Assembly: GCA_946402315.1 (NCBI GenBank)
Contig: CAMIWC010000005.1
Location: forward strand, 854-64,853
DNA from: an uncultured Clostridium sp.
Lineage (GTDB): Bacteria; Bacillota_I; Bacilli_A; RF39; UBA660
Length of the DNA stretch: 64,000 bases
Direction of reading: 5' to 3'
The position numbers and the translations under genes were made by a program. Positions 1-64,000 of this stretch are shown one piece after another (the first letter of the stretch is position 1; each line of letters starts with the position of its first letter). The notes below the pieces were generated by a model that was not told the origin of the DNA, made no database searches, and saw nothing but the letters and a program-made list of their open reading frames with translations.

Positions 1-1718
1 CCATATACTTTGGTTCCATCTAACTTATATAATTCAAAATTATATGGATCTTCTACTGTAGCTTCTGTTATAACAAGAGTTCCACCTTCTCCATTTAATA
101 AACGAATTTTTCTACTAGCAACACCCAAAGTATTTTGAACTACAGTTTTAAGACCTCTTGCACCGACATCTTCTTCAACCGCTTTTTTAGCTACAGCACG
201 TTCATAACTTCCATCTCTAACAACCAAAACGTTGTCACGTACCAAAAAGGACTCTTCTCTATTTAAAAGTGGAGATACTTTTGATTTAGTAAGAACATCA
301 TATACACCATCTTCAGGAAGTTTTCTTATCGTTATTTTTGTTTCATATCTTCCTATTAATTCGGGTTTTACACCACAGTCTTTCAAATCTTCATTTTTAA
401 CAGGTCTATATACATCTTGTGGTGGGGATGTAACAAATCCAATTTGTCTATTTGCTTTTTCTCTTTTTTCAAATAAAGAACTATAGGCTCCAGCAGTTAC
501 AAAAGTTACATATCCAGTATTAAAGACAAAACTCTTATCAAATGAACTTTCCGCCGGAACAGTAACATCTTTTCCACTTAACATAGTTAATAATTCATCT
601 TGCACTCCATATTCAGAAGAATTTGATCCTATTTTATCTCCTTCATCAAAGAAGATCATACCATGTTCAGCCTTTTTTACATCTCCTCCGGCAGCCTTAA
701 TTAAATTTCTAATTGCTAGAGAAATTGAATTACCCATAAGTCCTGTTTTAGAAACTGAACTTAAATCAAAATAAGCAATTGGAACATCTAAATGTCTAGC
801 AAGAGACTCAACCATTTCTGTTTTACCACATCCGCTAGGTCCTAAAAGCATTATATTAGTTCTAGTCCCAGGCTTATTCATACAATATCTATAATTATCA
901 TATACAGCTTGTACTAGTTTTCTAACCGCTTCATCTTGTCCAATTATTTCTTGAAGAATCAATTCTTCTAAATGGTCTGGATCAAAGTCAAACGGATCTA
1001 ATTTCACTTGCGAAGGTAATAATAACTCATCTTCAGCTAAAGCTTTATTTTCATTTTCTTCTTCTGCTGGTTCTTCATTAGCACTTGCTTCCTCACCATT
1101 ACCAAAGTATTCTCTTAATATTTCTGCAATATAAGTTAAAGCAGGAATCTCTACAGTAAATACTGGTACTCGTTGTTGGGATTGCATAGTTTGTTGAGCA
1201 TCTGCTGCATCTAAAGCACCATCTAAATCAGTTCCTAAATCTTGAACTTCTAGTAATGTTCTAGAATCTCCATCAAACATATAGAAAACGTTTAGTTGAT
1301 CAGGATTACTATACACAGAAAACAAATTATAATATCTTGAACATTTTAAATATATGGCAGGTTCAGTCATAGGATTTTGACCTTGTTCTTCAGCTAACTT
1401 TTTATTATCTTCAATATCGCTAGCAAACTTTTCTTTATATTCACTTACCTTTATTGGAAAAGCAATAAACAAACCATTTCTATATAAAGCTGCAACATCT
1501 TTATCTAATCCATCTACATCAACGTTTTTACAATCCTCTAAATGAAGAATACCTGAATCTAACATCTCATATTCTCTATTTGTATGTGTTGATTTTAAAA
1601 CTCTTGTTTCAGGATCATAATAACCTTCAGCAACACCAATAGGTATATATGTATTCATATGCTCACTTACAGTGCATGGTGTATAAATTACAGCATAATA
1701 TAATTCCTTTTCATCCAT
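1..1718 (-). CDS. ClpX-family AAA+ ATPase paralog with a novel N-terminal domain (3' end runs off the window)
   Basis: Absent from the ORF track because there is no stop codon in the window. The minus frame is open from ATG 1716-1718 (GGGGGG 7 nt upstream) to position 1. My translation shows Walker A LLGPSGCGKT, Walker B MIFFDEGDK, an IGF-loop-like RQIGFVT and sensor-2 GARGLK. The first ~230 aa have no ClpX zinc-ribbon cysteines. Confidence 0.7.
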   Translation of the reverse strand, partial: MDEKELYYAVIYTPCTVSEHMNTYIPIGVAEGYYDPETRVLKSTHTNREYEMLDSGILHLEDCKNVDVDGLDKDVAALYRNGLFIAFPIKVSEYKEKFASDIEDNKKLAEEQGQNPMTEPAIYLKCSRYYNLFSVYSNPDQLNVFYMFDGDSRTLLEVQDLGTDLDGALDAADAQQTMQSQQRVPVFTVEIPALTYIAEILREYFGNGEEASANEEPAEEENENKALAEDELLLPSQVKLDPFDFDPDHLEELILQEIIGQDEAVRKLVQAVYDNYRYCMNKPGTRTNIMLLGPSGCGKTEMVESLARHLDVPIAYFDLSSVSKTGLMGNSISLAIRNLIKAAGGDVKKAEHGMIFFDEGDKIGSNSSEYGVQDELLTMLSGKDVTVPAESSFDKSFVFNTGYVTFVTAGAYSSLFEKREKANRQIGFVTSPPQDVYRPVKNEDLKDCGVKPELIGRYETKITIRKLPEDGVYDVLTKSKVSPLLNREESFLVRDNVLVVRDGSYERAVAKKAVEEDVGARGLKTVVQNTLGVASRKIRLLNGEGGTLVITEATVEDPYNFELYKLDGTKVY

Positions 1719-1781
1719 AGTAATTCCCCCCGAAATAAACCTATATTTAGTATTATAAAATAAATGTTTTTAAAATAAAAT

Positions 1782-1810
1782 AAAAAAAGAAGAATTATTC
1801 TTCTTTTTTT
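1782..1810 (-). terminator. Intrinsic terminator overlapping the rpoZ 3' end
   Basis: Stem AAGAAGA/TCTTCTT with a 5-nt loop, followed on the minus strand by a T-run. Confidence 0.5.
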
Positions 1811-2001
1811 CCTATTGTTATTAATCCTTCTGCTACTTCTTCTAAAGCTCTACCTATTGGTTTAGTACATTTATATTTACTAACAGGCATTTGATAGAAC
1901 TCAGTTTTGGCCATTTCTCTACCTCTACGAGCAGCTATATGAACTAATTGATATTTTGAATCAACTAGATTTAATAATTTGTCAACTGATGGATATATCA
2001 C
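1795..2001 (-). CDS. rpoZ: DNA-directed RNA polymerase subunit omega
   Basis: IYPSVDKLLNLVDSKYQLVHIAARRGREM matches the conserved RpoZ N-terminus. I prefer the GTG start at 1999-2001 (AGGGAG upstream) to the longer track ORF ending at 2049. Confidence 0.85.
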   Translation of the reverse strand: MIYPSVDKLLNLVDSKYQLVHIAARRGREMAKTEFYQMPVSKYKCTKPIGRALEEVAEGLITIGKKEE

Positions 2002-2077
2002 TTTATCACACTCCCTAATATAATGGTAAAGCAATATTTTTATATACACAACATTTTACAAGAAAATTGACAAACAT

Positions 2078-2962
2078 TTACACACCATCAAAATTAAAGT
2101 CAGGAATAAATGATTCCTTCATTGTTTCTCCTTCTTGAATAAAAGCCTTTTCTACTCCTAAATCTAAAGCATAATTAACTACTTCATTATATTCTTCTTC
2201 GTTAAGAGTTCTATTTAAATTATCATATTTTGTTTCAATGACAGGAGTATATTGATTCATAATACTAATGTAAATATTATCTTTATATGTATCATATAAA
2301 TACTTAATTATCTTTTTAGAATCATCTACATGTCCAGGAAGAACAAGTACTCTTACAATAACTCCTTTTTTCATTATTCCCTTTTTTATCATTGGTTTAC
2401 CTACTTGTTTATACATTTCAGCAATAATATTTGTAGCTACTTCAAAGTAATTATCTACTTTAGAATACTTTTTACCTAGATTATTATCATAGTACTTTAA
2501 GTCTGGTAAATAAATATCTATCTTTCCATCTAATTCTTTTAATATATCTATATTTTCATAAGTACTAGTATTATATACAATTGGAATACTTAATCCTTTT
2601 TCTTTAGATAAAATAATTCCTTCTAAAATAGATGGTAAATAATGAGTAGGTGTTACTAAGTTAATATTATTAGCACCTTTACCTTGTAGTTCAACCATAA
2701 TATCAGATAGTCTTTCAATACTTATTTCTTTTCCTAATCCATTAGAACTAATCTCTCTATTTTGACAAAATATACATTTTAAATTGCAATGAGAAAAGAA
2801 AATAGTACCACTACCATTTTCTCCTGATATTATTGGTTCTTCCCAATAGTGAAGAGCTGCTCTTGCTATAAACAATTTACTATTAGCTCCACATGGACCA
2901 ATACTCTTTTCTCTATTTATATGACATTTTTTATTACATAAAACACAATCTTTATAATTCAT
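2078..2962 (-). CDS. Radical SAM protein, PflX-like (putative glycyl-radical/activase family)
   Basis: CNLKCIFCQN is a CxxxCxxC radical SAM cluster motif. An N-terminal extra Cys cluster (CVLCNKKCHINREKSIGPCG) and ~290 aa length are typical of the COG1313 type. Confidence 0.7.
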   Translation of the reverse strand: MNYKDCVLCNKKCHINREKSIGPCGANSKLFIARAALHYWEEPIISGENGSGTIFFSHCNLKCIFCQNREISSNGLGKEISIERLSDIMVELQGKGANNINLVTPTHYLPSILEGIILSKEKGLSIPIVYNTSTYENIDILKELDGKIDIYLPDLKYYDNNLGKKYSKVDNYFEVATNIIAEMYKQVGKPMIKKGIMKKGVIVRVLVLPGHVDDSKKIIKYLYDTYKDNIYISIMNQYTPVIETKYDNLNRTLNEEEYNEVVNYALDLGVEKAFIQEGETMKESFIPDFNFDGV

Positions 2963-2963
2963 A

Positions 2964-3491
2964 TTAAACTCTTTTCATAAGTCCTTCTAAGACTACTTCT
3001 TTAGGTACAAAATGTGTATGAGCTAAATATAATTTTTGCCTTCTATTTAATAAGTACTTAGATAAATATATACTATCTAAGCTATATCTAACTCCTCTAG
3101 TTATTTTTAGATAAGGACAAGTAAACAACTTACATGCAACATTACGAATAGTACATCTTCCACTTTTTAGATAATCACATACTTTGCCCTCTTTATATCC
3201 ATAACAGCATCCATCTTCATAATGATCTTTCTTTATACCTTTTTCAATCATATATCTTCTATGAGCACATATATTATTATGGAATTCACAAGCATTATCT
3301 ACATAAAAAACTTTATCTAAATAATCACATATATAATCATGCATTTTAGAATATCTTTTTTTAATATCTTTAATACTCATTATTTCTTTAAATATCTTTT
3401 TATGTTTATCTTTTTCCTTTTTAGGAATAGTTTCCCTATCTATATATTTATTAGTACGATATATTACTAATTTATCTATTTTATTTAACAT
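2964..3491 (-). CDS. Cysteine-cluster protein, YkgJ/CxxCxxCC-like (putative Fe-S or Zn binding)
   Basis: 12+ Cys, including DGCCYGY...CDYLKSGRCTIRNVACKLFTCPY, which resembles the YkgJ-family C-terminal pattern. There is a 1-nt gap to the radical SAM gene. Confidence 0.4.
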   Translation of the reverse strand: MLNKIDKLVIYRTNKYIDRETIPKKEKDKHKKIFKEIMSIKDIKKRYSKMHDYICDYLDKVFYVDNACEFHNNICAHRRYMIEKGIKKDHYEDGCCYGYKEGKVCDYLKSGRCTIRNVACKLFTCPYLKITRGVRYSLDSIYLSKYLLNRRQKLYLAHTHFVPKEVVLEGLMKRV

Positions 3492-3493
3492 AA

Positions 3494-4180
3494 TTAGGCC
3501 TTATATATAGGATCTATATCTTTTATCATAGGTATAAATCTTTCATCTTTAGTACTACCTATTTCTAGATTAATTTTATCTATATTTTTAACTATTCTGT
3601 TACCAATCTTATCAAATAATCTCTTATTATCTTCTTTACTAGTTTCTACTACTAGAAGGAATCCTTCTTGATTTAATTTATACATTTTAAATAAATAAGC
3701 AGATTTTACTTCTTTTATTTCTTTTAAGACATCTTTTATTACTTTTAATTCTTTCTTAGGATATATATTTAATACTTCTATTCTTACTTTGTTAGAACTA
3801 AATACATTTTTAATAAAATCTTTATTAAATGGAACATTCTCAGTAAAAGGATTTATAACTAATCCTGTAATAGTAGAATCACCACTAATTAATGCATGAG
3901 CATATTGATCAAAAGAAATAGTAAAAGTATCATAGTCTTCAAAATTAGGCAACTTATTATAAGCATCTATATCAGTATAAGCTTGGAAATATTTCTCATC
4001 TTGATCATTAGTTAAAAGAGCAATATTTAATTCATCTTTTTTCTTAGATTTCTCTACTGGTATAATAAAATGAGCTTTTAATAAGTTTTGTCTTAAACTA
4101 TCAATAGTTTCTGGATTAGAATCTATTTTTATCTTCATTAAATCTACTTTTAATTCGTCATTATATATTTTTTCATCCAT
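3494..4180 (-). CDS. SseB-like family protein (uncertain)
   Basis: The ORF has SD GGTGA before ATG 4178-4180; the track ORF starts at an upstream TTG. Weak resemblance to the SseB N/C domain layout. There is a 2-nt gap to the next gene. Confidence 0.35.
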   Translation of the reverse strand: MDEKIYNDELKVDLMKIKIDSNPETIDSLRQNLLKAHFIIPVEKSKKKDELNIALLTNDQDEKYFQAYTDIDAYNKLPNFEDYDTFTISFDQYAHALISGDSTITGLVINPFTENVPFNKDFIKNVFSSNKVRIEVLNIYPKKELKVIKDVLKEIKEVKSAYLFKMYKLNQEGFLLVVETSKEDNKRLFDKIGNRIVKNIDKINLEIGSTKDERFIPMIKDIDPIYKA

Positions 4181-4253
4181 TATTATCACCAATTTGATTA
4201 TAGCATTATTTCTACTTTTTTGATAATATTATATTAGAATAGAGGGTGATTGT

Positions 4254-4952
4254 ATGCCAGCTGCGACAATACATAGATGTGTTGCGAAAAAAATAATAGA
4301 AATGACAAATATATATACTAAAGATGAAGATAAATATTTATTTGAAGTAGGATGTATTGCACCAGATAGTTGGAAGAATTCTAAGAGATTTAAGAATTCT
4401 ACATTACCTAAAAAACAAAAAAGATGTTACTCTCACTTTTCTCCTAAAGATAGTTATATAGAATTATATTTAGATTTTTATACTAAATATGGACCTAATA
4501 TTAGAGAGCCATTTATGTTAGGTTATTTAGTACATTTAATGACTGATTTCTTTTGGAGATATTTAATATTTTATAATTACTTTAATAAAGATGGATCTAT
4601 TAAACTAATAAATGGACGTAGTGTTAATGGAGAAAAAGGAGTAAGAAAAACTCTTTTAAAGAATGAAACTATGAAAATAGTAACTTATCTTGCTAAAGAT
4701 TATGAGTTGAATAATTTAGCTAATTTAACATCTAGAGAATTAAATAGATTACCTGTTATGGATGAAATAGAATTTGATGGATTAAATGAAGCTATAGATT
4801 ATGATAATTTTGAAGCTAATAATGATTTCAAATATGAATTAATGGTATATAAAGTACCAGAATTTAAAAATGGTATTACTAAATGTGCAAATATAATAAT
4901 TGGTGAACTAACTAATTTAGGAATAATAGAACCAATAAAAAAAGACCTTTAA
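4254..4952 (+). CDS. Zinc-dependent phospholipase C-like/metal hydrolase-fold protein (uncertain)
   Basis: N-terminal MPAATIH and HLMTDFFW motifs resemble the bacterial zinc PLC-like family. SD AGAGGGTGA precedes the start. Confidence 0.35.
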   Translation: MPAATIHRCVAKKIIEMTNIYTKDEDKYLFEVGCIAPDSWKNSKRFKNSTLPKKQKRCYSHFSPKDSYIELYLDFYTKYGPNIREPFMLGYLVHLMTDFFWRYLIFYNYFNKDGSIKLINGRSVNGEKGVRKTLLKNETMKIVTYLAKDYELNNLANLTSRELNRLPVMDEIEFDGLNEAIDYDNFEANNDFKYELMVYKVPEFKNGITKCANIIIGELTNLGIIEPIKKDL

Positions 4953-4959
4953 GGTCTTT
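4941..4959. terminator. Bidirectional intrinsic terminator
   Basis: AAAGACC-TTTAA-GGTCTTT flanked by A-run and T-run, between convergent genes. Confidence 0.6.
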
Positions 4960-4962
4960 TTA

Positions 4963-5922
4963 TTATTCTTCAAAAGTATGTACAAAGTTAATTATCATAG
5001 CGGCAGCTTCAGCTCTTGTTGCATTGCTTCTTGGTGCGATAAGTCTGTTACCATTTGATGTTCCTTTACCATTTATAACACCGTTTCTTACAGCCCACTT
5101 AAGTGCTGGTATGGCATAACTACTTATTTTATTATAATCAGCAAATACTGATAAATCATATTCTGTTTCATAACTATATCCTTTGAATATAGAGTATCCA
5201 TAAAGTATTACTGCAAGATCTTGTCTTATAATAGGATCATTTGGTCCAAATTTACCACTTGTTCCATATCCATTAACAATATGATTTTCATAAGCCCAAT
5301 TAACTGCTTTTGAATAATATATTCCAGTTGGAACATCTGTAAAATATGACGCTTCAGATACTTCAGGAATTCCTTCTAAACGATATAAGAATGTTACTAA
5401 TTGTCCTCTTGTTACTTTATCATTTGGACCAAATTTATTTCCAGCATATCCAGCAATGATTCCTCTATTATATGCTTCTTTTACAACTTCGTAATACCAA
5501 GCATTTTTAGGTACGTCTGTAAATGTTATATCTTGATCTGCTTTCTTAACTACAGTAACTGTTACTGTTCTTGTTTGGCCTTCTAAGTCTTCACCATCAA
5601 ATGTTGCTGCATCTAGTGTAAGTGTTATAGTAGCAGTACCTTCACTCATACCAGTTACTTTTATATTTCCTTTTTTAGTTTGTCCTTCTTCAACCATACC
5701 AGTTTCCCATTCATTAGTATTAACTGATGCAATACTACTATTACTAGAAGATATTGTTACATCTCCTATAGTATTAGTTGCTGTTATTGTAAATGTTCTG
5801 GAACTACCTACTTCAATTGTAAGAGTAGAAGGTGATATAGAAATATTACCTAAAGCAAATACGCTTTCAGGGATTAGTATAAATAATGCAGCTATAATTA
5901 TAATAGTTAATTTTGTTCTCAT
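4963..5922 (-). CDS. S-layer homology (SLH) domain cell-wall-anchoring protein with an N-terminal Ig-like domain
   Basis: Signal peptide, an Ig-like (Big_2-type) segment ISISPSTLTIEVGSSRTFTITA, then three SLH repeats (FTDVPKNAWYYEVV..., FTDVPTGIYYSKAV..., ADYNKISSYAIPAL...). The start overlaps the upstream stop by 1 nt (TAATG). Confidence 0.85.
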   Translation of the reverse strand: MRTKLTIIIIAALFILIPESVFALGNISISPSTLTIEVGSSRTFTITATNTIGDVTISSSNSSIASVNTNEWETGMVEEGQTKKGNIKVTGMSEGTATITLTLDAATFDGEDLEGQTRTVTVTVVKKADQDITFTDVPKNAWYYEVVKEAYNRGIIAGYAGNKFGPNDKVTRGQLVTFLYRLEGIPEVSEASYFTDVPTGIYYSKAVNWAYENHIVNGYGTSGKFGPNDPIIRQDLAVILYGYSIFKGYSYETEYDLSVFADYNKISSYAIPALKWAVRNGVINGKGTSNGNRLIAPRSNATRAEAAAMIINFVHTFEE

Positions 5923-8900
5923 TAATTTGTACCTCCCTTTAACTCTTTAATTTTGTTATAGATTCTAACATAATCCAAGAAGTTGATTATATCGTCACCA
6001 TTCATATCAGCAGCTAATAAATATTCATCTACCAGCAAGGTCTTGTTTAATTCAGGATTATTTACTTTTTTAATGTGATTATATACATATACATAATCTA
6101 AGTAATTTATTTTTCCATCTCCAGTAGTATCACCTAAGAATGCTATATGATAATCAAATGTTTTTGTACCATTTATTTTTACTTTTATAATATCTCCTGT
6201 TTTTAAAGTATCAGTTGTTACTAATTGATTATTCTTATTATAATGTTTAATTTCAGTAGATGTTGAATATGTAGTAATTTTATTGCTTATTGATTCAAAA
6301 CTATTATCTTGTACTACTAAAGTATTTTCTTTTAATGAAATTGATGAATCAAATTGAGCAATACCATATATCTTAACTTTATTACTTCCAATTAAATCTT
6401 GGTATCCTGATTTAGTAATTTTGTAGTTTACTACATATTCACCAACATCTTTAAATATTGGATTAGTATTTAAATCATAATTTGTATTGCCTACAGAATA
6501 TCTAATAGTGTAGTTTTCTACATCAACATTAATACTTAAACCATGATTATTACCATCATAAATTGTTTCAAAATCACTTGTACTATTTGTAATAGTACCA
6601 TACTCTTCCCATATAGCATATAATGTAACAATTTGATTGTTCTCATTTGTTAAGTTGTTAACAGAAGCTTTATTAGCATAACTTGTTCCAGTTCCATCAG
6701 ATTTTGTATTCCATTCCTTAAACCTCATATTTGGTTTTGTAAACGTATTTTCTGGCAATATAAATGCTTGATCATATGTTAAATTCGAATTGTTCATGCT
6801 TCCAGAACCACCATTTGAATCATATTTTATTTGATATGTTATTGGGGTCCATATTGCATGTAATGTAATATTACTTGTTATAGAAATCGGATCTTCGTCA
6901 GCATATGAAGTACTAGTTCCATATAATGATCTGTTCCATTCTTTAAATAAATAACCATTTCTAGTAAAGGTATTTTTTGGTAAATTAATAATTTCATTTT
7001 TAATAACTTCAATACTAGGCATTTCTCCTTCACCTTGATTAGCATCGAATGTTATTGTATATGTTTCTACTCTCCATTGTGCATATACTGTTATCTTATA
7101 TTGATTATCAAATGGTATGTCATCAAACACTATAGAGCCATTTGTAGAGAAACTAATTCCAGTTCCATTTGGATCAGTATTCCAACTATCTAAAATATAA
7201 TTTTCTTTTGAAAATCCTGCAGTTGAGAATATAACTGAACCATTATTTGGATAAGTCAAATCCCAATCCATTACATTATTTGAGTTTGACATTGTTCCAC
7301 CATTACCATTAAATGTTATTCTATAATTTATTGTATTCCATATAGCATATAGAGTTAGATCTTCACTAATTCCGCCTTCAATTAATTGTTCATCAGTATA
7401 TGAAGTACCAGTTCCATTTGCTTTTGTATTCCATTCTTTAAAGGTATGCCCTTTATAAGTAAATGTATTCTTATTTAAATTAAAATCTTGATTAATAATA
7501 ACTTCTTGTGTATTGGTTTCTGCATCAGGATTATTACTATTAAATGTAATTGTACTCATTTGTGTTATATTAACTTGAATATTATCTCTATATCCATCAT
7601 ATAAACTAGTTATATTAATTGTTGTTGTTCCTTCTTTTATAGGAGTAATAATTCCTGTTGAACTAATAGTTATATATTCATCATCATAAGTCCATTGAAT
7701 ATTTTTAGCGTTATCAGTATTTGGAACAATTAAATCATAAATATTCTTTGATCCTGATATTTTTAAATCAAAATCATCTATTGTTTCAGTAAAATCAAAG
7801 ATATTTACTAACGTATTAGGCATTGGGAATCTTTTTATGTTTTCAATAGTAGGTTTAGTCCAATAACTAGAATGATTAAAGTTGTTTGTATAATTTGAGT
7901 TTATAATATTTGATATCGTTATGAATGTATTATTATTTACATTTTCATAATCATTATTTTCAAGTATTCCTTTTACTTTACTATTAACATAAAAGACATT
8001 ATTAATAGTTATAGAGTTATTATGATGACCATAACCTACAGCATCACCAAATCTTGTATTTGATTGTGTTTTATAACTTCCTGCACTAATTATGTTGTAT
8101 ATAGATATTTGATTTAGATAACTTGCATTTCCAACTATTCCACCTATAGAACTATTTCCTGTAGATCCATTACCTTTTACTTTACTAAATGTTACAGAAT
8201 CACTAATTGTTACACTAAGAACTCTATTACTACTTTCAATGACACCTATTATACCACCTACAAAAGATGTATCTGTATCTCCAACAATTGTATTGGAATA
8301 TAAATTATACATATTACAATTTATTTCTTCAGTAACTCCATTTGTTGAATTAATACCTCCAATTATTCCTCCATTATAATATGTAGAAATAACTTTTCCT
8401 CCAACAACAGATATATTATATATTTCTAATCCATCAGTAACTGATACTTTTCCAGCTAATGCACCAGCATAATAATTACCATTAATATTAGCATCTTTAA
8501 TTATTAAATTCTTTATATAACTGTTTGTACCATATATAGTACCAAATAATCCAACAGGATCTTCACTTACACTTTTTGGTCTATTTATATATAATCCACT
8601 AATTACATGATTATTACCATCAAGACTACCATAGAAATCATCTATTGGTAACCATCCAGCACCAGAATTATAGAATAAACCAGCACTGTTAGTTGTATCA
8701 TATGATAAATCTATATCATTATTTAATTTATAATATTTACCATTAGTATTTTGATTTCTTAAATCGTTTAAATCAGATACAGTTTTAATTAAATAAGGAT
8801 TATCTTCTGTTCCAATTCCTGACATAACATTATTATGTTGTGTTAGATTCCATTCTAATTCATCATACTTATTATTGTTATAATAAACTTCAATTGTATA

Positions 8901-10859
8901 AGTACCTAATTCAACATCTTCACTGTTATATGATATTAAAGTATTAATATAATTAGAAACTGAGTAATTTCTAAATATATGGAATAAACTTGTTACATTT
9001 TCTTGATTTTGATTTAGTACTCTAAATGTTAAATTATCAGTTGCTGATAAATCTCTTGTAACTCCTGAAATAATAAAGACATTATTATCACTAAATGATA
9101 TTTGATGAGGTTCAGAAATACATTTATTATCATTTAAAGTACATTTAGTTAAGATTTTCTCATCAATTTTATTGATTCCTGTTAAAGCAATATATTTATC
9201 ATCATTAACATTAGTTGTATGAATAGATCCAAAATAATCATATCTTACATAATTACCATAAAAAGATAATTTGAATTGACTTGTTTCTTCATCAAAAACT
9301 ATATTTTTATCTGAAATATCTATTGTATACAATCCTGGTTGAGAATATGTTTGTGATGTTAATAATACCCCTCCTGCATTTGAAGAATAAGTATTATCTT
9401 TAATAATAATTTCATTAGTACTTGCTCTATATAAAACACTTACTTTTGTATTATATGCAGTAACAAAGAATTTAACCTTTTTAACAGTTTCTTTTGTATA
9501 TCCCTTAGTAAATGTATTGATTTGTTGTGAGGCTCTATAAGAATTATCATAATCAACTTCACTTACATCTGAGATACTACTATATGAACTCTTCATAGAG
9601 TTATAAGGCAAATAAATAAAAGTATTTACATTTCCCCAAGAGTTTTGAACTATCCATGCTCCATTTATAGTATGTAGAGTACCTTTAGTACAAGAATAAC
9701 TACTACCTACTTTTTTAGCATCAGTTATTTCAAATCCAGTTTTATCTAAACAAATATTATGAGTATAATTATCATCCCAACCAATAACTGATACAGCATG
9801 GTTTATACCATCACTTGGATTCCATCCAGAAGGTATATAATATATCATATTTTTACCATTAGCATTTAATGCACTTTCTGTTCCTGTTGGAGTATATTCT
9901 ACTGATAAGTTTGAATAAGCACCAACTCCAACATATAAAGATCCATTAGTAACAATTTGTTGTTTAATAAGATTTACTAATGCATCTACTTCTTCTTGAT
10001 CATCAGAAGATAATGAATTAAAGAATAATAATTCATTAACACTATATTCTGTATTATTGATATTTGTAATTTCGTATGGAGAAAGTTTAGAATTATAACT
10101 ATAGTCATATTTCCAATACTTATCACTTGTTATACTATGATTACTATTGTAATTAGTACCATCACTACAATTTCCATCACATAAAATAGGTGAAATACCA
10201 ATAGCTGTTGAATTAGCAAATCTTATCATATTTCCACCATCATTTAGATTTTCTCCAATGATAGAATCATCATTTATATATGGATTGCTTTCAATATCTA
10301 TTGCTTTTGTAGCATCAGTAGTAGCATAATCTATTTGCTTTTCAGAAAAAGTTAACATTTTAGTCTTATTACTCTTTATAGCAATATGACTTTCTAAAGA
10401 TGTTACAGATGAGAAAGCCCAACATATACCTTCTGATCCTTGATCATATATATTTGTGATATAACCGTCATCTCTTAAGTTATAATATGACAATGATACG
10501 TTTTCATTAGAATCACCTTGTTTAGCAAGATAATCATTTTTATATGAGTGATCTACTATATATTTTTCTGGTACATGTCCATATTCACTTTTCTTACCCC
10601 TTATTAAATACTTAACATAATCTGGGTTTAAGTATGGTTCCTCATCTTTCTTTTCAGTTAGATTAAGTTCACCATTTTCTTCATAGACATTTTTTACATA
10701 TTCTTGTGCTTCTGTTGGTAAATAAGCATAAGAATTCTTATAAAGAACAGTTGTTATTAATTGTTTACTATCATTTTTAGTTAGGAATCCTCCAGCTAAA
10801 ATGATTGAAACAATAGATACAACCAACAATAATAATTTAATCCTTTTATTCATATTCAC
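5922..10859 (-). CDS. Giant secreted papain-like (C1) cysteine protease with GLUG repeats, four Listeria-Bacteroides repeats and a C-terminal dockerin
   Basis: Signal/anchor at the N-terminus. Catalytic Cys motif QGSEGICWAFSS, His INHAVSVIGWD and NSWG. GLUG-like GLFGTIYG/AGALAGKV segments. Four repeats of the ...F.GW(N)T..DGTG..Y...LYA.W type. Confidence 0.85.
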   Translation of the reverse strand: MNMNKRIKLLLLVVSIVSIILAGGFLTKNDSKQLITTVLYKNSYAYLPTEAQEYVKNVYEENGELNLTEKKDEEPYLNPDYVKYLIRGKKSEYGHVPEKYIVDHSYKNDYLAKQGDSNENVSLSYYNLRDDGYITNIYDQGSEGICWAFSSVTSLESHIAIKSNKTKMLTFSEKQIDYATTDATKAIDIESNPYINDDSIIGENLNDGGNMIRFANSTAIGISPILCDGNCSDGTNYNSNHSITSDKYWKYDYSYNSKLSPYEITNINNTEYSVNELLFFNSLSSDDQEEVDALVNLIKQQIVTNGSLYVGVGAYSNLSVEYTPTGTESALNANGKNMIYYIPSGWNPSDGINHAVSVIGWDDNYTHNICLDKTGFEITDAKKVGSSYSCTKGTLHTINGAWIVQNSWGNVNTFIYLPYNSMKSSYSSISDVSEVDYDNSYRASQQINTFTKGYTKETVKKVKFFVTAYNTKVSVLYRASTNEIIIKDNTYSSNAGGVLLTSQTYSQPGLYTIDISDKNIVFDEETSQFKLSFYGNYVRYDYFGSIHTTNVNDDKYIALTGINKIDEKILTKCTLNDNKCISEPHQISFSDNNVFIISGVTRDLSATDNLTFRVLNQNQENVTSLFHIFRNYSVSNYINTLISYNSEDVELGTYTIEVYYNNNKYDELEWNLTQHNNVMSGIGTEDNPYLIKTVSDLNDLRNQNTNGKYYKLNNDIDLSYDTTNSAGLFYNSGAGWLPIDDFYGSLDGNNHVISGLYINRPKSVSEDPVGLFGTIYGTNSYIKNLIIKDANINGNYYAGALAGKVSVTDGLEIYNISVVGGKVISTYYNGGIIGGINSTNGVTEEINCNMYNLYSNTIVGDTDTSFVGGIIGVIESSNRVLSVTISDSVTFSKVKGNGSTGNSSIGGIVGNASYLNQISIYNIISAGSYKTQSNTRFGDAVGYGHHNNSITINNVFYVNSKVKGILENNDYENVNNNTFITISNIINSNYTNNFNHSSYWTKPTIENIKRFPMPNTLVNIFDFTETIDDFDLKISGSKNIYDLIVPNTDNAKNIQWTYDDEYITISSTGIITPIKEGTTTINITSLYDGYRDNIQVNITQMSTITFNSNNPDAETNTQEVIINQDFNLNKNTFTYKGHTFKEWNTKANGTGTSYTDEQLIEGGISEDLTLYAIWNTINYRITFNGNGGTMSNSNNVMDWDLTYPNNGSVIFSTAGFSKENYILDSWNTDPNGTGISFSTNGSIVFDDIPFDNQYKITVYAQWRVETYTITFDANQGEGEMPSIEVIKNEIINLPKNTFTRNGYLFKEWNRSLYGTSTSYADEDPISITSNITLHAIWTPITYQIKYDSNGGSGSMNNSNLTYDQAFILPENTFTKPNMRFKEWNTKSDGTGTSYANKASVNNLTNENNQIVTLYAIWEEYGTITNSTSDFETIYDGNNHGLSINVDVENYTIRYSVGNTNYDLNTNPIFKDVGEYVVNYKITKSGYQDLIGSNKVKIYGIAQFDSSISLKENTLVVQDNSFESISNKITTYSTSTEIKHYNKNNQLVTTDTLKTGDIIKVKINGTKTFDYHIAFLGDTTGDGKINYLDYVYVYNHIKKVNNPELNKTLLVDEYLLAADMNGDDIINFLDYVRIYNKIKELKGGTN
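5925..6137 (-). other. Type I dockerin module (two EF-hand-like loops) at the C-terminus of the protease
   Basis: GDTTGDGKINYLDYVYVYNHI ... ADMNGDDIINFLDYVRIYNKI, the duplicated calcium-binding segment typical of dockerins. Confidence 0.75.
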
Positions 10860-10923
10860 ACCTCTTATTATAATAATATCACTTTTATTGTATCTATTCT
10901 ATACTTTCACTTAATGATAATAA

Positions 10924-10944
10924 AAAAGACCTTAAAGGTCTTTT
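10924..10944 (-). terminator. Intrinsic terminator after the HD-GYP gene
   Basis: AAAAGACC-TTAAA-GGTCTTTT. On the minus strand the hairpin is followed by a T-run. Confidence 0.6.
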
Positions 10945-12581
10945 TATTTACTTATCTTTTCAAATTCAGGAAGAACTTTTCCTAAAGATTCTACTACTTT
11001 AGGATTAAATTTCTTACCACTTTCTGCTTTAATCTTATCATATACTTTATCTTCTTTTCTTAGAACTAAATCATTATATTCTATTATTACTGATAAGACT
11101 TGAGCTACTATTGGTATTTGATCTCCTGATAATCCTCCTGGATATCCAGTACCATCATATTGTTCTTCATGATATAAAATCATATCTTCAGCATAGTGAT
11201 TAAATATACGATCTATTTGATGATATAGAACACTATTAAATATTGAAATCCCAATTTGTGGATGGCTCTTTATTATTTGTAACTCTTCTTTAGTAAATTT
11301 AGTCTTATTTAAAATAGTTTTAGGAAGAGTAAATAATCCAATATTATAATATTTAGCAGCTTCTACTATCTTTTCTAATCTATTTTCATCTACTTTATAA
11401 TCTGGATAATCTTCTCCTAATTGTTTCATTAATACTTTCATATAAGCACATACTCTTTTAATAGTATAATCACAATCTAATAGATAAGATTTAACTAATA
11501 ATCTAAGTACATTTTTAATTTCTTCATGTTGGTTAATAACTATTTCATTTAATGAGTTATTAGCTTTATACAATTTAATAAGATTAGTCATTCTATGTTT
11601 AACTATATTTATATTAAATGGTTTTTCTAGTACATCGGCAATTGGATACATATAAGCTTTTTCTCTTTTTTCATGTTCATCACCAGAAATAATTACAACT
11701 GGAAGTCTATTAATTAGATTCTTACTATTCATATAGTCTAATACTTGGAATCCATCTACTCCAGGCATGTTTAAATCTAGGAACAATCCAATTATCTTAT
11801 ACTTTTTATCAATTGTCTTACTATCATAATTCTTTTCTAATAAATCTATTACTTCTTGTCCTCCATCACATACAAGTATCTTATATGAATTTTGGAATGT
11901 TCTTTGAAGAATGTTTCTAGTTATTGCATCATCATCTACTATAATAATTGCTTTTTCTCCTTCATTAACATTAGTAATAAGTTCTTGACTCATTCTTTCC
12001 CCTATTTCAGGAAATTCACCAGTTAATTCTCCAATTGCACCACTCATATATTCTGTAATGCTTTTAATTTCTGGATTATGAGAAGTACAGTTTATATTTA
12101 TAATTCTATTTAATTGTTGTAAGGTATCACATACACGATCAAATATTAATTTTTCTTTCTTTTCTAAATCTTCTTCTTTCTTAGATTTATCTTCTATAGA
12201 ATAATCATCGTCCATAGTTTCAATTAATAAAAGAACTACTTTTCTATTTTCTTTATTAGTGATTACTTTAGCGATATTAGTATACCATTTATAATTATCT
12301 TCTTTTCCTTCACGATATTTATATCTAGTTTCTTGAGTAGGAGTTCCTTCAATGGTATTAATATTTAAATTATCTATATATCCTTTAATATCATCAGGAT
12401 GTACTAAATCAGATAAATCACTATAAAAACTAGTAAACGCCATTGTATTTATACAATCTAATTTACCATCTTTATAGCTATACTCTGATATTAAATCTTT
12501 TAAAGTATCTACTATATATATTTTATAAAAAATATTAGGAATACTATTTATGATAGAATCTAAATAACTATTATCGTTCAT
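10944..12581 (-). CDS. PAS-like / receiver / HD-GYP-domain response regulator with a degenerate HD motif
   Basis: PAS-like N-terminus (VHPDD). REC with DDD pocket, LDLNMPG acceptor and EKPF Lys. C-terminal HEEQYDGTGYPGGL is a GYP motif, but the HD dyad position reads YYNIGL. Confidence 0.8.
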   Translation of the reverse strand: MNDNSYLDSIINSIPNIFYKIYIVDTLKDLISEYSYKDGKLDCINTMAFTSFYSDLSDLVHPDDIKGYIDNLNINTIEGTPTQETRYKYREGKEDNYKWYTNIAKVITNKENRKVVLLLIETMDDDYSIEDKSKKEEDLEKKEKLIFDRVCDTLQQLNRIININCTSHNPEIKSITEYMSGAIGELTGEFPEIGERMSQELITNVNEGEKAIIIVDDDAITRNILQRTFQNSYKILVCDGGQEVIDLLEKNYDSKTIDKKYKIIGLFLDLNMPGVDGFQVLDYMNSKNLINRLPVVIISGDEHEKREKAYMYPIADVLEKPFNINIVKHRMTNLIKLYKANNSLNEIVINQHEEIKNVLRLLVKSYLLDCDYTIKRVCAYMKVLMKQLGEDYPDYKVDENRLEKIVEAAKYYNIGLFTLPKTILNKTKFTKEELQIIKSHPQIGISIFNSVLYHQIDRIFNHYAEDMILYHEEQYDGTGYPGGLSGDQIPIVAQVLSVIIEYNDLVLRKEDKVYDKIKAESGKKFNPKVVESLGKVLPEFEKISK

Positions 12582-12639
12582 GTAACCAACTCCTATTTTC
12601 TTAATTATAACACAATCAATAAAAAAAAGACTATATAGT

Positions 12640-13023
12640 CTATTTTATTTCAGATATACTTATAGTCTTTTCAACTATCTTTCTTACATTATCGATAGTA
12701 AATGGTTTCTTTAAAACATCTATGATAGGATATTCAAATGCTTTAGCAATATTATCCATATCATCTTCTCCAGTAATTATAGATACAGGAACTGATTTAA
12801 ATAAGTTTCTTGTTTTTAAATATTCAAGTACAGCGAATCCATTTACTTTAGGCATATTTAAATCTAGTAACATTCCAGCTACTTCTGTTAGATTATTATT
12901 TTCTATATAGTTAATTGCTTCTTCTCCATTAATAGCACCAACTACATTATATTCTCCTTCAAAAGCTTTTCTAGCTACATTAAGAATAATACTAGAATCA
13001 TCTGCGACTATAATTGTTTTCAT
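12640..13023 (-). CDS. Single-domain response regulator (CheY-like receiver)
   Basis: IIVADDSS..., LLDLNMPKVNG and KKPF. All receiver signature residues are present. Confidence 0.9.
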   Translation of the reverse strand: MKTIIVADDSSIILNVARKAFEGEYNVVGAINGEEAINYIENNNLTEVAGMLLDLNMPKVNGFAVLEYLKTRNLFKSVPVSIITGEDDMDNIAKAFEYPIIDVLKKPFTIDNVRKIVEKTISISEIK

Positions 13024-13024
13024 G

Positions 13025-13384
13025 TTAAACCTCCAAATATTCTTTTATTATATTTATAACCCTTGTATATTCTGCGATATAAGAATCAAAATTTGTATTT
13101 ATAAAGTTTAAATCTGCTGATTTACCAGCCATTTCATGGTTATAAGATATATCAGCAAAAAACATTATACCTAAATATTTACAATCACTTTTTATAGCGT
13201 GGGCTAAAATCCCGTAATTCTCTGTATCATTGGCATTTTTATAATTAGTTAAATTAGTTAGTCTTTCATTATAACAATTATAAAAATCAGTCATTGTTTC
13301 ATTATAGAAGTCCATATCTCCTAATAATTCTAAGCCATGATCTACATCAATATTATTACTTTTTAAAAAATCAACTGTTTTCAT
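13025..13384 (-). CDS. Histidine phosphotransfer (Hpt) domain protein
   Basis: 119-aa helical protein with HAIKSDCKYLG (HxxKG-type Hpt motif). There is a 1-nt gap to the receiver gene. Confidence 0.7.
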   Translation of the reverse strand: MKTVDFLKSNNIDVDHGLELLGDMDFYNETMTDFYNCYNERLTNLTNYKNANDTENYGILAHAIKSDCKYLGIMFFADISYNHEMAGKSADLNFINTNFDSYIAEYTRVINIIKEYLEV

Positions 13385-13474
13385 TATAACCCTCCTATTA
13401 TCATTTTATCATAATAATATAAATAGTTATTTAAAAACAGTTGAGATTGACATTATTATTACATTTATTGAGAA

Positions 13475-14776
13475 TTAACTCTCATCTTTATTTTTAAATT
13501 GTAATATTATTGGAGTACCCTCCAATTCAAAATTCTCCCTTAATTTATTCTCTAAATATCTTTCATATGAAAAGTGTACTAATTTTTTATTATTTACATG
13601 AAAAGTAAATTTAGGAGGTTTAGTTCCTGATTGATTAGTAAAGAATATTTTTAATCTTTTACCCTTATATGAAGGAGGAATATTTAATTGATAAGCATCC
13701 ATAATAACATCATTTAAGACACTAGTTTTAATTTCTCTTTTAATATTTTCTCCTACACGTACTACTTCAGGCATAATCATATGTACTCTCTTTTTAGTTA
13801 AAGCACTACAGAATACTACAGGACAATATGTAATAAACTGAAATTCATTACGTACTAATTGTAAGAATTCATTAGTATTCATATTAGCTTTATCCCATTT
13901 ATTAACTACAATGATTAATCCTTTTCCTTTTTCAAGAACATATCCTGCAATATGTTTATCATGTTCAATAATACCTTCTTCAGCATTAATTACAAGTAAA
14001 CAAATATCGCTTCTATCTATTGCTTCCATACTACGTAGTAAAGAATACTTTTCAATTGATTCATATACTTTACCTTTTTTACGCATACCAGCAGTATCTA
14101 TTACAACATATTCTTCTCCATTATATTTCATAACAGTATCTACTGCATCTCTAGTTGTTCCTGAAACATCACTAACGATTACACGTTCTTCATTTAAAAG
14201 AGCATTGATCAAACTACTTTTACCTACATTAGGACGCCCTACTACAGAGAACTTAAGTCTTGTATCAGTATCTGGTTCTTGTTCCTTAAAATCTTTTGTA
14301 ATAGATTCCATAAGTTCATAGAATCCACTGCCAGACTCACCACTAACTGGAATATATTCATCAAAACCTAATTCATAGAAATCATATTCATGATCTAAGA
14401 AACTTTTAGAATCAGTCTTATTAATAACTACAATAACTCTCTTATTTGATTTTCTTAACATATCACGTACTTCTATATCGTTTGGAGTTATTCCTTCTTT
14501 ACCATCAACAACAAATAAGACTATATCTGCTTCATCTATAGCTAGTTCAGCTTGTACTCTTATTTCATCATTAAATAATTCTTTAGATACATCTATACCA
14601 CCAGTATCTATTACATTAAAATGATAATTATTAAAAGTACCTTCTCCATAGATTCTATCTCTAGTAACTCCTGGAGTATCTTCTATTATAGCCATACGAG
14701 AACCTACTATTCTATTAAAGATAGTACTCTTACCTACATTAGGTCTACCTACTAAAGCTACTATTGGTAATTTCAT
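13475..14776 (-). CDS. der: Ribosome-associated GTPase Der (EngA)
   Basis: Two G domains (GRPNVGKST twice, DTGG/DTAG, NKTD/NKWD) plus a KH-like C-terminus. Confidence 0.95.
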   Translation of the reverse strand: MKLPIVALVGRPNVGKSTIFNRIVGSRMAIIEDTPGVTRDRIYGEGTFNNYHFNVIDTGGIDVSKELFNDEIRVQAELAIDEADIVLFVVDGKEGITPNDIEVRDMLRKSNKRVIVVINKTDSKSFLDHEYDFYELGFDEYIPVSGESGSGFYELMESITKDFKEQEPDTDTRLKFSVVGRPNVGKSSLINALLNEERVIVSDVSGTTRDAVDTVMKYNGEEYVVIDTAGMRKKGKVYESIEKYSLLRSMEAIDRSDICLLVINAEEGIIEHDKHIAGYVLEKGKGLIIVVNKWDKANMNTNEFLQLVRNEFQFITYCPVVFCSALTKKRVHMIMPEVVRVGENIKREIKTSVLNDVIMDAYQLNIPPSYKGKRLKIFFTNQSGTKPPKFTFHVNNKKLVHFSYERYLENKLRENFELEGTPIILQFKNKDES

Positions 14777-14802
14777 AAGTTCACCTCCTTTATATAAAAA
14801 GA

Positions 14803-15396
14803 CTAGATAACGTCTACAGACAAATTATCTATCTTTGTTAATATCTCATCTCTTCCTTGCTTAGTTACACTTGAAAATAATACTATATCATCTCCAACCA
14901 CTAAATTTAAAGTATCAGTTAATTGTTTATATGTTTTATCTTTCTTAGATGTTGGTACTTTATCTACTTTAGTCGCAACTATAGTAACAGGAATATTATA
15001 ATATTTTAAGAAATTATACATAAGTAAATCAGCTTCAGTTGGTTTATGACGAAAATCTACTAATAAGAATACTCTTTTTAATTGTTGTCTATTCTTAATA
15101 TATTCTTCAATCATAAGTCCAAACTTTTGTTGTTTCTTTTTATCTACTAAAGCATATCCATATCCCGGAACATCTACTAAGTAGAATGTATCGTTTACTA
15201 CATAAAAGTTTAATGTTTGAGTCTTTCCTGGACGAGAAGAAATACGAGCTAAGTTTTTACGATTAACTAAAGTATTAACAAAGCTACTCTTTCCAACATT
15301 ACTTCTACCTACCATTAAAAATTCTGGTAAATAATCTTCTGGATATTGACTATATCTTACTGCGGTAACAGCAAGATTAACACTATTTATCTTCAT
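14803..15396 (-). CDS. engB: Ribosome biogenesis GTPase EngB/YsxC
   Basis: GRSNVGKSSFVN, DVPGYGY and TKVDK. The N-terminus resembles YsxC. Confidence 0.9.
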   Translation of the reverse strand: MKINSVNLAVTAVRYSQYPEDYLPEFLMVGRSNVGKSSFVNTLVNRKNLARISSRPGKTQTLNFYVVNDTFYLVDVPGYGYALVDKKKQQKFGLMIEEYIKNRQQLKRVFLLVDFRHKPTEADLLMYNFLKYYNIPVTIVATKVDKVPTSKKDKTYKQLTDTLNLVVGDDIVLFSSVTKQGRDEILTKIDNLSVDVI

Positions 15397-16342
15397 AATC
15401 CACCTCTTTACTCAAATTATAATCTTTACATACTAAATCTAAATCATTTAATAATTTATCAATATCTTCTTTTTCAAATACTCTTGCTCCAGAAGCATAT
15501 TTATGACCTCCGCCATTATATCTTTCAGCTACTGTATTAATTACTGGACCACGAGATCTTATATTAAACTTAAACATATTATTTTTAACATCTTCAGAAA
15601 TCATTACCCACACTATTACTTCTTCAATATTATTAAAGTTATTTATTAAGTTACCAGCAGACGCTACATCTACTCCTAATTCTTTAATCATTTCATCAGT
15701 AAGAAGTATATAAGCTAATCCATTATCTGTTACTGTAAGATGTTGTTCTATATATCCTTGTAATTTAATTTCTTTTAATGGTCTTAAGAAAATATTTTCA
15801 TATAAACTTTTAAGATCTAATTCATAATCTGATAATAATTTATTTACTATTGCAAATGTTTTAGCGCTAGTTGAATATAAAAATCTATTAGTATCAGAAA
15901 CTATTCCCATAAATATTAATTTAGCTATATCTTCATTTATTAATAAATTATTTTTATAAGCAAAATCTAGTATTATTTCTGATGCCGAACTTGCTTTATC
16001 ATCAATGTACTCAACATTACAATATTTTTCATAAAATGGATGGTGATCTATTTTTAAAGTATCATTAAATCCATCCATAGTTTTTAAATCTACTCTTTTT
16101 CTATCTGGTGTATCAACCACTATTAATAACCCGCTATTTTCTTCTGGTGTTTTATCTAGTTTAGGAAGATACTTATATCTTGAACTAACTGCTCCAACTG
16201 CATAGACACTTTTATTTGGATAATTAATTCTAATTAATTCCTTTAAAGCAATTTGACTACATAAAGCATCTGGATCAGCTCCAGTATGACGAGCTATAAC
16301 AATATTATTATATTTTTCTATTAACTCTAGAATCTCTTTCAT
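15383..16342 (-). CDS. nrnA: DHH/DHHA1 phosphoesterase (NrnA-type oligoribonuclease/pAp phosphatase)
   Basis: HTGADPDALCS, DHHPF and GGGHKYASGA motifs. Confidence 0.8.
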   Translation of the reverse strand: MKEILELIEKYNNIVIARHTGADPDALCSQIALKELIRINYPNKSVYAVGAVSSRYKYLPKLDKTPEENSGLLIVVDTPDRKRVDLKTMDGFNDTLKIDHHPFYEKYCNVEYIDDKASSASEIILDFAYKNNLLINEDIAKLIFMGIVSDTNRFLYSTSAKTFAIVNKLLSDYELDLKSLYENIFLRPLKEIKLQGYIEQHLTVTDNGLAYILLTDEMIKELGVDVASAGNLINNFNNIEEVIVWVMISEDVKNNMFKFNIRSRGPVINTVAERYNGGGHKYASGARVFEKEDIDKLLNDLDLVCKDYNLSKEVDYEDK

Positions 16343-16353
16343 AATATTCCAAT

Positions 16354-17532
16354 CTATTTAATTAAAGCTAAAGTATCTCTAGCAATCATTAACTCTTCAT
16401 TAGTTGGAACTAAATATAATTTAATCTTAGAATTATCAGTACTAATACATCTTAATTCTCCTCTTACATTATTTAGTTCTGGATCAATTTCTACACCTAA
16501 TATAGCTAGTTTATTAGCAATAGCTTCACGAGTAGCAGCACTGTTTTCTCCAATACCAGCAGTAAATACAATAACATCGCATCCATTCATTTCTACATAG
16601 TATTCTGCGATATATTTAACTACTGAATTAACAAACATTTCTTCAGCAATCTTACATCTTTCATTTCCTTCTTTAATTCCTGCTTCGATATCACGAGAAT
16701 CACTACTTACTCCACTAATTCCAAGGAATCCTGATTTCTTATTTAAAGCAGTTACTAATTCAGCAGCACTTAATCCTTCTTTTTCCATTACATATGGAAC
16801 AAGTGATACATCTATATCTCCAGAACGAGTACCCATAACTAGTCCAGCTAATGGAGTAAATCCCATAGATGTATTAACACATTTACCAGAATCAATTGCT
16901 GTTACACTTGCACCTTGTCCTAAGTGACATGAAATAACTTTTAAATCTTTTCTTCCTAGTTCTTCACTAATAGTTTGATTAATGTAATTATGGCTAGTAC
17001 CATGGGCACCATATCTTCTTACACCATATTTTTCATACCATTCATATGGTACAGCATATAAGAATTTATCTTTAGCCATTGTTTGATGAAATGCAGTATC
17101 AAATACAGCGACCATTGGAGTATTAGGAAGTATTTGTTTAAATGCTTTAATACCAATAGCATGTGCTGGATTATGTAGTGGTGCTAAATCTGATAATTTA
17201 ATAATATCTTCTAGTACTTCATCAGTAATAATTACTGATTTATCATAATGATCAGCACCTTGAACTATTCTATGTCCTACTCCATCTATTTCATCATAAC
17301 TATTAATTATTTTTAATTCTATTAATTTATCTAATAAAATCTTAATAGCATCAGCATGATCTTTTAACTCTGCTTCTTCTTTAATTTTAAATTCAGAGTT
17401 CTTAATAGTATAACAAGAACCATCTATTCCTATTCTTTCAAATAATCCTGATACTAATACTTCATCAGTATCCATGTTAAATAAACTAAATTTTAGAGAA
17501 CTACTCCCTGTATTAATTGATAATATTTTCAT
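16354..17532 (-). CDS. ackA: Acetate kinase
   Basis: MKILSINTGSSSLKF N-terminus, HRIVQGA and the rest of the family signature. Start moved to the ATG with SD AGAGGGA. Confidence 0.95.
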   Translation of the reverse strand: MKILSINTGSSSLKFSLFNMDTDEVLVSGLFERIGIDGSCYTIKNSEFKIKEEAELKDHADAIKILLDKLIELKIINSYDEIDGVGHRIVQGADHYDKSVIITDEVLEDIIKLSDLAPLHNPAHAIGIKAFKQILPNTPMVAVFDTAFHQTMAKDKFLYAVPYEWYEKYGVRRYGAHGTSHNYINQTISEELGRKDLKVISCHLGQGASVTAIDSGKCVNTSMGFTPLAGLVMGTRSGDIDVSLVPYVMEKEGLSAAELVTALNKKSGFLGISGVSSDSRDIEAGIKEGNERCKIAEEMFVNSVVKYIAEYYVEMNGCDVIVFTAGIGENSAATREAIANKLAILGVEIDPELNNVRGELRCISTDNSKIKLYLVPTNEELMIARDTLALIK

Positions 17533-17597
17533 AATAATCCCTCTTTTCAACAAATATATTATACTATAAGACTTTTAATAATAAAAGAAAAAAAGAC

Positions 17598-18782
17598 TTA
17601 TAATAAGTCTTCATAATTATTTTCTTTTTTCTCAGTAATTGTAATAGTATTTATATCCTCTACACATTTATTTAGAAGAGTTTCATAATCAAATTTTGAT
17701 TCTTCTATTAAACATTGTTCTAATTTTGGATTAATTACTGGATGTTTTGGTACAAAGATTGTACAACAATCTTCAAAAGGGAGAATAGATATATCATATG
17801 TATCTATTTTTTTAGCTATGTCTATTATCTCTAATTTATCAAGACAAGCTACCGGACGTATAATAGGCATATTAGTAACATTATTAATTACTGACATACT
17901 ACTAAGTGTTTGAGAAGCAACTTGACCAATAGATTCACCATTAGTTATTACTTTGCAGTTGTTCTTTTTAGCAACAATCTCACTTATACGATACATCATA
18001 CGTCTCATAATAGTAATACAATAATCTTCTCTAACATAGTGATAGATTGATTCTTGTAGAGCTGTAAAAGATACGATATGTAGATTAATCTTATAAGTAT
18101 ATTTAGATAATTTTCTAGCAAGTTCTATTACTTTATTTCTAGCTTCAATAGATGTATGAGGCATAGATTCAAAATAGATACAATCTAGGGCTACTCCTCT
18201 TTTTAAAGTAAGATATCCAGCTACTGGAGAATCTATTCCTCCACTAAGCATTAATAATCCTTTACCTAAAGTACCACTAGGATATCCACCTAATCCTCGA
18301 TATTCATCAGTATAAATATATGTATATCCTTCTCTTATTTCAACATGAATAATAAGTTCAGGATAATTAACATCTACTTTCATATCTTCAACATTTTTAA
18401 GAACTACTCCACCTAGTCTAGCTGAGAACTCTACACTGTTTATTGGAAAAGTTTTATCACTTCTTTTAGTTTCTATTTTAAAAGTATGTTTCCCACTATT
18501 TTTAGCTACTTCAATTACTTTAGAATCTATATCTTCTATTTCACTATATACTCGATCTGCAACTACATATTCATGAATTCCAAAGATATTATTAATTATT
18601 TCTAGTACTCCAGGAAGTTCTTCATCTTCAAATTCAATATACATTCTAGAAATATCTTTATGTACTTTAACTTCTTTACCTTTTAATTTTTCTTTTACAT
18701 TGTCATATAAAGTATTAACAAAGAACTTGCGATTACCTTTTTTAGTAGTTAGTTCTCCATATTTAATCATTATTACTTGCAT
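17598..18782 (-). CDS. thiI: tRNA 4-thiouridine(8) synthase ThiI
   Basis: GELTTKKGNR N-terminus, THUMP-like middle region and PP-loop LLMLSGGIDSPVA. Confidence 0.9.
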   Translation of the reverse strand: MQVIMIKYGELTTKKGNRKFFVNTLYDNVKEKLKGKEVKVHKDISRMYIEFEDEELPGVLEIINNIFGIHEYVVADRVYSEIEDIDSKVIEVAKNSGKHTFKIETKRSDKTFPINSVEFSARLGGVVLKNVEDMKVDVNYPELIIHVEIREGYTYIYTDEYRGLGGYPSGTLGKGLLMLSGGIDSPVAGYLTLKRGVALDCIYFESMPHTSIEARNKVIELARKLSKYTYKINLHIVSFTALQESIYHYVREDYCITIMRRMMYRISEIVAKKNNCKVITNGESIGQVASQTLSSMSVINNVTNMPIIRPVACLDKLEIIDIAKKIDTYDISILPFEDCCTIFVPKHPVINPKLEQCLIEESKFDYETLLNKCVEDINTITITEKKENNYEDLL

Positions 18783-18792
18783 ATATTCACCT

Positions 18793-19986
18793 CTATAAAG
18801 TTCTTACCCAGAACGAAACATATTTAGATATTAAATCATATCCAGCTGGAGATAAAGAGAAATTATCTTCAGTAATTTTTTCCTTCTTTAATAAATCTTT
18901 GTAAGAAACTTTATTATTTCCTTCAAATATTTCACCATCATATAAATTTAAGTACTTAATATTATGTTTATCACATATTCTTATAGTTAATTCTACTAGA
19001 TTATCTAGGTCTAAATCTTTAACTTCGTATGGAATAATAAAACCTATCTTACTATCTTTATGTTCTTCTTCTAATCTAGTAAATATATAATCTAAAGATC
19101 CAGCATAAGTACCATTACTAATACTTTCTAAATTACCTAGTTCTTTTTCAGTTAATAAATCATTAATACCACCAGTAATAATTATATAGTCATATTCTTC
19201 ATTTTTTATTCTATCTAAATCATTAATAATAGAATTATCAGAATCTGTTATAGTTTTACCATTACTACTATAGTTGTACCAATCCATATAATTAGCAAGT
19301 CCTACACGAGCTGCGAATCCACCATAACGGTCATTACTAGCACGAGTTACATCATCACCAATAAAAACTATCTTTTTATTTTCTAATTCTTCAAAATAAT
19401 TATAATATACAGTTTGTTCTATTGTAGTAGATAATCCATTATTAGCAATAGCTTTACAACTAAGATTAGCACTATATTCATCTATATCATCTAAATTACA
19501 TTTAAAACTCTTAATACCAGTACTAGCTTCTACTTTAAACATATCTTTATAATCTATATCATTATCTTTTTTATTAATAATAATATTATTATATAAAGAT
19601 TCTATTTTAGGACGTCCTGCATCTACTAAGTAATAATTATCATCACAGTTAATAGTATAATTATCTTTATTTGTAATCTTTAAACATATATGTTGCTTAT
19701 TATTATATTCTGGATAATCTATATCAACATTTATTATTCGCTTACTATTATCAATTTCATATGGTAAAAAATCAGAACATTCTTCTTCCGTAGTAAAACA
19801 GTATTCAATAGTTCTTACACTATTATTAAAGTTAAATATAATTGCTTTAGCATTTACTTCTGTATAATATGGTGCTTTTCCTTTCTTAGTAGTATACATA
19901 ATATTTAAAGATGAATTATATAAACAACAAAGGAAAACAAATGCATTAAAAACAAATAGTACTGAAAATATAATTTTTTTAATCAT
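18793..19986 (-). CDS. Membrane-anchored SGNH/GDSL-fold protein with atypical block I/V residues
   Basis: N-terminal TM. FIGDDVT (GDS-like, Ser replaced) and TGGINDL (GxND block). Start moved to the ATG with SD AGGAG. Confidence 0.4.
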   Translation of the reverse strand: MIKKIIFSVLFVFNAFVFLCCLYNSSLNIMYTTKKGKAPYYTEVNAKAIIFNFNNSVRTIEYCFTTEEECSDFLPYEIDNSKRIINVDIDYPEYNNKQHICLKITNKDNYTINCDDNYYLVDAGRPKIESLYNNIIINKKDNDIDYKDMFKVEASTGIKSFKCNLDDIDEYSANLSCKAIANNGLSTTIEQTVYYNYFEELENKKIVFIGDDVTRASNDRYGGFAARVGLANYMDWYNYSSNGKTITDSDNSIINDLDRIKNEEYDYIIITGGINDLLTEKELGNLESISNGTYAGSLDYIFTRLEEEHKDSKIGFIIPYEVKDLDLDNLVELTIRICDKHNIKYLNLYDGEIFEGNNKVSYKDLLKKEKITEDNFSLSPAGYDLISKYVSFWVRTL

Positions 19987-20062
19987 AAAATCTCCTAAGC
20001 ATTTTCTATTATATAAGTTATACTGTTTTTTTTCAATAAACAAAAAAATAGACTTGTTAAGT

Positions 20063-20719
20063 CTATTCTACAGATACTATTGAAAGTAAGTCATCTTTTT
20101 CATGAATAATAGTTATAGTCGCACTAGTTTGGTACTTACCACTATTATCTTCATAAGTCCAAGAAATCGCTACAAAATAAGCATTATTATCATTAATATC
20201 TATCGTTTTATCAGTACTAGTATAGGTATATCTTTTAGATACAATATCCGTTTTAGTTATTTCTTTAACAACAGGTAATTTTTGTTTACGATCTCCATAA
20301 ACATTACTCTTTACATATTTATAGATAGTATCAGTTGCTTTTAATGCAAAATTATCTCTAATTGGACTATATACATAATCAAGTCCACCTACATCTTGAT
20401 TAGTAATATGTGTATCTAAAGAATAAAAGTCTATTACAAATAATCTAGCTATTAATTTAGCATATTCTTCTTCATCAATTTCTTCTTTATTTAATACTTC
20501 TTTTAATTCTTCAAAATACTTTTTATATAAACTAGTATTATTCTTGTATAAGTTATAATCATAGTTCTCTATCTTATCTATTTTTTCATGCTTAGTACTA
20601 GTTTTATTATCTTTTTTAGGTGCATTTTTAATAATTAAGAAAGTAACTAATACAATAACAAGTACTAATAAAATAATTATAAAAGGCATAATACTCTTTT
20701 TCTTTTTTCTTCTACTCAT
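20063..20719 (-). CDS. Hypothetical single-pass membrane protein
   Basis: MSRRKKKK followed by a TM helix. No recognizable domain. The start lies 1 nt after the upstream stop. Confidence 0.5.
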   Translation of the reverse strand: MSRRKKKKSIMPFIIILLVLVIVLVTFLIIKNAPKKDNKTSTKHEKIDKIENYDYNLYKNNTSLYKKYFEELKEVLNKEEIDEEEYAKLIARLFVIDFYSLDTHITNQDVGGLDYVYSPIRDNFALKATDTIYKYVKSNVYGDRKQKLPVVKEITKTDIVSKRYTYTSTDKTIDINDNNAYFVAISWTYEDNSGKYQTSATITIIHEKDDLLSIVSVE

Positions 20720-20720
20720 A

Positions 20721-22841
20721 TTAATTACTAGCTCCCTCAATAATTTTAGATTCATTGAAGTCATCATTTTTCTCTTTTTCTTTTTCTAATAAATCATAAA
20801 CAATAATACTATTAGAAACACCTAATAACTTCTCTGCATATTCACTTCTAGTACTTACATAATCTTCTGGTAATGCAGTCTTTTCTATCATATAAGTCTC
20901 ATTCTTTTGAGCATTATAATAGACTTTGTTAGTTAACCAGTTACCAGTAGGGAATACAACGATATTATCTTTTTCTTTTAGGTTAAATATATCATTACCT
21001 AAAGCATATTTGTTATAAATACCTAACATATTTCCTAGAGTAGGCATAACATCATACATTCCCATAACAGTATCTATTTTTCTATTCATAGATACACCTT
21101 TAATTTTCTTTTCTTTAGTCCAAATAATAAAAGGGGTTTTTCTATTAAGTTCATAAGCATAACTATCAAATTCAACATATCTAGGATCATCTTTATCATA
21201 TATAGAATCATTTAAATAATCATAATTATATAATCTTACATAATCAGATTTAGGAAGTCTTGCGTCATGGTCTCCATATAAGACTACAACAGCGTTATCA
21301 AGTAGACCTCTATTATCTAAATCTTCTAGGAATTCACCTAATGCTTCATCAGCATAATGTACTGATTTTAAATATCTACCCAATTTAGTTCCTTCCATAT
21401 ATGGATAAGTATTTGTTACAACTTCTCCATTTGCGGTTTCTTCTTCAACAGTTAAAGTTACATCATAACCATCTTCTATATAGAAAGGAGTATGGTTGGT
21501 TAAAGTAATTATAGTTGCATAGAATCTATTTTGATTTTTAGATAGTTCTTCTAATTTTTCAGCAGTTTGTCTAAAGAATGATTTATCTGATAAACCAAGA
21601 CCAATCTTTTCATCTATATCATATTTACTCTTACCAACTATTTCATCATATCCTAATGATTTATGCATAACACTTCTATTCCAGTATGAAGCAACATTAC
21701 CATGGAATGAAGAAGCATAGTAACCTTTTTCTTTTAATAGTTTAGGTGTAGATACGTAAGTACGATCAAAGTATGATACAAAAGCAGTACCATTATTAGA
21801 TGGCATAAGCCCAGTATTAAATGTGAACTCACTATCACTACTTGTACCTACACTAACTTGAGTATAGAAATTATTAAAATATAGTCCACTATTAGCTAAT
21901 TTAGTTAAATTAGGTGCAACTAATTCTCCATTAATTTCAAATCCTATAACGAAGTCTTGAATACTTTCAGCGTGAATTACTATTACATTTCTTCCTTCTA
22001 GAATATTAGAATATTTATTCTTAACTGCTTCGTTAGGTTTTTCTCTAAAGTAATCATGGAACTTTCTAGCAGCTTCATCATATCCAAATAAAGCTGATAT
22101 CTTAGGTTCTACACTCTTAATAATATCATTAGCTTGATATACATATATTCCATATTTAATAACAATGTACTCTCTATTCCATTGTTTAGAAATACGACTT
22201 AAATCAGTAGATGTTAAAGTAGAAGCAAATATAGATGCTACTATAGTTGCTAATAACATAGTACTAAAACATTTTCTTTTCTCTTTATTATGAGTTTCTA
22301 CATTAGAAAAATATGGTTTTCTAGATAGTTTAAAGAATATTACTAGTAATATTATAGGCACTAATAAATAACAAAAATCTTTTATTTCTAGAATATCTAC
22401 AATCGCATCACTAACATCTTCTCCATATTTAGCAGTAGATATAAGAGATACTGATACATATGAAGAATAAAAAGTATAATATACCGAGTTAATTACACAG
22501 ATTAAAGAAAATATCAACGAAAAAAAATACCAATAAAACATTCTAAATCTATGTCTCATTAAATAACCAAAAGAACCGATAAAAGTTACAATCGCTATAT
22601 CTGCTAAGAATGGTTGAAATTCAGTTATATTACTAGCACTACCAGTAGTTAAATATCTAACTAAAACACCATTAATAACATTAAATAAAACATATAGACA
22701 AAAGAATATATTAGTTGATATATATAGTTTTATATCACGGAAAATATCAATTATCCTAGCAATCGGATCATTAATAAATCCTTTAAAAGATTTCTTTACT
22801 CTATTAGATAAATTGTTTTTCTTACTCTTCATCTTTTTCAT
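20721..22841 (-). CDS. ltaS: LTA synthase family protein (multi-TM N-terminus plus extracellular sulfatase domain)
   Basis: Five N-terminal TM helices followed by a sulfatase-fold domain (VIVIHAESIQ, TSSDSEFT, YGDHDA). Confidence 0.8.
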   Translation of the reverse strand: MKKMKSKKNNLSNRVKKSFKGFINDPIARIIDIFRDIKLYISTNIFFCLYVLFNVINGVLVRYLTTGSASNITEFQPFLADIAIVTFIGSFGYLMRHRFRMFYWYFFSLIFSLICVINSVYYTFYSSYVSVSLISTAKYGEDVSDAIVDILEIKDFCYLLVPIILLVIFFKLSRKPYFSNVETHNKEKRKCFSTMLLATIVASIFASTLTSTDLSRISKQWNREYIVIKYGIYVYQANDIIKSVEPKISALFGYDEAARKFHDYFREKPNEAVKNKYSNILEGRNVIVIHAESIQDFVIGFEINGELVAPNLTKLANSGLYFNNFYTQVSVGTSSDSEFTFNTGLMPSNNGTAFVSYFDRTYVSTPKLLKEKGYYASSFHGNVASYWNRSVMHKSLGYDEIVGKSKYDIDEKIGLGLSDKSFFRQTAEKLEELSKNQNRFYATIITLTNHTPFYIEDGYDVTLTVEEETANGEVVTNTYPYMEGTKLGRYLKSVHYADEALGEFLEDLDNRGLLDNAVVVLYGDHDARLPKSDYVRLYNYDYLNDSIYDKDDPRYVEFDSYAYELNRKTPFIIWTKEKKIKGVSMNRKIDTVMGMYDVMPTLGNMLGIYNKYALGNDIFNLKEKDNIVVFPTGNWLTNKVYYNAQKNETYMIEKTALPEDYVSTRSEYAEKLLGVSNSIIVYDLLEKEKEKNDDFNESKIIEGASN

Positions 22842-22899
22842 AATATACCTCTTTTAAATTCAATATAATTTTATATCAAATCATAAAAAAAGGAAATAG

Positions 22900-23715
22900 T
22901 TATATTTCCTTTTCTTCATATTTACTAACATTTAAAGCTATACCCATAACGTACATATAGGATAAGAAATAAATCCACCATAATAATATTATTATATTTG
23001 AAATACTTCCATAGATAGTACTAAAATTTAGTAATGAACTTAAATACATTGAATAAATCTTAGTAAAAATTACCCATGATAAACTAGTAAATAAAGCTCC
23101 ATAATTAACATGTTTTCTACTTATCTTTGCATCAGGAGATACAATATATAACAACTTAATAGATAAGAATATAAAGATCCATGAAAGAGGTAGATTTAAC
23201 ATATTATAAAGATTCCTAATATGATGAGATACATCATTATGGAAGACAAGATTTATTGTTTTAGTTATATAGTTACCAAGAACTGGTACAACCATAACAA
23301 ATAAAAATAATAATATTAATATTAGTAACATTCCTAAAGACTTTAATCTATCATAGAAAAATCCTCTATTCTTAATTTTATATACTTTATTAGATATAAC
23401 AATCAAAGAATAAGTACCATTACTTGCTAAAACAAGAGCTGATACAAAGAAGATAATATTATTCATCTTAGCACTATTTAAATTAGAAACTAATTTAAAA
23501 ATAGTAACTATTTCAGTAGGAAGTTGTCTCTCTACTAATGAATTAATAAAACTATCTGATATATTTAAATTAGAACTTATCGCAATAATTAAAGCAAATA
23601 TAGGAACTATCGTTAAGAGAAAGAAAAATGCAAGTTGTCCAGGAAGCATACGAATATCAGGAGACTGAATATTTTTCTTTAACCTCTTATATAAAGCTTT
23701 AAATCTTTTTTTCAT
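22900..23715 (-). CDS. YihY/BrkB family membrane protein
   Basis: Six-TM protein with an N-terminus (MLPGQLAFFFLLTIVP) typical of the YihY family. Confidence 0.65.
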   Translation of the reverse strand: MKKRFKALYKRLKKNIQSPDIRMLPGQLAFFFLLTIVPIFALIIAISSNLNISDSFINSLVERQLPTEIVTIFKLVSNLNSAKMNNIIFFVSALVLASNGTYSLIVISNKVYKIKNRGFFYDRLKSLGMLLILILLFLFVMVVPVLGNYITKTINLVFHNDVSHHIRNLYNMLNLPLSWIFIFLSIKLLYIVSPDAKISRKHVNYGALFTSLSWVIFTKIYSMYLSSLLNFSTIYGSISNIIILLWWIYFLSYMYVMGIALNVSKYEEKEI

Positions 23716-25751
23716 TATTTATAATCCTCTTTATTAGTACGCATTTCTAAAGTGGCTTCATTAATTGCATCATCTATTGTTTTCATACCATCTTTAATAG
23801 TACTATATCCAATAGCGGCACCAAATCCATAACTTAATTCTTTTAATTCTTTAGTAAGTTTCTTAGTATAAATCTCTACTTGTTTATCACTATAACCTAC
23901 CATATATATTAAGAACTCATTACCATCAGTACGAATTATTTCACTATTTTCAAGTTGAGTATTAAGAAGTGTTGAAGCAGCTTGAACAATTAATTTATCT
24001 CCAGCTTCATGTCCATAGTTATCATTAACATACTTAACATTATTCAAGTCAATAATAACAACTGTCTTAGGATATTTTTCACTATTGTTCCATGAATCCA
24101 TATTGAAGTTTAAGTAACTTCTGTTCTTTAGAGAAGTTAAATTATCAATATATTTTCTTCTTTCTTCTTTACGTACTTTTTTAACTACTTTTTTCTTCTT
24201 AACAATTATATATAAAGCAATAAATATAAGTACTGGTATTAATATAATGATTAAGATAATTAAATATAATTCTTCAAAACTCTTATCATCTACAGCACTA
24301 ACATTTTTTATTTCATTAATTCCTGTATTACGATAACGATAATAAGAATTAGTATTGATTAAAAAGTCAAAGACATTATAGAAGTCTACTTCTCCATCTT
24401 TAATCATAAATGAATAATCTTTAGCAATACTATTAATATATAAAACTTCATAATTCTTAAACTTACTATTACGATAGTAATTATATACTTCTAAATCTAC
24501 TATTAAGATATTATCCTTACTCTTCTTAAGCATTTCATCATAAGATGAGTACTCACTAATATTAGCTTTACTATTATCTTTGAAATAATTAAATAAAGCT
24601 GTTTTACCTAACATACTAATATTTTTACCTTTAAGTGATTCAAAAGATGTAACAATATTTGATGATTTAGTTTTAGAAATAGCAACATATTTTTCAACAA
24701 ACACTGAAGTAGTTTCATCATAATTTTCATTAGCAAAATCATAATAGTTAAAGTATACATCTACTTCTTTATTTTCTACGGCTTTTAATAAATCATCTAT
24801 TGTTTTATATTTTTTAAATTCAAAATCAATACCAGTTAATCTATTTATACGTGAAATATATTCTCCACAAATACCAACTAGTTTTTTACCTCTTTTTACT
24901 TCATAAGGATAATTCTCTACATAACCATAAACATAAGTTTTAGCTTGTAAAGCACTAGCACTACTATCAGAAATACCTTTTTGTTCAACATAATACTTAA
25001 ATAAAGCATTATTATAATCATTTACATAATGATTTTCTTTCCAAGAATTAAAATATTTCTTAGTAATAGAATTAAACTTATTATTTTTATCATCTAAAGT
25101 AAGTACTATCTTTTTAGACATTTCAGATACAGTATAGTTTATTTTATAACCATCTTTTAAAGTTTGATCTAAATACATAATATTAGGAATAATAATAGTA
25201 TCTACTTCTTTATTATCTAGTCCTTTAAATAAACTTTCTGAATCACTATATTTTTTATAAACTAAGTTACTTACATTACTCATATAATAACTAACTTCAG
25301 ATATATCTGACTCTAGTACTCCTAACTTAGTTTGAGCAAGATTAGATAAATCATCTATTCTTTTATCTTCTTTACTAACTATTACATAGACATCTTGTCC
25401 AATTAATAAATCTTTATCAGTTAATTCTTCATCATTAGAAAGAATTCTAATACGATATCCTTCAGTAGTAGTTTCTTTCTCTTTAGAATAACTAATTCTA
25501 TTAAATTCAATCTTTCCAGCTGTTTCATATCCATTAATGAAACTAGCAAATACACCATCTTTATCTCCATATACTGGATAATCTGATGGAATTTCTATAT
25601 CTACTAATGAATCTATATTATTTTCTAACCAATTTCGATCAGTAATATTTAAGGAGTTACTATCTTCTCTATAGTAATAGAAATATACTCCAATAAATAC
25701 TAGTACTGCGATTAAAAGGGGAATAAGTATAATAAATTTTTTACCTTTCAT
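23715..25751 (-). CDS. Membrane protein with two extracytoplasmic solute-binding-like domains and a degenerate GGDEF domain
   Basis: N-terminal TM, ~480-aa periplasmic-type region, second TM, then DNLTSLKNR...GHEAGDKL...RTDGNEF, so the GGDEF motif reads DGNEF. Confidence 0.75.
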   Translation of the reverse strand: MKGKKFIILIPLLIAVLVFIGVYFYYYREDSNSLNITDRNWLENNIDSLVDIEIPSDYPVYGDKDGVFASFINGYETAGKIEFNRISYSKEKETTTEGYRIRILSNDEELTDKDLLIGQDVYVIVSKEDKRIDDLSNLAQTKLGVLESDISEVSYYMSNVSNLVYKKYSDSESLFKGLDNKEVDTIIIPNIMYLDQTLKDGYKINYTVSEMSKKIVLTLDDKNNKFNSITKKYFNSWKENHYVNDYNNALFKYYVEQKGISDSSASALQAKTYVYGYVENYPYEVKRGKKLVGICGEYISRINRLTGIDFEFKKYKTIDDLLKAVENKEVDVYFNYYDFANENYDETTSVFVEKYVAISKTKSSNIVTSFESLKGKNISMLGKTALFNYFKDNSKANISEYSSYDEMLKKSKDNILIVDLEVYNYYRNSKFKNYEVLYINSIAKDYSFMIKDGEVDFYNVFDFLINTNSYYRYRNTGINEIKNVSAVDDKSFEELYLIILIIILIPVLIFIALYIIVKKKKVVKKVRKEERRKYIDNLTSLKNRSYLNFNMDSWNNSEKYPKTVVIIDLNNVKYVNDNYGHEAGDKLIVQAASTLLNTQLENSEIIRTDGNEFLIYMVGYSDKQVEIYTKKLTKELKELSYGFGAAIGYSTIKDGMKTIDDAINEATLEMRTNKEDYK

Positions 25752-25760
25752 ATAATTCTC

Positions 25761-26228
25761 CTATCTATCCTTTGTCCATGATACTTTCTTATTACCATAG
25801 TGTTTATATCCAATTATTGGAAAATCAGTTTTAGTAGCGTCTTCTTTATATACATAGAATTGTAATGAGAAGAAAGATAATTGTTCTTCAGTAAAATTAC
25901 TAACAAATTCTTCACACATTTTTTTAGCATTAACATCAGTTAATTCATCTTTAGCTTTAATTCTAATATTGATAATTCTACCTTCTTCTCGATACTCTAC
26001 CTCTAGAACATCTTCATTAGCTAGTATATTATTTTTAACTGTTTTTACTTCTTCATCAGTTAACTCATAATTTTCTATTCCATCTAGTCTATTACCATAA
26101 GCAGCTTTGTCATTATTATCCCAATATAGGTTTTTAAGATAAGCTAGTACAAACATTAAAACTACAAATAGAATAAGAATAAATATAGTTAAAAGATTAT
26201 TTTTAATTAGTTTTAATACAGACTTCAT
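25761..26228 (-). CDS. Hypothetical membrane-anchored protein
   Basis: Single N-terminal TM. No recognizable motif. Confidence 0.5.
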   Translation of the reverse strand: MKSVLKLIKNNLLTIFILILFVVLMFVLAYLKNLYWDNNDKAAYGNRLDGIENYELTDEEVKTVKNNILANEDVLEVEYREEGRIINIRIKAKDELTDVNAKKMCEEFVSNFTEEQLSFFSLQFYVYKEDATKTDFPIIGYKHYGNKKVSWTKDR

Positions 26229-26268
26229 TTTATTCCTCCTTAGTATATATAATTATACACCAGTAAAA

Positions 26269-27684
26269 CTACTTCTTCAATTCTTCTTCTAGTAACTTAT
26301 TAACTAATTCAGGATTAGCTGAACCTTTTGTTTCTTTCATAATTTGACCCATTAAATACTTAATAGCACGTTCATTTCCATTTTTGTAATCAGTAACACT
26401 ACTAGTATTATTATCAAGTACTGTTTTAATTACATTAATAAGTTCATTAGGATCACTAATAATCTTAATTCCTTTAGATTCAATAATTTCATCTACAGAA
26501 GATTCTGATTCCATTAAATCATTAATAATATCTTTAAAGACCTTACTATTAATAGAACCATCTTTTAATTTATCAACTACATCAATAAATTTATCTTTAT
26601 AAAGATTAGTATCAAATATAGTCTTTTCGGCTTTATTTAAGTATGCAGATATATCTCCTAATAAAAGATTAGATGCGATTACAAAATCAATATCTGTATC
26701 TAAGAATAGATTTAAATAATTAGATAAATCTCTATTTTGAATAATCTTATTAGCATTTAATGTAGATATTCCACGACTAACGTACTCTTTTCTTCTTTCA
26801 CCAGCAAGCATAGGAATAGTACTTCTTACTTCTTCAATCATTTCATCTGTAATCTCTACAAATGGAATATCTGGTTCTGGGAAATAACGATAGTCATTTC
26901 CAGCTTCTTTAACACGCATCATGATAGTTTTATCATTCTTTTCATCATAACGATAAGTTGCAAAAGCTACCTCTCCACCATTTTCAAGTAATTCTTCTTG
27001 ACGTTCTGCTTCTTTAGTAATAGCACGTCCTACATTACTAATAGATCCAATGTTTTTAATTTCAGCACGAGTACCTAACTCATCTGTTTTACTGATTGAA
27101 ATATTAACATCACATCTCATTGAACCTTCTTCAATCTTACAATCAGAAATATCAGCATATAAGAATAATTCTCTTAATTTTTCTACATATGCCATTGCTT
27201 CTTCTGGAGTATGCATATCTGCTTCTGTAACTATTTCTACTAATGGTACACCAGCACGATTAAAATCTAAGAACGAATGATGTTTATAGTGGATTGCCTT
27301 ACATGTATCCTCTTCAATATGAATGTCATGAATTCTTACCTTTTTCTCTTCTCCATTAACATCTATCATTACATATCCATTAACTCCAATAGGAGTTTCA
27401 GCTTGAGTAATTTGATATCCTTTAGGTAAGTCTGGATAAAAATAATTCTTACGATCAAAATGCATTAATTTATTAATATCACAGTTAAGGATTAAAGCTG
27501 CTTTTAAAGCAGTTCTAATAACATTTTCATTTAATGTAGGAAGTACTCCTGGATAACCTAAATCAACAACATTAACGTTACTATTAGCAGTAGTACCATA
27601 TCCATTAATACTATTTGAATATATCTTAGTATTTGTTTTTAATTCACAGTGTATTTCAATACCTATTGTTTTCTTGTATTCCAT
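26269..27684 (-). CDS. gatB: Asp/Glu-tRNA amidotransferase subunit B
   Basis: IGIEIHCELKT, DLGYPGVLP and the C-terminal GatB/YqeY domain. Confidence 0.95.
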   Translation of the reverse strand: MEYKKTIGIEIHCELKTNTKIYSNSINGYGTTANSNVNVVDLGYPGVLPTLNENVIRTALKAALILNCDINKLMHFDRKNYFYPDLPKGYQITQAETPIGVNGYVMIDVNGEEKKVRIHDIHIEEDTCKAIHYKHHSFLDFNRAGVPLVEIVTEADMHTPEEAMAYVEKLRELFLYADISDCKIEEGSMRCDVNISISKTDELGTRAEIKNIGSISNVGRAITKEAERQEELLENGGEVAFATYRYDEKNDKTIMMRVKEAGNDYRYFPEPDIPFVEITDEMIEEVRSTIPMLAGERRKEYVSRGISTLNANKIIQNRDLSNYLNLFLDTDIDFVIASNLLLGDISAYLNKAEKTIFDTNLYKDKFIDVVDKLKDGSINSKVFKDIINDLMESESSVDEIIESKGIKIISDPNELINVIKTVLDNNTSSVTDYKNGNERAIKYLMGQIMKETKGSANPELVNKLLEEELKK

Positions 27685-29132
27685 TATTTTACCTCCCTAG
27701 GATCTAAATCTAGTTTTAATTTATCTTCTAGAAAAGCAGCTAATTGATACATTGTAGCTTCATCCCAAGAATCTCCAATTATTTGAAGTCCAATTGGCAT
27801 ATGATCCTTATTAAATCCAATTGGTACATTCATTCCTGGAAGTCCTGCCATATTAGCTGGGAATACTAATGCATCATCATAGAATGATCTTAATGGATCA
27901 TTTAATCCTTCATCTTGTGAATAAGCTACTGTTGTAGCATTAGGTCCAATTATTAAATCATACTTTTTAAATGCTTCTTCAAAAGATTCACGAATTCCAT
28001 TTCTTATTTGAAGAGCTTTATTGTAATAAATCTTAGCATTATCTCCACTAAGAAGATAAGAACCAACCATTATACGACGTTTTACTTCTTCTCCAAATCC
28101 TTCTCCTCTAGTCTTTCCGTATAGTTCATCAACACTTTCAGGATCTTCAACAGAGTATCCGTATCTAACTCCATCAAAACGAGCTAAGTTACTACTTGCT
28201 TCACCCATACCAATAATTTGGTATAAAGTAACAGCATTCTCAATATAATCTATATCTATGTAATCAATAGTTGCTCCCTCTTTTTTAAGAAGTTCAATTA
28301 TTTCATCAGTTTTTTCTTTTACTTCATCAGATACAATGTCACTAACGAAGAAATTTGGTACTGCTATTTTCATACCTTTAATAGATTCACCTATTTTTCT
28401 AGTAAAATCTTCTATTTCTCTATGACTACTAGTAAGATCTTTATCATCTCTACCAGAAATAGCACCTAATAAAACAGCATTTTCATAAACATTTCTAGTC
28501 ATAGGACCAATTTGGTCTAGACTTGAACCAAAAGCAATTAGTCCATAACGAGATACTCTTCCATAAGTTGGTTTCATACCAACAATTCCACAATAACTAG
28601 ATGGTTGTCTAATACTTCCACCAGTATCACTACCTAGAGCAAATGGAACTAATCTACCACTTACAGCAGCAGCACTTCCTCCACTACTTCCACCAGTTAT
28701 TTTAGTTTTATCCCATGGATTTAATGGTGCTCCAAAGAAACTAGTTCTACTAGTTGAACCCATAGCAAATTCATCCATGTTTGCTTTACCAATAATAATC
28801 ATATTAGCAGCATTAATATGCTCTACTACAGTAGCGTCATATATAGGTATAAAATTATCTAAAATATGAGAAGCAGCTGTAGTAAGAAGTCCATTAGTAC
28901 AAATATTATCTTTAACAGCTATTGGAAGCCCAAATAATAAACCATCTACTTCTTTAGACTCTAGTTCTTCTGCTCTTTTAATAGCTCCTTCTTTATCTAG
29001 GGTAATAAAAGCATTTAAATCACTTTTTTCTATACGATCAAAAGCTTCATTAACTAGATCTATTGGTTTAATTTTATGTTCTTTTAATAACTTATTTATT
29101 TCTCTTATATCTAAATCCAAATAATTATTCAT
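27684..29132 (-). CDS. gatA: Glutamyl-tRNA(Gln) amidotransferase subunit A
   Basis: Amidase signature GGSSGGSAAAV...GSDTGGSIRQP. Confidence 0.95.
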   Translation of the reverse strand: MNNYLDLDIREINKLLKEHKIKPIDLVNEAFDRIEKSDLNAFITLDKEGAIKRAEELESKEVDGLLFGLPIAVKDNICTNGLLTTAASHILDNFIPIYDATVVEHINAANMIIIGKANMDEFAMGSTSRTSFFGAPLNPWDKTKITGGSSGGSAAAVSGRLVPFALGSDTGGSIRQPSSYCGIVGMKPTYGRVSRYGLIAFGSSLDQIGPMTRNVYENAVLLGAISGRDDKDLTSSHREIEDFTRKIGESIKGMKIAVPNFFVSDIVSDEVKEKTDEIIELLKKEGATIDYIDIDYIENAVTLYQIIGMGEASSNLARFDGVRYGYSVEDPESVDELYGKTRGEGFGEEVKRRIMVGSYLLSGDNAKIYYNKALQIRNGIRESFEEAFKKYDLIIGPNATTVAYSQDEGLNDPLRSFYDDALVFPANMAGLPGMNVPIGFNKDHMPIGLQIIGDSWDEATMYQLAAFLEDKLKLDLDPREVK

Positions 29133-29421
29133 CTATCATCACCGGTACTTCCACAAAATTACCATTACTTACAGGTACATTTTTCATTATTTCTTCAGGA
29201 TCAAGCATTTCTCCAGCAACGTCCTCTCTTAAAGTTGCTTTTTCAGTAGTAGGATTAATTAATCTATCTTCTTTTTTCAATTCTACATCTTTTATTTTAT
29301 CTACATCATCCATCAAAGTTTTTAATTGATATCTATATTTTTCTATTTCTTCTTCGGTTAAATCTATTCTCGCAAGTCTTGCAACATGTAATACTTCTTC
29401 TCTTGTTAAACAATCAGACAT
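29125..29421 (-). CDS. gatC: Asp/Glu-tRNA amidotransferase subunit C
   Basis: LTREEVLHVARLARIDLTEEE. Start moved to the ATG with SD GGAGGGA. Overlaps gatA. Confidence 0.9.
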   Translation of the reverse strand: MSDCLTREEVLHVARLARIDLTEEEIEKYRYQLKTLMDDVDKIKDVELKKEDRLINPTTEKATLREDVAGEMLDPEEIMKNVPVSNGNFVEVPVMIDE

Positions 29422-29520
29422 TGTAATCCCTCCATACATAATTTCTAAATTATTATAACAAATATATATATTAATTTAAACACTTTTAAACAAATAAAAA
29501 AGTTCGTATGAACGAACTTT

Positions 29521-30006
29521 TTATTTTTTAAATGTTTTAATTAGAGTTACAGCAGTTCTAGGTGTTATAGCACTATCAACTTCATATTCTTCTACACCTT
29601 TACTATTAACTCTATAGAAATCTATTGGTTTATCAGATAGATTGTCTTCTTCAATACTACGATTTGTTTCATCGAACATCTTTTTAATAGTAAAATCACA
29701 AGACTCATATCCTTCTAATTGTTCTTTTGCTTTACTAATAAAATCTGCCGAACTAGTGTATCCACATCTCTTCAATGTAGCCTTTACTATTTTATTATCA
29801 AAAATACTAGGTTTTAGTTCTAGTCTTTTAACAACTTCGCTTCTAATTGCGTCATATCTATATAGTAATTCGATAGGTCCAGATACGATCCCTTTTTTTA
29901 CTAATACAGATCTTTCACCAATCTTTCTTAAATTGTCTCTTCTAAATGTTATATCACATGTAGTTAAATATGCATCTAACATTCCTTCATATAAATTTCT
30001 GCTCAT
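29521..30006 (-). CDS. Hypothetical protein
   Basis: 161-aa ORF with its own terminator (AGTTCG/CGAACT hairpin at ~29500-29520). No recognizable motif. Confidence 0.5.
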   Translation of the reverse strand: MSRNLYEGMLDAYLTTCDITFRRDNLRKIGERSVLVKKGIVSGPIELLYRYDAIRSEVVKRLELKPSIFDNKIVKATLKRCGYTSSADFISKAKEQLEGYESCDFTIKKMFDETNRSIEEDNLSDKPIDFYRVNSKGVEEYEVDSAITPRTAVTLIKTFKK

Positions 30007-30113
30007 TAAAAATACCCCCTCTTTAATGACGCATTAAATATTATCACAAATAATATCAATAATAAATTTTACAGACTTTTTTGTTCCAATTAATGTATAT
30101 ATATAACACTTTA

Positions 30114-31715
30114 TTAACTTAAACCTATTATATTTAGGTTATCATCGATGTCTATCTTCTCATAATTAGGTTTTTTAGGTAATCCCGGCATTGTTAAGGT
30201 AGTTCCCATTAAAACTACTATAAATCCAGCACCTGTATAAAACTCTATATCTCTGATGTGCATTGTATGTCCGGTAGGATACCCTAATACCTTGGGATCA
30301 TCTGTGATAGAATACTGAGTTTTAGAAATACATACAGGTAAATGCTCTAAGTCTAATCTTTTTATTTCATTTAATTTATCTAGTGCTTCTTTACTATAAG
30401 TAATCTTACTAGCATGATAGATATTAGCACATATCTTTTCTATTTTTTCTTCTACTGAATCATCTAATGAATATAAAAATCTAAATTCATTTTTCTTTTC
30501 TAAAACATTAAGCACTTCATTAGCAAGTACTACTGAACCAACTCCACCTTTAGAATAGCTATCAGATATAACAAATGGAACATTATAACATTCACAACAT
30601 TTTCTAACTATATCAATCTCTTCTAAAGAATCTGTTTCATATTTATTTAAACATACTATTAAATTAGAATTAAATTTAAGCATATTTTCTATATGAACGT
30701 TTAAGTTAGGTAGTCCTTTATATACAGCTTCAATATTTCTTTTAGTATAATCTTCCAATCCGCCATTATATTTTAAAGCTTTAATTGTACATACTAGTAC
30801 TACACAATCTGGTTTAATCTTAGCTTTACGACATTTTATATCAAAAAATTTCTCAGCTCCTAAATCAGAACCAAATCCAGCTTCAGTTACAACATAGTCA
30901 GCCAATTTCATACCTAATTTAGTTGCGATAATACTATTACATCCAATAGATATATTAGCAAAAGGTCCTCCATGTATTAAAACAGGACTATTTTCTAAAG
31001 TTTGAACAAGATTAGGATTAATTGCATCTTTTAAAATAACAGTTAAGCTACCTTCTAAGTCTAAATCTTTTACATATACTGGTTTATCATTCATATCATA
31101 AGCAATCATAATATTACCTAGATTCTTTTTTAAATCATGAATATCATTAGATAAACAGAATACACTCATAACTTCACTAGCAGCAGTTATATTAAATCCT
31201 TTTCTAAGTTCTCTATCATTAACATCTAAACATCTTTTAAATAAAATTCTATCTTTATTAATATTTAATTCATTACCTTGATAAATATGATTATAGATAG
31301 CAGCACTAATTAAATTATTAGCAGTTGTGATAGCATGCATATCTCCGGTAAAATGAAGATTTATATCATCCATAGGTACTACTTGAGCAAATCCTCCTCC
31401 AGTAGCGCCTCCTTTATATCCAAATACAGGTCCTAAAGAAGGTTCTCTAAGTACTCCTATAGCTTTCTTTTTCATATATCTAAGTCCATCTAATAAACCA
31501 ATACTTACAGTTGTTTTTCCTTCTCCTAATGGCGTTGGATTAATAGCAGTTACTAAGATTAGTTTTCCAGTATGACCAGTCATAATATCATTGAACTTAA
31601 TCTTAGCTTTATAATCACCATATCTTTCAACTAATTCAGAATCAATTCCTAAATCAGTTGCGATATCTATTATTTTCTTTTTCTTAATTGATCTAGCTAT
31701 ATCTATATCATTCAT
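30114..31715 (-). CDS. fhs: Formate--tetrahydrofolate ligase
   Basis: PTPLGEGKTT P-loop and strong family-wide similarity. Start moved to MNDIDIARS with SD GGTGG. Confidence 0.95.
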   Translation of the reverse strand: MNDIDIARSIKKKKIIDIATDLGIDSELVERYGDYKAKIKFNDIMTGHTGKLILVTAINPTPLGEGKTTVSIGLLDGLRYMKKKAIGVLREPSLGPVFGYKGGATGGGFAQVVPMDDINLHFTGDMHAITTANNLISAAIYNHIYQGNELNINKDRILFKRCLDVNDRELRKGFNITAASEVMSVFCLSNDIHDLKKNLGNIMIAYDMNDKPVYVKDLDLEGSLTVILKDAINPNLVQTLENSPVLIHGGPFANISIGCNSIIATKLGMKLADYVVTEAGFGSDLGAEKFFDIKCRKAKIKPDCVVLVCTIKALKYNGGLEDYTKRNIEAVYKGLPNLNVHIENMLKFNSNLIVCLNKYETDSLEEIDIVRKCCECYNVPFVISDSYSKGGVGSVVLANEVLNVLEKKNEFRFLYSLDDSVEEKIEKICANIYHASKITYSKEALDKLNEIKRLDLEHLPVCISKTQYSITDDPKVLGYPTGHTMHIRDIEFYTGAGFIVVLMGTTLTMPGLPKKPNYEKIDIDDNLNIIGLS

Positions 31716-31795
31716 ACTACCACCATTATAATTATACAAAAAATACACTTATTTTCCAATTTATTTAAGAAATCTTTTTATATTTTATTATATTT

Positions 31796-31804
31796 TGATA
31801 TAAT
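31796..31804 (+). promoter_or_regulatory. Extended -10 promoter (TGATATAAT) for the four-gene AAA+ operon
   Basis: TG-A-TATAAT lies 22 nt upstream of the SD-preceded ATG at 31827. Confidence 0.5.
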
Positions 31805-31826
31805 TAATATGATAGAGGGTGAAAAG

Positions 31827-33557
31827 ATGGCTAGTAATGAGGCGTTGGTACTTAGTGCCGCTAATTTGGAAATCATTGAAAAAAATCTAGGCAGTCTTGC
31901 TAATAACGTTGGTACAGTTAATGCTAACGTAGAACACGTTGACTCTAAAGTTAATAAAGTTACTAACAGTGTTAAAACAATAGAAGACGAAATTAAAAAC
32001 TTTATGGTAGAAATCCGAGGAACTACCATTGTTTCTAATGCCAAACAATCTATTACTATGGATCAAGATGAAATAAATAAACAATATGGTCACTACGACA
32101 GTGTTAGAAGAAAAGTAAATGGAATTTTCCAAGCAGCTGATATAAATTCAGTTAGAAAATCAACTATTGAAAATATAAGTGAACAAGTAATAATAGATAC
32201 ACCTAACTATTGGCTTGCTCCTGCACTAGTAGCAATTTGTGCTTGGTTTAATAACAACAAAGATTTAGCTAATCGTGCTTTAAAAGAAGCAATGACTAGA
32301 GATGATGAAAAAACAAGTTTATTGTTCTGTCTTATTCATTTAAGAGCAGGAAGACGAGATACATCTCTTCGTTGGTTAAGAAGATATCTAGATATGCAAG
32401 ATCCTACTAAAATGGAAAATAAGATCATTACTATTCTAGATGCAATTACTAATGGAACATTTGATATAGAAGCTAGAACTATGTGTCTAGATAAAATAAA
32501 TAAATGGATGACTGAACTAGAATCTCAACCAGGATATAGGGATACTCAAGTAGATAGATGGACTACTTTCTTAAATAGTTTTGTTAAGAATGAAGAAGAA
32601 TCTTTCTTCTATATCAAGAACTATACTAATCAACATGATCAAGTTATAAAAATATTAGATGTTACTAAATCAGAAAAGAATATTCTTGATGAATTAAGAA
32701 ATATTATTAAAGAAGATAATGGTCCTAAAATATCTAGAGAAGCTGAAATAGATAAAATAATTAATATGTTAGTATTTAACTATGAAAATGATGAATTAGA
32801 ACTACGTAAAGATATAGCTAAAAACAAACTTATTGTTGAGGAAAATGGAAATGTTACTAAAGCATTGGAAAGATTTAAAGAAACAGAATTTGCTTATCTT
32901 AAATCTATTGATTTCTATTCTCAATTAAGTAATGTTGTTCTAGAAAATAAATTTATTAAACCTACAGTTAATACTAGAAAGATGGCTATGGCCTTATCCA
33001 AGAACTTTATCTTAGAAGCTTATAATAAAAATATTAATAATAATGTTCAAAATGAAAATTTAAATATAGAAATTCATATAGGTACATGGAACAACAATAC
33101 AATAGATGGATCTAATGAAAAAGAATTAGTAGCTGATCTATATAAACATATAGATACTGAAACAGAAACTGAAATCTATGGAAAGAGATTATTTGATACT
33201 AAGATGATGCTTATTACTATAATTGCTGTTATTCTAGCAGTAATAATAAGTATATCAATGAAACCAATAGTTGGATTAGTTGTTATCGCAGGTGCTATTA
33301 TTTGTGATGCTTATATGTTCTTTGTTAATTATTCTGAAAGAGATAGTAAGATTAAGAAAAGAGAAGCTAGAAAAACTAATGAAAGAGCTATTCTACTTAA
33401 TACTATTGCTGAAATTGTAGATTTTAAATTCTTATATAGAGATGGTAAAAAATATCAAAATGAAATAATAGGATTTATTAATTCATTAGATTATAGAAAT
33501 TATGTAAAACTAGAAAATAATTCTAGAAATATAATGGTAGGTGATAGAAATGGATAA
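31827..33557 (+). CDS. Coiled-coil / helical-repeat protein with a C-terminal two-TM hairpin (unknown family)
   Basis: Start at MASNEAL (SD GAGGGTG). N-terminal heptad-like segment LEIIEKNLGSLANNVGTVNANVEHVDSKVNKVTNSVKTIEDEIKNF. W/R-rich helical region (YWLAPALVAICAWF...LRWLRRYL). Two adjacent hydrophobic helices, MMLITIIAVILAVIISI and IVGLVVIAGAIICDAYMFFV. Confidence 0.7.
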   Translation: MASNEALVLSAANLEIIEKNLGSLANNVGTVNANVEHVDSKVNKVTNSVKTIEDEIKNFMVEIRGTTIVSNAKQSITMDQDEINKQYGHYDSVRRKVNGIFQAADINSVRKSTIENISEQVIIDTPNYWLAPALVAICAWFNNNKDLANRALKEAMTRDDEKTSLLFCLIHLRAGRRDTSLRWLRRYLDMQDPTKMENKIITILDAITNGTFDIEARTMCLDKINKWMTELESQPGYRDTQVDRWTTFLNSFVKNEEESFFYIKNYTNQHDQVIKILDVTKSEKNILDELRNIIKEDNGPKISREAEIDKIINMLVFNYENDELELRKDIAKNKLIVEENGNVTKALERFKETEFAYLKSIDFYSQLSNVVLENKFIKPTVNTRKMAMALSKNFILEAYNKNINNNVQNENLNIEIHIGTWNNNTIDGSNEKELVADLYKHIDTETETEIYGKRLFDTKMMLITIIAVILAVIISISMKPIVGLVVIAGAIICDAYMFFVNYSERDSKIKKREARKTNERAILLNTIAEIVDFKFLYRDGKKYQNEIIGFINSLDYRNYVKLENNSRNIMVGDRNG

Positions 33558-33726
33558 TAACTTAGATTTTTTAGAACCTAAAACTAATCTATTTAAAGAA
33601 GTAGATCAAGAAAGAAGAGAAAAAGAAAAAGTAATTGATCCTAATTCAGAAGAATTTATAAATGGACTTCCTGATTGGGATTTAGTACCTCCATATGAAG
33701 GTGTAAGGAGGGTAAGTAGACAATGA
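33550..33726 (+). CDS. Small acidic protein (58 aa) with a C-terminal LPDWDLVPPYEG motif
   Basis: SD AGGTGA sits 5 nt before the ATG. The start overlaps the upstream stop (ATGGATAA) and the stop overlaps the next start (ATGA). Confidence 0.55.
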   Translation: MDNNLDFLEPKTNLFKEVDQERREKEKVIDPNSEEFINGLPDWDLVPPYEGVRRVSRQ

Positions 33727-34154
33727 CATATTATGAATGGATCAGTTATATAGAAAATTTAAAACATAATGTTGTTACTGATGAAATAATTAATCAAATT
33801 AATGGTGCTAATATTACTTATACTGGTGATATAAGAGTTAGATTCTTAAATCATATCGTAGATGTAATTAATTATAGATTAAATGAATCATTAGATAATT
33901 TCTATATAAAACTAAATACTATATCTCAAGATAGAGATAACTTATTATTAGAAATAAATTATTTAAAAAATGAAATGGTTATTGCTAAGAAATTAGCTTC
34001 TATTAAACATTTCGATGATAATACTAGAAAAGCATTACTAGATAATATATATAAACTAGGTGCTGATATGAATGAACAAATAAAAGAAGGATTTGCTAAT
34101 GTTAATGATCAGGGAATACTTATGATTATTAATAATTTAGATTTAAATAGTTAG
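33723..34154 (+). CDS. 143-aa all-helical protein (unknown family)
   Basis: ATGA overlap with the preceding ORF. The sequence reads as predominantly helical. No recognizable motif. Confidence 0.6.
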   Translation: MTYYEWISYIENLKHNVVTDEIINQINGANITYTGDIRVRFLNHIVDVINYRLNESLDNFYIKLNTISQDRDNLLLEINYLKNEMVIAKKLASIKHFDDNTRKALLDNIYKLGADMNEQIKEGFANVNDQGILMIINNLDLNS

Positions 34155-34163
34155 GAGGATATT

Positions 34164-35774
34164 ATGAATTATAATGAAACTAAAGAAACAATAATGAATT
34201 ATATAGTTGCTAGAATTCCTTTTATAGGAATAAATACTATTGAAAAAGGTAGAACTTTATCTTTACTAAGAGAAATAAGTAAAGAAACAAATACCAATAT
34301 GAAAGTTCATAGTATGTCTAATGGTTTTACTAACTTAGTAAGTGGAGAAGTATATAATAATGATAAGTTATTAATGGGTGCATTAGATTTTATAGCTAAA
34401 GAGCTTCAAACTAGTGAAAATCAAATCTATGTACTTAGTGATGTATCTGATTTAGATACTGAAAATATTACTTCAAGATATCTTGCTGATTTAGCAAATC
34501 TTGCTGAAGAAAAGTCTTCTGTTATTATTGTAATTACTGCTAATCCTATATGGGTTCAATTACAAAGACAAGGTATGATGGTAGACTTTGAACTTCCTGA
34601 TGAAGAAGAAATATTTAATTTAGTAGTAGAAAGTATTAGACCATATCAAAATCAAATAACTATTGAATGGGATAAAAACGATGTTATGGAAGTAGCAAAC
34701 ATTCTATTAGGATTAAGTTCAGTAGAAATTAAAAATGTAATAGCTACTCTAATAGCTGGTGGATCATTATTAAAAGATGATTTAGTACAATTAAAATTTG
34801 CTAAAGATAGTATGTTCTCAGATATTAATGGACTAGAGAAGATTACAGTAGAAGAAGACTTAGCCTTTGGAGGACTTAAAAATCTTAAAGAATGGTTAGA
34901 TGAAAAAGCAAAATTACTTAATCCAGAAAAAAGAGAACAAATGAAACAAAGAGGTATTAAACCTCCAAGAGGAATACTTTTAATGGGAGTTCCTGGATGT
35001 GGAAAGAGTTTATCATCTAAAGCAATTGCTCAACGTTGGCAAAGGCCATTATATAGATTAGACTTTGCTACTATTCAAGGTAGATATGTAGGACAAAGTG
35101 AACAACAATTAAAAGAAGCATTTGATACTGCAGAACATGTATCTCCATGTATCCTATGGATCGATGAGATTGAAAAAGGATTAGCTGGAGATAATGATTC
35201 TTCTGGAGTTACTCAAAGATTAATTGGACAATTCTTATTCTGGTTACAAGAATGTAAAAAAGATGTATTTGTAGTAGCTACTGCCAATAACGTTGATAAA
35301 CTACCACCAGAATTACTAAGAAAAGGAAGATTTGATGAATTATTCTTTATCGATTTACCAACAAGTAACGAAAGAAAAGAAATAATAAATCTATACTTAA
35401 ATAAGTACTTTGAAAAAACAGAGAATACTGAAATAATTAATCAATTACTTCCACTAACAGAAAACTATAGTGGTTCTGATATTGAAGCAGTACTAAGAGA
35501 TTTAGCTTATAACTGTATTGCTGAAAATATTGAAATAACTCAACAAATGGTAATAGATGCTTTTAAGAACTCTGTTTCAATGTATAATACTAATAAAGAA
35601 AAAGTTGAAAAGATTAGAAACTGGGCTAAAGATAGAACAATTAATGCTTCAGCTGAAGAAAGTAAACCAGTTGAAACTGCACCAGTACAACAACCAGTAC
35701 AACCTACTTATACACCACCAGTAACACCTAATCCAGTACCTCCAACAGGAAGTACAACACCAACTACATTTTAG
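34164..35774 (+). CDS. Classic-clade AAA+ ATPase with a degenerate N-terminal AAA-like half and a Pro/Thr/Gln-rich tail
   Basis: SD AGGAGG. D2 has Walker A GVPGCGKS, Walker B ILWIDEIEK and SRH-like TANNVDKLPPELLRKGRFD. The N-terminal half has an AAA-like layout but EKGRT replaces the GK[ST] P-loop. The tail is PVETAPVQQPVQPTYTPPVTPNPVPPTG. Confidence 0.85.
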   Translation: MNYNETKETIMNYIVARIPFIGINTIEKGRTLSLLREISKETNTNMKVHSMSNGFTNLVSGEVYNNDKLLMGALDFIAKELQTSENQIYVLSDVSDLDTENITSRYLADLANLAEEKSSVIIVITANPIWVQLQRQGMMVDFELPDEEEIFNLVVESIRPYQNQITIEWDKNDVMEVANILLGLSSVEIKNVIATLIAGGSLLKDDLVQLKFAKDSMFSDINGLEKITVEEDLAFGGLKNLKEWLDEKAKLLNPEKREQMKQRGIKPPRGILLMGVPGCGKSLSSKAIAQRWQRPLYRLDFATIQGRYVGQSEQQLKEAFDTAEHVSPCILWIDEIEKGLAGDNDSSGVTQRLIGQFLFWLQECKKDVFVVATANNVDKLPPELLRKGRFDELFFIDLPTSNERKEIINLYLNKYFEKTENTEIINQLLPLTENYSGSDIEAVLRDLAYNCIAENIEITQQMVIDAFKNSVSMYNTNKEKVEKIRNWAKDRTINASAEESKPVETAPVQQPVQPTYTPPVTPNPVPPTGSTTPTTF

Positions 35775-35781
35775 TTAATAA

Positions 35782-35805
35782 AAAAGATGCCAAACGGCAT
35801 CTTTT
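35782..35805. terminator. Bidirectional intrinsic terminator
   Basis: AAAAGATGCC-AAAC-GGCATCTTTT between convergent genes. Confidence 0.65.
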
Positions 35806-37364
35806 TAAATGTACTTTTTATTTCTAATTCTAATAAATAGATAAGCAACAAATACAAATAGAACAACTAAGCAATAATTAAATTCTCTTCCGGTAGCTGG
35901 ATTATCAGGAACTAAATCAGCTTCTGTTACTTCTATTTCATAAACATATACTGTAGCCCCTATTTGATAAGTTATAGTTGTTTTACCTACCTTTAAAGGT
36001 ATTATTTTACCATCTACTATTTTTACTATTTCAGGATCTTCTATTTGGTATGATATTTCAGGATGTTCTTCTAATTGTTCTAGCAAATAATCCTCTTGTT
36101 CAGAAATACTTACACTTTCATTAATAATATCTGAAGCAAGTATATATGGAGAATCTAGAGATCCATCTCCATCAACAACATATATATCTTCTTTTAAATA
36201 TATTTCTGGTTTTACATTACTTCCATTTAATCCATCCGCAAAGCATCTATTCTTAGAACATAAATTGGTCCTATTATAGTCATCATAAGATATTAATCCA
36301 GAAGTTAAATAAAATGTTTCATTTTTTTGTGATGGATAAACTATATAAGAATTAATTGAATAATTATCATATTGGGTACTATATTGATCTCCATCATATC
36401 CTGAATATAAAATATCAGTTTCAGATACTAAACCAATGTAATTAGTATAAGAATAAGAACTGTTTTTATCTAATTCATATAAATCATTTAATGATATAGT
36501 TTTATCCCATGTAGAAGGTAAACTATATATAGTCCATTTAGCTTTATCAACATAATCTAACAAATACTCATTAAATGTTACAACACCTTGATCTTTAATA
36601 TAATTAGGTAGATCTATATCAGTATACATATATGTTTTACCATTAATATATGTATTATTTAAATAATTCTCTAAATTATTCATATATGGAGTAGCGTCTC
36701 CAGTTGTAAATCCAGGATAGAAGGAATTAATACTTTCATAACGTACTAATTTTACTTTTTTACTTGAAGTACCATCACCGTTGTCAACATTATTAAATAC
36801 TCCTACTATTCTCCATAATTCATGTACATAACCACTCTTTTTCTCACATGTTATATAGTTATCTAACCAAAGATAATTCTTTAGACTATTACATGTTTCC
36901 ATACTAGAATACATATCTTGTGAAGCACTATTTACAAATGAATTAAAAGGTAATTCAAAATATATATAATAATAATCACTATTATCTTTTTTCCTACATT
37001 CACCTGATATGTTAGGATAATTGTGTGCATATTGCTCCGTATAATAATTTAGCGTTTGTACACATTCATCTTCAGAATAATCTGGAGATTCATAAGAACT
37101 ATTTAGTCTATTTAGAAAAGCTAACATATCTCCTTTTATCATAGGAACATAATACTCTTTATTATAACTACCTAGATAAACATAGTTATTAGGATCTGAC
37201 CCAGTATATCTTAAATTATTATCGCTAGTATTATCTCTTTTTAAAGATGAATCATTTAAGTTCTCTATATATGTAGATACTTTTAAATCTTCTTTTCCTT
37301 CAGCAAGAACTATACTAGGAAATAATACTATCAGAATTATAAATAACAATATATGTTTTTTCAT
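35805..37364 (-). CDS. Secreted Cys-containing protein with a Big_2-like domain and an NPATG sortase-type sorting signal
   Basis: Signal peptide MKKHILLFIILIVLFPSIVLA. C-terminal NPATG followed by a hydrophobic stretch and RIRNKKYI. Ig-like segment before the anchor. Confidence 0.6.
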   Translation of the reverse strand: MKKHILLFIILIVLFPSIVLAEGKEDLKVSTYIENLNDSSLKRDNTSDNNLRYTGSDPNNYVYLGSYNKEYYVPMIKGDMLAFLNRLNSSYESPDYSEDECVQTLNYYTEQYAHNYPNISGECRKKDNSDYYYIYFELPFNSFVNSASQDMYSSMETCNSLKNYLWLDNYITCEKKSGYVHELWRIVGVFNNVDNGDGTSSKKVKLVRYESINSFYPGFTTGDATPYMNNLENYLNNTYINGKTYMYTDIDLPNYIKDQGVVTFNEYLLDYVDKAKWTIYSLPSTWDKTISLNDLYELDKNSSYSYTNYIGLVSETDILYSGYDGDQYSTQYDNYSINSYIVYPSQKNETFYLTSGLISYDDYNRTNLCSKNRCFADGLNGSNVKPEIYLKEDIYVVDGDGSLDSPYILASDIINESVSISEQEDYLLEQLEEHPEISYQIEDPEIVKIVDGKIIPLKVGKTTITYQIGATVYVYEIEVTEADLVPDNPATGREFNYCLVVLFVFVAYLFIRIRNKKYI

Positions 37365-37407
37365 ATTCCTCACCTATTTTAATTATAGTATAAAAAAAAG
37401 ACTATTT

Positions 37408-37941
37408 CTAGTCTTCTCTTGCTTTTCTAATTATAATAATAAGTCCAATTATAACAATAATTGCAGATACACCGATAATTAAATCTGTTGTCTTCTTATC
37501 TTTTTCTTTTTCATCATGAACCCAATTGTTTTCTTTTATTACTTTATCAACAATATTAGCTCTTTCAGTAGTATCTTTTTCATATTCTTCTGTTATAGCT
37601 TGAATAATTAATGCAGGATCTTCACTTGGAGCAAATCCAGAGAATGTTTCTTCTCCAATTATCATAAATGGAACTCCACTTACTTGTATACCTAAATATT
37701 CTCCAGTTAAGCTTAATAGTTCAGCATTCTTTTCATCTTCCCAAACTTCATACTTAACTAAATCAAATTTATCTCCATATTCATCTTCAATAGTACTAAA
37801 CCACTCTAGTAATTCTTGGCAATGTGGACAAGTAGATCCATGAAATAAATAAACATTAACAGGTGCTTTGGTTTGAGCAAATGCAGTAGTTGGTACAACT
37901 AACATCAAAGCAACGAATAATATGCAAAATAATTTTTTCAT
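37408..37941 (-). CDS. Exported thioredoxin-fold protein with a CPHC active site and a C-terminal TM anchor
   Basis: Signal peptide ending AFAQ, STCPHCQELLEW, and a C-terminal hydrophobic helix plus RKARED. Start moved to MKKLF (SD GGAGG). Confidence 0.7.
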   Translation of the reverse strand: MKKLFCILFVALMLVVPTTAFAQTKAPVNVYLFHGSTCPHCQELLEWFSTIEDEYGDKFDLVKYEVWEDEKNAELLSLTGEYLGIQVSGVPFMIIGEETFSGFAPSEDPALIIQAITEEYEKDTTERANIVDKVIKENNWVHDEKEKDKKTTDLIIGVSAIIVIIGLIIIIRKARED

Positions 37942-38031
37942 GATAAACCTCCTAAGGCATATTATAACACAATTCAAAAATAAAGTATATTTTTTTATTT
38001 CATCAAAAAAAGAGAGAAATCTCTCTTTATT

Positions 38032-38670
38032 TTAAGATATATAAATAGTCTTTTTACCTATAACTATAATAACTATAAAAATAGCAGCACCTACTACAAG
38101 TCTAAAATATGGATTATTATAAATTGGTTCTTTCTCTTCTTCTTTTTTACTTGTTTGTTGGATTTGTTCATCTTCTTTACTATAATCATCTGTTATAGGA
38201 TCATCTGAATCATCTTGAGTTAGTATTCCATCTCCTGGTGAATCATGAGTCCATCCTGTTTGAGTAATTACTTCATCAACTATATTTACTCTTAAACCAG
38301 GATCTTTTTCATATTCTTGTTTGATAACTTTAATAATTATTTCAGGATCTTCTTCAGGAGAGAATCCAGTAAAGTAACCATTTCCTACTAACATAAATGG
38401 TACTCCACTAATATCTAAATCAGTATAAGAAGCAACATATGATAATAAAATAGAATTGCTTTCATCATACCAAACTTCATATTTAATTAATTCATACATA
38501 TCTCCATAATCTGATTCTATAGAACTAAACCATTCTAATAATTCATGACAATGTGGACATGTTTCACCATAGAATAAATAGATTTTTACAGGATCCTTTT
38601 TTTGAGCATAAGCACTAGTTGGTAATAATAATACCAATCCAAAAATTAAAACTAATAATACTTTTTTCAT
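38032..38670 (-). CDS. Exported thioredoxin-fold protein with a CPHC active site and a C-terminal TM anchor (paralog)
   Basis: About 60% identical by eye to the neighbour over the Trx fold (ETCPHCHELLEW). Acidic linker, then a C-terminal TM. Confidence 0.7.
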   Translation of the reverse strand: MKKVLLVLIFGLVLLLPTSAYAQKKDPVKIYLFYGETCPHCHELLEWFSSIESDYGDMYELIKYEVWYDESNSILLSYVASYTDLDISGVPFMLVGNGYFTGFSPEEDPEIIIKVIKQEYEKDPGLRVNIVDEVITQTGWTHDSPGDGILTQDDSDDPITDDYSKEDEQIQQTSKKEEEKEPIYNNPYFRLVVGAAIFIVIIVIGKKTIYIS

Positions 38671-38682
38671 ATATTCTCCTTA

Positions 38683-39294
38683 TTAGAAAGATATCTCTTT
38701 CTTATTACTTTTTTTATTCATAATAAATAGTACAATACCTACTACTATTACAATTATAACAAATAATACAAATAATATCATTCTTGTACTTGTTTCTTTA
38801 GCTAAAGCATTCTTATTTTCTACTTTTTTAGTCTTACTTACTTGAATACTAATACCTTTATCTAGATTATCCCATTTAACTGTATTATTATCTATTTTAG
38901 TACCATTACTTGTTATTATTTTCATATCTGATTTAAAGGTTACTTTAATATCATTACCTGTACATAGATTATCTCCATCAGTAATAATACTTATGTATTT
39001 ATCTTCATCCAAAGTATATACTTTTTGGAAACAAGAATATAGTAATTTTAAACTATCTAAACTATTAGAATTAGATTTGAATACTTCTTTTCCATTTTCT
39101 TGAGTATGAGTAAATGAATCATCATAATTCTTTTGAGCATCAACTGCATCATTAAATTCATTTTCATCTTCAATAGATACTGAATCTACAGCTAGTTCTT
39201 CTTTAAAATAACCATCTTCATAAGTAATAATATATTCTGCTTTGCATCCAGTAAGTAATAATAATCCAATTACTAATAATAATATCTTTTTCAT
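38683..39294 (-). CDS. Lipoprotein with an additional C-terminal TM anchor
   Basis: Lipobox LLLTGC, plus a C-terminal helix and a KKSNKK tail. Confidence 0.6.
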   Translation of the reverse strand: MKKILLLVIGLLLLTGCKAEYIITYEDGYFKEELAVDSVSIEDENEFNDAVDAQKNYDDSFTHTQENGKEVFKSNSNSLDSLKLLYSCFQKVYTLDEDKYISIITDGDNLCTGNDIKVTFKSDMKIITSNGTKIDNNTVKWDNLDKGISIQVSKTKKVENKNALAKETSTRMILFVLFVIIVIVVGIVLFIMNKKSNKKEISF

Positions 39295-39302
39295 AATCTC
39301 AC

Positions 39303-40424
39303 CTACTGACTAATCATCCAATCTATTAATTCTTTTTCTTTATAAATATTAACTACTGTACCATGTCCATCATTAGGAGAAGGTAAAGCAAAGAATTGGG
39401 CATTTCCACCAGCATTATTTATTTGTTTAATGAAACTTTCATTACAACTTCTATAATGTCCTTCACGCGCACCAATATAGGAACGTATTGGGATATTAGT
39501 ATAAGAATTAACTCCATGTCCAGGACATCCTGAAACAGGTACTAAAGCAGAGAAATATCCAGGATGACGAGCTACCATATTCCAAGCACCATTTCCTCCT
39601 AAAGAGTGTCCAGTAATTATTATTTTCTTTCTATCTATTTGGTACTCAGTTACTTTTTGTTCAATTAAATCCATTACTTTTTTATCTACTGAACCCCAAT
39701 CACTACTAGTATTAGGAGCTAAGAAAACAGCATTGTAATCTTTATATAATCCTTCCTTCATATTCTTAGGAAAAGATACAGTTACCATAGCATTTAAACT
39801 ACCTCTTTCTCCACTACCATGAAGGAATATTATTAAAGCCATATTAGTTGTTGGTTTATCTGGTACATATTCCCAATACTTTAATCCATCACTAGTTTGT
39901 CCTTGTTTCATTCCAGGCGCTACTGAAAGAGGAGTTCCTGAACCAGCACTACTTTCTTTTCTTTTTCTCTCTTCTTCAGCTTTTTTCTCATTTTCTTGTC
40001 TTGCTTTTTCACGAGCATCAGCTACTCTTTGTCTTTCTTCTTCAGCAGCTTGTTTTTCTTCATCTCTTTTTAATTGTTCCGTTTTTTCTTGAGCTTCTTC
40101 AGCTAATTTATAAGTTTCTATATCTTCTTTATTAGCATTATTCCAACATTCTCCATCTTGGACTTTAGTACCACTTATAAAGGATATAACTAAACTAGCT
40201 AATAAAGGTAAAAAGAATATTGCTACTACCGCTACTACTTTACTAGTAATACTTTTTATATGATTATTAATAGTTTCTGTTTTACCTACTACTATTTTAA
40301 ATAATTCTAAACTTAAAGATATAATTAATATTAAAGGCACTACTAAACTAACTATTTCTATTACTGATTTAATAAATAAAATAGTTCCTAAAAACGATGA
40401 CTGTTCACATACATTCAATATCAT
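39303..40424 (-). CDS. Membrane-anchored alpha/beta hydrolase (esterase/PHB-depolymerase-like) with a charged coiled-coil linker
   Basis: N-terminal TM helices, an E/K/R-rich linker, FLHGSGERG and the nucleophile elbow GHSLGG. Confidence 0.65.
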   Translation of the reverse strand: MILNVCEQSSFLGTILFIKSVIEIVSLVVPLILIISLSLELFKIVVGKTETINNHIKSITSKVVAVVAIFFLPLLASLVISFISGTKVQDGECWNNANKEDIETYKLAEEAQEKTEQLKRDEEKQAAEEERQRVADAREKARQENEKKAEEERKRKESSAGSGTPLSVAPGMKQGQTSDGLKYWEYVPDKPTTNMALIIFLHGSGERGSLNAMVTVSFPKNMKEGLYKDYNAVFLAPNTSSDWGSVDKKVMDLIEQKVTEYQIDRKKIIITGHSLGGNGAWNMVARHPGYFSALVPVSGCPGHGVNSYTNIPIRSYIGAREGHYRSCNESFIKQINNAGGNAQFFALPSPNDGHGTVVNIYKEKELIDWMISQ

Positions 40425-40473
40425 TTATTATCACCAACTTTATTATAACAAAAAAAAGAAAGATTTCTCTTTC

Positions 40474-41601
40474 TTATTTAATACATTTGTCTAATTTTGT
40501 AATAATTGCTTCTTTATCCATATTTTTACCTATGAATACTAGTTTAACCATTCTATCTCCATAGACAGGATCCCAATCTTGTTCTAGTTTTGGTTCCATA
40601 GCTCTTAATCTATCAGATTCTTCTTTAGGCAAAGTAGCGAACCATTCTCCAGCTTGCATTAATGTTTTACTTGTTCCAGCTTGTTCAAACATATAACTCA
40701 TATCTTCTTCATCATCAAAATAAAGAACTCCTTTACAACGAATTATAGTTTCATCAAAGTCATTATTTGCAAACTTTTTAAACTTATTACGATCAAATGC
40801 TTTTCTTTCATAATATACAAAAGTACTGATACCATATTCTAAGGCTTCACCCTCTGGTTCTTCTTCCTCTTCTTTTTCAAGTTCTTCAACCCATCCAGCA
40901 GAAGAAACTGCTTTTTCAAAGTCAAATAGTTCTACACCTAAGATTTCTTTTAAATCTACTTTAGCATAATCTGTTTCAATAACTTTTGCATGTGGTTGTA
41001 ACTTTTTAATTACTGCTTTTACTTCATTTAATTCATCTTCAGTAACGTCAGATACTTTATTTAGAACGATAATATCACAAAATTCTAATTGTTGAATTAT
41101 TAAGTTCTCAATATCATCTTCTTCAATATCTTCTTTTAATAATTTATCTCCATGAGAGAATTCTTTAACTAATCTTAAAGCATCAGTTACAGTAATAATA
41201 GAATCTAATCTTACTATATCTTTATATCCATTTTCATTCATCATTTGATTAATTGTCATTATACTTTGAGCAATAGGTATTGGTTCACATATACCACTAG
41301 CTTCAATAAGTAAATAATCAAATTTGTGAGTATCATATAATTGTGCAATTTGTTCAATTAAATTCGTTTTTAAAGTACAACAAATACATCCATTAGAAAG
41401 TGCTACTAAGTTATCATCTTTTTCTTTAACTACTCCACCTTTTTCTATTAGATCTGCATCTATATTTACTTCACCAATGTCATTAACTATTACTGCAATT
41501 TTATATCCTTCTTGATTTTTTAAAATATGATTTATTAATGTAGTTTTTCCACTACCTAAGTAACCAGTTAATAGTGTTATTGGTAATACTTTATTATTCA
41601 T
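40474..41601 (-). CDS. CobW/COG0523-family GTPase metallochaperone
   Basis: GYLGSGKTTL P-loop, CICCT metal motif and an acidic linker EEEEEPEGE. Confidence 0.85.
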   Translation of the reverse strand: MNNKVLPITLLTGYLGSGKTTLINHILKNQEGYKIAVIVNDIGEVNIDADLIEKGGVVKEKDDNLVALSNGCICCTLKTNLIEQIAQLYDTHKFDYLLIEASGICEPIPIAQSIMTINQMMNENGYKDIVRLDSIITVTDALRLVKEFSHGDKLLKEDIEEDDIENLIIQQLEFCDIIVLNKVSDVTEDELNEVKAVIKKLQPHAKVIETDYAKVDLKEILGVELFDFEKAVSSAGWVEELEKEEEEEPEGEALEYGISTFVYYERKAFDRNKFKKFANNDFDETIIRCKGVLYFDDEEDMSYMFEQAGTSKTLMQAGEWFATLPKEESDRLRAMEPKLEQDWDPVYGDRMVKLVFIGKNMDKEAIITKLDKCIK

Positions 41602-41691
41602 ATAATCACCCTTTCAAATGAAATTATATCATACTTTAACTTTAATAAAATAATAAAATATGTTATTATTAGACTATGAGAAGGAGGAAAT

Positions 41692-42321
41692 ATGAATAAC
41701 AATTTTATATCTAAAGTATATAAATGGCTAGCAATTGGTCTATTAATTACTTTTGGATGTGGATTTTTCTTATCTGTAAATACAGATCTATTTATGAGTA
41801 TTATTGAGGCATATGGAGTATTTGTAGCTATAGAAATAGTATTAGGTTTAGTAATGATATTTGCACTACATAAATTAAGTGAAACAGTAGTCAAAACTAT
41901 GTACTTAATCTATACTGCTATAACAGGAATAACTTTTGGATCAATATTCATTGTATATGAAGTTAGTTCAATTATGTGGGTATTCTTAGCAACAGCAGTT
42001 ATCTTTGGAGTATTAGGATTCATTGGTAAAAATACAAAGAAGAATCTAAATGGATTTGGTACATTCTTATTTGTAGCACTACTAGCATCATTAATACTAT
42101 TAATAATTAATGCGTTTGTAGGAAGTGCCGTTCTTGATTTAGGACTAGCAATTGCAATACTATTAATATTCTGTGGATACTTAGTTATAGATATGTGGCG
42201 TATCTCTAAAATGAATCCAGATACAGAAGAAAAATATGCTGTTTACTGGGCATTCCAATTATACTTAGATATCATTAATATCATAATTAAATTATTACAA
42301 TTATTTGGAAAAAGAAATTAA
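41692..42321 (+). CDS. Bax inhibitor-1/YccA family membrane protein
   Basis: Seven-TM ~209-aa protein with the typical family layout. SD GGAGGA. Confidence 0.7.
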   Translation: MNNNFISKVYKWLAIGLLITFGCGFFLSVNTDLFMSIIEAYGVFVAIEIVLGLVMIFALHKLSETVVKTMYLIYTAITGITFGSIFIVYEVSSIMWVFLATAVIFGVLGFIGKNTKKNLNGFGTFLFVALLASLILLIINAFVGSAVLDLGLAIAILLIFCGYLVIDMWRISKMNPDTEEKYAVYWAFQLYLDIINIIIKLLQLFGKRN

Positions 42322-42324
42322 TAA

Positions 42325-42351
42325 AAAAACATCTCATTACGAGATGTTTTT
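42325..42351. terminator. Bidirectional intrinsic terminator
   Basis: AAAAACATCTC-ATTAC-GAGATGTTTTT. Confidence 0.65.
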
Positions 42352-43769
42352 TAATTGTTTACTCTATGTCTTACTTTAGGAGAATCAACATCTAATACTT
42401 TGAATGTAAATCCATTTTCAGTACCATATTTAAGTATTTCTTCCATAGCATCTACTGTAGATTTATGAATATCATGCATAAGTATTACAGCATTACTATG
42501 AGTTCTCATTCCATTAATAACATTCTTAACTGTTTTTTCTTTAGTAGGATTTCCATCAGCATCTCCACTAGATACATTCCAGTCAAAATAATAATATCCT
42601 TCAGAAGTCATTAACTTAGTAAGTTCTGTCATAATACCTTTTTTATACTTTTTAGATACTGTATTTGATGCTCCTCCTGGAAATCTAAATATCTTAGCTC
42701 TTGAACCAGTTTGTTGTTCAATTATATTATTCATCTTATTAAAGTCGTCTTTATATGCATCTACACTAGTATAAATAGTTTTATAATTATGCGTATATGA
42801 GTGTACTCCAACAGCGTGCCCTCTTCTTGCTTCTTCTCCTATTAAATAATTATATTTACTATTATTAACTACAAAGAATGTAGCTTTAACATTATATTTA
42901 TCTAATAAATTTAATAATCTTTCAGTATGAGCACCAGGACCATCATCAAATGTTAAGTAAACTATTTTATTACTTGTAATCTTATTTGATGGTACATCTG
43001 ATTTTTTTACTACTTTAACAATTCTAGTAGCTTTTAATTCTTGATCACTATAAGTAGCACTATATTCTACTTTATACTCTCCTATTTTACTGGCATTAAC
43101 CGTACTATCAGTTTTTACTTCTAGTTCTTTTTTATTACCACAAACATCAGCTACATAAGCACCTTGATCTGCATAATTAGAATTAACCGCAACATATACA
43201 GTAGGTGTACCATTCATCTTAATAGAAGGAGTTGGTTCTTCTTCTTTAACTATTGGTATTTGTTTAATTGTTTTATTTCCTTTACTATCAGAAACAGATA
43301 ATAGATAACTATCTTCTTGTTTTTCAATTGTTACTTGTTCAGTAACATCTCCATCCCCATTATCTATAGCTGTAAATGTTAATTTATCTTTTTCTTTTCC
43401 TGTACAGAACTCTGTCTCTATTTTCTCAAAGTTAGTTGTTATTACAGGTCCCTCTTCATCTACTACTCTTACTGTTCTATCTATTTTATATACTTTATGT
43501 TTATAAGTTATATTATATGTTTCTTTATATGTACCTAAAACTTCAGTATTGATATTACTATCTATCTCTACTTTATAAGAATCTTTATTAATTTCTTTAC
43601 CATTTACTTTAAGAGAAATACCTTTATCTTCATATTCATGTTTTAATTCAGTTTTTATAACTTTATCTCCCACTAAAGCAATACTAGGTTTAGAAAGAAT
43701 TACATAGGATATAATTCCAACTAATAAAACTAATAATCCTATAGATCCTATTAAAATGCCTTTTTTCAT
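42351..43769 (-). CDS. Membrane-anchored polysaccharide deacetylase (NodB) with N-terminal Ig-like domains
   Basis: [12 protein letters not shown] and HSYTH NodB motifs. N-terminal TM and two Ig-like repeats. Confidence 0.85.
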
Positions 43770-43996
43770 TTTCTCACCTTCTTATTATTTTTAGGTACTG
43801 GATCATATCCACTTCCACCGAATGGATTACATCTACATATTCTCTTTATTCCCATCCATAACCCTCTTATAGAACCATATTCTTCTATAGCATTTATTGT
43901 ATATTCTGAACAAGTTGGAGTATATCTACATAAACTATGTGTATGTAGAGGCATCTTTTGATATAGTCTAATTGATTTTATAAGAAAATTACTCAT
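43766..43996 (-). CDS. yidD: Membrane protein insertion efficiency factor YidD
   Basis: [10 protein letters not shown]...[13 protein letters not shown]. Confidence 0.9.
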
Positions 43997-44004
43997 GTTA
44001 ACTC

Positions 44005-44187
44005 CTATTTATTTAAATCATTTGCAACACTTTGTACTTCATTTACTCCATCAATCATATTTTCTAGATCTTCTCTAATTCTACTCATTATATAAAATGA
44101 TCCAAATGATTTATAATACTCATAATTATTTACTAATTTTTCTAAGGAATCTTCTATTCCTAATACATAATCTTCAACATTATTCAT
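44005..44187 (-). CDS. Small helical protein (60 aa)
   Basis: Start MNNVEDY with SD AAAGGTGA. It overlaps the upstream stop as ATGAATAA. Confidence 0.5.
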
Positions 44188-44473
44188 TAGTATCACCTTT
44201 TTCTTTATCAAAATCACTTAATATTCTATTAAACAATTCTTCTATATCTGTAAGATTTTCATCTATTGATTCATTAGCTTTAGATACAGCTTCAGCAAGT
44301 TTAACTTTATTATCTTCACTTACTTCTGTACCTTCTAATAACTTATCACAATTAATAGCGTCTTTAACTTCAGATACTGCATTTTGTATATCTAAAAGAA
44401 GTTTTTCAAAACCTTCTTTTGACATTCCGTATGAAAACAATTCTTCTATTTTAATATCTTCTTTTTCTTCCAT
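44180..44473 (-). CDS. Small acidic helical protein (97 aa)
   Basis: ORF with helical heptad character. No recognizable motif. Confidence 0.5.
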   Translation of the reverse strand: MEEKEDIKIEELFSYGMSKEGFEKLLLDIQNAVSEVKDAINCDKLLEGTEVSEDNKVKLAEAVSKANESIDENLTDIEELFNRILSDFDKEKGDTNE

Positions 44474-44529
44474 AGCCTAATCCCTTTCTCTATTATTAAT
44501 TATACCTTTTAAGAGGTTTATATTCAATA

Positions 44530-46080
44530 TTATTCATGTTCTAAAATGGACTTTGCACACTTTATTCCATCTATTGCTGCACTCATAATTCCACCGGCAT
44601 ATCCAGGACCTTCTCCACACGGATATAATCCTTTAATATTAGATTCAAATAAATCATCACGAACTATTCTAACAGGAGAACTACTACGAGTTTCTACTCC
44701 AGTTAAAATAGCATCTGGATTTGCAAAACCTTTTATCTTTTTGTCAAAGTAAGTAATTGCTTCTTTCATTGTATTACTTACAAATCCTGGAAGTATTTTA
44801 TTCAAATTAGTAAGTTCTACTCCAGGAAGGTATGTTGGTTTAATTGAACCAATATAAGTACTCTTTTGATTATTTAAGAAATCCTCTACTCTTTGAATAG
44901 GTGCATTATAATTAGATCCTCCAAGAACAAAGGCTTTTTCTTCAAGATCTTTTTGAAAATCTAGTCCACTAAGAGGATTACTATCTTTAAAATCTTCAGG
45001 AACTACATTAACTAAAAGTGCACTATTAGCATTTTCTAAATCTCTATTAAATGTACTCATACCATTAGTAACTATTTCTCCTTCTCCACTAGATGAAGCA
45101 ATAACTACTCCCCCAGGACACATACAGAAAGTATAAGCACTTCTATTCTTTCCATGATATACAAGTTTATATTCAGCAGGAGGTAATTTTAATTTAGGAT
45201 GTTCTCCATATTGACTAATATTTATATCTTTTTGTAGATGTTCTATTCTAACCCCTACAGAGAATGGTTTTTGTGTCATAGATACGCCTAATTCATTTAA
45301 CTTTTTAAAAGTATTTCTAGCACTATGACCAATTGCAAGGATAACAGTATCTGAATAATACTTTTCTTTGCCTACTACTCCTACTACTTTATTTCCTTCT
45401 ACTAAAAAGTCAGTAATCTCTTCATTAAAATGATATTCTCCACCAAGAGACTCAATATACTCTCTTATATTTTTTACTATTTTAACTAAATTATCAGTTC
45501 CAATATGAGGTTTACTAAGATAAAGAATTTCTTTTGGTGCTCCAAACTTATGAAATAATTCTAGTACTTCTCTACAATAATTACTATTTATTCCAGTAGT
45601 TAATTTTCCGTCAGAAAATGTACCTGCTCCGCCTTCACCAAATTGAACATTAGAATGAATATCTAACTTTCTATTATTTTTAAAATTATCTACTTTATTT
45701 ATTCTTTCTTCTACTTTATCTCCTTGTTCAAAAATAATAGGTTTAACTCCATTATTAATTAGAGTTAAAGCACAAAAAAGACCAGCTGGACCACTACCAA
45801 TAATAATAGGTCTATCCGCGCTTTTTCTTTTTACAACTATACTTTCTTTTTTATCTTCTTCTATATGAATACAATTAGGTACATCATATTCAGATTCATA
45901 TACTAAATCAAAAGTATAATTATAATAAATATCATTTTTGTCCCTTGCATCAATAGACTTTTTTCTTATATAGAATTCTTTTATATTTTCTTTAAAAAGT
46001 TTTTCTTTTTTACATAAGAAATCTATTAATTTTTCATCTGATAAATTTTGTCTTACTTTAATATTATTAAATCTTATCAT
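44530..46080 (-). CDS. FAD-dependent oxidoreductase (COG2509-type)
   Basis: IIIGSGPAGLFCAL dinucleotide-binding motif. C-terminal GEGPGYAGGIMSAAIDG. Confidence 0.8.
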   Translation of the reverse strand: MIRFNNIKVRQNLSDEKLIDFLCKKEKLFKENIKEFYIRKKSIDARDKNDIYYNYTFDLVYESEYDVPNCIHIEEDKKESIVVKRKSADRPIIIGSGPAGLFCALTLINNGVKPIIFEQGDKVEERINKVDNFKNNRKLDIHSNVQFGEGGAGTFSDGKLTTGINSNYCREVLELFHKFGAPKEILYLSKPHIGTDNLVKIVKNIREYIESLGGEYHFNEEITDFLVEGNKVVGVVGKEKYYSDTVILAIGHSARNTFKKLNELGVSMTQKPFSVGVRIEHLQKDINISQYGEHPKLKLPPAEYKLVYHGKNRSAYTFCMCPGGVVIASSSGEGEIVTNGMSTFNRDLENANSALLVNVVPEDFKDSNPLSGLDFQKDLEEKAFVLGGSNYNAPIQRVEDFLNNQKSTYIGSIKPTYLPGVELTNLNKILPGFVSNTMKEAITYFDKKIKGFANPDAILTGVETRSSSPVRIVRDDLFESNIKGLYPCGEGPGYAGGIMSAAIDGIKCAKSILEHE

Positions 46081-46151
46081 AACTACCTCAATAACTAGTT
46101 ATAAAATACCATAAATATTTGTAATATGCTATACTTTAGGTAGGTGATATT

Positions 46152-47021
46152 ATGAAATATATTTTTCTTATTAATACCTTTTCTTTAAAAGATAAAACAA
46201 ATTATATGATTGATAAAATAGAAGAAGCATCAAATAAATTTGGATTTAAATATATAATTGAAACTAATAATGAGAAGAGATCTACTGAAGATATATTAGA
46301 TAGTTATAAAAACAAGAAAGAAACTATTATTGTAATAGGTGGAGATGGAGTAATAAATAGAGCTTTAAATAAATTAATTAATACTAAAAATACACTAGGT
46401 TTTATTCCATTTGGTACAGGTAATGATTTTAATAGATACGCTAAAGAAGAATTTAAAGATGGTATTAATCAATGTGATGTTATTAAGATAAACAATAAAT
46501 ATTTCATTAATATAGCTTGTTTTGGTATAGATGCAGAGATTGCTAATAACTCAGATATAATTCATAGTAAATTTATTCCAAAGAGTCAAAGATATAATGC
46601 TAGCATAGTTGCTAATTTTATAAAGTTTAAAGCAAAAAAATTCACAGTTTCTGTGAATAAAGAAAAATATGAGAATAATTTTTCCACAATAGTTGTTGGT
46701 AATGCTAGATATTATGGTGGTGGTTATAAAATATCCCCAGAAGGTATCGTAAATGATGGAAAAATGGAACTATATTTAGTAGATAAACTTAGTAGATTAA
46801 ATGTTGCTTTGCTTCTAGGTAAAATAAAAAAGGGAAAACATACAAATAATAAGCATTTAAAACTAATTAAAACTAATAAATTAAAAATAGCGTGTGAAAA
46901 AGAAATAACTGCTAATATAGATGGAGAAGAATTAATAGGTAAAACATTTAATTTAGAACTTATACCTAAAGCAATTAATATATATTATGATAAAAGACTA
47001 ATTAAATTTTTGACAAAATAA
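46152..47021 (+). CDS. Diacylglycerol/lipid kinase family protein (YegS/BmrU-type)
   Basis: VIGGDGVINRAL, FGTGNDF and a C-terminal DGE motif. Confidence 0.8.
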   Translation: MKYIFLINTFSLKDKTNYMIDKIEEASNKFGFKYIIETNNEKRSTEDILDSYKNKKETIIVIGGDGVINRALNKLINTKNTLGFIPFGTGNDFNRYAKEEFKDGINQCDVIKINNKYFINIACFGIDAEIANNSDIIHSKFIPKSQRYNASIVANFIKFKAKKFTVSVNKEKYENNFSTIVVGNARYYGGGYKISPEGIVNDGKMELYLVDKLSRLNVALLLGKIKKGKHTNNKHLKLIKTNKLKIACEKEITANIDGEELIGKTFNLELIPKAINIYYDKRLIKFLTK

Positions 47022-47038
47022 AAAAGACTTAGTCTTTT

Positions 47039-47644
47039 TTATTTGTTTTCCTCTAGATATTCGTCTAATTTTGCTTTCCAATTTCCATCGCTATCTTCAG
47101 CATAAAATCCCTGTTTCATAGCAACACAATCAAATAAAGTGTTCATTCCTTCTTTAGATTTCCTATAGTTGGAAATATTTCTTGTAGAAATACCAATTGA
47201 AGATCCAGCTGCATATGAATCTATGTCAGCTCCCAAGTAGATAAATTCCCATTCTTTGTGTTTCTTGATTAATTTTTTAATCATTTCATTATTAAATTCT
47301 TTTGATGCATTTTCATAACCATCAGTAGTTATTACAAATAATACTTTATCTGTTTTAACTTTTTCCATCTTTTTAATAGTATCTCCTAAAGCATCATATA
47401 AAGCAGTACATCCACCTACACAATAATCTTCTTCAGTCATTTTCTTTACCTTTTTAATATCTACTCTATCATGTAATGTATGATGTGTACTATCAAAAAT
47501 CACTGTTGTAATTTTAGTAATATACGCATCTTCTTTCTTGGTTTTACTTAAATAGGAATTAAAACCTCCAATAGTATCTAATTCTGATCCACTCATTGAT
47601 CCACTCTTATCTAGAATAAAAACTACATCCATTGTTTTTTTCAT
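47039..47644 (-). CDS. Cytoplasmic von Willebrand factor A (VWA) domain protein
   Basis: MIDAS DKSGSMSG...T...TDGYEN. No signal peptide. Confidence 0.75.
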   Translation of the reverse strand: MKKTMDVVFILDKSGSMSGSELDTIGGFNSYLSKTKKEDAYITKITTVIFDSTHHTLHDRVDIKKVKKMTEEDYCVGGCTALYDALGDTIKKMEKVKTDKVLFVITTDGYENASKEFNNEMIKKLIKKHKEWEFIYLGADIDSYAAGSSIGISTRNISNYRKSKEGMNTLFDCVAMKQGFYAEDSDGNWKAKLDEYLEENK

Positions 47645-47715
47645 ATTATCTCTCCTTTTCTGGTATAATAATAGTATATTTAGAAACGACTATGGTCGCC
47701 TTAAGGGGGACAATT

Positions 47716-48192
47716 ATGAAAGATAAATTGCAAGAATATATTAATAGTTATTTAAGAGTAGATTTTGGTCTTAGAAAATGTAAAATGGCAAGTATTAATT
47801 TCGATGCTTGTGCATTTGAAGAATCAATAGATACCTATATAGATGAAAATAAGAACGATAATAAATTTCAAAAACTGTTATTTAAATATATAGATGAAAG
47901 AAATCTAAAAGATAGTGATGTTTATAATAAAGTTAATATGGATAGAAGACTATTTAGTAAGATTAGAAATCAAGAAGATTATCATCCATCTAAAGAAACA
48001 ATAATTCTTCTTGGTATAGCACTAGAATTAAATGAAAAAGAAATAGAAGAATTACTTGATAGTGCTTCATATTCATTACCATATAATAATACTTATGATT
48101 TAATAATTAGATTTTGTTTTAAAGAAAAGATATATAATATCAATACTATAAATGAATTCTTATATGATTATAATTTGAAAACATTACAATAA
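47716..48192 (+). CDS. Helix-turn-helix-like small protein (unknown family), divergent from the VWA gene
   Basis: Start MKDKLQEY with SD AGGGGGA. The central segment KDSDVYNKVNMDRRLFSKIRN...PSKETIILLGIAL resembles an XRE-type HTH. Confidence 0.45.
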   Translation: MKDKLQEYINSYLRVDFGLRKCKMASINFDACAFEESIDTYIDENKNDNKFQKLLFKYIDERNLKDSDVYNKVNMDRRLFSKIRNQEDYHPSKETIILLGIALELNEKEIEELLDSASYSLPYNNTYDLIIRFCFKEKIYNINTINEFLYDYNLKTLQ

Positions 48193-48213
48193 AAAAGAGC
48201 TAAGAAATTAGCT

Positions 48214-49401
48214 CTATTTTTTTACTAAAACTTTATCAGAAACAGATACTTCTTTATATACTCTTTCAGCAGCATCAATAGGCATATTTATACATCCATG
48301 ACTACCACTAGTTATATAAATATTTCCACCAAAAACAGCTCTCCAAGAAGCATCATGTAATCCTTCTCCACCATTATATGGCATCCAGTATTTAACTGGA
48401 CATGAATAATCATCACCTTTTAATACTGCATCAGTTTGTTTACTATCTATATCGAAAACACCTATATCAGATGGTGTACTATCTTCTTTACCAGTTACAA
48501 CATCAGTACTAAATAATTCTTCCATTCCTCTATATAAAGTAAGAGTTTGAGTACTAATATCTACTACTACATAAGTACCAGTTAAAGTACCAGTTTGTGC
48601 TTTTTTAACATAACCAACACCAGCATCACTTTCTACTAAGTAGAAATCATCTGTTTCACCAAATACTTTTGCTAGTTCATATTCTGGAATAGAATAAAGT
48701 TCTTCTCCAAATGGAGTACTACTAATAGTAGAATCTTGAGTCATATAAACCATTTTATATGGTTCTCCTACTACCATGAATGTATCATTTACAAATTCTC
48801 CTGATACATAGGCATCTTCTCCATTATAAACAACTCTATACCAACCATTATCTAGTTTTTCCGCTTTTGCTAATCTGGTACCTTTTCTTACAACTGTAAT
48901 TCTATTATCTCCAACTGAAGGACTTGTTCTAACATTTATATCAGTAGTAGCTTGTACTGCTGGAACTATGCTAGGCATATCTTTTAATTGTTCTTCTAAT
49001 AAGTCAAGATCTACTACTTTTACGTATTCTCCACAAATATATCCTGTATTACCATTATATGATGCATGATACCAACCATTTGTTTCTCTACCTAATAAAC
49101 TAACAGCAGTTCCACCATCTAAAGTAACGATAATATCATAATCAGTAGAATATCCTGTTCTAAAGTTTACTCCTGTTGTTGTAATTCCTAGTAAATTAGA
49201 ACCAGAATAATCCTCTCTTTGAGGTTCTTCTGAAGGAACTGCAATAGGCATATCTCCATATTCTATTTTAGGAGTTTCTGTAGGTACATTTATTACAATA
49301 GCAGGAGTTTCTTTAACAACACTTGATTTACAACCAGAAAGTGATAAGGCTATACAAGCTGCTGTAACAATAGCTACTCCTTCTTTAAGTTTAATCATCA
49401 T
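48214..49401 (-). CDS. L,D-transpeptidase (YkuD) lipoprotein with two SH3-like domains
   Basis: Lipobox LSLSGC, two SH3_3-like repeats (NGWYHASYNG, NGWYRVVYNG) and the catalytic HGCINM. Confidence 0.85.
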   Translation of the reverse strand: MMIKLKEGVAIVTAACIALSLSGCKSSVVKETPAIVINVPTETPKIEYGDMPIAVPSEEPQREDYSGSNLLGITTTGVNFRTGYSTDYDIIVTLDGGTAVSLLGRETNGWYHASYNGNTGYICGEYVKVVDLDLLEEQLKDMPSIVPAVQATTDINVRTSPSVGDNRITVVRKGTRLAKAEKLDNGWYRVVYNGEDAYVSGEFVNDTFMVVGEPYKMVYMTQDSTISSTPFGEELYSIPEYELAKVFGETDDFYLVESDAGVGYVKKAQTGTLTGTYVVVDISTQTLTLYRGMEELFSTDVVTGKEDSTPSDIGVFDIDSKQTDAVLKGDDYSCPVKYWMPYNGGEGLHDASWRAVFGGNIYITSGSHGCINMPIDAAERVYKEVSVSDKVLVKK

Positions 49402-49537
49402 CTAGGTTTCCCCCTTTTTGCACGATGTATTCTATCATAAATAATCAAATATATTAATTAATAACTATTATTAGTTTGATTTTTTGTTATATAATAACAT
49501 TTTAGTAAAATAAAAAGACTCTTTCGAGTCCTTTTTA

Positions 49538-50005
49538 TTATTTTGCATAGCAATAATACATATTATAAGTACTCAAAAACATTACAACACCTTGTCTTTT
49601 ACCATTTTCTTCAGTCAAACCAAATTCCATTTCTGATTCAAAGTCTCGTCCAATAGATTTTCCTTCAGAAATAAAGTCTTTAGCATCTCCTTTAAATGAA
49701 ACCATATAATAAGTATATCCTTCTACTTTTCCATCTTTATCTTCTTCGTGTTCATAAGTATAGTTTCCTTTAGCATGATTATTATCTAAATCACCATAAG
49801 GTCCATATAAGAAAGTACCATCTTTATATAAATAAATAGACACTAAGTATTCAGATGAAGCTCCTTCTAACGAAGTACAATCATATTCTCCTGCGATAGG
49901 ATTATATTCTTCTTTTGTCTTTGGAAATAATAATACTGCGACTACTACAACAAGTACTACTATTATTGCAACTAATACTGGTATTAATATTTTTTTATTC
50001 TTCAT
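49538..50005 (-). CDS. Hypothetical membrane-anchored protein
   Basis: N-terminal TM. No recognizable motif. Confidence 0.5.
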   Translation of the reverse strand: MKNKKILIPVLVAIIVVLVVVVAVLLFPKTKEEYNPIAGEYDCTSLEGASSEYLVSIYLYKDGTFLYGPYGDLDNNHAKGNYTYEHEEDKDGKVEGYTYYMVSFKGDAKDFISEGKSIGRDFESEMEFGLTEENGKRQGVVMFLSTYNMYYCYAK

Positions 50006-50038
50006 ATACCCTCCTAATATAATTATATCATTAAATAC

Positions 50039-50503
50039 TTATTTAAAGACAATAGATTTAACCATCTTAGTAGTAGGCTTCCTATTATTAAGATATTTTT
50101 TAATTTTATTATCTAAATTATTTAAATTATTAATATTACTAAGAATCGTATCTATATCTTTATTACTAATCCTAATATCATGATCTAAATACTTTCTATA
50201 AACAATCGGACTAACTCCCATTACTTTTTTAAACATTTCAGAATAATACTCTAATGAATAAAATCCATTATTAAAAGCTATAGATATAATATAGTTATCA
50301 TACTTATAAAATGAAAGACTATTAAAAATTCTCATACTATTGACATATTCAAATATAGTTAAATCTAGTTCTTTTTTAAATCTTTTCATTATATAAGTTT
50401 TATTAAAATAAAATATATTAGATAGTTCATCAATAGTAATCTCTTTATTAATGTTTTTATTTAGATAAGTAAGTATATTACAGACTAATTCATTAGAAAA
50501 CAT
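50039..50503 (-). CDS. AraC-family HTH transcriptional regulator (DNA-binding domain only)
   Basis: ITIDELSNIFYFNKTYIMKRFKKE...IAFNNGFYSLEYYSEMFKKVMGVSP is a double HTH of AraC type. Confidence 0.75.
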   Translation of the reverse strand: MFSNELVCNILTYLNKNINKEITIDELSNIFYFNKTYIMKRFKKELDLTIFEYVNSMRIFNSLSFYKYDNYIISIAFNNGFYSLEYYSEMFKKVMGVSPIVYRKYLDHDIRISNKDIDTILSNINNLNNLDNKIKKYLNNRKPTTKMVKSIVFK

Positions 50504-50598
50504 CTAATCACCAAATTTATTATAACGCAAAAAGCCATTATTGTTTAAATATAATTTAAAAAGCCATTGTATACTTAAGTCATGAAAGGGGGATATGT

Positions 50599-51942
50599 AT
50601 GGCATATTCAAGATGGGCTAGTAAAGAAGAAATAATTAATAAAACTACCCAAATTAGTTATGATTCTAACATAAAAAAATCAGGAATTGAGATTATGTAT
50701 GATGATAATTATCTATATATAGATGATAGAGAAGCACATAATCTTATTGTAGGAGCTACTGGTTCTGGTAAAACACAAGCTACTATGTTACCTCAAATGA
50801 GACTTGCTATTAAAGCAGGAGAATCATTTGTAGTAAATGACATCAAAGGAGAAATATATAAAATCCTAAGTGGAGAATTAAAAAAACAAGGATACAAAAC
50901 ATATGTAATTAATCTAGTTGATACCAGCAAAGGAAATAACTACAATCCTTTATACTTACCTTATAAATTATATAAGAGTGGAGAAAAAGATAGAGCATTA
51001 GAAATGATTGAAAATGTAGGTTATTATTTATTAGCATCAGAAACAAGTAAAAATGAGGATCCATTCTGGATTAATTCTGCTATTAATCTATTTACTGGAT
51101 TAACACTATATTTGTTTGAGAATGCAAAAGAAGAAGAAATAAATATTAACAGTTTATCATTACTTGCAAACGAAGGGGAAAAGCTAGGAAAATATATTAG
51201 AACACTAGATAAAAGTTCATTAATATACATTTATCTATCTGGTATATTAGAAGCACCAAATGAAACTAAGGGATCAATTATAGCCGTATTTAAACAAAGA
51301 ATTAAACTTTTCACTACAAAAGAAGGATTGTCTAGAATACTATGTAACAATAATATAGACATAGAAAATATTCAAAAAGAAAAAACAGCTTTATTTATAA
51401 TAAATGAAAATAAAACTATTACAAAAGATCTAGTATCATTAATAATAGATCAATGTTACTATATGGAAAATATTAATCCAGATACTTCTAGAAGATTAAA
51501 CTTCTATATAGATGATTTTGAAAATATTAGTTCTATTAGAAACTTTGTAAATATTTTAAATATATCTAGAGGAAACAATGTTAGATTTAATATTTACTTA
51601 AAGAGTTTCTTAGAATTAGATAATCTATATGGCAAAGATACTGCCGAATTAATAAAAATGACATTTGGAAATATTATATATTTACTTGCAAATGACATTG
51701 AAACACTACAACAAATATCAAAACTTTGTGGTAGATTGGATGAAAATACTAGATTAATCTCTGAAGAAGAATTAAAAACTATGGGATATTTTGAAGCGAT
51801 TATTATTGCTCCAAGAATGTATCCAATCAAAACCAAACTATTACCAGACTACCAAATTGATTGGCAATTTGAAAAAGAACCGGTTGAACAACCAAACCTT
51901 GAATACACTAATGTTGAATTATACACAATTAAAGAGGATTAA
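50599..51942 (+). CDS. TraG/VirD4-family type IV coupling protein homolog lacking an N-terminal membrane anchor
   Basis: HNLIVGATGSGKTQATMLP Walker A, VVNDIKGE, and Walker B-like LNFYIDDFE. No TM helices. Confidence 0.7.
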   Translation: MAYSRWASKEEIINKTTQISYDSNIKKSGIEIMYDDNYLYIDDREAHNLIVGATGSGKTQATMLPQMRLAIKAGESFVVNDIKGEIYKILSGELKKQGYKTYVINLVDTSKGNNYNPLYLPYKLYKSGEKDRALEMIENVGYYLLASETSKNEDPFWINSAINLFTGLTLYLFENAKEEEININSLSLLANEGEKLGKYIRTLDKSSLIYIYLSGILEAPNETKGSIIAVFKQRIKLFTTKEGLSRILCNNNIDIENIQKEKTALFIINENKTITKDLVSLIIDQCYYMENINPDTSRRLNFYIDDFENISSIRNFVNILNISRGNNVRFNIYLKSFLELDNLYGKDTAELIKMTFGNIIYLLANDIETLQQISKLCGRLDENTRLISEEELKTMGYFEAIIIAPRMYPIKTKLLPDYQIDWQFEKEPVEQPNLEYTNVELYTIKED

Positions 51943-51977
51943 TCCTCTTTTTTTGTTATAATAATATTGGTGATAAC

Positions 51978-52694
51978 ATGGATGATATAAAAGAATTACA
52001 AAGAATAATAGACCAATCCGATAATATAGTATTTTTTGGAGGAGCAGGAGTATCTACCGAAAGTGGTCTTAAAGACTTTAGAGGTAAAAATGGTTTATAT
52101 AAAGAAATAGATACTAATTATCCTCCTGAATACTTACTAAGTATTAAATGTTTACTAAAAGAACCAGAATTATTCTTTAAATATTATCGAAAGAACTTAG
52201 ATTCTTCTAACATAGAACCAAATATCACACATAAATATTTAAAGAATTTGGAAGATGAAGGAAAACTAAAAGCAATTGTAACTCAAAATATAGATGGACT
52301 CCATCAAAAAGCTGGATCTAAAAATGTATTAGAAATACATGGTACTACATATAGAAATTATTGTATTAATTGTAGAATGGAATATCCTAATGATTATATC
52401 TTTAAGAGTAAAGATATACCTAGATGTATATGTGGAGGTATAATTCGTCCTGATGTAGTTTTATATGGTGAAATGTTACCAGAAGCATATAGTCTAGCAG
52501 TATCATATATTATGAAAGCAGAAGTATTAATAGTTGCTGGTACTTCTTTAACAGTTGAACCTGCAGCTAGCCTTATTAAATACTTTAATGGAAAACATTT
52601 AATAATTATAAATAATACTCCTACTCTATATGATAGCTATGCTGAATTAGTAATTAATAAACCTCTTGGAGAAATATTTTCTAAGTTAAAATAA
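51978..52694 (+). CDS. cobB: NAD-dependent protein deacylase (Sir2/CobB)
   Basis: GAGVSTESGLKDFRG, QNIDGLH, HG, and the zinc ribbon CINC...CICGG. Confidence 0.9.
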   Translation: MDDIKELQRIIDQSDNIVFFGGAGVSTESGLKDFRGKNGLYKEIDTNYPPEYLLSIKCLLKEPELFFKYYRKNLDSSNIEPNITHKYLKNLEDEGKLKAIVTQNIDGLHQKAGSKNVLEIHGTTYRNYCINCRMEYPNDYIFKSKDIPRCICGGIIRPDVVLYGEMLPEAYSLAVSYIMKAEVLIVAGTSLTVEPAASLIKYFNGKHLIIINNTPTLYDSYAELVINKPLGEIFSKLK

Positions 52695-52718
52695 AAAACT
52701 AACTAAAAAGTTAGTTTT
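52695..52718. terminator. Bidirectional terminator hairpin, ACTAAC/GTTAGT family (variant copy 1)
   Basis: AAAACTAAC-TAAAAA-GTTAGTTTT between convergent cobB and the next gene. The minus gene's stop lies in the right arm. Confidence 0.6.
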
Positions 52719-53778
52719 TCATTTCTAATTTTTTTACCAAAGCTGTAGCTCTTACTCTACCACTTGCTGTTACTTTTTCTTCACGTGAATAATAACCAAT
52801 ACCTTGTCTTCTTGAGTAATCACCAACCATTGGTCTATCATGATATTCTAACAAGAACCATTTATCTCTTTCTCTATCATAAATAAAGTCAAATCCACAT
52901 ATTATTCCAAGTTCAGATTCAAATTGCTTATGAACATCTTTAGCAGATTGTACTAATTCGTGGAATTGATATGTATCTATACCATGTGATAATAATAATT
53001 CTTTTTCAAATCTTGAATAAGAATTATCAAATAATAGAACATTCTTACCACCAGAGCATGTATTAGAAACAATTGATTTAGTACTCAACTTAAATGTATC
53101 TCCTAATAAAAAACCTAATAACGAAGTCCTATCATCTAATGGTTCTGTTTCATTATATTTTAATGCTCCATATAATAAATCTCCAGATGATGAAGTTAAT
53201 AGCCTTACTGTAGTATTATATTGTGATGGAGTTGGAATATATTCTTGAATTCTAAAATTACGTTTTAAATACCCATCATAATCTTTTAGTCCTCCAAAAA
53301 AATTAAGTTTTGCAATTCTACTAATAAATTCTTTATTTAATAATAAAGAACAAGCATTAATTAAGTTATCATAATCTTCTTCAGTAGCAATTAAAAATTT
53401 TTCTCTACCACAGTTTTGGTTTTCATTTTTAAACACGAATGGCAATCTATATCTATGATTAACTAAAGCATCAAAATCAAAAAAATAAGTATTGGGTATA
53501 GCAAATCCTCTATCGTCCAATTTACCATCTATTTCGCTATGAACTAAAGTTAAATACTCTTCTTCTGTAGTACATTTATAATCTTGCCTTCTACCAGTTA
53601 CATATATTGTTGATGCATCGGCATATCTAATATCTCTAACTATTCTATAACCATGACGAACTAAACTAACATATAACTTTAGGTCAGTTTCTTCCATTCT
53701 TAGATAAATCGCATGTTCATTACCATCTTCTGGATTTATAAAATCTGGTAATTCATCATAAGAAATAATTCTCTCCAT
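52711..53778 (-). CDS. ATP-grasp-like protein (uncertain)
   Basis: PFVFKNENQNCGREKFLIATEEDY and FDFIYDRERDKWFLLEYHDRPMVG resemble ATP-grasp central and C-terminal motifs. Confidence 0.4.
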   Translation of the reverse strand: MERIISYDELPDFINPEDGNEHAIYLRMEETDLKLYVSLVRHGYRIVRDIRYADASTIYVTGRRQDYKCTTEEEYLTLVHSEIDGKLDDRGFAIPNTYFFDFDALVNHRYRLPFVFKNENQNCGREKFLIATEEDYDNLINACSLLLNKEFISRIAKLNFFGGLKDYDGYLKRNFRIQEYIPTPSQYNTTVRLLTSSSGDLLYGALKYNETEPLDDRTSLLGFLLGDTFKLSTKSIVSNTCSGGKNVLLFDNSYSRFEKELLLSHGIDTYQFHELVQSAKDVHKQFESELGIICGFDFIYDRERDKWFLLEYHDRPMVGDYSRRQGIGYYSREEKVTASGRVRATALVKKLEMKN

Positions 53779-53877
53779 AGCCTCAACCCCTCTTTTTTAC
53801 GCTGCATATTATATCAAAAATACTTAAAAAAGTCAATTTTAGCAAAAAATGGTATAATAATTTTAGGAGTGATTATT

Positions 53878-54750
53878 ATGATTTATCTTAAAAAATTGGG
53901 ACTTCCAAGTGAAGAAAACGAAGATGAAATGATTAATTCTAAAGTAAATATGCATAATAATTTTTATCCATTGAGAATCTTCCCAGAAAAACAATTAAAA
54001 AATATTTCTTTTGAGCCTATAACTATTTTTTATGGTGGTAATGGTTCTGGTAAAACAACAATTTTAAATATAATAAGTGATACTATTAATGCTTCTAAAA
54101 AAAATATCGACAATAGAAGTGAGTTCTTTAAACGATATGTTGGTATATGTAAACAACAATACGAAATAGTAAATCAAAATGAATGTAAAAGTATTAAATA
54201 CATATCAAGTGATGATGTATTTGATTATTTATTAGATTTAAGAGCAATAAACTCTAGTGTTAATAGAAGAAAAGAAGATTTAGTAAATGAGTACTTTGAA
54301 TATAAAAATTCACCATCAGGTACATATAATTCAGGAATAGATCAATATGAAGATTTAAAAAATAAAGTTGATTCAAATAGAATGACTGTATCTAAATATG
54401 TTAGAACTAGACTAAGTAACAATAATATTATTCAAGAATCTAATGGTGAAACAGCATTAGATTTTTGGCAAAAAGAAATTGAAGATAATTCTATTTATAT
54501 TATTGATGAACCAGAAAATAGTTTATCAGCTGAAAATCAATTAAAATTAAAACAATTTATTGAAGAATCAGCAAGATTTTACAACTGCCAATTTATAATC
54601 GCAACCCATTCTCCATTTTTATTAGCTTTAGAAGGAGCAAAAATATATGATCTTGATAGTATTCCAGCAAAAGCGAAAAAATGGACGGAACTAGATAATG
54701 TTAGAGTGTATTATCAATTTTTTGCGGATAATAGAGACAAATTCGAATAG
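53878..54750 (+). CDS. ABC/SMC-like AAA_21-type ATPase (stand-alone)
   Basis: FYGGNGSGKTTILN Walker A, LSAENQ signature-like, IYIIDEPE Walker B and ATHSP H-loop. Start ATG with SD AGGAGTG. Confidence 0.75.
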   Translation: MIYLKKLGLPSEENEDEMINSKVNMHNNFYPLRIFPEKQLKNISFEPITIFYGGNGSGKTTILNIISDTINASKKNIDNRSEFFKRYVGICKQQYEIVNQNECKSIKYISSDDVFDYLLDLRAINSSVNRRKEDLVNEYFEYKNSPSGTYNSGIDQYEDLKNKVDSNRMTVSKYVRTRLSNNNIIQESNGETALDFWQKEIEDNSIYIIDEPENSLSAENQLKLKQFIEESARFYNCQFIIATHSPFLLALEGAKIYDLDSIPAKAKKWTELDNVRVYYQFFADNRDKFE

Positions 54751-54776
54751 AAAACACTAACAAATGTTAGTGTTTT
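54751..54776. terminator. Bidirectional terminator hairpin, CACTAAC/GTTAGTG family (copy 2)
   Basis: AAAACACTAAC-AAAT-GTTAGTGTTTT, identical over 26 nt to copy 3. Confidence 0.7.
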
Positions 54777-54787
54777 TAATTATTATT

Positions 54788-55585
54788 TCAACTCATAAAC
54801 TTATTTAAATAATCAAGATAATAATTAAAATCCTCTCTATCATATTTATAAGTTCTACACATTCTAATTATAAATGTGATATACATAATAGCCTTTTTAT
54901 ACTCTAAGTCTACATTAAAATATTTTAATAAATCATTGAAACTTACATCTTTAAAGATATGATAATCAGAATAAATCGCAAAGAAAAAATCATATAAAGG
55001 ATCTCCTACAAGTCCCATCGGATCTATAAAGAATAGTTCATTATTATTGATAACAAAGTTATGTGTTCCAAAGTCACCATGTAATAAATACTTATCTATT
55101 TTATTGTTTGAAACGATATTTAATGCTTTATTAATACTATCCATATCAAATTTGTTTTCATCTAACAATTCTATTGAGTAATCAATTTCATCTTTTAAAA
55201 AATCAGTCCAAGTCTTATGATCTTCAAATAAATATCCAAAGCCATCATAGTCTATTTTTTTATAATTAGATGTTGTTTCATATAATATATTGATAATTCT
55301 ATTTACTTCAATACTATTATCATATTTATTTCCTTGTATAAAAGAAAGACACGCATAACTTAAATCATAGTTTATATAATATAGTTTTTGAAATCTTTTA
55401 CCATTATATTTAGAAAAGAATTCATTATATACATCTAATTCTTGTTTATTAGTTTTCTTAATTAAATACTCATTATTAATACTAAAAACTATAGCTTCAG
55501 TAGCGCCTTCAGAAAAAACTTTAATATCATCTTCTGATATTTTAATATTTAACTTTTCTTCAATATCATCTAATAATTCTTTCAT
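54788..55585 (-). CDS. Aminoglycoside/choline-kinase-like phosphotransferase (APH family)
   Basis: LLHGDFGTHNFVI...FIDPMGLVGDPLYDF is the Brenner/catalytic loop plus DFG-like motif. Confidence 0.8.
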   Translation of the reverse strand: MKELLDDIEEKLNIKISEDDIKVFSEGATEAIVFSINNEYLIKKTNKQELDVYNEFFSKYNGKRFQKLYYINYDLSYACLSFIQGNKYDNSIEVNRIINILYETTSNYKKIDYDGFGYLFEDHKTWTDFLKDEIDYSIELLDENKFDMDSINKALNIVSNNKIDKYLLHGDFGTHNFVINNNELFFIDPMGLVGDPLYDFFFAIYSDYHIFKDVSFNDLLKYFNVDLEYKKAIMYITFIIRMCRTYKYDREDFNYYLDYLNKFMS

Positions 55586-55780
55586 AATGTTCACCTAAAA
55601 TCATTATATTAGATACTATAATTTAATACAATAATACGTGTGATATAATAACCATGTGTAATATAATAAAAATGTAAAAAAATGAGTGCAATTACATAAA
55701 AATATAAAACGCACTTAAAAGTTGGTAGAATAAAAAAGATATTAATTATAAACTTAAAGCATGAAAGGAGAGAAAATCTA

Positions 55781-56698
55781 ATGAAATTTGGAGATAATCT
55801 AAAAAAAATAAGAAAAATGAGAAAAATATCTCAGGAGGAATTAGCAGATAAGTTAGGAGTATCTAGACAATCTGTATCTAAATGGGAAACAGGAGAAAAT
55901 TACCCTAGCATGACTAATATTATGTGTTTATGCACTATATTTAAATGTAATATCAATGAGTTAGTACATGAAGATATGGATGATATAAATTCATTAGATG
56001 AAGAAATTAAAATGAGTGTTGTTAAGTTTAAAAGTGAAAAACAAAAGAAAGTTAGAGTATTATCAACTATTATTGCTGATATTGCTAAAGTAGGATGGAT
56101 TATTTCAATTGTATTAGTATGTTTCGTCGCAATTGGAACAATTTTATTACCAATTGCCTTAAAAGATATTGAAATTAAAGATAATAAAATAGTATCTGAT
56201 GGTAAAATTGTTGAAATTATTGAAGAAAAAGATAAACTAGTTTTAAAACATAAAAATGAAGTACTTGCCGATGTAAGAGATCAAAAATCAATTTCTTTAA
56301 TCAAAGAAGTAATAAATGGTAATTTAAATAACAAAGGATTACTAATTGGATGCTGCGAAGTTGCATTAATAACTATGATAGTATGTTTAATATTAGCTGT
56401 ATTTATGTTTAAGAAATTAGAAAAGTTATTCAATAACATAAAAAAAGGCGATACTCCATTTACTTTAGAAAATGTTGAATATATTAAAAAAATAGCTTAT
56501 ATCATGATAGCTTTAATCATTCTTCCAAATATAGGTGGAACAATATTTGAAATTATTTTGAAACAAGATTTAGACATTTCTTTTGAACCATTTAGCATTT
56601 TAGAAGTCTTAATCATATTTGTTATCTCATATATATTTGAATATGGATATGAAATACAATTAGATTCTAAAGGAAAAATGTATGGAGATATAAAATAA
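55781..56698 (+). CDS. XRE-family HTH fused to a DUF2975-like membrane domain
   Basis: The N-terminus ISQEELADKLGVSRQSVSKWETGENYP is an XRE HTH. The C-terminal multi-TM region with GDTPFTLENV...IFEYGYEIQLDSKGKMY is paralogous to ORF 58550-59281. Confidence 0.7.
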   Translation: MKFGDNLKKIRKMRKISQEELADKLGVSRQSVSKWETGENYPSMTNIMCLCTIFKCNINELVHEDMDDINSLDEEIKMSVVKFKSEKQKKVRVLSTIIADIAKVGWIISIVLVCFVAIGTILLPIALKDIEIKDNKIVSDGKIVEIIEEKDKLVLKHKNEVLADVRDQKSISLIKEVINGNLNNKGLLIGCCEVALITMIVCLILAVFMFKKLEKLFNNIKKGDTPFTLENVEYIKKIAYIMIALIILPNIGGTIFEIILKQDLDISFEPFSILEVLIIFVISYIFEYGYEIQLDSKGKMYGDIK

Positions 56699-56709
56699 TT
56701 ATAAATAAA

Positions 56710-56735
56710 AAAACACTAACAAATGTTAGTGTTTT
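56710..56735. terminator. Bidirectional terminator hairpin, CACTAAC/GTTAGTG family (copy 3)
   Basis: AAAACACTAAC-AAAT-GTTAGTGTTTT. The stop of the minus-strand NUDIX gene abuts the T-run. Confidence 0.7.
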
Positions 56736-57306
56736 ATTTATTAATATAATTTAAATATGATTTTATTAAATCAGCATCCATAAGATTATTTGGTACATCT
56801 TTTGGAGTAAAAAATCTTAATCTTTTAGTTTCAGAATCTCCTTTTAGATTAGAATCATCTTCTAAAGATACATCGACTAAATATAATGAAGTATTATTAT
56901 ATACTATATCTCCATTAGGATAACTATTCTTTCTACTTTCTCCTGATAATGTATCAATAAGTATTATTTCATTTGGATCTATTCTTAATCCAGTTTCTTC
57001 ATATGCTTCTCTAACCGCAGTAAATCTTAGATCTTCTCCTAAATCTTGGCATCCTCCAGGAAGGCCCCATTTATCTCTATCAGTTCTTTCTTGTAGAAGA
57101 ATCTCTCCTTTTTCATTTCTTATTATTATAGCTGCACCTGTTTGAATAAATGGTATATGACTAATTCTATCATCAAGAGCCATTCTAAATAAAACAGGAT
57201 AGCCACCATAATTAGCGCTTAAATTTAGTAGTTCTTCTTCACTTAAACTTTGTACTAATTCTACAAATTCTTCATGAGTATATTCTCTCATCTTTTTATA
57301 ACTCAT
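56734..57306 (-). CDS. NUDIX hydrolase
   Basis: Nudix box GGCQDLGEDLRFTAVREAYEETGL. Confidence 0.9.
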   Translation of the reverse strand: MSYKKMREYTHEEFVELVQSLSEEELLNLSANYGGYPVLFRMALDDRISHIPFIQTGAAIIIRNEKGEILLQERTDRDKWGLPGGCQDLGEDLRFTAVREAYEETGLRIDPNEIILIDTLSGESRKNSYPNGDIVYNNTSLYLVDVSLEDDSNLKGDSETKRLRFFTPKDVPNNLMDADLIKSYLNYINK

Positions 57307-57404
57307 ACTATGCCTCCATACATTTTTATTATAGCATAAAAAATAAATACTATTTGTTTGTAATAAAAGTATAAATACTATATACTTATAATAGAGGTGA
57401 GATA

Positions 57405-58145
57405 ATGAAAAAGAAAAAGACTGCTTTAATAATAGTAATTGTTTGTTTACTTGTTATTATAGGTGCAGTTTTATATTTTGTTTTATTTAGAAACAGAACA
57501 GTTAAAGTTAAATCTATAGAAGTACCAAATGAAAAGGTAATTCTAGAGTATGGAGAAAAGCATAAAGTACAATATACAATTAAACCAGAAAATGCTACTA
57601 ACAAAGAAGTTAAAATAACATCTGAAAATGGATTATTAACTAACAAAAAGAATGCTGAAGAATTTGTTACAGTTAATAATACCGTTCATGGTGATGATAA
57701 AATATGTATTACAAGTGTAGAAGATGAAAGCATTAAAACTTGTTATGAAATACACGTTAATCCACAACCTTTTTCAGAAAGAATGCAAGAATTAGGATTT
57801 ACTAAAAATGGTTATAAATATACTAATGTACATACTGATTTTACTCAAGAGTTAGATGTTAGCCAAAGATATTTAAAAGTTACAAGTAAAAGTGGTAACG
57901 TATCTTTAGAATATATTTATTATTATAGGGCAGGATATGGTGAATCAACACAAAAATCCGGAGGATTTACTGTGGAATGGTTATATAGAGATGATACAAA
58001 TCGAGCAACTTGTGCTGCATCATCTTATTATTCAACATTCTGTAATTATACAAGCGAATCTAATCTAATAAATACGTTCCAAACTATAAAAGAAAGTGTA
58101 GAAGTGCTTATAAGCGATTATACAGATGCTGAATTATTAACATAA
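57405..58145 (+). CDS. Membrane-anchored protein with an Ig-like (Big_2-type) domain
   Basis: N-terminal TM. The segment KSIEVPNEKVILEYGEKHKVQYTIKPENATNKEVKITSEN is Big_2-like. Confidence 0.5.
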   Translation: MKKKKTALIIVIVCLLVIIGAVLYFVLFRNRTVKVKSIEVPNEKVILEYGEKHKVQYTIKPENATNKEVKITSENGLLTNKKNAEEFVTVNNTVHGDDKICITSVEDESIKTCYEIHVNPQPFSERMQELGFTKNGYKYTNVHTDFTQELDVSQRYLKVTSKSGNVSLEYIYYYRAGYGESTQKSGGFTVEWLYRDDTNRATCAASSYYSTFCNYTSESNLINTFQTIKESVEVLISDYTDAELLT

Positions 58146-58149
58146 TATG

Positions 58150-58173
58150 AAACACTAACTATTGTTAGTGTTT
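58150..58173. terminator. Bidirectional terminator hairpin, CACTAAC/GTTAGTG family (copy 4)
   Basis: AAACACTAAC-TATT-GTTAGTGTTT. It encodes the last six codons and the TAG stop of ORF 58155-58511. Confidence 0.7.
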
Positions 58174-58511
58174 TTAATTGTTTTAGATAGACCTTTATCT
58201 TCTGTAGTTGGTGGTTTATTTTCTATAAACAATCCATATCTTATATCAAGTAAATGATACGAATGATTTTTTAAAATAGTACTTTCTTCTTTAGTTAAAT
58301 CAGGATTATCAAAACTACTTTCTTTAATCATTTCAGATATTTCATCTTTAGAATATCCTTTATCAAGTAAATCATCTATTTCTCCTACCAAGCCAACAGA
58401 ATACCCCATAAGTTTATCATTACCACAAAAAATAAAATCGTCATAAGAACCATACATTCCACCAAGCAATAAAGGAATAGATAATAATTTAGGTATATCA
58501 TCTTTACTCAT
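58155..58511 (-). CDS. Hypothetical protein (118 aa)
   Basis: ORF only. Its C-terminal KNTNNS-stop is read from the hairpin repeat. Confidence 0.4.
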   Translation of the reverse strand: MSKDDIPKLLSIPLLLGGMYGSYDDFIFCGNDKLMGYSVGLVGEIDDLLDKGYSKDEISEMIKESSFDNPDLTKEESTILKNHSYHLLDIRYGLFIENKPPTTEDKGLSKTIKNTNNS

Positions 58512-58549
58512 AGTATCACCTATAATAATTATAATATAAAAAAGAGAGA

Positions 58550-59281
58550 TTACTCATCTTTTGAGTAAATCTCTCCTTTTGTTTCAGTTTGTAATTTAGT
58601 ACCATATTCAAATACATAAACTGCAACAAATATTAATAGTATTTTTGCTATATCATTTAAACTTACAGAGAAGCTTGTATCAAATACAGAAGAAGCAATA
58701 ATACTTGAAGTTACAGATATAATAATTGAATATATAGATAATTTAGCAATACCTTTTAATAAATCAGTATTATCATTTGTAAATGGAGTTGTTTTATCAT
58801 GAATATTTTTAAAGAATAAATATACCTTCTTTAATATCTTTATCTCAATAAATAATAATACTATAGTAAGAGCTAATTCGATTTCAACAAACACAGTCAT
58901 TAGTTTTAAATCGTGTTTATCTAAATAACGTAATACTTCATCAATAGCTTCTACTTCACTCTTTTCATTTATTTCTTGTTTATCTGTTTCTTTACCTTTT
59001 TCATATATTTCAAAGCTATCAGGTGTACGATTCAAATAGAATTCAGTACCAAATATATTAAAATATCTTTTTTCATCTTCTTTAGTAACCTTTATATTAG
59101 CCATTAATAAAGGTATACAAACCATTCCAATAAATACTCCAACCATTCCAATTATTACAAATACTTTCCATATTTTAGCAACTATATAAAATATTTTACT
59201 AATAGTTTTTAAATGGCTTTGATCTTTTGCTTCAATTGAATAATCTATTTCTTTTTCTTTCTTAGTTTCTTCTTTTTTCAT
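58550..59281 (-). CDS. DUF2975-like membrane protein (paralog of the C-terminal half of 55781-56698)
   Basis: TTPFTNDNTDLLKGIAKL...VFEYGTKLQTETKGEIY parallels the other copy. Multi-TM. Confidence 0.6.
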   Translation of the reverse strand: MKKEETKKEKEIDYSIEAKDQSHLKTISKIFYIVAKIWKVFVIIGMVGVFIGMVCIPLLMANIKVTKEDEKRYFNIFGTEFYLNRTPDSFEIYEKGKETDKQEINEKSEVEAIDEVLRYLDKHDLKLMTVFVEIELALTIVLLFIEIKILKKVYLFFKNIHDKTTPFTNDNTDLLKGIAKLSIYSIIISVTSSIIASSVFDTSFSVSLNDIAKILLIFVAVYVFEYGTKLQTETKGEIYSKDE

Positions 59282-59357
59282 AATATCCTCCTATGTATTT
59301 ATTGTATCACAAGATTAATAATTTATGATATGATACATATAGAAAGAAGATGAAGAA

Positions 59358-59987
59358 ATGGAATTAATTGATAGCCAAAATAATAATATAGATGTTAGTC
59401 ATAACGATTATGTACCAATAGCAATATTAGACACTTTCCAAATGGGAAATTTTGTTCGTGAATCATTATTAGATGAACTTCCGCCAGATTATAAATATAG
59501 AAACTTAGTTAATTGTACAAATAACGAAAATGGGCCAATATATAAAAGCGAACCCGGTATAGATTTATCTATTGCATCGCTTGCAGCACTTAATTACGGT
59601 ATTTCCGGTAACGGTGGAACAGAAACAACACTTTGGACTTTACACTACGGTAGATTTACTTTTTTTGATGAAAGCGGATATTTTGTAGAGTATGAAAAAG
59701 AGCGTCCATTATATGAACGCAAATTTGATAACACACAAACAGGAATAATTCGAATTGATTATAGATCGCCTTTAGGGAATTTTGTAATTAATCAAAATCA
59801 AATTAATAGTAAATTATTCGAAATATATTTTTCAAAAGACATGTCTAAAGCATTATATGATAGATTAGCTAAGGGATTAGGAAAAGCATTAGAATTTAAA
59901 GAAAATGTTGTAGATAATATTTTTATTGGAGAAGGCAAAGTCAATTTGATAGATGGCGGAGACGAAGAAAAGCATAAAGGTATATAA
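59358..59987 (+). CDS. Hypothetical protein (209 aa), compositionally atypical
   Basis: The ORF is visibly richer in G/C codons (CCG, GCG, CGC, GGC) than its neighbours. No recognizable motif. Confidence 0.45.
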   Translation: MELIDSQNNNIDVSHNDYVPIAILDTFQMGNFVRESLLDELPPDYKYRNLVNCTNNENGPIYKSEPGIDLSIASLAALNYGISGNGGTETTLWTLHYGRFTFFDESGYFVEYEKERPLYERKFDNTQTGIIRIDYRSPLGNFVINQNQINSKLFEIYFSKDMSKALYDRLAKGLGKALEFKENVVDNIFIGEGKVNLIDGGDEEKHKGI

Positions 59988-60257
59988 TAGTAAATATTAA
60001 TACTTTATATTATTAATAAAAAGGAAGCAAATTGCTTCCTTTTAATGTATTAGGATTTGTAAAAAAATGTTGACATAAGAAAGTCTTAACAAAAAATAAA
60101 CAATTGTAATGTTATATGAATGCAAAAACTATATAGTTATTAAAATGATTTAGGAAAAACCTAAAGCTTTTAATTTCACATAGCAGGATTTTATAGGAAA
60201 TTCAATTTTTTTTACACATTTAAATTGTATTATTGCTAAAATGATTATAAAAAAATT

Positions 60258-60290
60258 AAAAAACACTAACAATTAAAGTTAGTGTTTTTT
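60258..60290. terminator. Bidirectional terminator hairpin, CACTAAC/GTTAGTG family (copy 5)
   Basis: AAAAAACACTAAC-AATTAAA-GTTAGTGTTTTTT. Confidence 0.7.
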
Positions 60291-60296
60291 TATTCA

Positions 60297-60329
60297 AAAT
60301 GGCACAATAATCATAGGTGTTTAAAACTT
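60297..60329. repeat. 33-nt box, copy A (4 mismatches relative to B/C)
   Basis: AAATGGCACAATAATCATAGGTGTTTAAAACTT, immediately 3' of the GNAT gene stop and 11 nt from the hairpin arm. Confidence 0.7.
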
Positions 60330-60330
60330 T

Positions 60331-61074
60331 TTATTTAATTAATTTTTCAAAAGCATTTGCATTTAATATTGTATTAGAAATAAATTTACCTTTATAAAAG
60401 TTAGCCCAGTTATTAAATACACATGGTGCATTCTTAGCTTTATCTAATGAATCTATTTTAATAAAGTTTAATTTAATTCCTTTATCTTTAGCATAATCAG
60501 ATAACTCTTGAATTTCATATTCTACATATGGACATTCGTTAGAATAATAAATAGTAAAATCTTGACTATCTATTTCCATCTTTCTAGCGTTATCATTAAA
60601 CTTAGGTGTCTCTTTATCATCAAATTGTAATACCATTAATTCATAATCATTAATTGTATCTACTACTTTAAATCCATAATGTTCGAAGAATTTCTTATCT
60701 CCAATAAATGGCTTCTTCTTTTGTGTAACTATTGTACAAACACCACTCATTTTTTTATTCTTTGCATCTTGGATAGCATATTCTAATAATTCTTTTCCAA
60801 TGCCTTTACCTTTAAAACTTCCAGCAACCCATAAACAATAAATATACATATAATTTTTACCATTAATAGGAACCCATGATGTTTCAATTGGTTCATATTC
60901 AATAAAGATTTTCCCTCTAGCATTTAGTTTTCTAAATACATGTCCATCTTTTAATTTACTTTTAATCCATTCTTTCTTTTTATCTACACCATATTGATGT
61001 TTAGGATCTCCTATAGCACAACATATATGCTCTTCTTCAATATTCTTTTCATCTAAATTAATGTACTCATTCAT
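60331..61074 (-). CDS. GNAT N-acetyltransferase with a C-terminal YoaP-like domain
   Basis: GNAT motif A WVAGSFKGKGIGKELLEYA. The C-terminal CPYVEYE...APCVFNNWANFYKGKF resembles the YoaP-like domain. Confidence 0.75.
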   Translation of the reverse strand: MNEYINLDEKNIEEEHICCAIGDPKHQYGVDKKKEWIKSKLKDGHVFRKLNARGKIFIEYEPIETSWVPINGKNYMYIYCLWVAGSFKGKGIGKELLEYAIQDAKNKKMSGVCTIVTQKKKPFIGDKKFFEHYGFKVVDTINDYELMVLQFDDKETPKFNDNARKMEIDSQDFTIYYSNECPYVEYEIQELSDYAKDKGIKLNFIKIDSLDKAKNAPCVFNNWANFYKGKFISNTILNANAFEKLIK

Positions 61075-61093
61075 AACTTACACCTCTATTAAT

Positions 61094-61102
61094 ATTATAG
61101 CA
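61094..61102 (-). promoter_or_regulatory. Extended -10 (TGCTATAAT) directly upstream of the GNAT gene
   Basis: The reverse complement of ATTATAGCA lies 19 nt before the ATG, with SD GAGGTG in between. Confidence 0.4.
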
Positions 61103-61103
61103 T

Positions 61104-61127
61104 AAAAAAAAGTAGCCAAAGCTACTT
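61104..61127 (-). terminator. Minus-strand intrinsic terminator in the GNAT/methyltransferase intergenic region
   Basis: AAGTAGC-CAAA-GCTACTT, followed on the minus strand by T7-8. Confidence 0.55.
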
Positions 61128-61135
61128 CATAAACA

Positions 61136-61168
61136 AAATGGCACGGTAATCATAGGGGTTTCAAACTT
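61136..61168. repeat. 33-nt box, copy B
   Basis: AAATGGCACGGTAATCATAGGGGTTTCAAACTT, identical to copy C. Confidence 0.8.
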
Positions 61169-61196
61169 GTTATACTTTATTAAAATAGTATGACAA
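61169..61196 (-). promoter_or_regulatory. Candidate minus-strand sigma-A promoter (TTGTCA-16-TATAAC) reading into box B
   Basis: Reverse complement of TGACAA (61191-61196) and GTTATA (61169-61174). Confidence 0.4.
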
Positions 61197-61201
61197 CAGT
61201 A

Positions 61202-61210
61202 TGATATAAT
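61202..61210 (+). promoter_or_regulatory. Extended -10 (TGATATAAT) for the methyltransferase gene
   Basis: Lies within the conserved ~95-nt module, 18 nt upstream of the ATG with SD AAGGAGG. Confidence 0.5.
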
Positions 61211-61228
61211 TGATAAGGAGGCTTTCTT

Positions 61229-61987
61229 ATGAATAAAAAAGATTTTATTGAAATTAATAAAAACGGATGGAATACATTAATAACAAATAATAAACCATTT
61301 TCTAATACTATATTACCAGAATATGGCCCATTTCTTAAAAGAAATGAAAACGAAATGAATATTATGAATAATATTAATGGTGCTAAAGTATTAGATTTAG
61401 GCTGTGGTGAAGGTGAATCACTAGAATATTTATTCAATAAAGGTGCTAAAGAAATATGGGGATTAGATATTTCTAAGGAACAAATAAATAAGGCTCAAAT
61501 TAGGTTTCCCCAATTCAAAGATAATTTTTTAATCTCACCAATGGAAGAAGAAGTTAATATACCAAATAATTACTTTGATTATATTATTTCTATTTTTAGT
61601 ATAGGATATACCTCTGATTTAAATAGTACTTTTAAAAATTCATATAAATATTTAGCAAATGATGGTAAGTTTATAATTAGTTGGACTCATCCATTTTATT
61701 ATTGTTTAGATATAGTAGATGATAAGGTAGTCATAAATAGATCTTATTTCAATGAAGAATCTGAAATTATAACAAAAGGTCCTGATAAAGTTAATCTTGC
61801 TCAAAATAATATGATGATATCAACAGTTATAAATACAGCAAGTGATAATGGATTTTATTTAGATAAATTATATGAAGAAGAAACAATATTAAAAGATGAT
61901 GTAAATGGATATAAAAGTACATTTTGGAGAAAAGAAAAGACAGTTAATTGTCCAAGCACAATAATTTTTGTATTTAAAAAACACTAA
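61229..61987 (+). CDS. Class I SAM-dependent methyltransferase
   Basis: VLDLGCGEGES motif I and GLDIS motif II. The stop codon TAA lies inside the hairpin arm CACTAAC. Confidence 0.85.
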   Translation: MNKKDFIEINKNGWNTLITNNKPFSNTILPEYGPFLKRNENEMNIMNNINGAKVLDLGCGEGESLEYLFNKGAKEIWGLDISKEQINKAQIRFPQFKDNFLISPMEEEVNIPNNYFDYIISIFSIGYTSDLNSTFKNSYKYLANDGKFIISWTHPFYYCLDIVDDKVVINRSYFNEESEIITKGPDKVNLAQNNMMISTVINTASDNGFYLDKLYEEETILKDDVNGYKSTFWRKEKTVNCPSTIIFVFKKH

Positions 61988-62005
61988 CATTAAAGTTAGT
62001 GTTTT
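61977..62005. terminator. Bidirectional terminator hairpin, CACTAAC/GTTAGTG family (copy 6)
   Basis: AAAAACACTAAC-ATTAAA-GTTAGTGTTTT. Confidence 0.7.
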
Positions 62006-62013
62006 AATTTACT

Positions 62014-62046
62014 AAATGGCACGGTAATCATAGGGGTTTCAAACTT
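62014..62046. repeat. 33-nt box, copy C
   Basis: AAATGGCACGGTAATCATAGGGGTTTCAAACTT. The preceding hairpin plus 11-nt spacer plus TGGCA closely matches the 3' flank of tRNA-Trp. Confidence 0.8.
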
Positions 62047-62074
62047 ATTATAATTGATTATAACAATATGACAA
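62047..62074 (-). promoter_or_regulatory. Candidate minus-strand sigma-A promoter (TTGTCA-16-TATAAT) reading into box C
   Basis: Reverse complement of TGACAA (62069-62074) and ATTATA (62047-62052). Confidence 0.45.
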
Positions 62075-62079
62075 CAGCA

Positions 62080-62088
62080 TGATATAAT
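62080..62088 (+). promoter_or_regulatory. Extended -10 (TGATATAAT) for the AlkD-like gene
   Basis: Same conserved module as at 61202-61210. Confidence 0.5.
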
Positions 62089-62111
62089 TGATACGTGAGG
62101 TTGTGATATAA

Positions 62112-62783
62112 ATGAGTATATATGAAAGACTGTTATCTTATCAAGATGAAAAATATAAAGACTTTCAAAGCAAACTTATCCCAAATATAGATAAAAAAAC
62201 AATTATAGGTGTTAGAACACCACAAATGAGAAAAATTGTTAAAGAAGTATATGGTACAAAAGAATCAACTATATTTTTACAAACTTTGCCACATCAATAT
62301 TATGAAGAAAATCTTATTCATTTCTTTTTAATTTCAAAGATTAAGGACTTTGATGAGTGCATAAAGGAAGTAGAAAGATTTTTGCCATACATTGATTGCT
62401 GGCCGGTTTGTGATCAAGCAACACCTTTGGTGTTTAAGAAAAATCATGATAAACTCCTTCCACTAATAAAAAAATGGATAAATTCCAATCACGTATATAC
62501 CGCTAGATTTGGTATACGTATATTAATGAATGAATATTTAGATAAAGATTTTAAGAATGAATATTTAGAATTAGTTGCATCTAAAACTGGAGAGGATTAT
62601 TATTTAAAAATGATGATTGCGTGGTATTTCGCAACAGCATTAGCTAAACAATATGATGCAACAATAAAATATATAAAAAATAGAAGTCTTGATCCATGGA
62701 TACATAAGAAAGCAATACAAAAAGCAGTAGAAAGTTATAGAGTATCAGATGAACATAAAGAATATCTTAAAAAGTTTAGATAA
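62112..62783 (+). CDS. DNA alkylation repair protein (AlkD-like HEAT-repeat family)
   Basis: YKDFQSKLIPNIDKKTIIGVRTPQMRKIVKE and overall length and helical repeat layout typical of the DNA_alkylation family. Confidence 0.7.
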   Translation: MSIYERLLSYQDEKYKDFQSKLIPNIDKKTIIGVRTPQMRKIVKEVYGTKESTIFLQTLPHQYYEENLIHFFLISKIKDFDECIKEVERFLPYIDCWPVCDQATPLVFKKNHDKLLPLIKKWINSNHVYTARFGIRILMNEYLDKDFKNEYLELVASKTGEDYYLKMMIAWYFATALAKQYDATIKYIKNRSLDPWIHKKAIQKAVESYRVSDEHKEYLKKFR

Positions 62784-62807
62784 ACTAGTAAAAGTATAAA
62801 CAAATAA

Positions 62808-62836
62808 AAAAGCACTAACAATTAAGTTAGTGTTTT
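62808..62836. terminator. Terminator hairpin, CACTAAC/GTTAGTG family (copy 7), terminating tRNA-Trp and the AlkD-like gene
   Basis: AAAAGCACTAAC-AATTAA-GTTAGTGTTTT, 11 nt from the tRNA 3' end. Confidence 0.7.
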
Positions 62837-62847
62837 AATATTCTAAA

Positions 62848-62921
62848 TGGCAGGGGATGAGAGAATCGAACTCCCAACTAAAGTTTTGGAGACTCCTATT
62901 ATACCATTTAACTAATCCCCT
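62848..62921 (-). tRNA. trnW: tRNA-Trp (anticodon CCA), CCA 3' end encoded
   Basis: Manual cloverleaf: acceptor AGGGGAT/ATCCCCT, D stem GTTA/TAAT, anticodon stem GGAGT/ACTTT with loop CTCCAAA, T arm GGGAG-TTCGATT-CTCTC, discriminator G, then CCA. Confidence 0.85.
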
Positions 62922-62939
62922 AAAAATTTGTACATAAAT

Positions 62940-62967
62940 ATTATAACATAAATTTATTTATGCACAA
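62940..62967 (-). promoter_or_regulatory. Candidate promoter of tRNA-Trp (TTGTGC-16-TGTTATAAT)
   Basis: Reverse complement of GCACAA (62962-62967) and ATTATA (62940-62945) with TG at -14/-15. It lies 18 nt upstream of the mature 5' end. Confidence 0.5.
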
Positions 62968-62979
62968 GTTTTTTTATTA

Positions 62980-64000
62980 TTACTCCTCTTCTTCTAATTT
63001 TCTATAATCTACTTTACCAATCATAGTTTTAGGAAGAGATTCTCTAAATACATATTCCTTAGGTAACATATATTTAGCTAAATTCTTTTCACAATAATCT
63101 TTTATATCTTTCTTAACCTTTGCAGTTGGTTTAATACCTTCTTTAAGTACAATATATGCCTTAGGTACTTGTACTTTATATGGATGAGGTACACCTACTA
63201 CACAAGAGTTTAAGATATATTCATGTTTATTTAAGACATCTTCTAAGTGAGATGGGAAGACATTATATCCAGATACAATAATAAGTCTTTTAATTCTTTG
63301 AACAAAGAATAAGATACCATCTTCATTCATATATCCCATATCTCCAGTATGTACCCATACTTTACCTTTTTTATCTCTTTCCAAAATATCGTTAGTTTCT
63401 TTTTCATTATTTAAGTATCCCATCATTACAGATGGACCACTTACTACTATTTCTCCTTTTTCACCAGGAGGGAGTTCTTCTTTAGTATTAACATCTATAA
63501 TCTTAAGATCATTACTTGGAAGAGGTATTCCTACTCCACCCATTACTTTAGCAGTTTCTCCAGTACTAAATATTATTCCTCCACTAGCTTCAGTAAGTCC
63601 ATATCCTTGAATAATTCCTTTAGGACTATGATGTTCTTCTAAAAACTTATTTACGGCGATATTTTTTTCTTCATTTAATGAGTCTCCTCCAGAAACTACA
63701 TACTTAACATTAGATAAGTCTACTTTATCCATATGTTTATTAGATATCATTGCTTCAAAAAGAGTTGGTACTCCTGGTATAACTGTTGGTTTATATTTAG
63801 TTAATAATTTATCAAATCTAGATGCATCAAATTTAGGTACTAGTATTACTTCTAATCCTTGTGATAAAGGGAAATGCAAACACTCTACTAATCCAAAACA
63901 ATGAAAGAATGGAAGTATAGATAAGAATGAATCACTTTTATTAATATCTGGAAGAGCAATCTTAGCTTGTTCAGGAACTACATTCAAATTACCATTAGAT
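62980..64000 (-). CDS. AMP-binding acyl-CoA synthetase (long-chain fatty acid--CoA ligase-like), 5' end outside the window
   Basis: YGLTEASGG, TGDMGYMNEDG and the C-terminal KVDYRKL motif. The frame stays open to the window edge. Confidence 0.85.
   Translation of the reverse strand, partial: SNGNLNVVPEQAKIALPDINKSDSFLSILPFFHCFGLVECLHFPLSQGLEVILVPKFDASRFDKLLTKYKPTVIPGVPTLFEAMISNKHMDKVDLSNVKYVVSGGDSLNEEKNIAVNKFLEEHHSPKGIIQGYGLTEASGGIIFSTGETAKVMGGVGIPLPSNDLKIIDVNTKEELPPGEKGEIVVSGPSVMMGYLNNEKETNDILERDKKGKVWVHTGDMGYMNEDGILFFVQRIKRLIIVSGYNVFPSHLEDVLNKHEYILNSCVVGVPHPYKVQVPKAYIVLKEGIKPTAKVKKDIKDYCEKNLAKYMLPKEYVFRESLPKTMIGKVDYRKLEEEE

Follow-up and report, generated by a model that had tools for sequence, protein, structure and literature searches.

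Organization of the operon

The window, which is the whole stretch of 64,000 nucleotides that was analysed, contains four overlapping or closely spaced ORFs on the forward strand, g1 to g4 (Table 1). ORF calls place them at the same coordinates as an initial annotation and bear out its translationally coupled layout: g1 and g2 overlap by 8 nt (ATGGATAA), g2 and g3 by 4 nt (ATGA), and g3 and g4 are spaced by 9 nt. A Shine-Dalgarno sequence lies upstream of each of the four starts (GAGGGTG, GGTAGGTGA, AAGGAGGG and AGGAGG, respectively), and the N-termini of homologs favour the ATG at 31827, not the ATG at 31809, as the start of g1. The extended -10 promoter recognized in the initial annotation is the best plus-strand match in the gap between fhs and g1 (10 of 12 positions plus the TG) and is a plausible promoter of the operon, but 28.8 such matches would be expected by chance in DNA of this AT content and 24 were found. 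The operon and a convergent downstream gene both end at a strong hairpin (-14.4 kcal/mol, z = -5.84, none of 200 shuffles as stable), which is bordered by an A-run and a T-run and so could serve as a terminator on both strands, as had been annotated. A consensus terminator scan did not pick up this hairpin, possibly because A-T pairing of the flanking runs extends the stem and consumes the T tail. Upstream, on the opposite strand, is fhs (PF01268, E = 6.5e-230), and downstream are predicted exported or membrane-anchored proteins (N-terminal hydrophobic leaders; weak domain matches), both in agreement with the initial annotation; the GC content of the operon equals that of its flanks.

Table 1. 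Features of the four-gene operon and their positions in the window
Feature	Position	Strand	Basis
Candidate sigma-70 promoter, extended -10	31777..31804	+	TTTATA-16-TGATATAAT (TTTATA-16 nt-TG-n-TATAAT)
g1	31827-33557	+	ORF, 576 aa
g1 N-terminal coiled-coil-like arm, residues 11-106	31857..32144	+	model: single helix of ~96 residues
g1 conserved block, residues 126-193	32202..32405	+	111-sequence alignment
g1 TM hairpin, residues 458-500, 3-residue outer loop	33198..33326	+	hydropathy and model
g2	33550-33726	+	ORF, 58 aa
g2 docking-type motif, residues 37-58, INGLPDWDLVPPYEGVRRVSRQ	33658..33723	+	tail alignment
g3	33723-34154	+	ORF, 143 aa
g4	34164-35774	+	ORF
g4 N-half, residues 1-235, no P-loop	34164..34868	+	conservation, hhalign
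g4 C-half, classic-clade AAA+ module	34869..35663	+	PF00004, PDB matches, motifs
g4 Walker A, GVPGCGKS	34986-35009	+	motif
g4 pore-loop, YVG	35085-35093	+	motif
g4 Pro/Thr/Gln-rich tail	35676..35771	+	lineage-specific
Hairpin terminator, 11-bp stem, GATGCC/GGCATC core	35781..35805	.	folding versus shuffles

Conservation and distribution

The order g1-g2-g3-g4 is kept in 77 independent loci of several phyla (gut Bacilli/Mollicutes metagenome-assembled genomes, Streptococcus, Enterococcus, Clostridia, Negativicutes, Bifidobacterium, Betaproteobacteria, and plasmids), which answers the question of co-occurrence raised by the initial annotation; the recurrence of this arrangement is far beyond chance. 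Next to 79 of the 85 g1 ORFs detected there is a g2, and a g3 homolog likewise adjoins g1 in 79 of 85 cases, with identity falling to ~15% and Betaproteobacteria included. The cassette is a real, widely conserved, uncharacterised bacterial gene set, and its interpretation as one functional unit is supported by co-conservation, by fusions of g1 to g2, and by the overlapping starts and stops. Within the window's clade, fhs remains the operon's neighbour even where g1 identity is down to ~45%, and the divergence of the operon keeps pace with that of fhs and gatAB, a pattern that indicates vertical inheritance at a fixed position.

Predicted properties of the four proteins

The g1 product is predicted to be an all-helical cytoplasmic protein with a C-proximal transmembrane hairpin as its membrane anchor. 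Its AlphaFold model (pLDDT 91, pTM 0.79) and hydropathy agree with the initial annotation: a long helix at the N-terminus is followed by a helical domain and by a pair of adjacent transmembrane helices (model helices 458-476 and 480-553); Kyte-Doolittle values above 1.6 occur only at residues 454-503, consistent with a single hairpin. Both flanks of the hairpin are basic (GKRLFDTK and SERDSKIKKREARK), and this enrichment in K and R on both sides predicts an N-in/C-in topology, with both termini in the cytoplasm. Conservation within the family is highest in one block (PxYWLAPAL...AW...RDDEKTSL...R...W(L)xRYLxxQ); its invariant or near-invariant columns include P126, Y128, W129, L130, W140, K162, L165, R176, W183 and Q191, and it may form a surface that binds a partner or a peptide. 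With 826 representative clusters of relatives at E<=1e-3, nearly all of them full length, g1 founds a large family that has no curated model. Sequence and profile searches with g1 gave no match in Pfam, NCBIfam, PADLOC or the PDB, profiles of the N-terminal arm returned coiled-coil noise only, and Foldseek found no significant neighbour of the model; a weak resemblance to ClyA-family pore-formers was observed.

The g2 product is, in effect, a detachable C-terminal tail of g1: in several lineages the two are a single protein of 611-620 aa (including homologs P0043, L011 and L017). It is acidic, with a linker that is probably disordered, and at its extreme C-terminus carries the motif [A/I/V]xGLPxW[D/S][L/I/V]xPPxxxVRR+. 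Of 72 unique tails, 69 have this motif, and its P, W and P do not vary. We infer that the motif is a docking peptide with a binding partner. No match to g2 was found in Pfam, NCBIfam, PADLOC or the PDB. The g3 product, a candidate adaptor, is modelled as a helical bundle (pLDDT 91.6, pTM 0.84), and because its start codon overlaps the stop codon of g2, the two proteins are probably made together. It matches nothing in Pfam, NCBIfam or PADLOC, nor in the PDB by profile, and Foldseek found no significant relative of its confident model. Thus, profiles and structure prediction place the first three proteins in no known family, just as the initial annotation could place them in none by eye.

The g4 product, as judged by its motifs, is a classic-clade AAA+ translocase with intact catalytic motifs (PF00004, E = 2.8e-31, plus AAA_lid_3). 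In addition to Walker A and the pore-loop, the C-half has Walker B WIDE (ILWIDEIEK), sensor-1 TAN, and the arginine fingers RxGRFD (in the segment RKGRFD); across 23 diverse homologs, Walker A and B, the pore-loop Y and G, sensor-1 and the arginine fingers do not vary and the pore-loop V is near-invariant. The motifs noted initially are constant throughout the family. No protease or nuclease is attached. The N-half, with a mean column identity of 64% across phyla, had been described as AAA-shaped: hhalign sets its sensor-1 strand, arginine-finger segment, LP motif and lid in register with those of the C-half at E = 0.0012, but with a probability of only 19.5%, and a profile of this half found nothing in the PDB. 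It is probably a nucleotide-dead AAA-like domain and a candidate platform for binding partners. The Pro/Thr/Gln-rich tail is present as annotated but is conserved among relatives in neither length nor sequence (0 to 45 residues in the window's clade).

Full and reduced versions of the cassette

The description of the operon as a self-contained four-gene unit holds for the window's clade only; the family at large includes a fifth gene, and additional co-transcribed genes are frequent in it. This fifth gene, g5, which is found in distant relatives of the window cassette, encodes a Cys/His protein, and a C-terminal extension of g4 (G[KRQL]PIG...KTRKVLV) is restricted to loci that have it: the two occur together in 50 of 50 loci and are both missing in 27 of 27. 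An N-terminal zinc ribbon is present on 37 of 80 g2 proteins, many of them from Firmicutes. Of 36 distant loci, 17 encode flanking proteins that begin with the same ribbon (CxxC...CxxC), 29 in all. All 29 of these are encoded on the operon strand and have at least one transmembrane segment, and 20 of the genes are inside the operon or <=300 nt away. Their outer domains (YARHG, for which peptidoglycan binding has been hypothesised [PMC3355149], SH3_3, TcaA-like, beta-lactamase-like, and M48/HtpX-type peptidase) are envelope-related. Bitopic membrane proteins that start in a cytosolic zinc ribbon are often co-transcribed with this full version, which occurs in Clostridia, Streptococcus and Proteobacteria. 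The window cassette has no g2 zinc ribbon, g5, g4 extension or zinc-ribbon membrane neighbour, and by gene content is a reduced core. The fifth gene, the reading of g2 as a tail of g1 with a docking peptide, and the association with zinc-ribbon membrane proteins are all additions to the initial annotation.

Proposed function

It is possible, though we hold it tentatively, that g1-g4 form a membrane-tethered AAA+ complex for protein remodelling or extraction. The g1 protein would be a cytoplasmic helical scaffold held at the membrane by its hairpin, with g2 as its tail (an acidic linker followed by the near-invariant peptide GLPxWDxxPP...VRR+) and g3 as a small helical-bundle adaptor; the N-half of g4 would bind partners, and the g1/g2/g3 set would place the g4 ring at the membrane, where ATP-driven threading may unfold, extract or disassemble membrane-associated clients. 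The zinc-ribbon bitopic membrane proteins would be candidate clients or sensors of the full version. Since the window has no zinc ribbon, g5 or zinc-ribbon membrane neighbour, this client model is extrapolated from its relatives, and in the reduced version the g1-g2 assembly itself would be the most likely client.

The least certain step is the physiological role, for which we lean somewhat towards an accessory module of membrane-protein or envelope homeostasis rather than dedicated phage defence. The homeostasis reading draws on the fixed position of the window operon beside fhs and its divergence in step with fhs and gatAB, on its GC content, equal to that of the flanks, and on the housekeeping surroundings of the betaproteobacterial copies, which sit among icd, ssb/uvrA, minCDE and envelope-polysaccharide genes. 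A defence or conflict module would account for the presence of the cassette on a Comamonas megaplasmid, on Komagataeibacter plasmids, where it adjoins an IS3 element, and at the accessory end of one Streptococcus oralis satellite prophage, for its patchy distribution across S. mitis/oralis genomes, for a HerA-like ATPase pair immediately 5' of g1 in five loci, for a few neighbours that match AbiL, AriA, viperin or PDC-S01 models, and, in two loci, for a papain-fold toxin-domain gene that separates g4 from g5. It is less likely, however, given the vertical inheritance in the window's clade and the betaproteobacterial contexts; g1-g3 matched no PADLOC model, and defence genes are few among the cassette neighbours. 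An effector role for g1, in place of a scaffold, would fit the weak ClyA-like resemblance of its model.

Returning to the remodelling complex, the membrane scaffold and unfoldase suggested initially persist in the membrane-tethered helical g1 and the intact g4 motor, but the analogy with PspA/Vipp1 and ESCRT-III-Vps4 is not supported, as g1 and g3 have no PspA_IM30 or Snf7 match in Pfam. ESCRT-III, PspA, flotillin and dynamin folds were absent from the top 50 Foldseek matches of the two confident models. The score of g4 against the CdvC model falls far short of the cut-off (90 bits against 650). In the PDB, g4 is best matched by D2 modules, those of VAT, Cdc48 and p97 (E = 5.7e-65), and like these relatives it is presumably hexameric. 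The cassette thus pairs a motor like Cdc48 with three partners that match no curated family or solved structure.

Organization of the operon and its surroundings

The operon consists of four co-directional genes, g1 (a predicted membrane-anchored helical protein), g2 (a putative docking-peptide protein), g3 (a small helical protein) and g4 (an AAA+ ATPase). ORF translation confirmed the four reading frames of the initial annotation at the coordinates listed in the table, all on the forward strand, and the sequence bears out the junctions between them: an 8-nt overlap of g1 and g2 (ATGGATAA), a 4-nt overlap of g2 and g3 (ATGA), and a 9-nt gap between g3 and g4, with a Shine-Dalgarno-like sequence ahead of each of the four start codons. 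An in-frame ATG at 31809 is a less likely start for g1 because its homologs start at the MASN position. The proposed terminator is a stable hairpin (-14.4 kcal/mol, z = -5.8) between g4 and the convergent downstream gene, as claimed. The proposed extended -10 promoter is the best candidate on the forward strand, but it cannot be distinguished from background matches: promoter-like sequences are no more common (24 found) than in shuffled sequence (28.8 expected), and it is therefore only plausible that this element drives the operon. A programmed frameshift fusing g1 to g2 in the window was considered and rejected. As there is no obvious slippery sequence at the overlap, and g2 has its own Shine-Dalgarno-like sequence and start codon, the overlap is attributed to ordinary translational coupling.

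Upstream of the operon, on the opposite strand, are fhs (PF01268, E = 6.5e-230) and gatCAB; downstream are genes for proteins with N-terminal hydrophobic leaders, which suggest that the products are exported or membrane-anchored. The GC content of the operon (0.24-0.31) is that of its flanks, with no compositional anomaly. Between 24000 and 44000 of the window, the operon is the largest block of the forward strand, nearly everything else being encoded on the reverse strand with the exception of one gene, and both GC skew and AT skew change sign exactly across 32-35 kb, where GC content is unaltered. Downstream, two tandem paralogs share a signal-like N-terminus, a thioredoxin-type CPHC motif and a hydrophobic anchor at the C-terminus, and probably function as extracytoplasmic thiol-disulfide oxidoreductases; the first of them has weak Thioredoxin_4 and Thioredoxin_7 matches. 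Elsewhere in the window, one protein carries a C1 (papain-family) peptidase domain together with Listeria-Bacteroides repeats and, at its C-terminus, a type I dockerin, an architecture unusual for a low-GC relative of gut Bacilli MAGs.

Coordinates of the operon, of features of its products, and of related features in other loci (L0xx, numbered loci carrying cassette relatives; P00xx, numbered g1 homologs)
Feature	Source	Coordinates	Strand	Remarks
g1	window	31827-33557	+	576 aa
g2	window	33550-33726	+	58 aa
g3	window	33723-34154	+	143 aa
g4	window	34164-35774	+	536 aa
Candidate extended -10 promoter	window	31777-31804	+	
Terminator hairpin	window	35781-35805		
Sole other forward-strand gene of 24000-44000	window	41692-42321	+	
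CPHC paralogs	window	37408-37977; 38032-38670	-	
C1 peptidase/dockerin protein	window	5922-10859	-	1645 aa
N-terminal helix	g1 model	residues 11-106		96 residues
Helical domain	g1 model	residues 111-410		
Small beta-hairpin	g1 model	residues 414-425		
Two hydrophobic helices	g1 model	residues 458-476; 480 onward		second runs as a long helix to 553
Fused g1-g2 genes	L011; L017	7995-9842; 7989-9836		
Fused g1-g2 proteins	P0039, P0041-P0043, P0047, P0049, P0052, P0058, P0059, P0062, P0079			
g5 (fifth cassette protein)	L049 and equivalents; L083; L084	12090-12572; 1106-1576; 8489-8974		
Zinc-ribbon bitopic membrane proteins (examples)	L040; L076; L034; L070	6982-7968 and 13521-14894; 12836-14413; 12530-13522; 12267-13577		co-directional
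Orphan g1 and the two genes that follow	L073	7959-15400		
Cassette in Javan368	L082 (MK448457.1)	9674-14257		
HerA-like pair	L030; L031; L037; L041; L069	4348-7971; 4320-7975; 4351-7956; 4354-7968; 4390-7981		
Gln_amidase toxin-domain gene	L037; L041	12465-13652; 12458-13648		Lachnospiraceae

Conservation and distribution of the cassette

Among the candidates scored in a g1 search, 290 proved to be relatives, none of them functionally named, the few with names being 'hypothetical protein', and a full HMMER scan with the g1 profile recovered 826 representative clusters (50% identity) at E <= 1e-3, 424 of them at E <= 1e-30 and nearly all full length. In the 80 loci from a scan of one genome per species, together with annotated records, tblastn and iterated profile searches detected 85 ORFs for g1, adjoined by g2 in 79 cases, by g3 in 79 and by g4 in 77. 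The order is invariably g1-g2-g3-g4, and in nearly all cases where a gene is missing, the locus is cut short. The neighbourhood survey proposed with the initial annotation thus finds the four genes co-conserved in the same order in several phyla, and the four proteins are genetically locked together. One locus (L073) has a true orphan g1, followed by unrelated proteins of 686 aa (with a signal-peptide-like start) and 1175 aa instead of g2-g4.

The closest relatives (43-85% identity in g1) belong to uncultured gut Bacilli, 'Tenericutes' and Mollicutes. At approximately 30% identity, hosts include Streptococcus oralis, S. mitis, S. sanguinis, Enterococcus caccae, Clostridium rhizosphaerae, many Lachnospiraceae and Oscillospiraceae, MAGs labelled Veillonella and Mitsuokella (Negativicutes), Bifidobacterium leontopitheci, Fusobacterium, Komagataeibacter, Comamonas, Variovorax and Achromobacter. 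This spread over phyla implies horizontal transfer. No description of the cassette emerged from a literature search that included Ycf46, anti-phage AAA+ proteins, zinc ribbons, satellites, YARHG domains and Cdc48-like operons. The cassette would define four families without curated models (g1, g2, g3 and g5), and the folds of at least two of these are predicted with confidence and lack solved relatives.

The AAA+ ATPase

The C-terminal half of g4 matches PF00004 with 109.1 bits (gathering cut-off 21.2, E = 2.8e-31) and has an AAA_lid_3 lid according to Pfam; its closest solved structures are the D2 modules of VAT, Cdc48 and p97 (E = 5.7e-65 to VAT 5vc7). Across 23 diverse homologs, the Walker A (GVPGCGKS), Walker B (WIDE) and sensor-1 (TAN) motifs are invariant, as are R151, G153, R154, F155 and D156 of the arginine-finger segment (LLRxGRFD) and the Tyr and Gly of the pore loop (YVG, with Val near-invariant), and mean column identity across phyla is 73% in this half. 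The Pfam threshold, Walker A and B, pore loop 1 and arginine fingers all agree with the earlier placement of g4 in the classic clade of AAA+ proteins and, given the invariant catalytic and pore-loop motifs, g4 has every motif of an active threading ATPase. It has no transmembrane segment, protease domain or Peptidase_M41 match, and it scores below the cut-off of each of four curated equivalog models: CDC48 (TIGR01243, 130.2 bits versus 802.65, only the D2-like module aligned), FtsH (TIGR01241, 95.4 bits versus 600, the AAA module only aligned), CdvC (NF041006, 90.3 bits versus 650) and IteA (NF042959, 90.7 bits versus 510). In PADLOC-DB v2.0.0, g4 matches only the generic IetA and TRIP13 AAA models, the former over residues 253-491 (E = 8.6e-34).

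The N-terminal half of g4 (residues 1-235, the place expected for an N domain in Cdc48-type proteins; 64% mean column identity across phyla) is devoid of a P-loop and has no match in Pfam, NCBIfam or, with its profile as query, among PDB sequences even at E <= 10. When the two halves are compared profile to profile, the sensor-1 strand, arginine-finger segment, 'LP' motif and lid are in register (E = 0.0012, probability 19.5%). The initial description of this segment as a degenerate AAA half draws support from the in-register alignment but not from the low probability or the PDB search, and is reasonable but not proven.

Full-length relatives of g4 are also found in phages: phrog_8638 matches residues 5-504, the N-terminal half included (E = 1.1e-95), and tblastn aligns g4 with a protein of Pseudomonas phage SM1 at 26% identity over 90% of its length. 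Homologs with a P-loop-less N-terminal half are encoded by phage SM1 (gp026, L090), directly downstream of the lysis genes, and by mycobacteriophage Corndog (gp96, L091). In the several kilobases examined around the phage ATPase genes, there is no homolog of g1, g2, g3 or g5.

The partner proteins g1, g2 and g3

The AlphaFold model of g1, built from 111 diverse sequences, is all-helical (pLDDT 91, pTM 0.79). Hydropathy exceeds the transmembrane threshold only at residues 454-503, which are flanked on both sides by K/R-rich stretches; the bulk of g1 and both of its termini should therefore be cytoplasmic, and g1 is predicted to be a cytoplasmic helical protein held by a transmembrane hairpin. 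Its most conserved block is residues 126-193 (PxYWLAPAL...RDDEKTSL...W(L)xRYLxxQ). Foldseek found no match to the model in PDB or BFVD at E <= 1e-3. One designed protein aside, the top matches are AhlB, SmhB and MakA, alpha-pore-formers of the ClyA family that match the model, searched in one piece, at non-significant scores (E = 0.06-0.4, TM-scores 0.12-0.32, probability up to 0.85), and TPR solenoids are also among the weak matches. The g1 profile found coiled-coil noise only among PDB sequences, with no pore-former match, and a weak match to phrog_14230 was likewise treated as noise.

One sub-lineage has g1 and g2 joined in a single protein of 611-620 aa (e.g. P0043 and the products of L011 and L017), the tail of which, ending PPKWNLEPPYENVRTVIR, is the g2 sequence, whereas the window and most of its relatives have two overlapping genes. 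Both forms have therefore been kept in evolution, and the fused form is direct evidence of g1 and g2 acting together. The g2 proteins are 43-394 aa long. In 37 of 80 sequences, a CxxC...CxxC zinc ribbon (PF13240) forms the N-terminus and a low-complexity linker comes next; 69 of the 72 unique tails have a C-terminal peptide, [A/I/V]xGLPxW[D/S][L/I/V]xPPxxxVRR[K/V]x[R/K], with invariant Pro, Trp and Pro. The g2 protein of the window is an acidic linker plus this C-terminal peptide and nothing more.

The AlphaFold model of g3, from a diverse alignment, is a helical bundle (pLDDT 91.6, pTM 0.84) with no Foldseek match in PDB at E <= 1e-3 (best E = 0.44), and the g3 profile found nothing meaningful among PDB sequences; a weak match to TPR_PEP5_VPS11 was treated as noise. 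Pfam, NCBIfam, PADLOC and PHROGs, run on the four proteins of the window and on their Streptococcus versions, yielded nothing meaningful for g1, g2, g3 or g5 beyond the zinc ribbon of the long forms of g2, and g1, g2 and g3 match none of the families of PADLOC-DB v2.0.0 at E <= 1. The earlier impression that the first three genes belong to no known family is upheld by the family libraries, by the PDB profiles and, for the g1 and g3 models, by Foldseek.

A reduced version of a larger system

Comparison of gene content indicates that the window carries a slimmed-down form of a larger cassette. Each of the 50 loci of the distant clade has a fifth gene, for a protein of approximately 160-180 aa (g5); none of the 27-28 loci of the window's clade has such a gene, nor is there one anywhere in the 64-kb window. 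The initial view of a four-gene unit thus holds for the window's clade, but the distant clade adds g5. Its gene directly follows g4, in some loci with intervening genes, or, in Proteobacteria, directly precedes g1. Cys93, His102, His113 and Glu140 of g5 (numbering of the S. oralis protein of L049, alignment A8) are invariant, Asp144 and Cys145 are near-invariant, and the C-terminus reads GGYxFIEVYxDCCRAVSxxGxVSVI. No family in the libraries matches g5, and its profile found nothing meaningful among PDB sequences; a match to homoserine dehydrogenase (NF004912, 22.9 bits versus a cut-off of 373) was treated as noise. Wherever g5 occurs (50 of 50 loci), g4 has a conserved C-terminal extension, G[KRQL]PIG...KTRKVLV, which is missing from all 27 loci that lack g5; this perfect co-occurrence suggests that the g4 tail and g5 are linked.

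A second feature of the larger system is the zinc ribbon at the start of 29 flanking proteins, which come from 17 of the 36 diverse loci of Firmicutes and Actinobacteria. All 29 are encoded on the operon strand and have at least one transmembrane segment after the ribbon, and 20 of them lie inside the operon or no more than 300 nt away. Their C-terminal domains are envelope-related: YARHG, SH3_3, TcaA-like, beta-lactamase-like and M48/HtpX-type peptidase domains. The YARHG domain has been hypothesised to bind peptidoglycan (PMC3355149). The window has no ORF with an N-terminal zinc ribbon, and its clade only a few, more than 4 kb away on the opposite strand.

Mobile and chromosomal settings

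In the 14-kb satellite prophage Javan368 of S. oralis, the cassette occupies the accessory end, opposite the integrase. Other streptococci have only the 5.4-kb cassette in common with Javan368 (93-97% nucleotide identity), in a patchy distribution, and in several of them it is directly beside a 3' fragment, approximately 225-500 nt, of the Javan368 integrase gene (L048, L051, L062 ~7268-7774), which suggests decayed satellites that kept their cargo. Komagataeibacter plasmids of 26 kb and 39 kb also carry the cassette, adjoined by an IS3 element in the 26-kb record (the one inspected), as does a Comamonas megaplasmid. Among 50,697 phage records, only one contains g1, and pattern scans of 2.9 million viral contigs (with S. 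oralis g1 and alignment A1) found no g1 relative, an absence that is weak evidence since these scans rest on patterns.

Directly upstream of g1 in five Clostridial loci is a co-directional pair of genes for a zinc-ribbon/three-TM protein (approximately 300 aa) and a HerA/DUF87-like ATPase (approximately 890 aa) that matches the PADLOC HerA models; the pair might extend the cassette or be a defence system that neighbours it. Isolated neighbours match AbiL, AriA, viperin or PDC-S01 models, and in two Lachnospiraceae loci a gene inserted between g4 and g5 encodes a toxin domain of the papain-fold glutamine-deamidase type (PF15644, Gln_amidase). Most neighbours of the cassette are non-defence genes, and the majority of copies lie on chromosomes in unremarkable surroundings. 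Three betaproteobacteria, Variovorax, Achromobacter and one other, have the five-gene cassette amid icd, ssb/uvrA, minCDE and envelope-polysaccharide genes, where neither mobile nor defence genes are close by.

Throughout the window's clade, the operon is beside fhs, down to approximately 45% identity in g1, and has diverged in step with fhs and gatAB (85% identity for g1, 84% for g4 and 89% for fhs in L002; 48%, 61% and 61%, respectively, in L010). The shared position and matching divergence point to long-term vertical inheritance at one chromosomal site.

Proposed function and alternatives

The preferred explanation of the cassette is a membrane-tethered AAA+ machine for remodelling or extraction. 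In such a machine, the g2 peptide and the g3 adaptor would allow g1 to recruit the soluble g4 ring to the membrane, the P-loop-less N-terminal half of g4 would be the docking platform, and ATP-driven threading would unfold, extract or disassemble clients associated with the membrane. The clients or sensors of the full system might be the bitopic membrane proteins with a zinc ribbon, coupled via the ribbon of g2 itself, and g5 would be bound to the g4 tail; in the stripped-down version of the window, the likeliest client would be the g1-g2 assembly itself. A physiological role in membrane-protein or envelope homeostasis is quite possible and is favoured, tentatively, over a role in defence.

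It is somewhat unlikely that the cassette is an abortive-infection or conflict module, in which g1 would be a latent membrane-damaging effector that the AAA+ protein, with g2 and g3, either keeps disassembled or activates on sensing a phage or mobile element; in the relatives, the zinc-ribbon proteins would act as sensors and g5 as a processing enzyme. The long helical arms and hydrophobic hairpin of g1 recall ClyA-type alpha-pore-formers, which are among its best Foldseek matches, but with no E-value below 0.06 and TM-scores of 0.1-0.3. Similarly, the IetA model of PADLOC is matched by g4 only via the generic AAA module, far below the NF042959 cut-off, and g1-g3 are in no PADLOC model. A defence function would fit the accessory end of Javan368 and the apparent decayed remnants with their patchy occurrence in streptococci, the plasmids (one copy beside an IS3 element), and the cross-phylum distribution with the horizontal transfer that it implies, as well as the HerA-like pair, the AbiL, AriA, viperin and PDC-S01 neighbours and the embedded Gln_amidase gene. 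Most neighbours are not defence genes, however, and the vertical inheritance in the window's clade, where the cassette diverges like fhs and gatAB with no compositional anomaly, the strong conservation of g4 across phyla and the viral contig scans without a g1 relative also argue against it. If the defence reading were true, the cassette would represent a new membrane-acting immune mechanism on a streptococcal phage satellite.

A more specific proposal is that a soluble Cdc48-like ring, recruited in trans by g1, g2 and g3, extracts or unfolds bitopic membrane proteins by their cytosolic zinc-ribbon handles, which would make it a bacterial counterpart of ERAD/Msp1-type dislocation, g5 being a processing enzyme coupled to it, or alternatively that the cassette is a new membrane-acting immune effector; this proposal, in either form, has a real chance but is rather unlikely. 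Membrane-protein quality control in bacteria is generally ascribed to FtsH-type proteases and, to our knowledge, no trans-recruited dislocase in the style of Cdc48 or Msp1 has been described in bacteria.

Service to a mobile element (maintenance of a satellite or plasmid, superinfection exclusion, or interference with a helper phage), of which the chromosomal copies would be domesticated remnants, is improbable. The cassette does occur on Javan368 and on plasmids, and full-length g4-like ATPases (phrog_8638) occur in Pseudomonas phages and mycobacteriophages, but the phage ATPases stand alone, without g1, g2, g3 or g5 nearby, g1 is nearly absent from phage records and absent from the scanned viral contigs, and most copies are chromosomal.

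Very improbable is an ESCRT-III/PspA-like polymer, formed by g1 and/or g3 and taken apart by a Vps4-like ATPase, as first suggested. The g4 protein is in the same classic clade as Vps4 and CdvC, g1 and g3 are predicted to be all-helical and g1 to be membrane-bound, and the C-terminal peptide of g2 is formally analogous to MIM motifs, which recruit Vps4. However, the top 50 Foldseek matches of the g1 and g3 models in PDB, none of them at E <= 1e-3, include no ESCRT-III, PspA, Vipp1, flotillin or dynamin structure, so the original analogy is unsupported; neither protein matches PspA_IM30 or Snf7 of Pfam at E <= 1. Moreover, g4 is far below the CdvC cut-off, with an apparently AAA-like N-terminal half instead of an MIT domain, and g1 is predicted to be a 576-aa integral, hairpin-anchored protein, versus approximately 220 aa for a hairpin of ESCRT-III size. 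At the level of folds, this reading is largely refuted.

Chance adjacency, or spurious small ORFs in place of g2 (just 58 aa) and g3, neither with a family assignment, can be dismissed given their homologs between g1 and g4 in approximately 79 loci across phyla, the near-invariant motif of g2, its fusion to g1 in some genomes and the confident g3 model (pLDDT 91.6) from a diverse alignment.

The cassette could account for the very common, unexplained N-terminal zinc ribbons of Firmicute membrane proteins. It is present in culturable hosts (S. oralis ATCC 9811, S. sanguinis, E. caccae ATCC BAA-1240, Variovorax, Achromobacter, and strains with the Komagataeibacter plasmids) and offers tractable features: the C-terminal peptide of g2, the joint occurrence of g5 and the g4 tail, and the Cys/His set of g5.

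Comparison with known systems

By curated thresholds or by architecture, the g4 motor is placed in the classic AAA+ clade and outside Cdc48, FtsH, CdvC/Vps4 and IetA. With Cdc48, p97 and VAT it shares Walker A and B, the aromatic-hydrophobic-Gly pore loop, the SRH with arginine fingers and AAA_lid_3, and a two-tier layout with one less active tier, as in these proteins, is plausible for g4. Unlike them, it has no P-loop in the first tier, and thus lacks the two nucleotide-binding modules plus N domain of that family; its partners g1-g3 are unrelated to the Ufd1/Npl4-type cofactors of Cdc48.

FtsH (with HflKC) and Msp1/ATAD1 are classic-clade AAA+ rings that act at the membrane on membrane-protein clients. 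The AAA module of g4 resembles that of FtsH (E = 3.5e-27), and M48/HtpX-type peptidases recur beside relatives of the cassette, a likeness to membrane-protein quality control. Unlike FtsH, g4 has neither transmembrane segments nor an M41 zinc-protease domain, and membrane attachment would come in trans via g1. The Vps4/CdvC-ESCRT-III systems offer a likeness in general idea, that of a classic AAA+ protein acting on a membrane-bound helical partner with a C-terminal recruiting peptide, but g4 has no MIT domain, its N-terminal half aligning with AAA core and lid segments rather than with the three-helix bundle of MIT, and g1 and g3 share neither fold nor sequence with ESCRT-III, PspA or Vipp1.

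IetAS, said to have been described by Gao and colleagues in 2020, is reportedly an anti-phage system of an AAA ATPase (IetA) and a serine protease (IetS). Both it and the cassette are small operons around a classic AAA ATPase, but the cassette has no gene for an IetS-like protease, and g4 has an extra N-terminal half of 235 aa, its match to IetA being to the generic AAA module only. The phage ATPases of phrog_8638 (SM1 gp026, PaMx31) and Corndog gp96 resemble g4 over their full length, but stand alone. Ycf46, a cyanobacterial and plastid AAA ATPase, is laid out much like g4 (approximately 500 aa, with a non-canonical N-terminal half and a C-terminal classic AAA module), and its gene lies in a small operon (e.g. 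the three genes Synpcc7942_0416-0418) together with those of two uncharacterised proteins. The cassette is possibly related to the Ycf46 operon. Expression of the latter is reported to be strongly stress-induced (bioRxiv 10.1101/2025.07.21.665879).

In its working principle, the cassette appears nearest to the membrane-associated AAA+ machines of extraction and quality control, FtsH-HflKC, Msp1 and Cdc48 with its cofactors; the alternative likeness is to the AAA+-regulated immune modules IetAS and CBASS TRIP13-HORMA. Unlike all of these, its ring is apparently recruited in trans by three proteins without a curated family or solved relative. The novelty of the cassette is the combination of an AAA+ motor of a known clade with dedicated partners, g1-g3, that lack known relatives.

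Follow-up and report, generated by a model that had tools for sequence, protein, structure and literature searches.

The island at 52.7-62.9 kb of the window (the whole 64,000-nucleotide stretch of DNA analysed here) probably arose by tandem accretion, at the CCA end of tRNA-Trp, of recombinase-less single-gene mini-cassettes that are moved in trans. A similar modular stack is found in many uncultured rumen and gut Bacilli. The diagnostic repeat, rather than the hairpin, is a 29-nt box (box1) with the tRNA's TGCCA copied at its end. On the tRNA strand, the box consensus is AGTTTTAAACCCCTATGATTATCG-TGCCA, and the three copies in the window are spaced by 839, 878 and 831 bp (box to box and to the tRNA) with one gene per unit (Table 1).

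Table 1. Parts of the island and its flank, listed from tRNA-Trp outwards.
Feature	Position	Strand	Description	Evidence
tRNA-Trp(cca)	62848-62921	-	array anchor	ARAGORN; Rfam tRNA match 60.9 bits
3' end of tRNA-Trp	62848-62856	-	..CCCCTGCCA	
Hairpin 7 (62808-62836) and 11-nt spacer	62808-62847	.	tRNA-proximal end of cassette 3	
Cargo of cassette 3	62112-62783	+	AlkD-like, DNA_alkylation domain; reverse relative to tRNA	Pfam E=3.7e-15
Box C (62017-62045) and two-way promoter module	62017-62111	-	62017-62021 is TGGCA on the + strand	nhmmer 35 bits
Hairpin 6 and spacer	61977-62016	.	tRNA-proximal end of cassette 2	
Cargo of cassette 2	61229-61987	+	SAM-dependent methyltransferase; reverse orientation	Pfam
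Box B (61139-61167) and bidirectional promoter module	61139-61228	-		
tRNA-proximal end of cassette 1	61075-61138	.	spacer, AAGTAGC/GCTACTT hairpin (61109-61128), TGCTATAAT promoter for GNAT gene	
Cargo of cassette 1	60331-61074	-	GNAT-YoaP acetyltransferase; forward orientation	Pfam
Box A	60300-60328	-	immediately past GNAT stop codon	nhmmer 31 bits
Hairpin 5 and spacer	60258-60299	.		
Decayed fourth junction	60149-60208	-	AAATTGAATTTCCTATAAAATCC-TGCTA (60208-60181), spacer, TTTAGG-type hairpin (60149-60166)	
Box-less island part	52695-60148	.	ten small accessory genes in convergent/divergent pairs	
Left hairpins of box-less part	52695-52718, 54751-54776, 56710-56735, 58150-58173			
cobB (SIR2 family)	51978-52694	+	island flank distal to tRNA	Pfam

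The anatomy of the junctions is directly visible in the window. A unit of hairpin, spacer and TGGCA, which the preliminary description had recognised, recurs at 60258-60304 and 61977-62021, and behind another hairpin type at 61109-61143. The repeat runs 24 nt further than described, as TGGCAC(G/A)(G/A)TAATCATAGG(G/T)GTTT(C/A)AAACT, and copies B and C have 90 nt in common (88% identity), promoter module included. The box ends in ..GTGCCA (G-TGCCA), whereas the tRNA ends in ..CTGCCA (C-TGCCA). Box conservation is ~2 bits per position and the flanks are unrelated. Hairpin 7 is the terminator for both tRNA-Trp and the convergent AlkD-like gene, and a similar module stands behind tRNA-Trp in relatives; the AAGTAGC hairpin-plus-promoter module lies behind box1 at 27 junctions and behind tRNA-Trp at 8 in other loci. 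The decayed junction and hairpin 5 delimit an ORF-less unit of ~120 nt, and an intact equivalent of this junction, AGTTGTGAATTTCCTATAAAATCC-TGCCA plus hairpin, is present at position 1090 of locus L164.

Across rumen and gut MAGs and metagenomes, ~140 box1 copies were found in 107 box-bearing loci. All comparison sequences come from MAGs or metagenomes, with many contigs broken at the repeat. The linkage to tRNA-Trp is evident: boxes and a tRNA occur together in 32 loci, and in 31 of these it is tRNA-Trp, encoded on the strand of the box. The distance from this tRNA to the first box, in the 3' direction, is 238-3098 bp. The tRNA-Trp ends and the box ends are followed by a shared repertoire of spacer and hairpin (CACTAAC, AAGTAGC+promoter, CTCTAAC, TCGAAC and TTTAGG types). 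Units between consecutive junctions (n=78) have a median length of 750 bp, with 70 at or below 1.2 kb; among the 77 units of at most 3 kb, 67 have exactly one ORF (37 reverse, 30 forward). The cargo is varied and includes GNAT, XRE, methyltransferase, NUDIX, HAD and other proteins. At least six unrelated left-arm families were found, all ending in G-TGCCA.

Comparison with individual loci demonstrates modular shuffling. L141 and L164 carry the AlkD-like unit together with the tRNA at 92.5-93.7% identity; the match ends at hairpin 6/box C, and the next unit differs. The methyltransferase unit is 89.9% identical in L212 over 61136-62014, from box B to just before box C, with another neighbour on the box side. 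Similarly, the GNAT unit is 93% identical in L148 over 60961-61176 with a different cassette upstream, and the GNAT gene is present without boxes in L170. In L151 and L185, flanks that are 94-96% identical enclose different cassettes (949 and 423 bp). Eleven isolated HSPs show 93-97% identity; the eight cited are cassette-sized matches between non-homologous flanks on different contigs, and the ends of these isolated HSPs lie mostly at or near junctions.

Relatives also contain mobilizable elements, composed of a 90-aa ORF, a large serine recombinase (LSR), a Mob_Pre relaxase and cargo, whose attachment sites are established. They are inserted precisely behind the CCA of tRNA-Trp, tRNA-Met, tRNA-Thr or tmRNA, and the far end carries a copy of the last 5-6 nt of the target RNA gene, which is the same architecture as in the box. 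In L226, the left element end ATGTGATAAGAAGCTCGAAC adjoins tRNA-Met ..TACCA, and the right end GGTTGTTCTACACAATGCAGATTCG-TACCA is followed by the native tRNA-Met trailer and terminator; the trailer is unbroken in L225. A similar left end adjoins tRNA-Trp ..CCTGCCA in L223. In L224/L090, a box2-GGTGCCA junction precedes the element, whose end, AGTTGTTCTACACAATTATTACTCG-TGCCA, is box5; small cassettes in L156 and L166 have this end as well. L218 and L222 contain the tRNA-Thr and tmRNA versions, and in L222 a recombinase-less ABC-transporter module, ending in AGTT..GCACCA plus terminator, is stacked behind the element. Parallel left-arm families end in TGCCA, TACCA or CACCA, matching the local t(m)RNA. 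No element with an LSR and a box1 end was found; the LSR elements seen have ends of the box5 or box3 type, and the ungapped identity of box1 to the proven element ends is weak (10-12/26; shuffle p ~0.01-0.12).

Judged by sequence, the seams of the island look like attachment-site scars of serine-recombinase mobile elements that occupy the same kind of junction in relatives. The three tRNA-proximal units and the decayed fourth are recombinase-less single-gene cassettes. On the tRNA strand, each cassette opens directly behind ..TGCCA: a spacer and an intrinsic-terminator hairpin come first and re-supply a terminator to the tRNA or the preceding cassette, then comes one gene with its own promoter, and last the conserved 29-nt box, in which the final five bases repeat the end of the tRNA. 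At each seam, the box would be the element-side arm, the spacer and hairpin the other arm, belonging to the tRNA trailer or the following cassette, and TGCCA the shared core, inside which strand exchange is inferred to occur. Repeated insertion at the 3' end of tRNA-Trp would push older junctions leftwards. Tandem accretion, which the preliminary description had offered as one reading, gains support from the tRNA-Trp linkage, the interchangeable modules, the cassette-wise homology and the elements at the same junction.

The recombinase would have to lie outside the window. The preliminary description had reported no integrase, transposase or relaxase there. The window ORFs of 100 aa or longer yielded no tyrosine or serine recombinase, and no recombinase, relaxase or excised form was seen in the window or its MAG contig L001. 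The best candidate is the LSR of the mobilizable elements; that an LSR moves box1 cassettes in trans is an inference, and the identity of the recombinase has not been shown. LSRs normally recombine attP with attB only. Repeated insertion beside an occupied tRNA would require a regenerated or tolerated site, which is assumed.

Homologous recombination alone is possible but doubtful as an explanation. The box, promoter, hairpin and tRNA would serve as 30-90 bp anchors at which RecA exchange, for example after DNA uptake, swaps, duplicates or deletes genes without a dedicated recombinase, the box, promoter module and hairpins being conserved on other grounds. This is consistent with the absence of a recombinase near most arrays and with breakpoints that are scattered anywhere inside the conserved modules and cannot be assigned to a single base: the box 5' edge for window/L148, the TGCCA edge for window/L212, and, for L151/L185, past the shared hairpin on the left and at the box start on the right. 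However, RecA exchange leaves unexplained the tRNA's last five bases at every seam, the convergence of at least six unrelated left-arm families on G-TGCCA, the start of the array at the CCA of one particular tRNA, and the bona fide LSR elements with the same end architecture at the same junction. Anchors of 29 nt are also short for efficient RecA exchange.

Somewhat less likely again is that the box acts primarily as RNA, either as a multi-copy small RNA or as a 3'-UTR module, in which a 29-nt single-stranded segment plus terminator is transcribed either independently, by its own promoter, or at the end of the preceding gene's transcript, the link to cassettes being secondary. Reverse-oriented cassettes have a conserved outward promoter either directly against the box or ~22 nt upstream, and forward cassettes have the box after the stop codon and ahead of the terminator; the box is therefore transcribed in both cassette classes, and it is far more conserved than its surroundings. 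In the box C module, TTGTCA-16-TATAAT at 62074-62047 reads into the box (11/12 matches in the promoter scan), and an extended -10 promoter reads into the AlkD-like gene. Yet Rfam gave no match to the box at E values as high as 10, RNAalifold on 23 box copies found no conserved structure, and neither the strict strand and position link to tRNA-Trp nor the copied tRNA 3' end with its parallel TGCCA/TACCA/CACCA arm families is explained. An RNA role and cassette accretion are not mutually exclusive. The conservation of promoters into the box of reverse cassettes is unexplained by a pure DNA site and counts against the accretion reading.

The hairpins by themselves are less informative. CACTAAC-N(4-7)-GTTAGTG occurs six times (54755, 56714, 58153, 60264, 61982, 62813), where shuffles expect 0.00, and the relaxed core CTAAC..GTTAG gives seven matches in the window versus 0.35 expected, the extra one being the variant at 52699. 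As previously described, all seven are confined to the last ~10 kb, with none in the first 52 kb, and copies 2 and 3 share the same 26 nt, AAAACACTAACAAATGTTAGTGTTTT. All have an A-run/stem/T-run layout and are therefore bidirectional terminator-like sites. Within 1-40000 and 44001-64000, a scan found terminator-like hairpins with the AAAAAGACCTTWAAGGTCTTTTT stem at 4939 and 10923, together with GTTCGT, GAGAGA, GGACTC, GAGCTAA and GAGGAT stems, so that the other terminators do use different stems, and the earlier claim that they are mostly of the AAGACC type holds only in part.

The CACTAAC hairpin is a common terminator elsewhere too and is not confined to this locus. In other genomes, relatives included, the exact motif follows many unrelated genes as well as tRNA-Phe, tRNA-Thr and tRNA-Met; it occurs even in Chryseobacterium and Neobacillus and in unrelated phyla, and is found on a second contig of the same MAG beside a Ham1/RdgB gene. 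The preliminary description had held that finding the same hairpin genome-wide behind core genes would refute its reading; this objection therefore applies in part to the hairpin and not to the box. Such occurrence, the likewise repeated second terminator in the window and the four left-hand hairpins without a box would fit a variable region of the ordinary kind that uses the terminator preferred by the lineage, in which hairpins are convergent or inherited in an AT-rich genome and unrelated to gene arrival. We consider this improbable, given six exact copies per 10 kb versus none in 52 kb and the position of the three right-hand hairpins within 45-90-nt repeats that take in the box; the box/tRNA-Trp linkage and the cassette-wise homology would also remain unexplained.

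An integron-like array (attC sites, tyrosine integrase) or REP/MITE-type small mobile repeats inserting between genes can hardly be maintained: the cassette size, single-gene content and array form are superficially attC-like, the AAC..GTT stems recall attC (RYYYAAC/GTTRRRY) and many metagenome contigs break at the repeat, but the hairpins have 7-13-bp stems, 4-7-nt loops and T-runs in contrast to the 57-141-nt folds of attC, the stems are of at least five unrelated sequence types, the cassettes have their own promoters and both orientations, the window and loci together (~1.1 Mb) yielded no tyrosine recombinase, and the repeats lack terminal inverted repeats or target duplications. The REP/MITE-like terminator spread proposed earlier is unsupported: the repeats keep a fixed strand relative to the tRNA gene and enclose whole genes.

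Junction scars are present only at the three tRNA-proximal units and the decayed ORF-less unit, and no box remnants were seen beside the hairpins at 52695-58173. These four hairpins (52.7-58.2 kb) would most simply be terminators of older units whose boxes were lost, and the derivation of the box-less part from boxed cassettes is inferred. Homology of the left part to relatives is gene-wise only (APH with L163/L182; NUDIX with L008/L203/L190). The L163 APH homolog retains box1, TGCCA and spacer after its stop codon and ahead of the hairpin; in the window copy only the hairpin is present. Pfam supports SIR2, AAA_21/AAA_15 ATPase, XRE-DUF2975, NUDIX, GNAT-YoaP, SAM methyltransferase and DNA_alkylation (AlkD-like) genes in the window; among the earlier gene calls, the APH/fructosamine kinase has only a weak match, and the 'ATP-grasp-like' protein (52711-53778) and the 'DUF2975 paralog' (58550-59281) are without a Pfam match. 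A VirD4/TraG-like coupling protein gene is located at 50599-51942. L194 has a cobB homolog (73% nucleotide identity) at ~10.5 kb from a box1 in the same relative orientation as in the window, with different intervening genes.

The island of repeated hairpins between cobB and tRNA-Trp (52.7–62.9 kb) is a real feature of the window. CACTAAC-N(3-9)-GTTAGTG occurs six times in the window versus 0.00 expected by chance, and the relaxed core CTAAC..GTTAG occurs seven times versus 0.35 expected; all six and all seven matches lie within 52.7–62.9 kb, which bears out the near-identity of the hairpins claimed in the preliminary description. Its statement that terminator-like hairpins elsewhere in the window have different stems also held over the parts scanned (1–40000 and 44001–64000). 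All seven hairpins have an A-run, a 7–13-bp stem, a 4–7-nt loop and a T-run and sit 0–25 nt past stop codons or the tRNA, which meets the criteria for intrinsic (Rho-independent) terminators. They look like bidirectional intrinsic terminators, although termination itself is inferred from the sequence. A second near-identical family of bidirectional terminators, AAAAAGACCTT(T/A)AAGGTCTTTTT, is located at 4939–4961 and 10923–10945, 6 kb apart (also given as AAAAAGACCTTWAAGGTCTTTTT, present twice), so repeated terminator sequences are not unique to the island. Among the matches listed from a scan of species-representative genomes, the hairpin is found behind tRNA-Trp in many rumen MAGs labeled Bacilli, Erysipelotrichaceae, Bacillales or Tenericutes, but also 3′ of tRNA-Phe, tRNA-Thr and tRNA-Met in other genomes, 3′ of ordinary genes and in unrelated phyla. 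It also adjoins a Ham1/RdgB gene on a second contig of the window's own MAG. The hairpin alone is thus not locus-specific.

The more informative repeat is box1. The previously described unit of hairpin, spacer and TGGCA is part of this longer repeat, whose 29-nt box reads AGTTT(G/T)AAAC(C/A)CCTATGATTA(C/T)(C/T)G-TGCCA on the tRNA strand and is present in three window copies, A, B and C. The box-to-box and box-to-tRNA spacings are 839, 878 and 831 bp, with one gene per interval. A different hairpin, AAGTAGC/GCTACTT, and a TGCTATAAT promoter lie past box B, and a module with divergent promoters, 88% identical between its copies, lies upstream of boxes B and C. A fourth, decayed seam consists of ..TTTCCTATAAAATCC-TGCTA, a spacer and a TTTAGG-type hairpin; the intact counterpart of its arm is found in the relative locus L164 at 1090. 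This seam and hairpin 5, which belongs to box A, bound an ORF-less unit of ~120 nt within 60149–60299.

Features of the tRNA-proximal part of the island (window coordinates)
Feature	Position	Strand or orientation	Remark
tRNA-Trp(cca)	62848–62921	minus	
Box A	60300–60328		box1 copy
Box B	61139–61167		box1 copy
Box C	62017–62045		box1 copy
GNAT-YoaP unit	60300–61138	forward relative to tRNA	
SAM methyltransferase unit	61139–62016	reverse relative to tRNA	
AlkD-like protein unit	62017–62847	reverse relative to tRNA	
Decayed fourth seam	60208–60149		

The gene content of the island is largely as first described, except that the 'ATP-grasp-like' protein (52711–53778) and the 'DUF2975 paralog' (58550–59281) remained unconfirmed. 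An exact-protein look-up of the AlkD-like protein gave no record. The same locus is also present on an ENA metagenome contig, L001. Just upstream of cobB and outside the island, a solitary gene on the plus strand (50599–51942) encodes a 447-aa VirD4/TraG-type coupling protein with T4SS-DNA_transf, TrwB_AAD_bind and TraG-D_C domains. It is present in L001 too, no further conjugation genes lie nearby, and it may be the remnant of a mobilizable element.

Of the 200 junctions in 122 loci, 140 are box1 junctions, to which the 148 matches of the box profile search correspond; the comparison set consists of MAG or metagenome contigs throughout and contains no complete genome. Each of the 29 positions of the box carries ~2 bits of information, the spacer carries only 0.6–0.8 bits per position, and the flanks are unrelated. 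The box was found in 98 metagenome stretches, almost all from rumen samples, and many of these contigs stop at the repeat; a scan of viral contigs gave 0 matches. A box and a tRNA occur together in 32 loci; in 31 of these the tRNA is a same-strand tRNA-Trp, and the first box lies 238–3098 bp 3′ of it. A REP/MITE-like repeat would be expected in many intergenic copies across the genome, on both strands and with no tie to a single anchor gene. The boxes of the sampled loci are strand-locked and lie no more than 3.1 kb from tRNA-Trp in 30 loci, and seven loci lack tRNA-Trp with 3 kb or more of sequence preceding the box; the hairpin by itself is dispersed. One relative, L166, carries two different same-strand tRNA-Trp genes (1834–1907 and 11594–11667) 9.7 kb apart, between which box5, box1 (twice) and box4 junctions are found. 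In L124 (719–740) and L210 (368–347), box1 is truncated to AGTTTTAAACCCCTATGATTAT and gives way to unrelated sequence (AGAGGAT..), with the break 2 nt before the TGCCA core.

The junctions are modular. The same repertoire of right parts, composed of a spacer (consensus TTTAGAATATTA) and a terminator of the CACTAAC, AAGTAGC (with promoter), CTCTAAC, TCGAAC or TTTAGG type, follows both the tRNA end (..C-TGCCA) and the box end (..G-TGCCA), and box1b and boxes 2–6 are further families of left arm that end in G-TGCCA. The 78 units between consecutive junctions have a median length of 750 bp (interquartile range 604–886), and 70 of them are no longer than 1.2 kb. Exactly one ORF is present in 67 of the 77 units up to 3 kb, in the reverse orientation in 37 and forward in 30. 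The units fall into two classes: forward units are ordered hairpin-promoter-gene-stop-box, while reverse units begin with the hairpin, which is the gene's own terminator, followed by the gene, a bidirectional promoter and the box. The cargo, judged from 148 ORFs of at least 160 aa in box-bearing loci, includes nine GNAT, seven XRE, five methyltransferase, five NUDIX and four HAD proteins, among others. Each array comprises only one to four boxed units; beyond these come small accessory genes without boxes, an arrangement also seen in the window.

The window is homologous to its relatives unit by unit. The AlkD-like unit together with the tRNA is 92.5–93.7% identical in L141 and L164, where the next unit is different; the methyltransferase unit is 89.9% identical in L212 over 61136–62014, which is one unit, and its box-side neighbor differs; and L148 matches the GNAT unit plus box B at 93% identity, with a different cassette upstream. 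The NUDIX and APH genes are each shared with relatives singly. L151 and L185 are 94–96% identical in the tRNA-Trp region and, on the opposite flank, over 1658 bp starting at the box; the cassettes enclosed by these flanks differ (949 and 423 bp). A search for isolated HSPs yielded 11 (93–97% identity), eight of which (480–1243 bp) were taken as cassette-sized matches between non-homologous flanks; their ends lie mostly at or near a junction, or one box-plus-hairpin width off. The APH homolog in L163 is followed by stop-box1-TGCCA-spacer-hairpin, whereas the window copy has only the stop and the hairpin, which suggests, by inference from this comparison, that the box-less left part of the island may be made up of units whose seams have been lost. 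Homologous exchange via the conserved modules cannot be ruled out as the cause of the shuffling, because the breakpoints cannot be placed within the modules.

Two hallmarks of an LSR-type integrative mobilizable element (IME) are absent: no ORF with the Resolvase, Recombinase and Zn-ribbon domains of a large serine recombinase (LSR) was found in the window, and the island has no Mob_Pre relaxase. No tyrosine recombinase was detected in the window or in 217 fetched loci (jackhmmer with an approximate XerD seed). None of the top 25 Pfam families of the 148 array-locus ORFs is a recombinase that recurs in the arrays. LSRs are, however, present in the related array loci L090/L224, L223, L226, L218 and L222. 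L090 and its extension L224 contain a mobilizable element composed of a 90-aa ORF, an LSR, a Mob_Pre relaxase and cargo. The element of L226 abuts tRNA-Met (..GC-TACCA) on its left (ATGTGATAAGAAGCTCGAAC..), and its right end (GGTTGTTCTACACAATGCAGATTCG-TACCA) is followed by AATTAATAATTACTTTGACA..TTTTTT, the native tRNA-Met trailer and terminator that is uninterrupted in L225. These sequences constitute an attL/attR/attB triplet, so that the real IMEs (L226, L225) satisfy the criterion that an IME lies between attL and attR with a short core in common with the empty target site. In L225, the same element is located 4.4 kb from tRNA-Met and is preceded by a box2-like arm with a TACCA end. L223 encodes an LSR with 82% identity to the L090 enzyme, in an element that abuts tRNA-Trp (..CCTGCCA) on its left. 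In L224, the element starts after box2-GGTGCCA and ends 11.5 kb later in AGTTGTTCTACACAATTATTACTCG-TGCCA; small cassettes in L156 and L166 are closed by the same type of end, box5. Versions at tRNA-Thr and tmRNA are found in L218 and L222, with right ends ..ACTG-GCACCA. In L222 (2593–11173), the tmRNA is followed by an LSR-Mob_Pre element that ends in ..ACTG-GCACCA at 8811, and stacked behind it is a recombinase-less ABC-transporter module that ends in AGTT..GCACCA and a terminator at 11173.

The LSRs of L224 (10001–11881) and L226 (846–2726) are 98.7% identical, yet their elements lie at TGCCA-type junctions and at tRNA-Met (..TACCA), respectively, and the right ends differ mainly in the 10 nt adjoining the core, which suggests that the target may be set by the short core rather than by the LSR protein. 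The right ends follow a common rule: after an (A)GTT motif, ~20 nt and a G, they repeat the final 5–6 nt of the target RNA gene, CCA included. The layout of box1 matches this rule exactly. Its sequence similarity to the proven element ends is weak (10–12 of 26 in ungapped identity, shuffle p 0.01–0.12), and no LSR element with a box1 right end was found among the fetched loci. Elements in L188 (22–5689) and L192 (6–5133) encode LSRs of a second, more distant family, with 32% identity to the L090 type. These elements terminate at a box3-TGCCA junction, past which boxed cassettes follow, and that of L188 additionally contains an HNH gene and two C5 DNA methylases.

The preliminary reading of repeated insertion at the 3′ end of tRNA-Trp is supported by these data and can be sharpened. 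The window seams are best interpreted as att-type scars, with the box as the element-side arm, TGCCA as the shared core, and the tRNA trailer or the hairpin of the next cassette as the other arm. The island would then have arisen by tandem accretion, at the CCA end of tRNA-Trp, of mini-cassettes that carry no recombinase and rely on an LSR provided in trans. The window seams share the arm-core-trailer layout of the real IMEs; no empty site or circle form of a window cassette was observed. The three tabulated units have att-type flanks and lack recombination and transfer genes of their own, as is characteristic of a CIME (cis-mobilizable element), and the array thus meets the definition of a CIME-like non-autonomous element, with excision and integration driven in trans being inferred. 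Repeated insertion beside an occupied tRNA needs a regenerated or tolerated site.

A further inference, drawn from the sequence alone, concerns the geometry around the CCA end. The outer edge of the tRNA T-loop (GTTCGA) lies at −24 from the 3′ A, and the 5′ arm of the terminator, which on the bottom strand reads GTTAGTG (from CACTAAC), GTTCGAG (from CTCGAAC) or GTCAGAG (from CTCTGAC), ends +19 to +23 past CCA, so that the two form inverted repeats centered on CCA. The GTT motif of the element arms lies 2–4 bp further out than these repeats. The geometry of LSR attB and attP half-sites is known, and the CCA-centered arrangement, on present evidence no more than a pattern in the bases, resembles such half-sites. 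In the integron-like reading considered next, the attB would consist of universal tRNA features, with the 5-nt core largely choosing the target, and a miniature attP would combine the box and a hairpin as its two arms with the last 5 nt of the tRNA copied between them. Putative attP sequences are box5-TGCCA-TAATGATAGGAAGCTCGAAC and box1-TGCCA-TTTAGAATATTAAAACACTAAC. There is a substantial chance that the array is an integron-like cassette system run by serine recombinases. The specific proposal that several hundred different single-gene cassettes, each with a miniature attP, are moved by LSRs in trans at the CCA end of tRNA-Trp, as a serine-recombinase counterpart of the integron, is a tentative one that we consider possible but less likely than not. 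Under this proposal, each cassette would bring its own promoter and terminator, and the LSRs of mobilizable elements would capture, excise and reshuffle cassettes in trans.

Accretion of ICEs, IMEs and CIMEs at one att site has its textbook case in ICESt1/ICESt3 and the IMEs of streptococci. PMC5357655 cites the accretion model (Pavlovic 2004; Bellanger 2011) and describes the serine integrases of streptococcal IMEs as inserting almost always inside genes rather than at tRNA 3′ ends. The array resembles such accretion in its stacking at one chromosomal target, in internal seams that would be hybrid att sites and in many members without recombination or transfer genes, which would rely on a resident or incoming element. 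Unlike streptococcal accretion, its units are miniature (median 750 bp, one gene), numerous and shuffled like cassettes, and its candidate enzyme is a serine rather than a tyrosine recombinase. In the SCC composite islands of staphylococci, the large serine recombinases CcrAB and CcrC act at the 3′ end of rlmH (orfX). The array is comparable in its putative LSR-driven insertion at the 3′ end of a conserved gene, in tandem seams that repeat the last bases of that gene, and in the occurrence of recombinase-less units (pseudo-SCC in staphylococci) among autonomous ones, but its target is a tRNA CCA end and terminator instead of a protein-coding gene, its units are ~10 times smaller, it has several families of element-side arm, and it lacks experimental evidence. 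The tycheposons of Prochlorococcus are reportedly tRNA-anchored islands, kilobases long, that use tyrosine recombinases or other integrases and whose repeats are true tRNA 3′ fragments. They share with the array a tRNA-anchored island built, in the array by inference, through repeated insertion and the coexistence of autonomous elements with cargo-only remnants bearing partial tRNA repeats, whereas the array repeat is a distinct conserved box and not a true tRNA 3′ fragment.

Integrons are similar in their arrays of promiscuous, mostly single-gene cassettes of 0.5–1 kb beside a fixed site, in ORF-less units and in cargo (acetyltransferases, small enzymes and regulators). The array differs in that its cassettes have their own promoter and terminator and lie in either orientation, and its seams are linear sequence arms with a copy of the tRNA end. 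It fails the integron definition because it has neither the IntI tyrosine recombinase (window and 217 loci, with the approximate XerD seed) nor attC sites; the stems of the hairpins are short and perfect and come in five or more sequence types, and the conserved element is a non-palindromic 29-mer, not a 57–141-nt attC with its fold. An RNA-level role for the box is left room for, since conserved promoters read into it; RNAalifold found no conserved fold in 23 box copies with the upstream promoter region, and Rfam gave only the tRNA at the gathering threshold over the whole window and nothing credible at E up to 10 in 59900–63000. Inspection of the sequence by eye also ruled out several kinds of DNA site: IS200/IS605-type ends require a conserved subterminal hairpin, yet five or more types of hairpin are present; a dif/Xer-type site or attC R′/R″ boxes would need inverted repeats of a form that the arms do not have; and a sigma-54 reading of TGGCAC-N5-TTGC lacks the −12 element. 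The box is not a real tRNA 3′ half (T-arm and acceptor unpairable; 3 of 26 in ungapped identity to tRNA-Trp), nor a mini-ORF (ATG ATT ATC GTG CCA ..), as variants lack the ATG and the Shine-Dalgarno-like GGAAAGG is more than 25 nt off.

A literature search found no paper on the box sequence or on a tRNA-Trp cassette array. If accretion by trans-acting LSRs is correct, a large group of uncultured Bacilli from rumen and gut would use the fixed slot behind tRNA-Trp to exchange small accessory genes, such as those for regulators, acetyltransferases, methyltransferases and hydrolases of the NUDIX and HAD types, and integron-style cassette capture would be possible with serine-recombinase att sites and no resident integrase. 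It would also point to an LSR family that targets the CCA ends of t(m)RNAs and whose target appears to be set by a short core. Natural LSR/att pairs are in demand as tools for genome landing. The box-TGCCA seams provide a simple marker that delimits such islands in MAGs and explain the assembly breaks there.

In L090 (7640–7557 and 5200–5105, minus strand) and L225 (about 9350–9440), box2 is embedded in a ~100-nt repeat with a promoter-like site (TTGACT..TATGATATAG) and two small hairpins (GGAATTGAATTCC and TGACACCTAGTCA). This repeat terminates in the local core, TGCCA or TACCA, and could represent a gene for a small structured RNA or, alternatively, a portable secondary attachment site.

Follow-up and report, generated by a model that had tools for sequence, protein, structure and literature searches.

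The 33-nt box AAATGGCACGGTAATCATAGGGGTTTCAAACTT, which occurs in two exact copies in the 64,000-nucleotide stretch of an uncultured Clostridium sp. contig (CAMIWC010000005.1) analyzed here (the window), probably forms the conserved end of small mobile cassettes that hold one gene each and are stacked in an integron-like manner behind a tRNA-Trp gene, with a large serine recombinase (LSR) as the probable agent. Read on the minus strand, the box is most likely the element-side arm of a site-specific recombination junction, in which AAGTTTKAAACCCCTATGATTAYCGT followed by GCCA is joined to TTTAGAATATT and a hairpin.

A repeat array behind tRNA-Trp

No match to the exact 33-nt box was obtained in 100 shuffles, and the similarity around boxes B and C spans 90 nt at 88% identity (61126-61215 versus 62004-62093). 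T-run hairpins lie 3' of all three boxes on the minus strand (60258-60290, 61109-61128, and approximately 61976-62001). The first-pass annotation of this DNA had described the repeat as a module with outward promoters on both strands, and its sequence observations all hold: the box copies, the extended similarity, the third copy, the hairpins, the promoters, the mini-ORFs, and the flanking genes, which Pfam identifies as a GNAT+YoaP protein, a class I SAM methyltransferase, and a DNA_alkylation/AlkD-like protein. On the plus strand, TGATATAAT elements are present 5' of the methyltransferase and AlkD-like genes; on the minus strand, the TTGTCA-16-TATAAT of copy C (62074 to 62047) matches at 11 of 12 positions and is the best promoter-like site in the 3-kb region. 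What had been missed is a tRNA-Trp(cca) gene, encoded on the minus strand and immediately preceding the three boxes when these are read in their own sense. The 3' end, trailer, and terminator of this tRNA, running from CTGCCATTTAGAATATTAAAACACTAAC to GTTAGTG, are homologous to the sequence after box C and box A, and TGCCA joined to TTTAGAATATT and a terminator, as at the tRNA 3' end and trailer, is the sequence 3' of each box.

The features of the array are collected in Table 1. Reading from the tRNA, they form three units: one that begins at the tRNA-Trp junction with a terminator and continues through the AlkD-like gene (reverse) and promoters to box C; a second that begins at the box C junction with a terminator and continues through the methyltransferase gene (reverse) and promoters to box B; and a third that begins at the box B junction with a terminator and promoter and continues through the GNAT gene (forward) to box A, which is itself joined to a terminator. 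Each cassette is a self-contained expression unit: its terminator closes off the tRNA or the unit before it, its single gene has a promoter of its own, and an arm completes it. The hairpin at 62813-62832 is bidirectional and also terminates the AlkD-like gene, and the methyltransferase stop codon (61985-61987) falls within the arm of a type-1 hairpin. The tRNA-Trp gene anchors the array, with its CCA end as the putative primary attachment point (B arm) and the trailer and hairpin that follow it as the presumed B' side of the site; the trailer and hairpin after box A are probably the displaced original tRNA-Trp trailer. Three further hairpins in the window, at 54755, 56714, and 58153, carry no box and look like decayed junctions.

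Table 1. Features of the tRNA-Trp array, listed in the box sense
Feature	Position	Strand	Evidence or remark
tRNA-Trp (anticodon CCA)	62848..62921	-	ARAGORN; Rfam RF00005, 60.9 bits
tRNA-Trp trailer TTTAGAATATT and type-1 terminator hairpin CACTAAC-TTAATT-GTTAGTG (62813-62832)	62806..62847	-	
Cassette 1 gene, DNA_alkylation (AlkD-like), reverse relative to array	62112..62783	+	Pfam PF08713, E=3.7e-15
Cassette 1 promoter module	62047..62111	both	plus: TGATATAAT for AlkD-like gene; minus: TTGTCA-16-TATAAT into box C
Box C, box1-type arm, end of cassette 1, minus-strand reading AAGTTTGAAACCCCTATGATTACCGTGCCATTT	62014..62046	-	
Trailer TTTAGTAAATT and type-1 terminator hairpin, start of cassette 2	61976..62013	-	
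Cassette 2 gene, SAM-dependent (class I) methyltransferase, reverse	61229..61987	+	Pfam Methyltransf_11/23/25
Cassette 2 promoter module	61169..61228	both	plus: TGATATAAT; minus: TTGTCA-16-TATAAC
Box B, box1-type arm, end of cassette 2	61136..61168	-	
Cassette 3 start: trailer, type-2 terminator (GTAGC..GCTAC, 61109-61128), extended -10 TGCTATAAT (61102 to 61094), RBS	61075..61135	-	
Cassette 3 gene, GNAT acetyltransferase with YoaP-like C-terminal domain, forward	60331..61074	-	Pfam PF14268 and PF00583
Box A, box1-type arm with 4 substitutions relative to the 33-nt box, last junction of array	60297..60329	-	begins 1 nt past GNAT stop codon
Trailer TTTTGAAT and type-1 terminator hairpin after box A	60258..60296	-	

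Scans for the box recovered 89 copies in 62 sources, all of them uncultured rumen or gut Bacillota, and no copies were found in viral contigs, plasmids, or phages. Boxes are co-oriented within every locus and, wherever the tRNA is in view (15 sources), always lie downstream of tRNA-Trp on the same strand, at a distance of approximately 230 to 2100 nt. Besides this locus, 14 others have the tRNA upstream of boxes on the same strand. The conservation profile has a sharp left edge at AAGTTT, continues through GCCA and TTTAGAATATT, and then passes into approximately five interchangeable terminator types, the terminator always lying approximately 10 to 12 nt or less 3' of the box; the tRNA-Trp trailer with the type-1 hairpin is found 3' of most boxes. 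Intervals from junction to junction have a median length of 737 nt (n=42), and 36 of the 42 contain exactly one ORF. The 48 cassette ORFs fall into 40 families, 28 in reverse and 20 in forward orientation, and include GNATs, methyltransferases, AlkD, NUDIX, and XRE-type HTH proteins.

Cassette shuffling and a serine recombinase at the CCA end

The methyltransferase cassette of the window (61136-62014) is 89.9% identical to positions 9639-10517 of locus L060, a match of exactly one repeat period between unrelated neighbors. Cassette 1 and the tRNA are found at 92 to 94% identity in L018 and L029, where the sequence beyond the box differs; an exact-protein look-up of the window's AlkD-like protein returned no entry on record. 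An HTH cassette of L005 recurs after tRNA-Trp in L043, after box3 in L002, and after box1 (the box described above) in L036, with the homology beginning exactly at TGCCA in L002 and L036. Homology break-points cluster at +20 to +34 from CCCC and past the hairpin, and L061 carries a unit of type-2 terminator, promoter, gene, and box immediately after tRNA-Trp. The same TGCCA-trailer core also bears other arms, namely box2 (7 copies), box3, and several singletons. The 3' end of an APH-like gene (54730-54850) and its box-bearing homologue in L028 are too diverged for their alignment to reveal a precise box deletion, and neither a circular cassette nor an empty/occupied pair within one population was seen.

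A mobilizable element with an LSR and a MobV relaxase is inserted exactly at the tRNA-Trp CCA end. In L002, a 626-aa LSR (Resolvase, Recombinase, and Zn_ribbon_recom domains) and a Mob_Pre relaxase lie beside such a junction; this is the only locus with an LSR beside an array, and it is joined there to box3/box2 junctions, not to box1. Homologues are found right at the CCA end of tRNA-Trp (L062 and L068), tmRNA (L063), and tRNA-Thr (L064-67). Four att combinations are represented: tRNA-trailer (the window and others), tRNA-ATGATAGGAAGC (L062 and L068), and both box3-trailer and box3-ATGATAGGAAGC (L002). This two-by-two set applies to the box3 elements; box1 is seen only as box1-trailer. The box occupies the position of the attP arm. 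The linked LSR family switches targets among tRNA-Trp, tmRNA, and tRNA-Thr yet retains one element end. The right end of the tRNA-Thr IME of L064 was not found with a simple pattern. Pfam scans found no recombinase gene at 44-64 kb of the window, and Phage_integrase was absent from the tables for that region and from the top 25 of 78 and of 87 families (177 locus proteins). A search of all locus proteins for a tyrosine recombinase with an RHRY-box motif also found none, which is weak evidence of absence given how crude the regular expression is.

The half-site geometry of the box is reminiscent of serine integrases. AGT occurs at -25 from N73-CCA in 6 of approximately 10 arm families, which were told apart by eye, and in 46 of 51 box1 copies; the targets carry RGT at -21, a shift of 4 bp relative to the arms, and box2 lacks the motif. 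In sites of the LI integrase, the ZD motif lies 5 bp further inward in attB than in attP (PMC3783163), and the AGT/RGT offset resembles this shift, although it is 4 bp and not 5. The attP and attB sites of large serine integrases (A118/LI, phiC31, Bxb1; PMC3783163) are similar in several respects: an arm of approximately 25 to 26 bp from the crossover region, a common distal motif that is more remote from the center on the element side than on the target side, few bases common to all partners (here TGCCA), and, for the LSR element, four att combinations. They differ in that the right half of the cassette site equals the right half of the target, so that the junctions look like attP and attB at once, and in the weak dyad symmetry of the box sites. 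We give no weight to a symmetric ACT motif in the right half-sites, since its match to the type-1 hairpin depends on placing the crossover at GC, and neither the IME P' arm nor the remaining terminator types agree with it.

In the mechanism we favor, an LSR acting in trans would recombine a box-trailer site (attP-like) with the tRNA-Trp-trailer site (attB), at or beside the CCA; a candidate enzyme is of the kind carried by the tRNA-Trp-specific mobilizable elements of L002, L062, and L068. We infer that box1 cassettes are substrates of that recombinase and still mobile. The right half of a cassette is similar to the tRNA trailer, so each integration would create an attB-like site anew beside the tRNA, where further units could stack as they do at an integron attI. 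Alternatively, larger elements could have accumulated by accretion and later lost their integration modules, leaving CIME-like remnants. A serine integrase ordinarily leaves behind no more than a 2-bp repeat and does not join one attP-like site to another, so excision of an internal cassette is left unexplained. A conserved promoter points into every arm type, which a pure DNA-site model does not predict.

Other readings of the box

That promoter speaks for reading the box as an RNA element, either instead of or in addition to a recombination site. The junction would then encode a small RNA of approximately 60 to 75 nt, with an unstructured, C-rich 5' part and a terminator, serving as a regulator or a protein-binding tag, expressed from its own promoter in reverse-gene cassettes and as part of a 3' UTR in forward-gene cassettes. 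The first-pass annotation had named a small-RNA gene as a fallback, and we retain it, as an unlikely reading, because the promoter into the box is conserved: in other genomes it is kept as TTGTCA-N15/16-TATAAT abutting the box, hexamers intact and spacers diverged, in several reverse-gene cassettes with different genes and across at least two types of upstream module. Among the reverse-gene copies, 10 of 34 have a perfect TATAAT no more than 10 nt from the box, versus 0 of 29 forward-gene copies, the region's best promoter-like site is the one that reads into box C, the terminator is always close by, and other arm types have inward-pointing promoters too. Against this, only the terminator is structured (fold z-score of copy B, -0.7), and there is no match to an Rfam family: a gathering-threshold scan of the window and nine loci and E-value scans of 60150-62980 and of L001, L002, and L063 returned only tRNA and tmRNA. 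No target was identified, and action as an antisense to tRNA-Trp was rejected, as neither duplex energy nor local alignment was significant relative to shuffles (p of approximately 0.04 to 0.1). A small RNA also leaves unexplained why the boxes share a flank with tRNA-Trp and have a fixed link to it, why they are co-oriented and spaced one gene apart, why several unrelated arms sit on a single core, and why homology breaks at TGCCA. We also considered the box as a tRNA 3' half, but found only a weak, gapped T-arm resemblance and no match to a tRNA model; ARAGORN and Rfam RF00005, even at E<=10, detected no cloverleaf in the boxes or other arms and recovered only the true tRNA-Trp.

It is rather improbable that no dedicated recombinase is involved, with the junction module serving as portable homology (45 to 100 nt) for gene swaps by homologous recombination or persisting as a fixed relic of old tandem integrations. 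Most arrays do lack a nearby recombinase, the junction modules are long enough for such swaps and near-identical between species, and the boxless hairpins noted above have the appearance of decayed junctions. However, homology breaks at one set point, TGCCA, also where the flanking sequences are otherwise dissimilar, the AGT at a fixed -25 in unrelated arms argues for recognition by a protein, and the LSR element uses exactly this point. In addition, 40 nt are near-perfect across species in which flanking genes are 72 to 93% identical, which requires selection or ongoing spread.

Of the interpretation first offered for this DNA, the promoters stand and the small-RNA fallback is possible though unlikely, whereas a MITVPF... 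leader peptide controlling the downstream GNAT gene by ribosome-mediated attenuation can be set aside as very improbable. The mini-ORFs of copies A, B, and C do read as had been described, the ATG is retained in 80 of 84 copies, and the commonest spacing class ends the ORF at a TAA within the CACTAAC arm; nevertheless, the stop codon may lie upstream of, within, or past the hairpin (inside the 5' arm in only 34 of 64 copies with a perfect-stem hairpin), the peptide ranges from 5 to at least 27 aa (81 nt were scanned, and longer ones run past), and its constant part is limited to the box-encoded MI(I/T)VP(F/L). Conservation is equal upstream of the ATG and within the ORF, with a sharp edge 15 nt before the ATG and no codon pattern. 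Of the features of erm/cat-type attenuation leaders, the box has neither an SD sequence nor a peptide of constant length and stop position, no alternative anti-terminator pairing was found (only the terminator folds), and the gene behind it is not promoter-less: the terminator after copy B is followed by a TGnTATAAT promoter and an RBS, a generic type-2 module that precedes many unrelated forward genes elsewhere. Furthermore, an upstream gene has the box within its 3' UTR in 29 cases, the box beginning at -3 to +15 nt relative to the stop codon of that gene, most copies (those with type-1 terminators) run into the 3' end of a convergent gene, and the tie to tRNA-Trp and the cassette arrays would go unexplained.

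Relation to known systems and implications

As in integrons, short repeats of a recombination type, all pointing the same way, separate accessory genes that mostly stand singly and are unrelated to one another (36 of 42 intervals, 40 families). The array is likewise fixed at one primary site, the repeat adjoins or overlaps the stop codons of ORFs, and the contents are similar (acetyltransferases, methyltransferases, and small unknowns). The box arrays differ in that no IntI tyrosine recombinase was found in the scans described above, each cassette brings a promoter and a terminator of its own, cassettes of either orientation occur, a tRNA gene 3' end serves as the primary site, and the host is a low-GC member of the Bacillota. 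An attC site is an imperfect palindrome of R''-L''...L'-R' boxes, conserved in structure rather than sequence. The repeat of the box arrays is a non-palindromic 45 nt without the R''/L''/L'/R' hairpin; it is unstructured and conserved in sequence, and the adjacent hairpins are simple terminators of approximately five interchangeable types. Comparison by eye with dif/Xer and attC consensus sequences gave only short, chance-level matches.

Dehalococcoides has ssrA islands in tandem, with a CcrB-like serine recombinase, DsiB; a conserved 15-bp motif lies next to their 20-bp repeat, and some of the units have no integrase (PMC3146451), and CIMEs and accretion (ICESt1/CIME) have been reviewed (PMC5704250). 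Like these, the box arrays consist of tandem units downstream of a small-RNA gene, bounded by repeats of the RNA-gene 3' end with a conserved element-side motif beside the repeat; some units lack integration genes, as do the window cassettes, which are bounded by TGCCA junctions and encode only AlkD, methyltransferase, and GNAT, and the integrase is a serine recombinase (for the box arrays, a candidate one). In contrast, the units here are 0.25 to 2 kb with one gene, not islands of several kb or more, they follow a uniform expression-module design, the repeat takes in the trailer and terminator of the tRNA and no part of the RNA gene body, and many species have the same conserved arm. Intermediates that would mark an origin by ICE/IME deletion were not seen, and simple decay would hardly yield so uniform a design of one gene per unit. 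The tycheposons found in Prochlorococcus (bioRxiv 10.1101/2020.12.28.424599) are likewise islands seeded at tRNA genes, in which repeated integrations push older cargo outward and repeats mark old events; they differ in being multi-gene elements of cyanobacteria with tyrosine recombinases and partial-tRNA repeats.

It is possible, and we propose it only tentatively, that these arrays are an integron-like gene-capture platform of low-GC Bacillota, with an LSR in place of IntI, the tRNA-Trp CCA end as attI, the approximately 45-bp box-trailer junction as attC, and self-expressed one-gene cassettes that are stacked, shuffled, and exchanged between species; the junction RNA might take part. The switching of LSR targets among tRNA-Trp, tmRNA, and tRNA-Thr could be of interest to developers of genome-integration tools, and searching for the 45-nt junction, in its several variants, offers an easy way to find such arrays and to spot breaks in metagenome assemblies. 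Integrons, the classic single-gene collectors, are to our knowledge essentially absent from Firmicutes. If our reading is correct, the abundant, uncultured bacteria of rumen and gut would have solved the same problem independently, with a serine-recombinase cassette array on a tRNA gene. This would account for the movement between species there of small accessory genes such as those for acetyltransferases, methyltransferases, DNA repair, NUDIX hydrolases, and XRE-type regulators.

Box copies and the tRNA-Trp anchor

The identical 33-nt box (box1) described in the first-pass annotation was exact in copies B and C, where none is expected by chance, and the regions around these two copies aligned at 88% identity across 90 nt (repeat family D8); the third copy, A, carries 4 substitutions. 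Also borne out were an intrinsic terminator on the minus strand after every copy (3/3), a minus-strand promoter, TTGTCA-16-TATAAT, that abuts box C and is the top promoter-like match within a 3-kb region, and the neighboring genes for a GNAT-YoaP protein, a SAM methyltransferase, and an AlkD-like protein. The bidirectional terminator CACTAAC..GTTAGTG includes the methyltransferase stop codon in its 5′ arm, and the final codons of the gene therefore belong to the junction hairpin.

Directly upstream of the boxes, in the box sense, lies a tRNA-Trp(cca) gene, which the first-pass annotation does not list. Boxes C and A are followed by the very sequence that forms the 3′ end and flank of this gene, CCCCTGCCA TTTAGAATATT AAAACACTAAC-TTAATT-GTTAGTG (repeat family D7). 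Each repeat thus consists of a sequence that ends in TGCCA, continued by the tRNA-Trp trailer (the sequence 3′ of the CCA end) and a terminator. Within the window, the CACTAAC..GTTAGTG hairpin type is confined to 54.7-62.8 kb, and the three box-less hairpins of this type may be decayed cassette junctions. An accessory island (50599-57306) lies distal to the array, and several of its genes have homologues within box arrays at other loci.

Coordinates of features in the window and at loci from other genomes and metagenome contigs
Locus	Positions	Feature	Remark
Window	5922-10859	1645-aa surface-type protein	Internal repeats, period ~225-250 nt (D4/D5)
Window	37408-38670	Two adjacent paralogous signal-peptide protein genes	73-74% identity, 729-nt spacing (D1/D2)
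Window	50599-51942	T4SS coupling-protein-like ORF	Accessory island
Window	51978-52694	Sir2	Accessory island
Window	53869-54750	AAA_21/AbiEii-like ATPase	Accessory island
Window	54788-55594	APH-like kinase	Accessory island
Window	55781-56698	XRE-HTH/DUF2975 protein	Accessory island
Window	56734-57306	NUDIX hydrolase	Accessory island
Window	54755-54772, 56714-56731, 58153-58170	Hairpins of tRNA-Trp-terminator type	Between convergent genes; no adjoining box or GCCA core
Window	60297-60329	Box A	
Window	61136-61168	Box B	
Window	61169-61196, 62047-62074	Arm promoters	
Window	61985-61987	Methyltransferase stop codon	TAA
Window	62014-62046	Box C	
Window	62848-62921	tRNA-Trp(cca)	Minus strand
L001	1780-1880	Arm promoter	
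L002	5160-5220, 7600-7660	Arm promoters	
L063	11100-11175	Arm promoter	
L002	6130-6200	box2	
L009	2060-2150	box2	
L028	14200-14270	box2	
L031		box2	Two copies
L044, L052		box2	
L002	357-5160	IME family member	
L062	2409-6427	IME family member	LSR homologue at tRNA-Trp, 82% identity
L068	1-4102	IME family member	LSR homologue at tRNA-Trp, 75% identity
L063	2593-11200	IME family member	LSR homologue at tmRNA
L064	9348-13521	IME family member	LSR homologue at tRNA-Thr
L065-67			LSR homologues at tRNA-Thr

Distribution and shuffling of cassettes

A search with a degenerate box pattern recovered 9 loci in species-representative genomes, all of them MAGs labelled Erysipelotrichaceae, 'Tenericutes', Bacilli, or Bacillota, and 52 metagenome contigs, many of which end at the box; no box was found in the viral contigs, plasmids, and phages searched with this pattern. 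A profile search yielded 89 boxes from 62 sources, uniformly oriented inside each locus, and tRNA-Trp, visible in 15 sources, was always on the same strand, ~230-2100 nt upstream of the first box. Conservation has an abrupt left boundary at AAGTTT and continues through GTGCCA and TTTAGAATATT; one of ~5 recurring terminator hairpins follows, and behind one of these types there is always a TGnTATAAT promoter with an RBS and a gene. A low-GC Bacillota-type tRNA-Trp array was also observed in a MAG labelled Muribaculaceae (L004; CAZELY010000005.1), a label that is probably a binning error.

Complete junction-to-junction intervals (n = 42) have a median length of 737 nt, and 36 contain a single ORF each. 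The 48 cassette ORFs form 40 sequence clusters; 28 ORFs are in reverse and 20 in forward orientation, the forward genes ending at -3 to +15 nt relative to the box. They encode GNATs, methyltransferases, AlkD, NUDIX hydrolases, XRE-HTH membrane proteins, and a TfoX_N-like protein, which are typical accessory genes.

The methyltransferase unit (61136-62014, exactly one period) is 89.9% identical to positions 9639-10517 of another locus, L060, where both neighbors are unrelated to those in the window. The AlkD cassette and the tRNA recur at 92-94% identity at two loci (L018 and L029), with different sequence beyond the box, and an HTH cassette of L005 was also found behind tRNA-Trp (L043), a different arm (L002), and box1 (L036), its homology starting exactly at TGCCA in L002 and L036. 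At L061, a full unit (type-2 terminator [GTAGC..GCTAC], promoter, small gene, and box) lies immediately 3′ of tRNA-Trp-CCA. Break-points of inter-locus homology are concentrated just after GTGCCA/TTTAG or after the hairpin.

Other arms and a large serine recombinase

The core of TGCCA joined to trailer also occurs with other left partners, namely, box2 (7 copies), box3 (L002), and several singleton arms. box2, a second conserved arm (TGGTATATTAAATATGTAATCAGGTTTTATCCYATTTTTTCGTAAACGTTCATAAAGAGCG joined to TGCCA), serves at junctions just as the box does and is similar to the arm at the right end of the L063 tmRNA-specific element (GTTCATATAAGGG). In position box1 matches box3, being likewise an element arm to which the tRNA trailer is joined.

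The sole recombinase found, in L002, is a large serine recombinase (LSR) of 626 aa; together with an adjoining Mob_Pre relaxase it makes up an integrative mobilizable element (IME). No recombinase was found at 44-64 kb of the window. Homologues of this LSR lie directly at the CCA end of three targets, tRNA-Trp, tmRNA, and tRNA-Thr. The IME family has a layout of a 90-aa ORF, the 626-aa LSR, and the Mob_Pre relaxase, with the insertion target varying by subfamily, and all members keep a left end of CCA, 2 nt, and then TGATAGGAARCTCGRAC, plus two hairpins. All four arm combinations were seen in the Trp system: tRNA with trailer, tRNA with ATGATAGG, box3 with trailer, and box3 with ATGATAGG. In 46/51 box1 copies, an AGT occupies exactly the positions 25-23 nt ahead of N73-CCA, and it does so too in five other arms that are otherwise unrelated, among them that of the tmRNA element in L063; the target RNAs carry a T-loop RGT at -21. 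This offset recalls serine integrases, whose ZD motif is 5 bp closer to the center in attB than in attP (PMC3783163). The left edge of the box, ~26 nt from CCA, would likewise fit the half-site length of serine integrases, and it is the likeness to box3 that would link the LSR to box1.

Interpretation of the array

From these comparisons, the box is best read as an attP-type arm where small integrated units meet, and the window holds a three-cassette array on tRNA-Trp. The constant presence of a terminator after the junction is explained by the need for each incoming unit to end the tRNA transcript. Classic LSR rules do not explain the excision of internal cassettes. The first-pass annotation had proposed leader-peptide attenuation of the GNAT gene; this is not supported, as the mini-ORF has no Shine-Dalgarno sequence, varies in length between 5 and at least 27 aa, and has its stop codon inside the 5′ arm in just 34/64 copies. 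In addition, the box is conserved without a codon pattern, an alternative RNA fold was looked for and not found, and the GNAT gene is separated from the terminator by a promoter. A sigma-70-like promoter is aimed at CCA and the terminator in every arm type, and a short RNA spanning the junctions is therefore probably made.

Close precedents for the tRNA-Trp array of integrated units are the ssrA islands of Dehalococcoides, which combine a serine recombinase, a repeat with an adjacent conserved motif, and integrase-less units (PMC3146451), as well as CIME accretion (PMC5704250) and tycheposons. What is unusual relative to these precedents is the integron-like scale and uniformity of the system, with one gene per unit and standard expression modules, across many species.
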